Positions 1 to 64,000 of a stretch of 64,000 bases of DNA are shown here, piece after piece (within the stretch, counting starts at the first letter, position 1; each line of letters opens with the position of its first letter). Origin of the DNA: Amoebophrya sp. A120 (lineage: Eukaryota; Protista; Dinoflagellata); NCBI GenBank assembly GCA_905178155.1, contig CAJINV010000005.1, positions 1,390,438 through 1,454,437 on the forward strand, in the 5' to 3' direction. The notes under the pieces were generated by a model. That model ran no database searches, was not told the origin of the DNA, and was given only the letters and a program-made list of their open reading frames with translations. The translations under genes were made by a program, and so were the position numbers.

Positions 1-11
1 AGGTTACTTCG

Positions 12-773
12 TCAGTTGAAGGGGTTGGCATAAGTAGTGACGTTAGAAATGTTGCGCCCTTTTCCACCATTGTTGTTTTTGGTTCTTTTCGCAAACGGTT
101 GACCTCCATTTCCATTGAACGGACGGAGCAAATTGTTACCAAGACCTTTTTGAAAATTTTGGTTACCACCAAACTGCTGGTTCCCACCGAACTGCTGGTT
201 GCCACCCCCGTTCTTTCCCGCAAGGACGACCGGGCAGCTCTTGTTCCAGTGGGCTTCTCCGTTGCACTGCGGGCGTGGGCACTTGATGTAGCACGTGTTG
301 TTCGAGTCCGAGCAGGCCTTCAAGCCCATCTTCTTCCCCACGTGATGGTTTCCTGGACCTTTGCCGCCCATGAGGCAGTTGACACAGCTCTGGGTTTTCT
401 GCATCCACTGCGACAAAATCGCTTCGCTCTTGGCTTTCGCCGTTTCCATCGCAGCGTATGCTCCTGCGGTGGTGCGCGGTGCCTCGGTCATGATACGGTT
501 GATCTCGTTGTACAGCTGCTGATTCTTTTGCTGGATCGCGTTGTTGCCCGTGGGGTTCTGTCCCAGCTCGGGGAAGGCGTTCCTGCCGCTGCCTCCTGCG
601 ATCATCGACATGAAGCTTCCGCCCATCTGCATCATGCGCTGCATAATACTGGGCTTGCATAAATTATCGCAAGCCGCCTGTGTCATTGCACAGGCGTATT
701 CGAGGTTATAAAAAGCCTCGTCGACCGCGGACGCGACGTACTTGTCAGGCAGCCGACCCCGGGCATTCTCCAA
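12..773 (-). CDS. Gag-like zinc-knuckle protein, probably from a retroelement continuing beyond the left edge
   Basis: 253-aa ORF with CPRPQCNGEAHWNKSC (C-x4-C-x4-H-x4-C) near the C-terminus, followed by G/N/Q-rich repeats (NQQFGG). The ORF opens on TTG, so the true start is uncertain. No pol is visible in the window. Confidence 0.45.
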   Translation of the reverse strand: MENARGRLPDKYVASAVDEAFYNLEYACAMTQAACDNLCKPSIMQRMMQMGGSFMSMIAGGSGRNAFPELGQNPTGNNAIQQKNQQLYNEINRIMTEAPRTTAGAYAAMETAKAKSEAILSQWMQKTQSCVNCLMGGKGPGNHHVGKKMGLKACSDSNNTCYIKCPRPQCNGEAHWNKSCPVVLAGKNGGGNQQFGGNQQFGGNQNFQKGLGNNLLRPFNGNGGQPFAKRTKNNNGGKGRNISNVTTYANPFN

Positions 774-1138
774 GGCTTAAAACTTGCTATCTTTTTTCTA
801 ATGTTACGAAGGAAAACAAAAAAAAGAAAGTGGCGGCAATGCCGCCAAAGACAACACCCAGCCCGAAGGCCACCGGGCAGAAATCACGTTGGGCGGGACA
901 ACAAAAACGAACGGGGCCAAGAACTTCGCGGCCAAATACCGAACGCCGCTGGGCTCTTCCCATCCAGAGAGAAAATGGCCCAGAAGGGAGGCGGCCCCGA
1001 GGGGGGGTCAGGCGCGAGATGCAAGATTAGGGGTGGCGGCAATTCGCCCACACAAAAAGCCGGGAAGCCGCCCGGCAAAATGATCAACACCAACCGCCTA
1101 GCCGGAAACAGGCCGGGCGGGGCGCCTCTTGCCTCCGG

Positions 1139-1293
1139 CTAATTCCTTGCCTAAATCGATGCTAAGGCAAGCGACTAACTTCGCGCCTAATTTCCTGGCT
1201 AAATCACGGCTAATTTTTTTCATTGCAAATCCCCCCACATTCCCTATGCTGGAATTAGAAACAAATTAGACGCGAAATTAGAGCCCAAATTAG
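1139..1293. repeat. Head-to-head phased iteron array
   Basis: CTAA(w)-core motifs at 1139, 1151, 1162, 1175, 1187, 1199 and 1210, then the reverse complement AATTAG at 1253, 1264, 1276 and 1288. Spacing is 11-13 bp throughout, within a GC-rich non-coding block (~800-1740). Confidence 0.7.
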
Positions 1294-1861
1294 ACCCCCC
1301 CCCGCCCCACTTCTGCGCCCCTCGTGAACCCCGGCCGGGCGGGCCGGGGCCATTGATGTGCGGCCCGAGACAAATGGAAAACAATCGCGCTGCCTTCCTT
1401 CTGGGGCGCAAACATCGCAGGGGCGCAAACCTTGGCAACCCCGGGCCGGATGCGCCCCGGGCCCTGGAGACCCCGGGGCGGGCAATCTTCGCCAAACAAT
1501 GCTAAAAACGCAAATCCCCAGCGCCCCAGCTTCCAAAACCTGCAAAAACTACCGACGACAAAACCCGTGCCCGGACTACCTCCAGAACCCTCGGGGCCCC
1601 AGACTCGCGGGGCCACGACGAAAAGAAGCAAGGGGGGCGCCATGCCGGAACAATGTGGGGCCCACAATATTAGAAAAAAATCGGCAGCCTTTTAGGCGGC
1701 AAATTTGCGAGCCATCGGCCGGCTGATACTTCTTTTTGAGGGCGGCCGCAAAATCTTTGATGAGAAAATACCTGGCTTTTGTAATTTTTGTGATTACCTA
1801 GCGAACAATCGCATGAGAGTTATGTGGTGGTCTGCATGGATATTTGCTTGTGTGTCACGAG

Positions 1862-2695
1862 TCAGGACGAGAGCAACATGAGAGGAAATTGTCTGTACAG
1901 TTGATAATTGTAATTCAAGGACAAATTCTTCTTGGCCACGGAGTTTTTGGTCAGGGCGGCTGACTTTTTTTCGTAGAAGGTCACGGGCCACAAGAAATAT
2001 CGGGCCAGAATGATCCAATCCTCGGACGGAAACAAGTCGATCAAGGTTTGCAAGTATTGCTTGAGTTCCAACAGCGATCCCTCCGGCGGGAGAATCATCG
2101 TCTTCCACGAACACTTCGGAATCTCTTGCATGTTCGTGCTGTCGATGAAGTCCTGTGGTGATAACGATGAAGAAATTGTCATGCTGTATTTCCAAGGCAA
2201 TCATAGTCTGCTGTGCTACAAAGCAAAAAAGAGTACCTGAGCTGCTTGGTTGGTGTTGGCCAGGCACTGGCCGAACAGCTTCATCATGTACTTTCCTTGA
2301 TCTTTCTCAATCTTTTGGGAGCGGCGTATCGGCGGCCTTTTCAGAATGTCGTAGTACTTCGACTTTGTCTCTACCGACGTAGCGGCGAATTGGGCGTACC
2401 AAGGGAAAGCTGCGATGACTTGCTCCGTAACGGCTGCAGTTCCTGCTCGTTGGTCGATTCTATCTTTCACTTTTGCTGAATTCGCAACTGTCTTGGATCT
2501 GGCGCATGCTTTGCACTTGCCACACTTTGTGGACTGGTCCCAGGCTCCGAATTCGGCTATCAGGATGACACCTCCTTTGCTGGAGTAGCAGGTGGAGCAG
2601 ATGCAGTGCTTGTTCGCGCAAGCGACTTCTGTGCACCATAGCTCTCTGTCAGCGTCGACTACGCTGTCGTCGTAACAGATTACGCATCTTGACAT
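1862..2695 (-). CDS. RING-finger-like protein, 2 exons (2695-2237, 2152-1862)
   Basis: N-terminal CVIC...CANKHCICSTC...CGKC cysteine pattern. An 84-bp GT-AG intron at 2153-2236 joins two same-frame ORFs (QAAQ|DFIDST). Confidence 0.55.
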
Positions 2696-2977
2696 GATTT
2701 CGCTGTGGCTTGCACGGCGGCTTAAGCAATCTATACGCAACGGCGTGAGATACAACACAGGATCTGGATCAAACAAAAGAAACGAAAAACTCAAACCAAA
2801 GAAAACGAAAATCTCGAACACCATTGCGTTGACAGGTCAAGATGGTAGTGCCAGTAATTCGTGTTCAGAATTTTTAAAAAAGTTGAATTCGTGTTCAGAA
2901 TTGTCCTGAAAGTTAGACTGGTTCGTCTAAATCATAAAGACAAATACGTCTTGTAACGACACGAATCTGTGGGAAAA

Positions 2978-3698
2978 TTAGCTTGCGGAAGTACTCGTAG
3001 TGCTAACACTAGCATTTGTGTCTTCGAACATTTTCGCCACGTTGCGGTCCATCAGCAGGCGCACCAAACCAGTCTGCTGGATCGGGGCTGTGCCGTGGAC
3101 CCATTCCTTGAATTTGGGATTCCAAGCCTTGGCGGCCGCGAACTGCGGCGGGATCACCACCGGAATCTCCCAGAGCATTTGCTTGAATTTGGCGCAGGGT
3201 TTCGTCCCCGGCAGCACCGTCTGCACCGATTCCTGAGACAATTTGATGGGTTGTATCATGCGGTATCGTCGAGCGTCATGCAGTCATGCGTATCGCAAAA
3301 GGAAAAAAACGTACCATCAAAGTGTTCACTGTCAGGTCGTGAGACTCAGTAATTGTGCGGCGCATGGCCTCCACGGCGGCAACTGTGGTCATCGGGTCAT
3401 TATTCGCTTCGATGACCACTTTCGGACCCGCTGCTTGCATGCGCAAGGCGTGCGATTCCACAATGTTGGCCACCGACTCCAGGGTGCGGTTGCCGTATAC
3501 CAGCGCACACCACACAGGTGTGTGTAGCGAGACGTCGTTGGAGCAAGCAGACATAATGCGTTGCAACTGCGGAAGATCCGCTGCGGACAGAGAAACGACC
3601 ATCTTGTTGGACGACCAAATTCGTATTACTGTTGTCTCTGACGCACGGCAAAACTGTAAGAGCTCTAAAAGATCTTTTTTCGCTCTTGTAACAGACAT
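2978..3698 (-). CDS. Hypothetical protein, 2 exons (3698-3315, 3232-2978)
   Basis: An 82-bp GT-AG intron at 3233-3314 joins the ORFs 3276..3776 and 2978..3259 in frame (TVNTLM|ESVQTV). No family recognised. Confidence 0.45.
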
Positions 3699-4196
3699 CG
3701 TATGATCCCGGTACGCAGTACGAATGTCTAACCATGTGAACATGTGTGATGTCAAGATCAACATGTAGCATGCCATGTCTTAGCCAAGAGCCATAGAACA
3801 CATACATGCGGTAGTCTTACGCCAAGTGTGTTCGGGACACGACTTCACATGCATACTTGCTGCTACCACCAATGAGGTACTCTGTCCAACAACTGAACGA
3901 GAGGTGCTGGCACTGTCGCCAGCGACTGCCCTGTCGTGTGTGCGCAGCGGACATGCTAACGCCCAACGACATCGCAATCGACAAAACATACAAGAGAAGA
4001 AACCGGGACGACGAGAGGCGCGTCGGAGCAGCGTTTGCTGACCAAACGCGCGAAAAGGAGCTGCCACAATGCCGAAGGCAAAAGCCGAAGGGCGAACGTG
4101 AAAGTCGCTTTTCAACAAAATGTGAGTGTGGTGACCGGATGCTCACAGCCCCGGATACGAAACCGACTATAGACAACTCCCACAATTGACGATCAA

Positions 4197-7100
4197 CTAT
4201 TTCCTTACGAAAACCTTAGATCTCATAATTTTCTCCATTTCTTCCTCCACAAATTTCTTCGCTCTTTCCATACCCTCTTCCAACGCGATCTGCGCTCGTT
4301 CCTCCTCGATTCTTTTCTTCGTTTCTTCCAATTTCAGCAACCGCTCGTCCTCAATCTTTTTCCGGTCCGCCTGCATCTGCTCCAACAACGTCATGGACTT
4401 CTTCGGCTCTTCGGAAGGCTCTCGGGGCGTTTTCTTCAACTTTTCCGTATCTAACGCGGCGAAAGGATCCACCTCCGCACGAAGAGATTGCTTCCGCTCC
4501 GCTGCGTACTCCTCGATTTCCGTCAAGCGCACTCCCGATTTCACCTGTTTCGCAGCGGATTTCAAGTCGATTTGCACAGACCCCACGCCGCCCTCGTGGT
4601 ATTCCTTCAACATTTGGCCCGCAAAGTCACAGCTCGCGGCGATCTGCGCCACATCCGCGGCGGAAGCGGCGACGACGGACCGGACCCGCTCGTTGGAAGC
4701 GCTTCGCTGTTCCTCTCTGGACACCCTTCTTTGGTACCGTTCGAAATCGAGCAGTTCCTCTTTTTTCTTCCGTTCGTTTTCCTCCTTTTGGCTTCCGCGT
4801 TTGTACTTCCGGACGTCGCCGCCCTCCGCAACGTCCATGATCGCTTCTTCATCATCTGATTGGGACTCGGCCGATTTCTGGTTCTCCTCGATCAGCCCGA
4901 CCAACTGGTGCGCAACGATTTCCAGGGAATTCCACCCCTCCTTCATCATCCGCTCCGTCATGGCGGCGGTTGGGAGTTTGAACACTGCTAAGGCCTCGGC
5001 GACTTCTTCCGTTCGGTGCAAGGCTTCGATCTGGACATCCACCTTGTCCTCGACCGACTGCCAGTTTTTCGCGTCCATATTTTCCCGCCACTCCTTCATC
5101 CGCCGCTGGCTGTCTTTGTTCCGCTTGTGAATCGCTTTATCCCTGCTTGTCTTCTTCTCCTGCGCGGTTTGGAACCGGTTGATCAACGTGAACCGATTCC
5201 GCTCCTTCGCAGCGTCGGCGCGTTTTAAGAGTTCCGTTTCCTCGTCACCGCCAAAGAATTTCGAGAGAATTACACCGAGTTTTTCCATCAGAGTCAACCC
5301 AACTCTGTTCCGGATCGCTTGCAGCGGGTTTTCCTTGAAGAAGGGGTCGTTCTGGTCAAATTTGTTCGGATCGTTCTCACCTCTCCGTTCCCCCGTCTGC
5401 GAATCGGCCGACCACCTACGCGCAGCAGCAGCGGCGTCTGGATCTACTTCGGAGAGCAACGTCTGCTCCAACTGCAGTCTCTCCTTCTCTTTGGCCTTAT
5501 CCAACCTCTCCTGCTGCATGTCCAGCGCGATCTGTACGTGCCGCTCCAGAGAAAGAATGTTCAATTGCGGAAAGAAAACCTGCACCAACGGCGGTAACGT
5601 CCAGTCCTTGCGCTCCAACTCAAACATCTTCTCTAAATGCGCGTAGAACGCCGGGCCGCGGATCAATGACCGCCAGTGGGCGAGGAGGAAGAACTTGTTG
5701 AGGTTTTCCTCGTGCTTTTCCACAACTTTCATCACGTCGATGTGTGCGAGATCGACGGCCAGGCGGTACTGGGATTTTTTTTGCTGTTTTGACGACTTTA
5801 ACATCTTATTTGCTGTCGAAGATGAACCGGTGGAGGATCTTCTGCGCTTCTTACTTGATTTTTTGCTAGTACTTCTCGGGAGGAAGTCCTGCTGTTCGTC
5901 TTTTTCTGTGCTCATCTGCAAGTCTGCTTGTTCCTGCTCTTCATTTTCATTTTCACCCTTCACTGTTCCATCCGGCTCCTGCACGGCGCCCTCGAGCTGC
6001 ATGGCTTCTCCTTGTGCAGCGGCGCCGCCTTCTGTGGGAACATGAGCATCACCTGTTTCTTCCTGATCCATTTCCACTCCTTCGCCCTCGCCTTCCTCCC
6101 CCCGCTCCGCCGCCAGCTCCGCCGCAAGCATTGCCGCCTCCTCCGCCTCCGCTTGCTCCCGCATTTGCCTTTCGAAAATCTCTTCGGTTTTCCCCAAGTG
6201 CCGAACCAACCGCGCTTGCTTCTTCGCCAGCTTCACGTCCGGTTGCAGCGCTTTGCTGCTTCTTTTCGCGAATTCCTTCATTTGTTCCATGATTTCCTCC
6301 TCCGAGCTGGTGTTGGGGATCGGGGCGTTTTTCTGGATATCAGGGATCAGCAATTCTGCGTCTTCATCGTCAAACTCCGTTACATACGTTTGCGCGTTGA
6401 TGATATCCGTCAAAACCCGAGACAACTCAAATACCATCGGCGCAGCGAGTTCTTCGATTTCTTTCTCTTCTTGCGCATAGACCCATTCGCCGGTCTTCGG
6501 GTCCTTGTAAATTGGCATCTTTTGCACCTTCTTTTTCACGTTTTTCGTTTTCTGCTCCAATTTCTGGCGAAGCGCCTCCTCCTCGTTGATCGGATCTACT
6601 TTCTGATCATCATTACTAGCTCGTTCATGCTTCTTTGACTTTTTGCTTTTCGAAGTAGACTTCTGCTTTTTGCTCGCTTTTTCAACTTCTACTTCAGGAA
6701 CCGCATCGTCGTGGGAATGCTGGTGGTCCTGTTCGCCATCGTCTTCAGACGCCGGTGCGCTGGTCCTGTGCTCGTTTTCAATCAGTATCGGCTCAGCAGG
6801 TTGGTCTACTTCAGCAAGTGGTTCTTGCTCGTGCTCCTGGTCTAGAGCATCGTTGGTCGGGTACATCAACTCTGGAGGTGCGGGGGCTACAGAGAAATCA
6901 TCATTTTGTTCTTGAGGAAAATCCTGTGGGCCCCCGGCATCGACAGTAGCAAAGACCACAGCTGGTGGTGCAGGCATGCTTGACGTATCTTGTTCCACGG
7001 CAGCTGGCACGACAATGAGATCTTCATTTGGAGGTGCTACAACTTGTACTTCCGCTCCGCCAACGGGAGCAGCACCTATTTCATTTAGTGCACCATTTGC

Positions 7101-9496
7101 ACCCTCGGTTTCTTCGCCTTTCCCTTGATGTTCCACTTCATCTTGCTTCTCCTTCCCAATGGTTCCGCTCGAAGACGATCCCACTGCCGACCCACTTCTC
7201 GACGTAATCACTTCCGAGGAACTGAAAGAACTTCCACTATACGACGCGGACGAGCTACCATGGGAGCTGCTCAGCTTGTCTTCCTGTTGTGGTCTACCAT
7301 CGGGATCTTCATGATCACCTTTAACAGCACCAGTTCCGGCGGCGCTAGTAGTTGCACCTTGCTGGTGCTCGTCAGATGTTGAACCTCCTGCATGACTACC
7401 CTCCTCGCCCGATATTAAGCCAGTCGTACCCGCTGCCTCCCGATGCCTTCCCTCTCCTCCCTCCACCTCCATCGCGGAACTGCTACTCGAATCGACATCC
7501 TTATTCGCCATGATCCCCGCACCCTCCATGTTCGCAACCTTCAACACCGCCCAGATATCCAGAACCACGTTTAGCTCGACTCTAACCCTCTCGGGTACCG
7601 TTTTGTTGTCCAGCCTCAATAAAATCTCCCCTGGGAGGTCGAACATGTCCAGCAGTTTGCCAACGGTTTCGTTCCGCACCGTCCACACACCGAAAACGGA
7701 CGCCGGGATCACGATGCTCCTCATGTCTTTCGTCAAAGCGGAGCTGGCAACGGACGGCTGCTGCTGTAATTGGCTGGTCGCAACGGAACCCGTGCTCGTC
7801 GGATAATTTGCTTGATTTTTATTGTCCTTAAACACTCTTGCAAATGGCTGCAGTTGTCTGTTGATGTCCTGAAACGCCTGCTCGTCCTTGTGCTGATCCA
7901 AAAAAACGGTCAACTCCTCTCGCAACAGCCAATCTAAATCGAAAAGCTGGGCGTGGAGGTAGATCTCGTCTGGACTCTGCGCAAAAAGGTAACGGTTTGG
8001 GTCCTCTTCAGGAGGTAGTTTCTGCGATAATTTTTGATGCTGCTGCTGCGCTGGTCCAGCTGGGCTGCGTAAACCCCCGCTGCTCCCATCTACAGCTACC
8101 GCTGGCGGGCTGTTCCCGTATCCGTACTGGATTTTTGGTTTTTGCGGCGACGGGGAAGACAATGTGAATTTCCCGTCCTTAAAAACCAGTTTCGGCGGAG
8201 ACTTTTGGTCCGTGGAGGAAATTCCCTTCAAATGGCTTTTCGGGTAGCTGGACATATCTGTCGGCTTCAAAATCTGCTTGATGTTCGAATTGGTCAGCTT
8301 TATCTTATTCCCAGAAGCAGTGGTAAGGCCTGGACTTCTGCGAAGACTAGCAGGCGAACGATCTGTGCTGAGATCTCGCACTTCGTCCCTCCTTCTACTC
8401 GGCGAACCAACATCAACACTATCATCCACCCCACTCGCGGCCCCTCCCCGGCGTACTAACCCTTTCGTCGCTTTCTGATACAGCAGCACCTCCTGGTAGA
8501 TCCGGCTCCGCTGCGACACCCGCAACACCCCGCGCAGCAGCGTGCGGACCAAGATGACGAACTCGGAAAGCCGCAAAAAACCGTTCTTTCCGACGTCGAA
8601 AAGCGAAAAGAGAAATCTCGTCTTCGACAATCGGCTCATGCTCCGGGAAATCAAGATCAACACCGACAAGACCTCCAAGACGTCCACACGCAGTGTCTCC
8701 GGCGGCTGGTCGTAGACATACTCGACGGGTTTTTGATTTCGCTTCTGTCGCTTCTCAGCGAGTTCCAAATCGTCCGCCAACGCCGCGCGGCCGATGTAAT
8801 TACCCCGCCTGTTGTTCGGGGAAGTCGCCGCCACCGCCTCGTCAAAATGCGCCAGAAGCTCCTTGTTCGGGGACAACGCTTCAATTTCACCTTCTGCAGG
8901 AGATCTCGCGTTGTAACCACGTCTAATTTGAGGACCACTACTTCTTCTACCACCTGCGAGGACTCCCTGTCGTGCATCATGACCTCCATGTTGTCGCGTT
9001 CTACCCCGCCCGGGTTCGGTTTTCAAGTCCAGCCCGCTGGACCAGTGGTCGTTGGTTTGGTAGATCGGCACGCCGAAGGATTTGAAAAGCAGCGCTAGAG
9101 CGGAATACTGGTAATTGTCTCGGTCGTTGGTGTTGAAGAAGCTGTACTCCTCGTTCTTCAAAAGCGTTTCGCGAAATTCGAAGTAGTTCGCCAAAACCGG
9201 GCCTTGGTTGAAGCGATCTTTCGAAACGTCCCAACGTTGGAAGAGTTTGGCGATCTGGGGTTTCGAAAATGAAAAAATGCTTTTCTTTTTCATCAACAAG
9301 AGAAGAGGTCACATTCTAACACACGATCTTCAACATAGTTGCAGTTGGGATAGAAAAACAAGGATATTTTTTGCTTTCTTTCTACCTGATCCCCTCGCAA
9401 GGATGGTAAAAACCCGAAGTCGCCCGGGCGGAAATGTCCTTTGGCAAGTTGCTCCACATAGTGGAGGTCGGGGAGTTGGGAGAGTGAGACTCCCAT
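4197..9496 (-). CDS. Large (~1720 aa) calcineurin-B/NCS-like EF-hand protein with long low-complexity and coiled-coil regions; 2 exons (9496-9386, 9254-4197)
   Basis: Upstream exon starts MGVSLS (MGxxxS N-myristoylation consensus). A 131-bp GT-AG intron at 9255-9385 is in frame. EF-hand-like segment KTRFLFSLFDVGKNGFLRLSEF. Confidence 0.7.
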
Positions 9497-10776
9497 TTTG
9501 ATATTTGAAGGCCCAGCGGTCCTCTTGTTGGTGAGGTTTGCTCCTCCACTTCTTGGTTCCAGCACTTAGCAGTGCTTCCGTTTGTTTAGGTTTAAGCAAT
9601 AGAACAAATCCTGTGCTTGTGGTTCACTTTCCGGTGCGCCGTTGCTGCAAGAAGGATTCTCATTGCCAACATGCTGTTGCGCTTGCGGAATCTGACAATT
9701 CTTTTAGAGTGCACATAGTTCGTCAAAATAAACTAGCAGGATATCTAGTGGAATTGTGAACTCTTACAACAAAGTCAAAGGAAGAAACATGACGTAGTGC
9801 ACACGACGATTCCAAGGTGCGGTGGCGACGACAGACGAGACAGCGAGGCACGAAACGAAGACTATGAAAGAGAATGTAATGTATGGCAATACATGATAAA
9901 TACGTCAAGAGTTTTTTTCTCTCTCACCCTCCAATTACATCGATGTGCGTCCAACTACCGACTTTCAGCGATTGTCTTTCTTTGCGACGAACCAGGCGAC
10001 CACGACATGAAGATCTAAACAGATAAAAAAAACGAAAGTCCAGCATGCTCTGCAAGAAAAGATAAAAAACGGAAAACAAAAATCGAAATAGATCGACGGA
10101 TCCGCGCAGCGTCGAGAGCGATGCAGCCAGTGCTTTGATGATCTACAGACTGTATGTCTATCAATCTTACATTTGCTTCTCCAATGCCAACCTGCTTCAA
10201 AGAAACTATCAAAAAGCTCCGTGGTGTCGTTTTGGTTCTCCAACTATTGTACATGTACTAGGGCGAAGCTGCAATCCTGTGTATGACATGGCCTTGTTGT
10301 TGACGAGAGCTTCTATCGTGACAAAAAAGATACAATTTTGACAATCATCCTGGCAAATAGGATGCTGTTGTAATCAAGAAACCTAAAAAACCTCCATTCA
10401 GCTGCTACTCAACATGCTATAGCTATTGAAAATTTTCCAATCCGGTTAAGTATATAGACAAGAACGTAACAAGAGTTGAGGTGTGTCCGAGGTGGCACGC
10501 CCTGGTGTGATACTAATGTTCAAAAGTTTTAATCAAGTTCTTTCATGATTCGTAATCATAAACCTCACAACGACCATAATTTTCCTCGAGTTAGTTTGCA
10601 AAACTAACAGGGTTGTGACAGTATTGTGACAAAAAAGAAAAAACAAATTCAAAGTTGCTATACAAATGATGAAAGTTGGGAATTTCTTGTTCTAGTACAG
10701 GGACATAATTTTTTCTTCGACAATGAATACGAAATGCTGTTCAACAGGATGAGGATCGCTGCATGATCGACCCCCC

Positions 10777-13236
10777 TCACGACCTCGTAAACTTATTCGC
10801 CATGTCCATCACGAACGAGGGATGCTTTTCCATGCGCCGGCACAGGTTCGCGAAGGTGTCGCACTTGTTCAAAATTTCTTTCTTCAGCTCGGGATCGTCC
10901 TTGGGCATCCTGTACGGCTTATCCGCCTTTTTCTTCGCCATCTGGTAAGCGGTGCATTCGATCATCTGCGTGTTACGGACCTTCAAGACCCGGAAATCCG
11001 GGCGGGCCAGGATGGCGACGGCTGAGTTATGGCAATTTGTTTCATCATGCTATACAGTCTTGAGCATCTTTGTCATGCGTCAAGATGGAGATGGTGATGG
11101 ACCTCGTGCTCGTCCCAGGCAGGAAGACAATGCATTTTTGAAAAAAAACTACTTATTTTCGATACCGGCCTTCGGCAGCTCGTTATGAACCGCGTGCATG
11201 AGACTCGTGTAATTCCCCGGGGAAATGTTGTTTACTTCGACAAAGTCCTCGCGACTGCAGATGTAACTCGCGACGTCGTCCAGTTTGTTGATGCACGCGA
11301 TGTCCAAAGCGGTCAACGCGCCGTCCGGAACGATGGAGCCCTCCAGCTTCTTCAACTCACTCACGTCCGTCCTTGGCTGAAAATTCGGGTCCTTCTTGAA
11401 ATGCGCCTCCGCGGTATTGATTCCACCAAAGTCCGCACGCTCGAGAACCGCAATTGCAACGGATTCCATCTTCGCGCGGGAGGCAGCCTGTATAGGGTGT
11501 TGTGGAGGAACTACACGAGCATATATCTGTAGTCAACATGCACGCAGGCAAACAGCAACAAGAGCGGAATGCGGATCTGTCATGCTACACCGCCAAAAAA
11601 ACGCACCACTGTAATACCATAAGGGCAGTCTCCATGTTCGGCGAGTGATTCAAAGTTTCCCTTCGAAATCGCACGGTATCCTCCAAAACCGCTAAACAAG
11701 CGTTTTCCCGGCCCCGCTTTATCAGTTTGTGCAGGACACTGGCTTTCGGAACCTGCGAGATTTCACAAGGAGTAAGCCGGTTCAATTCTGGCTCGCCGAC
11801 GTTTTGGTAAAGGTAGATCCTGCAGTCCTCCAGGTCATCCAGCGTGAACAGGTCATCGTGGGGACCAAATTGCTTCGTTTTTCTCGTCACAGTGACCTTG
11901 AAGTCGCACCTGTTTGAGGTTTGACGAATGACGTACAACAACTTAGTTAGTTTACTAATTACTGGAGTACTACTAGTTCCATCATGGGAAACGATGTCCT
12001 CAGATTGACAAAATTGAAAACTCAAGAATGAGCCACAAAATAACTTGTATACTCGCTCAGGTGCTGTCCGTCGTTATGGAGCTCAATTGTCGGATTGCTA
12101 GTTGGTGAAACCCGGATGCAGGCCATCGGTATTGCGACTTGATTCAGGGTCAGATCTGTTTTTACAGGAGGTAAATCATTTCTTCTCATTCTTTGATGCA
12201 CATGACATGCATTTGGATTGCAATTACAATTGCATCAATGTTGATTATTCGGAATGCAGCGAACGGCTGGAGCCTGCTCCTGAAACCCACACCACGACAT
12301 CGAAACAACTTCAACTACGACTCTTACTTGTATGCCCGAGGAAATTTGCTTGTGCGGTGAAGGTTTCTCTTCTCCTGATGTTTTGGAAAAACTTATCGCC
12401 GTAGGCTGCGAAGAATTCCTTCAACCCGCCCACAGTCGGATCGTCTAAGGTGATTTTTGCCACTTCCCCGCTTGGTACGGTAATGTGGACGACCGGCGCT
12501 TCAGGGGAGGGGATGTTGGTACCTATTTTGTAAAGGGGGAATTGCAATACTAGAAAGCTCCACATGTAGTAGTTGCACACACTTTGTGATACAAATGCTA
12601 GTTGTGCAGAATGGTGATGCCTGTGCCAACAAAACCATCTTTATTACCGCCAATCCCCGGCTCTGCCGCTCTGAGCAGGGTCTGGTTTTTCAGTGTTCTG
12701 TTCTTTGCTGCCCCGGTATTTGTGTTGTGCGTGTTGCTCGCGTTTGCGACAAACCCAAATCTCTGCTTCGTGGCTTTTATCTCCCGTGACAGCGCCCGGT
12801 CTTTCGAGGTAATCGTGGCGTCGTAGTTGTTCGCGTTCAAAATGCGACTTCGCTGCGGGCTCTGCGGGTCACGATCACCGACGAAATAGGAGTTCACTTC
12901 GTTCGTGTCACCGAGGGAACCAACTTCTTCATACCTGAGAAACGAGGCGCTTTATAAATATGTTGTTTTTCTTTTTGTGGCGTGCAGCAGAAGCACTCAC
13001 ATCATTCTCATGCATTTTGCAAGCGCAAGCCGTCATGCTGAGCATCTTATCGACAAAATAATACGCGAACTGTACCCGCCAACGGTGATTGGATTTGTCG
13101 TATCTACGGGTTCTGGCACTCTTGGCCCGCAGTAAAGCTGCGAGTGGGATTGCAAGTGACCCAGATGTCTCTTCGTCTGGTATCCCATGCTGGACCCAGC
13201 ATTTCTTGACCGCGACCCGGCACTAGGGGAGAACAT
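10777..13236 (-). CDS. Multi-exon protein (~7 exons) with a ubiquitin-like segment and ankyrin-like repeats
   Basis: Exons join through introns at ~12935-13075, ~12523-12646, ~12157-12330/12395 (donor ambiguous), ~11910-12051, ~11488-11617 and ~11022-11165. Ankyrin-like units: ETALM|AASRAKMESVAIAVL, LTALDIACINKLDDVASYI, YTSLMHAVHNELPKAAVAIL. Confidence 0.55.
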
Positions 13237-14115
13237 GGTTTGGATTTGGTTTGTTCTAATCTGGTGTAATGTACGATAGGTTGCTTAGTAGTGCTGGAGC
13301 CCGCACATCCGTGCACAGTGCTGCTAACGAAGATAGATTAGGAAAACATCACGGGCAACTACATAACCTCAGTCAGCATCATCACCATGTCATACACATA
13401 CATCTAGGTAGTCATGCACATTCGAAAATTTTCCTTCATTTCCCCAGCCACACAATTTTTTGTAGTACCTCCATGAAACTAAAAACGAGCCCCAACGATT
13501 TCACAAGACGACGGAAAATGATCCTGACGAAACGTTTTTTTTTAGTAAGCAGAAGAAAGCCACTGCCACTGCCCCGATACACGATCGAACGAGTACGATA
13601 TAGCATTGGCATAGCAAAAAAACAGAAAATTGCCCCGGATCTTCTTCAAAGTCTTCCATCGCTTGTTTCTCGCGAGCGAAAAGAACGACAAAGGCGTCTT
13701 CCCCCAAGAAATGCTAATGCACCGCACGCAGAACCTGAACCGATCTTGTGCACTTACTGGTGAGCAGAACACGACGCTTCGAACTGATCAAACAGCGCTG
13801 AAAGCCGGCAACTCTACTGCTACTGTAAGCCGACAACTCTACAGCGCTGAAAGCCGACAGTAATTGTTTATATTAAATTGATTTTCATTTTGTTGCGCGC
13901 TGAGTGCCTTCACTTCGCAGACGAAGGTAAAGTTTGACAGTTTTTCTTTTTGCGCAAGTAAAAAAACACCGAGGCGCCGCCGCCGTGAAGGACTGAATAC
14001 GACTTAGTCAAGAAAATCCTACGAGATGGAAAAAATACCACGGTCAATCTTCTACTAGGAAGAGACGCAAAATCAAGTGCAAGAAGAAGAGTTGAACTCG
14101 ATCAAAAAAAATCCT

Positions 14116-15575
14116 TCACAAGAACTTCGTCTTAATCAGTTCCTTCAGCTTTCCCAGATCCTTGCCGAAATTTCGCAGGCCCTCGCTCAACTTCTCCGTT
14201 GCCATTTGATCCTCGTTCAACATCCATCGAAATTCTTTCTCCGTCAGTTTGCCCGGCTTTTTTCCATCTGCCTTCTTCACCAGTTCTGGAGCCAGTTTTT
14301 TTGGTAACCCCTCGCTGCTGGCTTCGAGCTCGGCGAGGAACTTCGGCCCGATGGTGAGCTTGTCGCAGCCCGCGAGGCAGCAGATCTCTTCCTTCGTACG
14401 GAAGGATGCGGCCATCACGATGGTTTTGTAGTCGTGTTGGCGGTAGTACCTGACAGGAAATCGAGGAATGGTGGCTTCTTCGCACGCCGTCTTGTAGACA
14501 ACTTACATGACAGGCGGTTGGTTTCATTTTTAAAACAATGGATGCAGCACAACATGGTGTAATCTTGAAGTGGCTGTGCGACGTATGAAGCAAAGAACTC
14601 TTTTATACTCGTAAATTTGCTTGACGCTCTTCACCCCTGGGTCCTTCTCCCCGGTGAAATCCGCGTCTGGCTGTGCCTTCTTGAACCAGTCCAAAATTCT
14701 CCCCACAAACGGCGAAATCAAGGTCGCCCCCGCTTCGGCGCAGGCTCGTGCTTGGCAGAAGGAGAAGAGGAGCGTCATGTTGCAGTGGATGCCCTCCTTT
14801 TCCAAAATCTCGCACGCACGGATGCACTCCCAGGTGGACCTTAGATATCAAGTCAGGTTGTTTCACAGAAGTCGATGGTGTACCAGAAGACGGAATCACG
14901 CATGACAAAAAACACCAGATCTTGATGAAATAACAACATGTGATGATATTAATACCCAAGCTTGATCAGGATTCTCTCCTTTTTAAACCCCGCCGCCTCA
15001 TACATCTTGATAATCTTCCTCGCCTTTGCCAAGCTGGCCTCGGTGTCGAAAGACAAATCAGCGTCGACTTCGGTGGACACATACCCAGGTACGAGCTTCA
15101 AAATCTCACAACCAAAGGACACGGCAAGTTGGTCGCAGATAGCGCCCAGCAGTTCGTCTTGGGAAGCCTGTTGGGACGTTGGGAAGAAAGGTTGAAAGGT
15201 TGTTCATCCGGGTAAGCATTTTTTGTGACAGTGTTTAGGGTTTAGGGTTTGCGTGACAGTGTACTACGTTGGTTCATTAGAAGCCGTATTGCAAAAACAA
15301 TCTACCTTTGCTGACACCGATTCCTTGGCCTTTTTCACTGCGGCATCCACGATGGATTTGTACTCGGGCATACCGCACGCCTGCAGCAACAGTGTCGGGT
15401 TTGTCGTCGCGTCTTCGGGTTTGAAGGTTTTTATTTTTTCGATATCCCCCGTGTCCGCGACCACGCCGCTCATCTGCTTCAAAGCGACCAATTGGTCCAC
15501 CTTTCGCTTCTTGGCATCCGGCGAAGGCGAGGAAGACCGGCTACTACGCGTGGTCTTCGTGTCCTGCTTCGTCAT
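14116..15575 (-). CDS. TAL1: Transaldolase, 4 exons (15575-15306, 15167-14956, 14839-14609, 14449-14116)
   Basis: Motifs [60 protein letters not shown]. Three in-frame GT-AG introns of 138, 116 and 159 bp. Confidence 0.95.
15225..15262 (+). repeat. Interstitial telomeric (TTTAGGG) insert between direct repeats
   Basis: GTGACAGTG(T) + TTAGGGTTTAGGGTTTGC + GTGACAGTGT, inside transaldolase intron 1. Confidence 0.8.
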
Positions 15576-16376
15576 TTTGCTGCGCGTTTGTGATCCCTCT
15601 GAAAAATGAAAGAACCTGAAAAGCTCGTGGATAAAAAAGCACGACTAGTACGAGCTGGTGGGAATCCTCTAGGAGTTATAAACGAATAATCGGTGGTCTC
15701 GGTCGTGCAAAAAAGAACGCATTTACTTAGTCGAGAACGGTTCGCGTTTCCGCACTAGAACCGTGAAATCGAAAAAAAAAAGAATGTATATACTCTTCTA
15801 GTGATCTTTCGGTCTTGCGTTGATGAGGACGTCAACAAACTTGAACTTCGAAAACATTTTACAAAAGCCGTCAGCAGTGGAACGGCGTTAAAGTTTCAAA
15901 CCGATTTCGAGTTTTGCTCTTTGCGTCTTGTCGCTTCACAATGAATCACATCAACGTCCGTCGGAGGGATCCATCGCAATTACGACCAGATGCCGAGGAA
16001 ACAACAGATAGAAAAATAGCGCAGCAGGATCATCTTCCGGATCCAATTGTGCACGAGCTGCTGCTGCCGCTGTGATGATCGCATCGTAGACCTACCATTC
16101 GCAGCACTCGGGCTGCTTGATAGACACAGGGAGTTGTACCGCCTAAGTGTAGTACATACTCTGACTTATTTCCAAAGAACAGCTACTTGGATTCTTTTTT
16201 TCGCCGTGGCTACGGATTATGGTTTCGATTCTTGTACTTGGACAAAATCCCTTTACGCTACTTACCGACTAGTTCGGGTTCGTTCATTTTCTATGTGTTT
16301 CGCTACGTATATTTGTAAACACGACATGGACATTTTATCATTATCAGCAATTTAGGGTTCCTCGGCTTTGTTATGC

Positions 16377-17000
16377 GGACATAGGCAGGATCATCCCCCC
16401 AAGGATCACCCCCCTCAAGATGCAGGGGGGGGTGAGGGGGGCCAGGGGGTGGGCCGGGGGCAGGAAGGTAGGGGGCAACGAGCGAGGCCGGGGGCAGGCA
16501 GCCAGGCTAAGGGGGGGGACAAGGGCAGGCGGGCCGGCGGCAGGCAGACCGGGGGCAGGGCGGGGCGGCGTTGGTATTTGCTGGAAGGCCTTCCCAGAGG
16601 TTTCCTGGGCCAAGATGTCCTACAGGCGGGCAGCCACCCGAGGAAGCCCGGGAGCGCCTAGCGCCTCGCCCCCTGAGGCAACAGAGGCGGCACAGTGAGC
16701 GAGCCCCCCCGGGCGGGGTCACGGCAAACCAACGAAGGGGGAAAGGGGGGGCAAAGAACAGAGAGGGGCGCGAGGGCGGCAAGGCCGGCGGCGCGTGCCT
16801 CCGGCGCGGAACAGGAAGGGGCAAAAGGGAATCGTCTGGGCCAGCCGTCGCGACGGCGCCGTCGCGACGGCTGGCCCAGACGACACCGCCGAAACCCTAA
16901 ACCCTAAGCCCAAACCTAAACCCTATGCCCTTGAGGGGGGTGATCTTGGAAACTTGAGGGGGGTGATCTTATCTTGAGGGGGATGATCCGGCCTACGTCC
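16377..17000. mobile_element. Non-autonomous MULE/Mutator-like MITE, 624 bp
   Basis: TIR GGACATAGGCAGGATCATCCCCC / GGGGGATGATCCGGCCTACGTCC (2 mismatches). Subterminal GATCACCCCCCTCAAG repeats at both ends. Perfect 9-bp TSD TTGTTATGC at 16368-16376 and 17001-17009. GC-rich, no transposase. Confidence 0.9.
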
Positions 17001-17003
17001 TTG

Positions 17004-20000
17004 TTATGCAATCAGCCTCTGCAGAAACGCGCGCAAGGAGGCCTCATCTCTATGTTTTTCAATGTCTGACGTTCTCACGTCAATGCAGCGCCAGCCTAGT
17101 TTCTCCACGAGTTTACGTTTGGTACGTGTTTTACCATTCGTCACCATCGGTAAGGTTGAGACGTCGAAGGGCTTTTCCTTAGTGCCTTTTGCAGCTGCTC
17201 CTGATCGAGGATCTTCGGCGTTGTTTGTGCAGGAGTTTGTGTTTGTCGCATCTCGTTCCTCATTACCTTCGAAAACCCTGACATAGTGCGACCACTCGCC
17301 GTCGACTTCGATCGCCGTCTTGGTTTCCGGCACCGCGATGTCCACGATTACCCCCGAGCCCGCCACTTCGTACTCCGCAACGGCGGTTTTCAATGCCGCC
17401 GCGCACCTAGCCGCAATGTCCGAGCTGCTCACGTCCTTGCCACACGCCAGGTACGCGTCCCGCAGCTCCCGCCAATGGGGCGTGAGCGGGCAGGTGAAAT
17501 TTGATGTCATGTTTTTGTTTACTTCTCCGCCGGGCACGGCCGCGGGCGTGGGCGATGAAACTATAGAAGGAGCGTAGTGTGTGTTTCTTGTTGTCGTGCT
17601 GGCTGTGATATTCCTACCCACCCCTAGTGGCGCCAACATACTCGTCCTCCGTGTGAGCCAGACGATGTACAGTTGCGACTTCCATTGCGGCTCCCAGTGA
17701 TGCTGGAAAACAAAACTGTTCCGACTGCTGTTCAGCGCACCAGCCAACACTTTCGGCAACAAGTCGAACCCTAGCTGCGCGAAGGCCCACAAGGCGTTGC
17801 ATTGCTGGCGGGCATCGAAAATGTGCCAATCTGAGGAAAAACGATCCGCGAGACGGTGCAGAAGTTGGTAGATTGTTTTGTTCTGATGTTCGTCCAAAGT
17901 AGCTTCCTTTTCTTGCAGTTCTTTCATCTTCCCATCGAAGTCGTTCATCATCCCGTTGAAGTCGTACCCGAGCTGCGCGCAGGCCCAGACGATCGACCCG
18001 ATTTGGTTCGGTTTGATCGTGCTTTTTGTGGTTTGCGCGACGGATAATCTTGATGTCGGATTCTGGTCGAAGTCGAGGATTTTCTGAGCGAGGTGATTCA
18101 GAACTTTCTCAGGTCGGAGACGCAGCACCGCGAGACTGTGGAAAATATTCGAGACGTGCACTGCGTCGTCAATCCGCGACCAGACAGAGTCACAAGTAAA
18201 TTGACTTGGTTCCCCCGTTCGCGTTCCTGACTCAGTACCCGCACGTGGTCCGCCCACCATCTCAAAGGCCGCGAACCGACAGTCGGCAAGGGCGAAGCTC
18301 CACAGGGAAAGTGCGATGCCTATGGCGCTCTCAACTGTTACATTCTCAACTGTTACATGATTTGCCATGCAAAATTGCCTTGACTATCAACGCCATCAAA
18401 CTGCTTCGCATGACAAATTCTCAGACGGCCAAACAGGCTGAGAATCTGCGCCAAATCTGTCATGCAAGACGCGCAAGGTCCTTCCTTTCACTTTTGGCAT
18501 TCTTGCATCACAAATTCGTGTAACAGTTGAGAATGTAACGTTTGAGAACGCCATAATGCCTCTGGAATCTCCGTGTTCGAGGAGGAAGTCAACGAAGCCC
18601 TTTTGAACAAAAACGTGCTCGTACTTCTGAAGGAAGTTATTTGGCAGTTTCGCCAGGGAGTAAAAAAGCGAGGTGACGTCCTGAACGCAAAACCGGTCGG
18701 TCGACGGGGTGTGGGGATCGTAAGCAGGAGGCCCGAGTGTCGTGGCGCCGGGATTGCTCGGACTGGCAAGCGTTGCCCTCCGATCCGGCACGAAGTTACT
18801 CCGAAACACGTGTGCTAACAAGGGCGGCAACACCATTTCCATGGCTACCGTCTGTGGCGCCGCCGGGTGCGTGAACGCCGCGACAAGCTGGCCTACTTCC
18901 CGGGCCAGCGCACGCTCGGGCTTCAGCTCCTTGGCAAACCGTCGAAAGACTTCCTCGTGAATTTTCGTGCGAGAAATGATGTTGATGGTATGTGCACTCG
19001 TAGTACAGCTCGCGGCTAAGAAGTCGTTGAATGCGGATAACAGCATGACGGATTCGCAGATGGTGAACTCGGAAACGTCCATTTGTTCCAGCAACCTCAC
19101 CGCTTCGGTTGTCCACAGAGTCCGTTGTTCGGGCTCGAAGGCCCACACATAGGAGAGTTGCTTCTGGTTCTTGTAGAGGTCGTCTACTAGCTGTGAACTC
19201 ATGCCTGCTGCGCCGTCGATAACAGACGAAGCGGCTAGTTCTTGAGCAGGTCCGGTTGACGCTACTGCCACGACATTTGGCCTTGCCTGGCCCGGTGGGA
19301 TCGCACAAGCCATGAAGGCTGTGGCTGTTGATGCTTCCTCGATACTAGTGCCTCCTTTCGATCTCATTCCCACCCCACAGCCTCCCATCCCAATTTCTGA
19401 TTCCGACCTCGCCACCAGCTTGCTGAGACTCCACAGCACGTTGCTCAAGTCGATGGGTTTTGGATTTCGTAAACGTAGGAAGCAGTCCGCTAAAGCGGCG
19501 AGTTCCGTCCGGGACAACTGGATCTGCATGCGGGCAAACCCCCACAGCGTATTGGCCAAATCCTTGGGGGACAAATCGCTTCTGGCAAATTCGTTGACCA
19601 ATTTTGGCTTCAACTGCTCTTGGATCTCCTTCACCGCATTGCTGAGATGCGCTTTCGCCAGTTCCAACTGCTGTACATCAGTTTTTCCGTTTCTTCTCGG
19701 AGTACTTTTGGAAAGCTTCTGGTCGCACCGCGCCAGCGTCATCACCGCACGCGCGAGGAGGCGGGTCGGGACCTCTTTGATCTGGCTTGGCGTTGTCTTT
19801 TCAAAGCTAGTATAGGCTATTGCGTTTTCATTTCGGGTTGTCGCGAACATTCTCACGATCCTTTCCCCACCGGCAGCAACAGCAGCTGCGGAGAGGTTTT
19901 GCTTCACGGACAGCAGATCTAAAACATCGACAAAGGACAACTCCACGTCTTGCTGCGTCAAATGCTTCTCAATCGCCGCAGTGCGGGCGGAGAGGTTCGC

Positions 20001-20288
20001 AACGCTCGTCTGCCGGTTCAGGAGTTGGGCGACGGAAGGACTCTTCCGGCAGCTTAAATGGTCGGTGACAGGAACAGCGGAAGCGCGGCTGAGTTCTTGT
20101 GCCCCCCTCGGCTGGGATAATGTCCTCGTGGGTTGCTGGTGCGGTAGTTGCAGCTGCGCAGATGCTCCCAGAGAGGGTGCGCAGGTAGAGAACGAGGCTT
20201 TGGCAACTCTACTGCATGTTGCTCTGTCGACAATGTCAACGCCACCACGCAGCGACCCATGGGCTCGCGAAAACCCGCGCTGCACCAT
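17004..20288 (-). CDS. RAP-domain protein with FASTK/OPR-like helical repeats (~1010 aa), split by one introner
   Basis: Repeats such as PKDLANTLWGFARM, PIDLSNVLWSLSKL and ARQQCNALWAFAQL. C-terminal RAP domain VDIAVPETKTAIEVDGEWSHY...GKTRTKRKLVEKLGWRCIDV. Removing the 240-bp introner gives DSRGIALSLWSFAL in frame. Confidence 0.88.
18321..18555. mobile_element. Introner (TIR transposon-like intron) in the RAP gene
   Basis: 37-bp TIR with 3 mismatches, TATGGCG...TGTTACA. 5-bp direct repeat ATGCC at 18316-18320 and 18556-18560. Element plus one repeat copy is 240 bp, which preserves the frame. Confidence 0.9.
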
Positions 20289-20779
20289 TTTTTTTTGTTT
20301 CGTACCGCAGCCTCGCTCTTAATTTTCTTCAGAATCAGATGTTGATGAAGACAGTTACGCTATAACAAAACGCCAAGCACAATAAGTAGAACGACGTTGG
20401 TGTGATGTGGGAAACGTCAATGGCTAAAAACGGTCGAAGGACGGAAAAGTAACGAGATCAGAAAAAAAAAAACTGTCATCTGGTCGTTCCGGGTGATCTC
20501 CATGAGAAGTCAGGAGGATGATCCAACGATATGTTGCTCAAAAAACGCACGATGCCAGACCACCGCCAGAGATCTTTACTGTGTCTTTGCTTTATGGGAA
20601 GGGGGCCGATTATACGACATATGAACAAGAATTTCCATGCGCCTGCGCTCTTTGAAGGAGCTAGCAGAAGGAGCTAGCTTCTTTGAAGGAGCCAGCAGTG
20701 CGTGCTCTACACAATCAAACTAATCTTCAGCATAATTTCCGTAAAAATCGTGCTAGTCAACGTTACCGTTAGGTAGCCT

Positions 20780-23104
20780 TTACTTCGACCCATTGTTTCC
20801 GGCCTGCGCGTGATTGCTCGTTGACCTCAGTGCCGACTGCGAAGCGCCAGTCATTGGTAGTAGTCTTTCCCGCGGGATTCCGAGCATGTCCGCCTGTTGC
20901 CATTCCTTTTGCGTGAACTGCAACAAGCCCTTGGGGGCAAACGCCGTACCAATAGGAGTGTCGAAGCACTTTTCGATGCGCAGCCGGTCGAAGTACGGAT
21001 CTGCTAGGCCGACGAGGGGTTCCAGACGCTGCCTCGGGTTCAGCAGCAGCATGCGGTCTAACAGGCTGAATCCCTGCTGCCACCGGGAAGAGAGACGTGT
21101 CGGGTGCCTGGGGGGGTTGATCATTTTTCAAGCGTACGCATGGCCTTTTCAGTCTAGTGTGCAAAAAAAAGTGCATAGCAAAATCAGCAGGCTGGTGTAG
21201 TGGAAGATGCGCGCGGGCCGGCGCGATCGCGAAAGAATGAATCGCAAGACAAATGCTCGTAAGTTTTTATCACCTCAAATATTCTGGCATAATCCAGGTC
21301 AGCGGCTTGCTTTTTATCGGTGGAAACTCGAACCGACAGTAGTCATGAACGTTGCCGCACAAGTCCGCGAGCTCCTCCTTCTTTGGTGTACCCCGCACCT
21401 TCACAATCTCGATCAGCTGGTCTACGCCGCCCTGTCCGGGAAAAATCGGCCGCCCCTCGTTGATCAGTTCGCCCATCACGCACCCCGCGGACCACATGTC
21501 AATCGCGCAGCCGTAGGTTTGCGATCCGAAAATCAGCTCCGGGGCGCGGTAATACCTTTCGATTATAAAGTATTCTGAATATTAAGTGACAAGATGTGGC
21601 TGCTGCACCAGCGCAGGGGCGGGACATAATTAATGTAAGTTTGGAAGCATGAGAACAGAAACAGGAATTTGGATGTTAATGTAAGTAATTGGACATGCAG
21701 CACACTGCTCACAGACTATGACTAAAGCAACAGCCTTCTAGTTTAATCTTGAAATAGCCCTCCGATACCTGCTGCAAATGTACTGCACCGAGGGGTTCCG
21801 ACTGTCCACCTTCTTCGCGGAGCCGAAGTCGCACAACTTCAAAACGTGCTGCTTCTGCATGTCCACAAGCAGATTCTGTGGTTTGATGTCGCGGTGCATG
21901 ACCTGGAAGCTTTTCAAGTACGCAAGCGCCCGTAGCAGCTGGTACGTGTACAGCATGATGAAAAACTCCGGCACGGCGCCGCGCGGGGGCTGCAGCTGCT
22001 GCGGGTTGTTCGCTCCGTGCCGGGTCGAAAAGCTCGTCCCGTATTGGTACTGCATCGCGAGCGGGTTGCGGTCGCGCAGGTGGCGGGCCACGTTGAAAAG
22101 CGTGTCCGGCATGTATTCCATCACGAGATTCAGGAACAGCTCGTCGCGCTGCGGGTCGCCCTGTATAGGTTTTTTTGACGGTAATGTATAGTTACTACGC
22201 GCAAGCCATACAGATACATCTCAAAACAGGAAACTTGGTTCAGAAGTGCTACTTTTCACGTGGAGCAAAGGCACGGCTTGGCTGTCATGAGAGAGGTGAC
22301 CACACACAACGTATTCAAAAATCATACTTGTGTGTGAAAGGGCGATATGAGTTTGATTATGTTCGGGTGCGGGAAATCCGTTTCCGCGGCGCACTGCAGG
22401 TCCTGCAATATCTGCAGTTCCCGGTTGCGGTAGCGCCGGTCCTGAAAAACTTTCTTGATCGCCACGTACTCCTGGTCGGGCATCACCTGGGCCAAGTACA
22501 CGATCCCGAAGGAACCGTTGCCAATTACCCTCTCCGCATTGTACGACTTCGGAGCGGAGGACGAGGACGTCGACTGGGTAGTACTTTGTGCCGCGTATTG
22601 GGGCGGCGGAGGCGGAGCTTGCTGCTGCTGCTGCTGTTGTTGGAGCAGCATTGCCTGGTGATCTTGTGCCGCAGCCATCTGCTGGTTGTAGGCGAAAGTT
22701 GGCGGGATGTTCGTCCCCACTACACCTGCAGTGCTTTGCTGCACATAGCTGTACTGCGGTTGCTGTGGCACACCACCAGCAAAGGACGCATGATGACTAC
22801 CGGCACTGTTGCTGGTCCCTGGCTGCAGGTAGTGGTTTTTGCTTGGAAACGAGCTCGACATCAAAACTTGCTGCTGAAAGTCGACGGATTCGTAATTCGA
22901 GCTGGTCTTGCTGTGAAAGGACTGCTGGTAAAGCATCTCAGGACCACGGTTCAAGCCGTTGTAGCCGTTGGTAGTCGTCGTCGATCCAATCACGGCGTTT
23001 GTCGTGGAATGTTGCAAAAGATCCGCAGATGAACCGCTGTTGTCGTCGTGCTCGTAGGGAGAGGAGGCGGGAAGGTTGTCGTACCGGCCGACGCCGACCA
23101 CCAT
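20780..23104 (-). CDS. GSK3: Glycogen synthase kinase 3 / shaggy-like kinase, 4 exons (23104-22328, 22160-21769, 21555-21274, 21107-20780)
   Basis: Motifs [65 protein letters not shown] introns of 167, 213 and 166 bp. Poly-Q N-terminal extension; start codon uncertain. Confidence 0.93.
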
Positions 23105-24128
23105 CGCGTATGAGCTGCTGCTGCTGTACGTACGTTACGACAAGAGCTAAGTACTGCCAGACGAGTAGAAAAGCACGAAGCGTTCGTGGGCAAGTAAGTA
23201 CTTGCTTCCCGGGGCCGGCTGGTGACTTGCGACGAAATTGCGATCCGCAGTTCTTCTAGACGAAGATCACGAATGGTGGGTCCATATTGGATCGACGATG
23301 CAGCACATGGACAGGGAATTGCTGCACGCGACTGGTTCGCTTGAAACCCGCCACATGATCCGCTTCAGCACCACTGTCCGGGGTCGCTGCAACGTGGTCC
23401 AAAGGACGAGCAGAGCCGAGGCACAACTTCACTCCACCAGAACGACAACAGAAACACCTGCGCCCTTTAAAGAAGCTCAGCGCGGCCTTTGATAATTCTG
23501 CCCAGCTACAACTTCAACACTGCTGCCCAAGCTTGCGAAATAAAATGTATAGAGGCAGAATTTTTCGTCCCACAAGAAAGACCGAGTCTGGGAAGTCGAA
23601 GTCGGGCAAAAGTTGCCTCCCACACTACATCATCACCTCCGCAGTGGCCTGATGCTGATTTCTAACAACATATACAAAAACTAAAACAAAAGCGCGTCAC
23701 TCAAAGAAAGCCGATTTTGCTGCCCCCGGGTGGAAGGTTCGCTCTTTCTTTTGTATACAGAGTTCTACACTTGAGAAGGACTTGCAACATTCACATTGTG
23801 TGGAAGGACTAGGGACGTACAGTCTTTCTATGGTTTTTAGTTATGTTTAGAGATGACCAAAGAACATCCATGGTTTTCTGATGGACAACAAGCGACGGCA
23901 CGGAAATGCTCGCTACAGTTGTAATTGTACTCGTGGCAAGAGGCGGTCTCTTGAGGTGAAAATGTGAATCAATCCGTCCTTCATGTCGCCTTTAAACTTA
24001 TGTCGTTTGTCATGTGATAATTTGTCTGCAGCCATTCGTTCCCGGCTACGCAACGAACTGAGGAGTTGTCGGTGCACTGTGGTGATGAGATGAAGATCAT
24101 ACCACAAGACTACAGCCACTCCCTATCG

Positions 24129-25166
24129 TCACACAACTTCCTGCTTCGCTACTGTTTGCGCGCCCGCTAGCTCCTCTGCCATCGCCGCGTCGTCAATTTG
24201 GTGGAAAAACCCATGTAAACACAGAAACATCAGAAACCAGAGCGCGTTGCTGATGACCGCGCTGCCGCACCAGAATACGATCACTAGACTCGTCACACTG
24301 AACATCACAAGCCACCTTTGTGACGGACCGAACGTGACGCCGCCTGCCGTTACCTGCCAGTCCGGATCCGCGTTCTTCTTCAGGAAGAGAAACCTGTGAT
24401 GATCATGGCAGTGTGGGGGATTGAGTGGTGGCATGACGAAAATAGCGATGGAATCCGATAATTGCAGAAGCAATGGCACAGGCACGAAAATGTGGCATAC
24501 ATTCTTCAAAAACCCCAAAATCAAATTACATTGCTAATATTTCACATCATCAACAACATACCAAGCGGCCCCTAGCATCGTGAACAGCAGTATCGCGCCG
24601 GGGAGTAGAAGCAGGCAAATAAGCTGCCAGAGGAAGAAGCACAACGTGTAGTTCGCACGGTATCGGCCAACATTCTGCATTAACGAACCGCACGCCGCCG
24701 CACCGTCCGCCGGCTTTGCCATCGGCAACGCGAATTCCCGCCAGGGCTGCATGACGCCGAATTTCTCGTTTATTACAGTGGACACAGGATTGTTCATCTC
24801 GCTAATCCCCCCGGTCCCGAAATTCAAGCTTGACATCCCGCTCAGAATCGAGTTCGCCCCCTCCTTCGCGCTTCCGGACTGCGCGGCCTGCTGGAGCGTC
24901 AGATACAGCCCCATCGCGGATTGCTGAGCGGTGAGAAGCAGCCGCTGCGGGTCGAAGGGGTTAAGTCCGGTTTGGCCAGTTCCGTTCGAGTCTAAGCTGG
25001 GCATCGGCGTGTTGCCGAATCCGCCGGGCGTGGAGTGGTGGAACTCGCGGGTGTCCACACCCGCGGGCGGGGGAGGCGGTGGGCCGGTTCCGGCGCCGAC
25101 AGTGGTAGGCATCGGCGGGTCGAAAAAATTATCGAGCTCCGGGTTCGGAGGCAGGGGAGGCTGCAT
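24129..25166 (-). CDS. PRA1-family (prenylated Rab acceptor) membrane protein, 2 exons, intact copy
   Basis: QPWREF...NVGRYRANY followed by hydrophobic helices and LHGFFH. 168-bp GT-AG intron at 24394-24561. Confidence 0.8.
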
Positions 25167-26749
25167 CTTGGATGAAACGTGCGGATGATATTAGATACTT
25201 TTTGATGTATGTTGTGAGTAGAGAGATAAAGATATTTTGTGTTCGCGACTCTACCGAACCTTGCGACAAGCTTCTTTCAGCATCATGTTGACCATGTAGA
25301 AAACTCAACGTACAAATCAACTTTAAATGATCTGGCAAAGCGGCTTGACTTATGGTTCGTACATACTGGAGCTGGACTAGTATGTAGCGGTCATGTCGCA
25401 GTCGCTGTTGTGGTGTGCCAGTGAGTCACAGGGGTTAGCGCCCAGGTCACGACCATGCCGTTCTCCTGGAGTTGCAGCTAGATTTTCATGTCCCCATGCT
25501 TACCATCTCGTTTGCAGTGAGCTTTTGTCCATTTCGTTCTGGTTTATCAAAGTTTTTTCTTGCTGTTGTTTTCTTGCATGTGCGTATATTGGTTGCAGCA
25601 TTTGCAGGAGCAGCGACTGAAGGAACAGACGCTCGTCAGCAAGGACGATGTGCCGCATGAGTGTGTCAAATGAAGAAGAACACCACAACATCCACTGGAA
25701 TACAGCAACAAGAACGGAAACCACGTGGTCCCCAGCTGCACAGTCAATGTCCTATATGACATTGAGCAGTAGAAGCAGTTCTTTCGAAATTTTTTCCTTT
25801 GCTATCAATCAATCAATCCGCTCACGTCTTTGGGAGGGTCAACGCGAGCAGGTTCTGCGCCTTTGCTCGCAGCGCTTTCTTCATAAGTTTCACTGAAGAG
25901 GGAACTTCTAACTTACAAAGATGCCGCAAGACAAAGTATCTAAAGATAGTAAACTTAGAACAAGATGAGTATTGGAAAAAGCTAAAAGTCTATGTTCTCT
26001 TTTGAAAACGATTTTTGATCTCTACAACCGTAGCTTGGAGTAAGTCATGAAGAGAAACGCTTTGGTGCTATGGTGCATTAACTTTGCTATACAATCATAC
26101 AATCTTAAGCTCTCGCTGGCAGGCGGAAGCTGGAGTCTAACCACCTTTATTTGGGGTTCATCTTTCTGAGTATCTTTCCCAGTCGTTATGTTTCGAATCT
26201 GTACTACTTCAGCTCTCGGTTTATTTTTACAAGGTCAGTTCCGGTTGTGGTAATCGTGACGGTGGGTGGAGGCAGTTAGCTGTAGCTCTAAGCGGAGGTG
26301 AACAAAAATCAATCCCGATTCATACAGACTTTAACTAAGTTATGCAACCCCCTTGAGGTAAGGGCGGTTGCGGTTACTGCAATGCTACGGTTTCTTGGAC
26401 ATCATATGTTCTCTTATCGATTCACTGTAGCTGTACTAGTGTACGTTGCAGTTATTCAATATTTTCACATACGGGGTGCACACCTATACCAGCATGTTGG
26501 AATACCGCATCAACGAACTTTGGTTCGTCATTGATTGCGGGCAGGGGTGCTTCAAAGACTTACATTAGCATTAGCCTTGTACAAGAAGGGAGTTTAACAT
26601 TCGAGTATATGATCAATAAGTATATTACTAAACAGTTCGGAACAAAAATAAGGAGATTAAGTTCAGGTTTTGGTCGTGAGATGCCTTGCTTTCTTGTTTG
26701 ATCAAACAGATTACCGATTAATGAATGAGATTACTAATCTCACAGTAAG

Positions 26750-28221
26750 CTAGTTCCCCCGCACCATGGTCGAGGACTCCGCACCCGGTTGCGCCTCCTG
26801 CATCGGCCCCGGTTTGCCTTCCAGGGGACCACCAGCATCCAACTCGCTCTCCTTCGCTTTTCCCGTGTCTTGCCCATGCCCCTCGAAAACCAACATGGAG
26901 GAGATGTCATGGTTGAGCGGGTGGAGATCGTCGATACCGCTAGTGGGTGGATTTTTGTGCGCGATGGGTTTTTCCGACGCAGCCGTAGTCACCAGATTCT
27001 CTCCGTCGCCGCCGCTAACACCTTTTCCCGGCGTGAGTTCCCTTGCCGTTTCCTGCAACTGCAGCGCTGTGGCTGTCGCGGATTCCGATTCGTCGCTCGT
27101 GCCCGTAACCGTGCCTCCGCGAGCGGCAGATCGTACAGCAGTTGCGGGAGGTCTGCCTTCTTGTTGTTGTTTTGGTGGACTTGCTTGCGGCGGTGGTGCT
27201 GCAGCCTCTTCTGGCGATCCATTCGTGGAACCGTCTTCCTGCGGCTGCAACTGTGACCTGGTAAGTTATTTTACGCACGTCGTTGCCAGGGCGGAAAAGG
27301 TCGTTCTTCATATTCTCGACATTCGCATAAGTGATAACTCACCTTTTAGCTTCGTAGTGTGACCTACGCAAAACAAACTTCTAGAACTATCTCAAGAAGT
27401 ACTAAGTACGTTTTCATGCCGGGAACGAGTGAATTCGTTTTCACTGGACCGTCAGTCTCACGTTTGAGCAAAGGAGCGTCCTCGGGCGCGGAGGGTAACG
27501 GACTGCGGATTGTCAGCGTGGTAGAAGCGGTTACAGTCTTGCCTGCGACTGCACCTGGTGCTGGAGCGGGTTGTGGCTTTCTCTTCTGTGGGAGTTCGAC
27601 GACTCGGAGTTCCTTTTCTTCACCGGTTCGTTTCTCCAGTACTTTGCCTTGTTTTTCCTCGGGGCTCGGCGGGCCGTGCAAATCCAACTTCCCCTGCAGG
27701 TGTTGTCGCTTTCCAACATCACTAGTTTCCAAAATCGAATAAACCTCGTCCACAACTGCGTCTCGATCTTGAGTTGCTTCTTCGCCGTGCTGCCCGTGTT
27801 CTGCCGTTTCATCTGCTTCAGCAGCTCGCTGGAGCGTTTTCCGGTCCTCCGGGTCAGGCACGTGTTCCAGGTGCCCGACAATGTCAGTGTCACCCTCATT
27901 CTCGGGCGACGGTTGTACATACGTGTAGACGCAGGCATCGTTCTATCCAGGAAGATAGAACCCTTCCCATCCCCATCCATTTTTTGCATGACACACACTA
28001 GTCTAGACTTGGCTCATGTTTTGCATGGCAAATTAATTGGATGGGGTTGTGTGTTTCTTCCGGGATACGTTCTGAGTTACGAGATCTGTACCCCACTTTA
28101 TCATCTTCCACGAGCAGTTTTTCCCGTAGTAAGCAACGGCGCCCCGGCGAGACGTCAGCGGTATTCCATGCAAGAATGTAGTAACTGTAGTAGATGAAGA
28201 TGACGTTTTTATAAATGACAT
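26750..28221 (-). CDS. 3' exons of a low-complexity hypothetical protein, copy 1
   Basis: Exon-like ORFs at ~28221-28080, ~27942-27405 and ~27256-26750. The last exon is homologous to 44863-45357 (LHPLNHDISSM...ESELDAGGPLEGKPGPMQEAQPGAESSTM). Confidence 0.5.
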
Positions 28222-28841
28222 GACTGCACCAGCTTTATCATCTGAAATGGCTATAAAGAATTGCGAGAAAAACTCGAGCAGGCGTTGCGGATAATCTAAA
28301 TCCGCGGAAGCTGCCTCCGGATTGGCATCCGTGCCCCCTGTGCGAGCCTGTGTTTTTTATTTTGTGAGCCTACTACCTACATCTACATGTTAGAAACGGA
28401 TAAGGGAAAGCTTGCAACAATTCGTCTTGAACAAGGTTTCATAATCTTCCGCGGCCCCGTCTTTGCGCGGTTATAGAGTGACTCACTTCCCCATGATGCC
28501 GCAGTCACCTCCCCATATCGCGCCCGACTTTCCCTTGCCTGTAGTGAATTTCTTTTCCATGATGGTGTGGAAGTTGGGAAGTCAGCCCCTACTTCCCCCC
28601 CCATCTGCTGCGAACAGAAACGCCGAGGCGGCCCTAGACATCGAGCCCTAACATGCCCTAGGCCCACCCTAAGCGAACATCTGGCGCGCGGCTCCGTTCA
28701 GCACCAACCCAGGGGCTGCAGGAGGGCCAAGATGGTGCAAGGGGTGCAGGGAAGTGACCGATGCAGTGTGGAGTGAGGCAGTGGCGCAGCTGGGAAAGCG
28801 GTGCACTCGAAATGAGGTAAGAAAGAGCCTGGGGAAGTGAT

Positions 28842-29393
28842 TCACTCCCTTACTCGACTTGCGGGGAGAGAGGCTTTCCCGGCAGCGAGTGAGTTTTTGA
28901 TGTGATTACGTATACGTTTAAGTCTTGAATTTCCGTCTAGGTACTCCGAGTACCCGTTTCGGATGTCGTTACACACGGCATCCCATGGATATATTGATTT
29001 AAAGGTATTCACTTCTTCCTCGAGCTCCTTCTCCTGCTCTACACTTATTGCGTCGTGGTCGACGTCCGGAGCGTGTTGTACGTGCGTGGGGGCCAATTCC
29101 GGGTTGGGGTTGGGTTGCTCGCTTGTTCGTGTCTCTTTTTGTTCGTTGAGCAGCTCCACGATTCTATCACGTAGAGATCCGGATGGAACATGTTTGGAAC
29201 AGGCTTCTTGGTATTTTTCTGGCGTCTCCGAAAGCGGAGAATATGGATACAGAAAAGCGATGTGCTCATCATGGGAGGGGGGAAGCCTCACACTCACACT
29301 CAACATCCATTTAAGTATTTCATAGACCTTTCCTTGCTGAACCTGAAGCTGCTTCCCAATCCCATTGGGCGGCCACATATAACGTGGGGGCAA
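28842..29393 (-). pseudogene. Hypothetical ORF fragment in a copy-1-specific accessory segment
   Basis: 183-aa protein-like ORF whose upstream frames are broken by stops. No family recognised. Confidence 0.3.
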
Positions 29394-29805
29394 CTGGTGG
29401 CGCTGCTACATCACATATATGCAATGCTCAAGTTCAAGAATCCTGAGTGTGTAGATCACAATTAATGGCCAGAGAACTCATCATATTTCAAAAGTTTGTG
29501 CTTGATGGTACATCAGAGAGAGACGAAAACGAAATGAATCGAAGTGCAATAAACTTGCCTAGCTTGTTACCAACAATAGCCGCGTCCGCGGGGGTAGTGA
29601 GGTTACAGAGGTCGTTTTCTCGACTGCCCGACTCCCCTTTGCTGCACCCACTGCTTTCGCGCGTTCCCGATAGCAAATGAGCCGCCCTCGTTAGTAAGTA
29701 CCTCAAACATGCCATCGCGTAACACGTTGCCCCACGCGGGGTCGGGGACGCTAGATATTTTTATTTGTCACGGCCATAAGTCGCGGCCACCGTTCTGTCT
29801 TCAGC

Positions 29806-30376
29806 CCGAAAGCCCTTTCCCGCATGCTATGGCCCAGCCAGGGCCTCCACTAGGGCCGGCCCCTTGGGCGCCCAAAATCGGGCCAATCGCATGAGGGCTC
29901 ATTAGCAAGCTTTTTGCTTTTGGCGGCGTTTGCGTTTGTTTTGTGCGTTATTTTGTGGCAAAGTCGCGCCCCTGCACCTGCTGCCGACAGAGGCGAAACG
30001 CTCACCCTCCCGCACGCCATGGCCACCCGAACGAGGTCCCCCTCCAGGGCCGGACCGATGGCCCCTCGAAATAGTTCCAATAGCCTGCGGGTTGCTTGGC
30101 TTTCGGCTTTTGGCGGACTTTGCGTTTTAACTTTTGTTGAAGCCTTTCCCGAAAGCTATGGCCCCGCCAGGGGCTCTACCAAGGTTGGCGCATCGGGCAC
30201 CCCAAATCGGGCTGACGGCATGCGGGTTAGCTTTTTGCTTTTGGCGGTGTTTGCGTTTTTTGCTTTTTTTTATTGAAAAGCCGCGCCCCTCCTGGTACCG
30301 ACAGAGGAGAGACGCTTTCCCACACGCTATGGCCACCACAGGGCCTCCGCCAGGGCCGGCTCTGTGGGACCCCAAA
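29806..30376. repeat. Degenerate GC-rich tandem repeat (~3.5 units of 140-190 bp)
   Basis: Recurring core TTTCCC..GCTATGGCC...AGGGCCGG...AAATCGGGC...CTTTTGGCGG.TTTGCGTTT, with units starting near 29815, 30007, 30144 and 30315. Confidence 0.7.
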
Positions 30377-31809
30377 TATCATACATATATCACGCAAAGC
30401 AAGCGGCGCCTTTTGTGTATGCCTGAAAACCAGTGAACAGGAGTCCTGGTCCAAATTCTACATTTTGTCATGATGTTTTTCATCTGTTGCACACCGAGTT
30501 TCTACAATTCGATACAGGGCTTGGATCATCTACATCTTCGTTCGAGCTCTCGTTCAGTATGGCTTTCGTGCATTCTTGGACGGTTCGGCGCGTTCTTCTA
30601 GTAGCTGCTTCTGGAAGTAGATTATTCACACCCGCTTGTACTGCGAGTGCGGCTGCGGTCATAGCTCCTTTGACGACTTTTCTCGTGTCGTACATGGTGT
30701 CGAAGCGGCTGTCGTACTATGCAGCGGGTACAAACATTCATTTCTTTTTCTGAGTGTGTCGTTGCCCTTTTTACCGACGCGGTCATCCTACCTGTGACCC
30801 ATCTTCGTCAAATATCATATCATTAGCTGTAGTGCATTGACATGGCCATCATGATTGGAAACACAGCTGCAGCGAAAGGATAGCATTGGTTCGAGGCATT
30901 GCATGCGCAGCAGTTTAACTGGATCCGCGGTTCAACATAGTGCCCCCAGTTCAAAACCAGCCCGGCGCCTACAAAAATTAAGAACAGTTAGCTCTTTAGT
31001 ACGATGAAGCGGCGCCCCTCCTTCGTTTGAAGGAGGGCATGATCTTTCTCCCGGGTACCTTGTCAAAATGTTGGGCACATTCTCAACGGGGGGAGCGGAT
31101 GTTCTCCGGCACCCGTGCGGATCTGTACCTGAGACGCCACAGCAGTGTCGTCTTAGATGATGAGGCAGCAGGGCAATTTCGTGTGTAAAGTACGCCGCAC
31201 GAGGACGCGCGCGTCTCGAGCAGAAGCCTGTTCCGTCAATAGCGTGCGCGCGCGCGCGCGCACGCTAGGAATTATGCACGCCGATGCTCCGCGCTGATTG
31301 GCACGCAGCGACGCTTTTTGCGACCACTCCACTCCATCCATGCGTTTTGTAAAGTATGATTCTGCGAGTGTCTGTTTTGCGCGCGGACCTTGTTCGCTTC
31401 GCTCCTCCCACCTGCCCTTTTCGTATGCTGGTCGTCGCATTTCGGGGGGATCTGTTTCTCCGAAGGCACCTTCCCGAACAGGGGTACCTTCTCGAATTGG
31501 TACACATCTAAATATTGAGTACTTAAAAATGGGTATCGATATCAAGTCAACAACCAGCCGTCAGAGAGAATTTGACACGAATCCGGCAACGGAAAACGTG
31601 GAATGAGACACGGACAGAGTGTGCTGGGAGGGCGGCGAAGTGTGCGAGCCTGGCAGAGCACGCAGGGCGCATAGAGGATGGAAATGCGGTATGCATCACC
31701 AACACGACCAACAATGCCACCATACTCGAAGTACCGCTCGGGAACTACAGGAATGACATACGTATACGACATCAGAAAAAGTCGACAGGTTCTTGTTTGA
31801 GGAACTTCA

Positions 31810-34627
31810 TTAGCATAGCAGGTTTGAATTGACGAAGTCTTCGACGCTGGTGCCCGGTGCGGCCCCGCAGCACACGTTTTGGCTTAGTGGTTCAGTGTCT
31901 AGAACTACGTTCCAATTCTCTTTCAATTTGCCAAACGTCCCTGTACACAACTGGACCAGAAACCATCGCGCTTCTTCTTCTTCTTCTTTGCTCACCTCCT
32001 TCGGCTTCTTCTGCTTCTTCTCCTTGCGCCGCCAGGAGGAAATGGAAAAAGAGGGCATGTCCAGTTGCAGCTCGCTTTGTGTTCCTTCGCCGTCTTCCTT
32101 TCCGCCAGTCGTAGTTGCAGCTGGGATCCTTTTCGCTTGGTCAGCTACATCTTGTTGCTCTGCAGAAGTCGTGCTCGTCTTCGACGTGTCTGTCATTGCT
32201 GCTGCGCTTGCAGTTTCCTCGCCGTGTGGATCTTGGGCGTAGGCTGTGGCATGAACGTCGCGCGCACCATCCCTGTTTGTTGTCCTGTGAGAATGTTCAT
32301 GCTCACCAGATTGTTCCTGCTTCATCGTCATCGTCTGGCGACCTGCTTCTGCCTCATCGCTCTCAGCCTGCAGCAGTGTTTGTTCGCTGCTGCCTCTGAA
32401 GGAGCTCCGTGGCTGCTCCACCAGTGCATGGGAATGCATCGGATCCGCGTCGTGTAGTTCTTCATTCTGCATCTTCAGTGCTCCAGTAGAGTCGTGCAAT
32501 TCCGTCGATTCTTGTTCGGTCTTTGTAACTACTGGTTGCTCTTGATGCAAAGAGGCAGATGCTAGTACTGCGGGCACCACAGGTTTTGCTTCTGTGGTTC
32601 TGGTGATCTTTTGCTGCTCCCTTCCGACTGTGCCGGAAATCCTCGGACTTTGACTCTCCGCCAAAGCTGAAGCTCCGACTTGCTTGTGCTTCACATCAGA
32701 TCTTGTGTCCAGCTTTTCTTCTGCTGATGCTTGCTTGGCGTGATGTCTTCCCGCAGCCGCTTCTTCATCGCCATGCACGCCATCTTTGTTGGGAGCTTTT
32801 ACTCTCTGTTGATTTTCGTTGTCGGACAGTTTCTGTTCAGCAATTTCGTTTGCATGGTGGTGCACTGGGCCATCTTGGCCGTCGAAATGCTTGTCCTTTC
32901 GTGCCGCGACGATCTCGTGCCCTTCTTTAGCATTGGCGTCTTGCGCTTGAGTGTCAGGCTCCTGCTGATACTTACCCGCATTGTTGTTCAGCTTGAGATG
33001 TTCCCGTGTGTGCGCATGATGCGACGTAGATACTGTACTAACCTGCAGCAGCTGAATCGCGGTCTCTACTTCGAGGCTGGAATCATTCTGGCTCGGGCCA
33101 TCAGTTGCAACAGACTGTTCCGGATCGGCCTCCGATTCCTGTTCGAACTGAGGCTCAGTCTTCGCGGCGCTAGCTTCCTCCACAGCGGTGCCTGGTTGAA
33201 ACCAAAATGTCATTTCCATGTATTCTTTGATAACCGACTTCATTTATTTCAACAAACATCATACAATCTTTGTCATCGTTGGGTCACACGAACATAGATA
33301 AATAATTCAATAAATTGTTCATTCTGGTGTCAAAAAACTTATTCATACCTTTACCTGTCAACCAGCTCCATGGCGTGAGCACAGTCGTTTCGACCAATTT
33401 CCACAGAGACGCCGGCGCATCCACCACGAGGAAGTTATAAAGCCGCACTACTTTGCTGGTTCTCACCTTGCACCGACCGTCCCTTCGGCGCAGCATGCTG
33501 TAGCACGGTGTATTCGCGCCGCTCGTTGCGTTCGCGGTTGCATTCGTCGTTGCATTTCCTGCTGCTGCATCAGTGCCATTGCCGGCAGAAGGAGCATTGG
33601 CAGCCTTGCCCGACCCCGCCGACACTGGACCGGGGACGAGGATAGCGGCAGAGTCGGCGATGTTCCCGGCCTGGTCCATGCTGTAGCCGTTGACCGGGAG
33701 CGTCGCGTTGGTTCCGGGCGTCAGCTTGTCACTGGCCGTGGGCAGCTGCGTCTCAAATGGTGGAGATCCGCTGGTCGAATCCGGCTCCGGAAGATCTGCA
33801 GCAGGAGCGTAGAAGAGGTCGTCGGAATCCGTCTGCGCTCTTTTTTCGGGCTGCGTAATTGCGTGCGCGAACAGAAGGGGAGAAGACGCGAGGCCAGGAT
33901 AGTACGACGGCCATGAACACAGAAGTGTCGCTGACGGTGATGCTGAGGTAGAAGAAGAGGTGTGCGTGCGAGAAGTGGTGCTGACTGACTCGCAGTAGCC
34001 CTGCACATGCTGTTTCTTTTCTTTCTTCATGTCGGCTGACTGCGAGTGGAGGAACAGTGGCATCATGTTGGTCATGTTGATGCTCGTACTCCGGCATCCT
34101 TCGAGACCCGAGTGAAGATCCACCCCATCATGTGCCGGCCAGAAGTTTGAGAAGTTAATCGTCGAAACAACTGCGGGTTGCGACTGCGTGAAGAGTGGTG
34201 AATCCGCACGATGCCAGCGAGTTCGTGAGCGGGACGAAGAAAAGTACGGTTCTGGTGCAGGCTCGATGTGTTCTTGCTCGTGCGTCGAATGGGGAAACCA
34301 CTCCCAGTCCCAACGACCGAATAGCATGAGCGAGTACCCCAGCGCCATGATCTGCAGAATGCGGATGAACATCATTTTCAGGATGGCACCAGAAGAGCAG
34401 AACCACGCCTGCTGGTGACAACTAATTCCCGCCAACAGATGAAGGGGCGTGCCGTCGCGGGAGTGCGGTTTTCTTGGAAAGAGCCTCGACGACCCCGCCG
34501 CAGAGCGACGTTTGGAGGTTCCGGACTTCTTCATTTTTATCGCCACCGGCGTCGCCACGCGATGTCGCTTGCGAAAGGGGTGATCAAGATCAGGTTGTGA
34601 ACAATCTGGTACAGCGCCTTCCTCCAC
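31810..34627 (-). CDS. Low-complexity hypothetical protein, possibly membrane or secreted, copy 1 (5' exons)
   Basis: A GT-AG intron at 33192-33354 joins the two long ORFs (WSWLT G|TAVEE). Hydrophobic N-terminal segment and an exon-1 block conserved with copy 2 (PCYSMLRRRDGRCKVRTSK). Confidence 0.6.
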
Positions 34628-35383
34628 ACTACAGTTTTTCTTTCTGGGTCTGGCACCTCCAAGGCCTGCTGCGGAGCTTAGAGGTTTTTTCCCAGAGCCA
34701 CCAAGTCCATCTTGATCATGATTGAGCTAAATCTGAGTTTATTCTACTCGCATTTACTACATAGTTACTCTCTCTGTTTCGAAATTGAATAGGAAAGATC
34801 TTTTTGAAAAAGATAAACCGGAACCTTGTTCTTCTTCTTCGCTCTGTTGCTTTTTTGAGCTTCAAGACGAAACGCCACTATCTCACTTTATCGAGAAGGT
34901 GAAGGCTCCACCTCCACGACAGATCATGCACTCCATGTCTAAATGTGACTTTTGTACTTACGATTTGCACCTGCAAAATCCCTCATTTACCCTCATCTTC
35001 GAGTGTTTTCATGCTCTTCCCTCATCTTCGTACCACAAGCACTAGCACCAGTGCGTGGAGTCTCTCTACGTCTATGACAGTGCGTGGCGTCTACGTCAGT
35101 CTTTGTTTCCTTTTAAAATCAATATCGAAATATCTGCGAAAAAGCAATGCTGGCATAGCTGGTATGCTGCCTGTGGACCACGAAGACCATTCTTGAGGTA
35201 GAGGTTGAAGATGGAGGTTCGTAATCCAATGCGAAAATTGTGATGAAAGGCTGATAAGTAATGGTATCTGCGGACGACAGGACTGCAGCACAACAACAAT
35301 GGTAAAGGGTTCCTGTCGTGGTAGCTGCTAGTAGAAGACGATCGCTTCACTTGATCTTCATCTTCATGCTGCTCATCTCAAAC

Positions 35384-38300
35384 TCACAGGCCACGATACC
35401 CAAACCCCTCCAGATCTCCCTCCGCCGCTTCCCTCTTTTCCTCAAATTCCAGAGCGCGTTCGTGCGCGCTTCCGCGGGCGGAGAATGCGTTCTCTCCACC
35501 CGCTCCGCCATTCTGCAGTTCCGCCAAGCTCTGCGACTTCTTCTCCGCGTAGAAGGTTACCTTACGCCACATGTTTTCCGCCCGACACTTGTTGCACCGC
35601 TTCGGGAACCGGCCACTCAAAATGTGCGTCGAGAACTTGCACTTCTGGCACTGGATCCGCTCCTTCGTGACGTCCCGCCAGATTTCCACCGTGTGCCCCT
35701 GCTGCTCGCACGCCAGCTTCGAACGGACATATTCAGTCAGAATGTTGCACTGCTTGCAGTAATACGCGGTCACCGGGAGGGATTTGACCTCCAATTTCGT
35801 CTCGTGCTCCACGTCCTGCTGTTCCATGGTGGCCAGCCGCGTGTCCACCTGCTTGATCTTTTATCAAATGCAAAAGCGTCTGGGTCTGGAAGGTCGCCAG
35901 GTTTGTCATGCATATTTTGCATGACCCATGATGCTTGTAAAGCATCACCTAGCATCACAGATTTTTGGAGGGCATCCTGATGCCTATTCCGCATCACAAA
36001 TGTCCTTCCCACGTAGCACAAAATGAGCTCTTCTTCCTGGTCATGCAATACAAATGTTTTTAGGATCCGAAAATAGCATGACAAGTTGCATTCTTCCAGA
36101 CCCAGACACGTTTACATTTGATATCTTTTCCTTTTCGACCAAATCCGCCGCTTTAGTTTCCGCCTTGTTCAACTTGGACGTGTCGAAAGACGCCATCTGT
36201 GCCGCGACACTGGGCCCGTACAGAGCCTCCATGCGCTGCCGGGAAATCTCGTCGGTCGCTAGGCGGGGTCGTGCTGCGCCGCTTGTTGCAGAAGCGGTTT
36301 GATCGTCCGCAGTGGAATTCGTGGTTCCAGCTGCGCCGGAGGACACAAGACTAGTGGAGGATCCAGCACCACCAGGCTTCTTCACGGCTAGAATTTCCTT
36401 CCGATGATTCTCCGCCCCGCGAAGCGCGTACGCATTCGTACGGCGGTTCATCGCGCCAGAGCCGGGAGCGTGCCTTTTAGAAACAACGGTCGCTGCGCCG
36501 GTAATTGTAGCGACTCTGGAAAGTTTGGCGCTACGCGCATCTTCCGGATCATCTTCCAGGCCGCCTCGTTTCTGCAGCGTCTGAGCCAGAAACGCCGTGT
36601 TCGCTTCGGCTAGCAGTTCCTCGCGGGAACGCTTGTTGCTTGACGCTGTGGTGGAATTGGCAGAAAGGTTGAAAACCAGAGAACGGCCTGCGCTACTGTC
36701 TGCTGGTGTGGATCTTGTAGGCACAGGACCCGAAGAACTCATCTGGTTGCCCGGTGGGTTCGTAACACCGGATATCCTTTCCGAGTGTGTGAGTTCTTCC
36801 ACATTGCGCCGCTGAAACTGAGCGGGAGGCATGATCATCCTGGACATTGTCGGTCTGTCTGCAGGTTGAGGGTTGTGCCGTGGTTGCGATGCAACCTGAG
36901 GTGCCACTACAGGAACCAATTGCTTGGAACCAGGACCGCCAGCCGTGTTGAAAAGACTTCGCGTACTGCTAGGTACCATAGCAGCATTCCTCGCGTTCGA
37001 TGCAGCTGTGCCTGCAGCTGGCTTCACAATCGCTGGTGCCGCAGGCCTGTTCGTCCTGTCCGCAACTTTACTTCGCGGTCCACCTCCACCTCCCGCAATG
37101 GCCATTTGCATCAACGCATTGTTCTTCAGGGGATCCTTTTTTTTGATTCTGTGCCTCGCCTCAATCGTGTCTACAGCTGCACCAGGGACGGTTTTTGCTC
37201 CTGGTCCACCAGTCGACGGAGCAGGCGGCCTGCCCTGCGTAGGGGCCGCCGCTGCTCCCCCGCCAGAGCGCGCGTTCGACGAAGAGTTTTGAGGCGCTTG
37301 CGGGACCGTGCCACCTCCGAGCGTCAGGCTCTTCGTCGTTCCGGAAACTGTAGTGGCTGTTGTAGAAGGGCCAGCTCCCGACGCTGGATTTCCAGGTTTG
37401 TGTTTCTTCACAGCAGGAGCACCCGCCGTTGATGAAATATTCTGGTCGAAAATGTTGCCGATCCCGCGAAAAGTCCCGGGCTTCCGCATGGCCGCTGGCT
37501 TCAAGTGCTCCGGTAGGGCCTCGATCGCCTCTTTGCTTGGTGGAACAACATTAACCGCCGCGCGGCTCGGTCCAGAAGATGTAGTTGCGACGCCTGGTCT
37601 AGTAGTGTTGCCGAAAGCTTTATTTGATGGTCCACCAGCAGGACCGCCTCCGCCCCGGTAGAGCTTCGGCCCCCCGCCGTGAAAGCTGCAGTAGCCGGTG
37701 GGGCACCGTTCCAAGTTGATCACCATTCCGCAGCGTTCCTGAGTGGCCTTCTTCACGCCCCGACACTCGCCAAGGTGCGGGAACTCACCGAGTTTCAGAA
37801 TTTGCGAAGATTGGGACACAGTCGCGGAGTAGGAAGAGGAACTGAAACTGTTCTTCTGGTTGCTGTTGGTATTTCCACCATGAGTTCCACTTCCGCCGAC
37901 GAGCAGCATGGCATTCAAAATTGCAAAAACGCCGCCCCGCCTCGCAGCGGAGTTGCCGCGCCACTGGTCTCTCGCGTCGTCGAACAGCATCATGCGCAAG
38001 GTGGTTGGCTTCGGGAACTCCACGTCCGTTAAAACCCACGGTATGTACAGGTTCCCCGCATTGGACTTCTTGATCATAGAAGCCTCTTGCAAAACAGCGA
38101 TCAAAACAATGTTTTCCAGAACATTCGAAGGCTTGCTATCCTTTCCCTTCTTTCCCTGCCCTTTATTACCCTCGCTGTTACTCGCCGCTGCAGCTGCGCC
38201 TGCCGCTGCCATCGACATCGTCGCCGCCATGTTTCCAAGTTGCGCGAGCGGCACAAACTTCTTCCCGCGCATCAGCTGATCGAGTTTGTCGGCCCGGATC

Positions 38301-63271: not shown

Positions 63272-64000
63272 GCTCTACGCTGATGCCCGAGCACGTAGAC
63301 ACAGCTTTCACTTGCACGCGAAGAAACGAGACTATTTCTTGCAGATTCTGTGTGTACGCTTCAAAAATCGTCACTCTGAAGAAAAATATAGTACTTCGCA
63401 GAAGATCAAGATTGCTGGTCCTCGCTCACTCAGATGGACGCTCACTCCTCGTCCATCGCGAATGTGCCGGGCCCTCGTGATATGTCTCAGAACTCAGCTG
63501 ATACAGATACTACTGCGGACGTCCCAACGAATCGGTGACGGCGCGGACGCTGGAACCGCGGATCACGGGTTGTCGTTTCCTCCACGGATATTAGGTAACA
63601 ACAGAGAGACAAGTCGATTTTTGTCTTCTTGCGCGTACATTAATTTTGGTTGTCCATTCCACTGGCGGATCACATCCGCTAGGCCATAACAAGTAGACTA
63701 GGTTGAGGCCTATCGTTAGGATATAACAACGAGACTCAACAGACCACGCTTCAGTTTTTAATTTTGAGTACAACGACGAACGATTTTGATAGCGTTCTAA
63801 CAGTTTTTTCTTCATCGGCAGTCTATGTGTACATACGAACTGCAACCGGTGCGTAAAAGAAAGCTGAAAGGGAAAGCGAATTTAACATAAATATTATACA
63901 TCTTTTTTCAAGCATATTGGTTTTGAAACGATGTCGTGAAAAAACCGTGCGTACGTACATTTTTCTTCGCGGCTCTTGCAGTGCAGCTTGTCAAGAAAAA

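Follow-up and report, generated by a model that had tools for sequence, protein, structure and literature searches.

A repeated internal motif shared by introner families of Amoebophrya sp. A120 recurs in ordinary GT-AG introns

The window analysed here, a stretch of 64,000 nucleotides of contig CAJINV010000005.1 of Amoebophrya sp. A120, contains a RAP-domain gene, an MCM10 gene, a transaldolase gene and PI-PLC start codons, together with a number of introners. The introners of A120 are described by Farhat et al. 2021 (PMC7789003) as elements of ~240 nt that belong to many families and are spliced without GT-AG; TAT...ATA introners have been published there for A120, and their terminal motifs were described. 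A protein encoded in the window has 100% identity to a named protein of A120. The introners of the window, with the sites of the internal motif GCAT[C/G]ACA that is the subject of this study, are as follows:

18321..18555, unstranded, introner of the RAP-domain gene: TAT...ATA, 5-bp duplication ATGCC, terminal inverted repeats (TIR); sites 18408-15 (+), 18458-65 (-), 18505-12 (+) and variant 18361-68 (-), in two mirrored pairs
27944..28067, unstranded, third introner: TAT...ATA, duplication CGTTC, removed as GT..AC; site 27986-93 (+) and variant 28023-30 (+)
28162..28402, unstranded, old decayed introner: spliced; lacks motif sites scoring at least 9
28472..28852, unstranded, old introner: no motif site
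29242..30514, unstranded, old enlarged introner: spliced; a single weak site
30718..31817, unstranded, old enlarged introner: weak sites only
35862..36123, unstranded, introner of the MCM10 gene: duplication TCTTT, TIR; sites 35904-11 (-), 35952-59 (+), 35991-98 (+), 36076-83 (+), plus variants
57020..57281, unstranded, duplicate of the MCM10 introner: identical, within a segmental duplication and hence not independent

These elements fit the introners of A120 in their inverted repeats, which begin with TAT and contain an A run, their direct repeats and their repetition in the genome, and joints in RNA-like contigs show that they are removed from RNA without GT-AG and that reading frames are thereby restored. 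The RNA-like contigs derive from one sample, their RNA status was guessed by a program, and the comparison with them spans window positions 1-40000. In the RAP-domain gene they skip 18316-18555, and taking the introner out leaves an open frame of 1024 codons; at least 122 records (DNA contigs) continue into other flanks at 18555, and relatives with ~68-90% identity occur in the second assembly. In the MCM10 gene 267 nt are skipped, and removal yields a frame of 1256 codons with an MCM10_OB domain. The introners 28472..28852 (skip 28468-28853) and 30718..31817 (skip 30714-31818) display an unambiguous cut with one base before and four after the element, in the sense direction for the former. 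The direct repeats match at five of five positions in the introners beginning at 18321, 27944 and 35862 and are decayed in the four old ones. An Rfam search gave no match within the window.

All 8-mer and 7-mer positions that an earlier note had listed from the letters are present in the sequence. One of them, 27986, had been placed in a canonical intron but lies in the TAT...ATA element 27944-28067. The same note had called the inverted repeats of the RAP and MCM10 introners unrelated: they are indeed unalignable, yet both share the TAT-(C/G)...AAAA grammar of all families. A further sequence shared by these two introners, GTCCTTCC, occurs in just 3 of 458 elements of the second assembly and was rejected as a family feature; its sharing is due to chance.

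The whole window holds 19 matches to the 8-mer GCAT[C/G]ACA. Four of them (57062-57241) lie in the 100% identical duplicate of the MCM10 introner and two overlap the PI-PLC start codons, one of which straddles a class border and was counted in no class; class counts were taken on the unique part only (positions 1-54515). There, the seven introners hold eight 8-mers in 3651 bp (shuffle mean 0.31), and the 21 GT-AG introns hold five in 3127 bp (shuffle mean 0.46), three in sense and two in antisense, a number reached by none of 300 shuffles. As had been noticed by eye, matches outside introns are confined to PI-PLC: the unique part has none in 30,234 bp of coding sequence (CDS) and none in 17,503 bp of other non-coding DNA. 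The 7-mer GCATSAC occurs 12 times in the GT-AG introns of the window against 1.21 expected. Among the joints listed, ten GT-AG introns are fully joined in RNA, and these contain two 8-mers against ~0.23 (P ~0.02, calculated by hand from the window shuffle rate). The GT-AG introns with sites are:

2153..2236, minus strand, predicted GT-AG intron: site 2177-2184, sense
11022..11165, minus strand, GT-AG intron: site 11071-11078, sense; RNA-like contig pieces 10150-11021 and 11166-11486
11488..11606, minus strand, GT-AG intron: site 11578-11585, sense; the RNA-like contig supports the acceptor side only, and the donor is predicted and put elsewhere by the gene finder
14840..14955, minus strand, GT-AG intron of the transaldolase gene: site 14900-14907, antisense; joined out in RNA-like contigs
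21108..21273, minus strand, GT-AG intron of a protein-kinase gene (putatively GSK3-like): variant site GCAAGACA, 21244-21251, antisense
54359..54515, minus strand, GT-AG intron: near-consensus site 54454-54461, antisense; paralog of an RNA-joined intron, 33192-33354, which has no site at the homologous place

The transaldolase intron 14840-14955 is suggestive as the best single candidate for a decayed introner: it contains a faint inverted repeat, TATCA...TGATA at 14846-14948, its site lies 49 nt from one end, and its end score of 26 (null P 0.004) is reached by 2 of 183 introns. Its fold is not significant (z -1.27).

The 744 kb of the second assembly that were analysed contain 458 elements in 38 families, and the motif is common to most of them. 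The 8-mer found in the largest number of introner families is GCATGACA, and GCAT[CGT]ACA is present in 433 of the 458 elements and 27 of the 38 families, mostly in two to five copies. The full motif is wider than GCAT[C/G]ACA(A/G)AT, the form first described, and reads GCA(T/A)(G/C/T)ACA(A/G)(A/G)(T/C). Outward sites cluster at 40-43, 47-52 and 68-73 nt from the element ends with a phasing of ~10 bp (Rayleigh p 0.001-0.04 for periods of 9.5-10.5), and the spacing of copies in the same orientation peaks at 31-33. Sites are oriented without regard to the host gene (674 sense, 694 antisense).

The motif could in principle act in RNA, either as a divergent branch point, as it contains U-n-A-C, or as a former of stems. 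Whichever way an element is inserted, its outward copies place one in sense orientation 40-55 nt upstream of the 3' cut, the hairpin predicted for the RAP element pairs its mirrored copies with each other, and in GT-AG introns sense copies number 25 against 17 antisense. Antisense copies are nevertheless enriched as well (13 in 30 kb), inward copies are about as frequent as outward ones (632 vs 643), and most GT-AG introns hold a single copy or copies on the same strand. Mirrored pairs lack covariation: 71 of 231 pairs have the same free base, where 34% would be expected to, which indicates that mirrored copies are not kept for RNA pairing. Whereas a branch point should lie on the sense strand only, at a fixed distance from the 3' end and in most introns, the motif lies at varying distances from the 3' splice site, uses the 5' and 3' halves of introns alike, occurs on both strands and is missing from most introns; a branch-point search of the final 50 nt in 163 GT-AG introns yielded no sharp motif but A/C-rich tracts only. 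An RNA signal is therefore highly improbable, as the earlier note had anticipated.

Its further proposal of an orientation-independent site at the DNA level agrees with the equal strands, the conservation across families and the ~10-bp phasing, from which binding by a protein is likely. Divergence from near relatives amounts to 0.038 per site in motif columns, 0.059 at the ends and 0.098 in other inner columns, and was lower in the motif in all eight families tested. The motif is repeated, conserved while elements spread and placed at set distances from the ends, as is expected of subterminal repeats. As the duplication decays, site density declines from 12.0 to 11.0, 7.7 and 6.4 per kb, and the ratio of motif to other divergence rises to as much as 0.78 in the 15 most diverged copies: the motif is thinned in old copies. 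The four old introners of the window, which have no strong site, are still spliced, and the motif is dispensable for splicing. Since it thins in old copies and these introners do without it, it is not a general intron mark; a marking system required for splicing is not supported either, as 149 of 183 GT-AG introns are without a perfect core.

The enrichment in introns over background that had been predicted is evident in the second assembly, where predicted GT-AG introns carry the motif on both strands at 1.07/kb against 0.10 and 0.07 elsewhere; after the same masking, 32 copies remain in 30.0 kb of GT-AG introns compared with 18 in 173 kb of other non-coding DNA and 20 in 287 kb of CDS. Most of these introns are predictions of our own gene finder without RNA support, and 41 of 203 well-flanked predictions are introner-like or overlap an element call; many of these 41 are introners whose boundaries were misplaced. 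It is conceivable, if improbable, that most of the enrichment has this origin, i.e. that old introners or those of rare families were given GT-AG ends by the gene finder, with compositional bias adding to the effect. Of the eight two-site introns shown, one (L039) probably represents an element with wrong boundaries, just two window matches lie in fully RNA-joined GT-AG introns (among the joints listed), and de novo pattern searches of the strictest set do not rank the motif within the top 12 at order 2 and list it no higher than rows 6 and 8 at order 3. With the relaxed set, however, it comes first at order 3, and the strict set is still enriched (18 vs 2.7). Splice scores are 9.7 in site-bearing introns and 9.3 in the others, but 6.5 in the removed set; restricting the introns to the half with the best splice sites does not weaken the enrichment (0.91/kb); and an introner-type alternative boundary scoring at least 16 was found in 0 of 29, while 95% of called elements score at least 17. 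Both the sharing across families and the enrichment in GT-AG introns on both strands are shown by these data.

Several features connect the site-bearing GT-AG introns with introners. They are commoner in introner-rich genes (24/96 vs 5/66, p 0.006), 34 of 42 sites lie 20-60 nt from the nearer intron end (p 0.006, for a range chosen post hoc), three of seven perfect pairs in the same orientation are spaced 32-34 (one-mismatch partners 4/29, p 0.06), and a few introns with canonical ends still partly align to introner families. Other traces are lacking: introner ends show no excess in site-bearing GT-AG introns (ATA at -7..-5 in 1/34), GTAT starts occur in 15/34 against 55/149 of other GT-AG introns, duplication matches are no higher, and the end-pairing score exceeds 20 in 3/34. 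With the motif scrambled and introns matching introner families filtered out beforehand, no similarity to introner families beyond the motif was detected with a library of 38 families, compared with 1954 reported for A120, and an all-against-all comparison of the site-bearing GT-AG introns revealed no families.

The sites themselves look fresh. The likelihood of their flanks peaks at 0.05 substitutions per site and falls by 2.8-3.3 log units at 0.2 and by ~6 at 0.3; the ratio of one-mismatch to perfect sites is 1.2 with the relaxed filter (bootstrap 0.49-2.25) and 1.8 with the strict one, ratios that are rough because dinucleotide shuffles overestimate one-mismatch counts by 14-21% in other classes. 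At such low decay, inverted repeats would be visible in 44-62% of simulated relics. Fresh motifs combined with absent inverted repeats rule out plain neutral decay of whole elements. An apparent ban on T/A at the free position of GT-AG sites (0/23) was discarded as partly a filter effect, given 4/41 with the relaxed filter.

One conceivable source of such sites is introners that were inserted inside existing GT-AG introns and then mostly deleted. Nested or partial elements inside GT-AG introns do exist (L002, L004, L029), and the transaldolase intron 14840-14955 resembles one. Yet scraps of this kind should occur between genes too, where no excess is found, site-bearing introns are not longer (median 153 vs 173 for other GT-AG introns), and the flanks match no known families, so that we rate the probability of this origin as low.

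Alternatively, the motif could be a host DNA element, selected in a subset of introns, for example as a chromatin site or a co-transcriptional helper of splicing, which introners amplified because it favours their movement or their tolerance by the host. Host selection comes into question because the GT-AG sites look fresh in introns without inverted-repeat ends. At several flank positions GT-AG introns and live elements display the site with equal sharpness, a purine follows the core in 40 of 41 cases, G is avoided before it, and no other introner trace accompanies it; after masking there is no excess outside introns, though 81 called elements lie outside genes, and no U1 snRNA has been detected in A120 (PMC7789003), leaving room for new aids. 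However, 149 of 183 GT-AG introns do without the element, old introners lose it and are still spliced, neither of two paralog pairs keeps the site, its presence follows how rich in introners the gene is, and there is neither clustering by gene nor a first-intron bias (2/24 vs 27/138). We regard a host element as possible but doubtful. A more elaborate version, which we consider unlikely, is that a host factor recognises GCATNACAR in introns independently of the strand, that unrelated transposon families, dozens of them, converged on several phased copies of its site, and that selection keeps the site fresh in a fifth of ordinary introns, as a DNA-level mark linked to mobilisation and to the tolerance of non-GT-AG introns in a genome with no detected U1.

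The explanation we favour, to which we give about an even chance, is that of a subterminal mobilisation site whose copies in GT-AG introns are footprints of earlier introners. GCAT(G/C/T)ACA(A/G), the repeated internal motif common to most TAT...ATA families, would be the DNA site of a mobilising protein, either a transposase or a host helper, and the GT-AG introns with the motif may have been founded by introners whose termini were subsequently reshaped into GT-AG and whose families are extinct. Remodelled ends and extinct families are what this ancestry needs once neutral decay is rejected. As for the suggestion that many normal introns are decayed introners, about a fifth to a third of GT-AG introns may have such an ancestry; those that bear sites are not enriched in TAT/ATA ends, duplications, inverted repeats or family similarity. 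No transposase was found in the 744 kb, where none of six long-TIR candidates has a transposase-sized frame.

A120 has roughly 30,000 introners, and the motif offers a bait for the pull-down of their mobilising enzyme as well as a tag for finding autonomous elements. In GT-AG introns it would be a marker that outlasts the inverted repeats, and would therefore allow the maturation of non-canonical introners into ordinary introns to be tested directly across the genome, a process that bears on the long-standing question of intron origin. If instead selection keeps the motif in ordinary introns, it would represent an undescribed strand-independent intron element.

Among known alveolate motifs, the apicomplexan TGCATGCA element is bound by AP2 proteins. 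Like the introner motif it is a non-coding motif with GCATG, but it lacks the conserved ACA(A/G) half, and a link was rejected for want of significant enrichment in every class (8 vs 29.8 expected in introners, 4 vs 2.1 in GT-AG introns). With the published A120 introners (PMC7789003) our elements share the short direct repeats and the inverted repeats that open with TAT and include an A run; in that account we found terminal motifs but no internal motif common to several families or present in GT-AG introns, and 'GCAT' is absent from the supplement text. We found no description of the motif in the literature, of which figures 3, S14 and S19-S25 of PMC7789003 and the supplements of PMC12130899 and PMC9860276 could show it. 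On the ground that A120 yielded no transposase, PMC7789003 argues against transposases as the general mobilisers of introners. PMC12130899 mentions elements of A120 that combine TIRs with LTR-integrase-like homology. The IS3EU/GingerRoot elements, with integrase-like DDE enzymes (PMC10045372), resemble introners in their TA..TA termini, a likeness partly given by the TAT/ATA built into our search definition; their duplications are usually 6 bp, unlike those of introners, which are exactly 5 bp in 369 of 458 elements and 6 bp in none, under a selection on 5-bp matches. The Emigrant/Lemi1 MITE of Arabidopsis (PMC1636448) is likewise a non-autonomous TIR element with repeated subterminal motifs, and a precedent for the reading favoured here: a transposase provided in trans binds these motifs cooperatively. 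In contrast to Emigrant/Lemi1, the introner motif extends over 27 of 38 families with unalignable ends, and the elements that carry it are spliced as introns.

The motif GCAT[C/G]ACA (longer form GCA(T/A)(G/C/T)ACA(A/G)(A/G)(T/C), with a free base in fifth position) matches 19 times across the whole window, and its enrichment in introns is real and replicated in a second data set. In per-class counts that exclude the duplicate beyond 54515, introners (transposon-like TAT...ATA introns with inverted repeats, TIRs, and a 5-bp duplication) hold 8 copies vs 0.31 expected and the 21 GT-AG introns 5 vs 0.46, compared with 0 vs 2.4 in the CDS (30.2 kb) and 0 vs 1.4 in other non-coding DNA (17.5 kb); one match straddles the PI-PLC start. 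The recurrence of the 8-mer in canonical introns, as claimed in the earlier note, is thereby borne out, except for the site at 27986, whose host is actually an introner (27944-28067). The GT-AG test is not circular, because introners alone suffice to define the motif; a de novo pattern search of the window alone would not have recovered it. The first five motif bases also occur at 52575-52780, where (GCATG)n and then (GCACT)n run for about 170 bp.

All annotated genes of the window lie on the minus strand, and a transaldolase exon matches, at 100% identity, a protein under the name Amoebophrya sp. A120 (A25: 68%). According to the accessible portions of Farhat et al. 2021 (PMC7789003) and its supplement, A120 introners carry inverted repeats that begin with TAT, as well as short direct repeats, and comprise 1954 families with 29,850 copies, U1 was not detected, 35% of the introns are GT-AG, and about 19% of intron positions, almost all canonical, are common to A120 and A25. 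Between positions 1 and 40000, contigs from one sample, called RNA-like since their RNA status is the tool's guess, splice out ten GT-AG and seven non-canonical introns, namely the RAP introner (18321-18555), the MCM10 introner (35862-36123) and five more within one gene:

Introners of the five-introner gene, all joined out in RNA-like contigs
27944-28067, introner
28162-28402, introner
28472-28852, introner
29242-30514, introner
30718-31817, introner

Removal of these five, which are of graded age and lie in the coding region, together with two GT-AG introns leaves a single 1505-codon frame. In two old elements with decayed duplications the cut is unambiguous and falls one base ahead of the element and four beyond it; the sense ends are GT..CG and CT..AC. 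Eleven more GT-AG introns of the window were placed from reading frames or paralogy; two further predicted ones outside the motif counts, 11910-12052 and 12156-12327, would fuse the gene at 10.8-11.6 kb with that at 12.3-13.2 kb.

The second data set derives from another public assembly (contigs JACKZZ01), which has the window's introner families at roughly 67-90% identity. From it, 81 loci were retrieved with a 21-base pattern taken from the RAP introner end; with L058, L059 and L081 dropped, five contained overlaps removed and one pair merged, 72 sequences (743,900 bp) remained. A search for TIRs plus duplication yielded 507 elements vs 54 in block-shuffled sequence, of which a stricter filter kept 458 in 38 families. 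Counts were weighted by family because the loci had been picked through one family. The top 8-mer by family count was GCATGACA, and GCAT[CGT]ACA was present in 433 of the 458 elements and 27 of the 38 families. Among 417 copies from 8 families, divergence from a five-nearest-relative consensus was 0.038 in motif columns, 0.059 at the ends and 0.098 in other inner columns. Outward sites lie 40-43, 47-52, 68-73 and 79-89 nt from the element ends, same-strand spacing peaks at 31-33, and motif strand is evenly split relative to the host gene. Mirrored copies base-pair in the predicted fold; they share the free base no more than expected by chance, so pairing does not account for them. Motif density drops as the duplication of an element decays, and the four old window elements (28162-31817) contain no site scoring at least 12 and are nonetheless spliced, which fits a site needed for moving rather than for splicing. 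The motif is likely a DNA-level mobilisation site.

GT-AG introns of the second data set were predicted with a gene finder that took the window as its seed; that it recovers 18 of the 21 seed introns is no independent test. Its output comprised 351 GT-AG introns, 203 with well-supported flanks. A strict set, without introns overlapping elements or matching by BLAST at E<0.01, retained 142 introns with 18 motif copies vs 2.7 expected. Because this filter also discards motif-centred short matches, a relaxed one (E<1e-4 and >=30 nt) was imposed on all sequence classes, leaving 162 introns with 32 copies (1.07/kb), as against 0.10/kb in other non-coding DNA and 0.07/kb in CDS. A de novo search of the relaxed set ranked the motif first at order 3 and in the top rows at order 2; at order 2 it was absent from the top rows of the strict set. 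Both strands are enriched (19 sense, 13 antisense), which indirectly supports the DNA-level protein-binding site proposed in the earlier note, likely as a site of mobilisation. The companion idea of a general intron mark does not hold: only 34 of 183 introns (the 162 plus the window's 21) carry a perfect core, eight of them two, and old introners are spliced without a strong site. Splice scores are normal in site-bearing introns, and a search among these introns for a good alternative introner-type boundary found none. A T run follows the donor in 60 of the 183 introns and an A run replaces the polypyrimidine tract before the acceptor in 55; the two could pair with each other, and introners show the reverse polarity. 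A predicted 187-nt intron near 1809-1995 of locus L004 is a candidate for a transitional form between introners and ordinary introns: its GTA...CAG ends are strong, and 84 nt of its interior share 74% identity with the largest introner family.

The sites in GT-AG introns have two possible explanations. On the one hand, and ranked first, they may be relics of earlier introners with remodelled ends and extinct families. Site-bearing introns are commoner in introner-rich genes (24/96 vs 5/66), their sites lie 20-60 nt from an end, some site pairs are spaced 32-34, and one-mismatch sites are in excess where the perfect site is missing (119 vs 90.6). The site is lost in each of the two pairs of paralogous introns, which are 67% and 79% identical, a few intermediates align in part to introner families, and most GT-AG introns lack the motif. 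Evidence against a simple relic comes from the missing end signature, from the lack of any resemblance found to introner families, and from a motif decay that looks to be <=0.15 substitutions per site, at which about half of simulated relics still show inverted repeats. If ends were remodelled and families died out, and on the assumption that the motif profile of old families equalled today's, a fit at 0.15-0.2 reproduces the two-site share and the mismatch ratio for a penalty of 1.4-3.3 log units. Alternatively, and ranked lower, host selection may hold the motif in GT-AG introns.

The window contains several other repeats. A 9.8-kb duplication (32985-42674 and 54146-63867) is nearly identical in its middle (about 34.5-40 kb, MCM10) and about 10% or more different in its flanks, which suggests either that gene conversion occurred recently or that the assembly produced the pattern; another paralogous block spans 24.2-27.1 and 42.7-45.2 kb. 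The GC-rich repeat at 16377-17000, with inverted ends, telomere-like units and a perfect 52-bp palindrome (16832-16883), is multi-copy in DNA contigs, as is 493-4200, one copy of which misses 745-1732. A roughly 1-kb tandem duplicate at 49826-51760 contains four 123-nt repeats, has neither a long frame nor an Rfam match, and is possibly a non-coding RNA array or a repeat.

A description of the motif was not found in the texts searched, though figures and supplements might contain one, and the accessible portions of PMC12130899, PMC9860276, PMC11282704 and PMC12005148 do not mention an internal motif. What is new and testable is that roughly one in five GT-AG introns contains the motif, whereas the elements themselves are already known Amoebophrya introners. 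Subterminal repeats bound by transposase are likewise known from MITEs (PMC1636448). IS3EU/GingerRoot elements, as far as the available text of PMC10045372 describes them, have TA..TA ends in common with introners, but their duplications are usually 6-bp, unlike those of the introners here.
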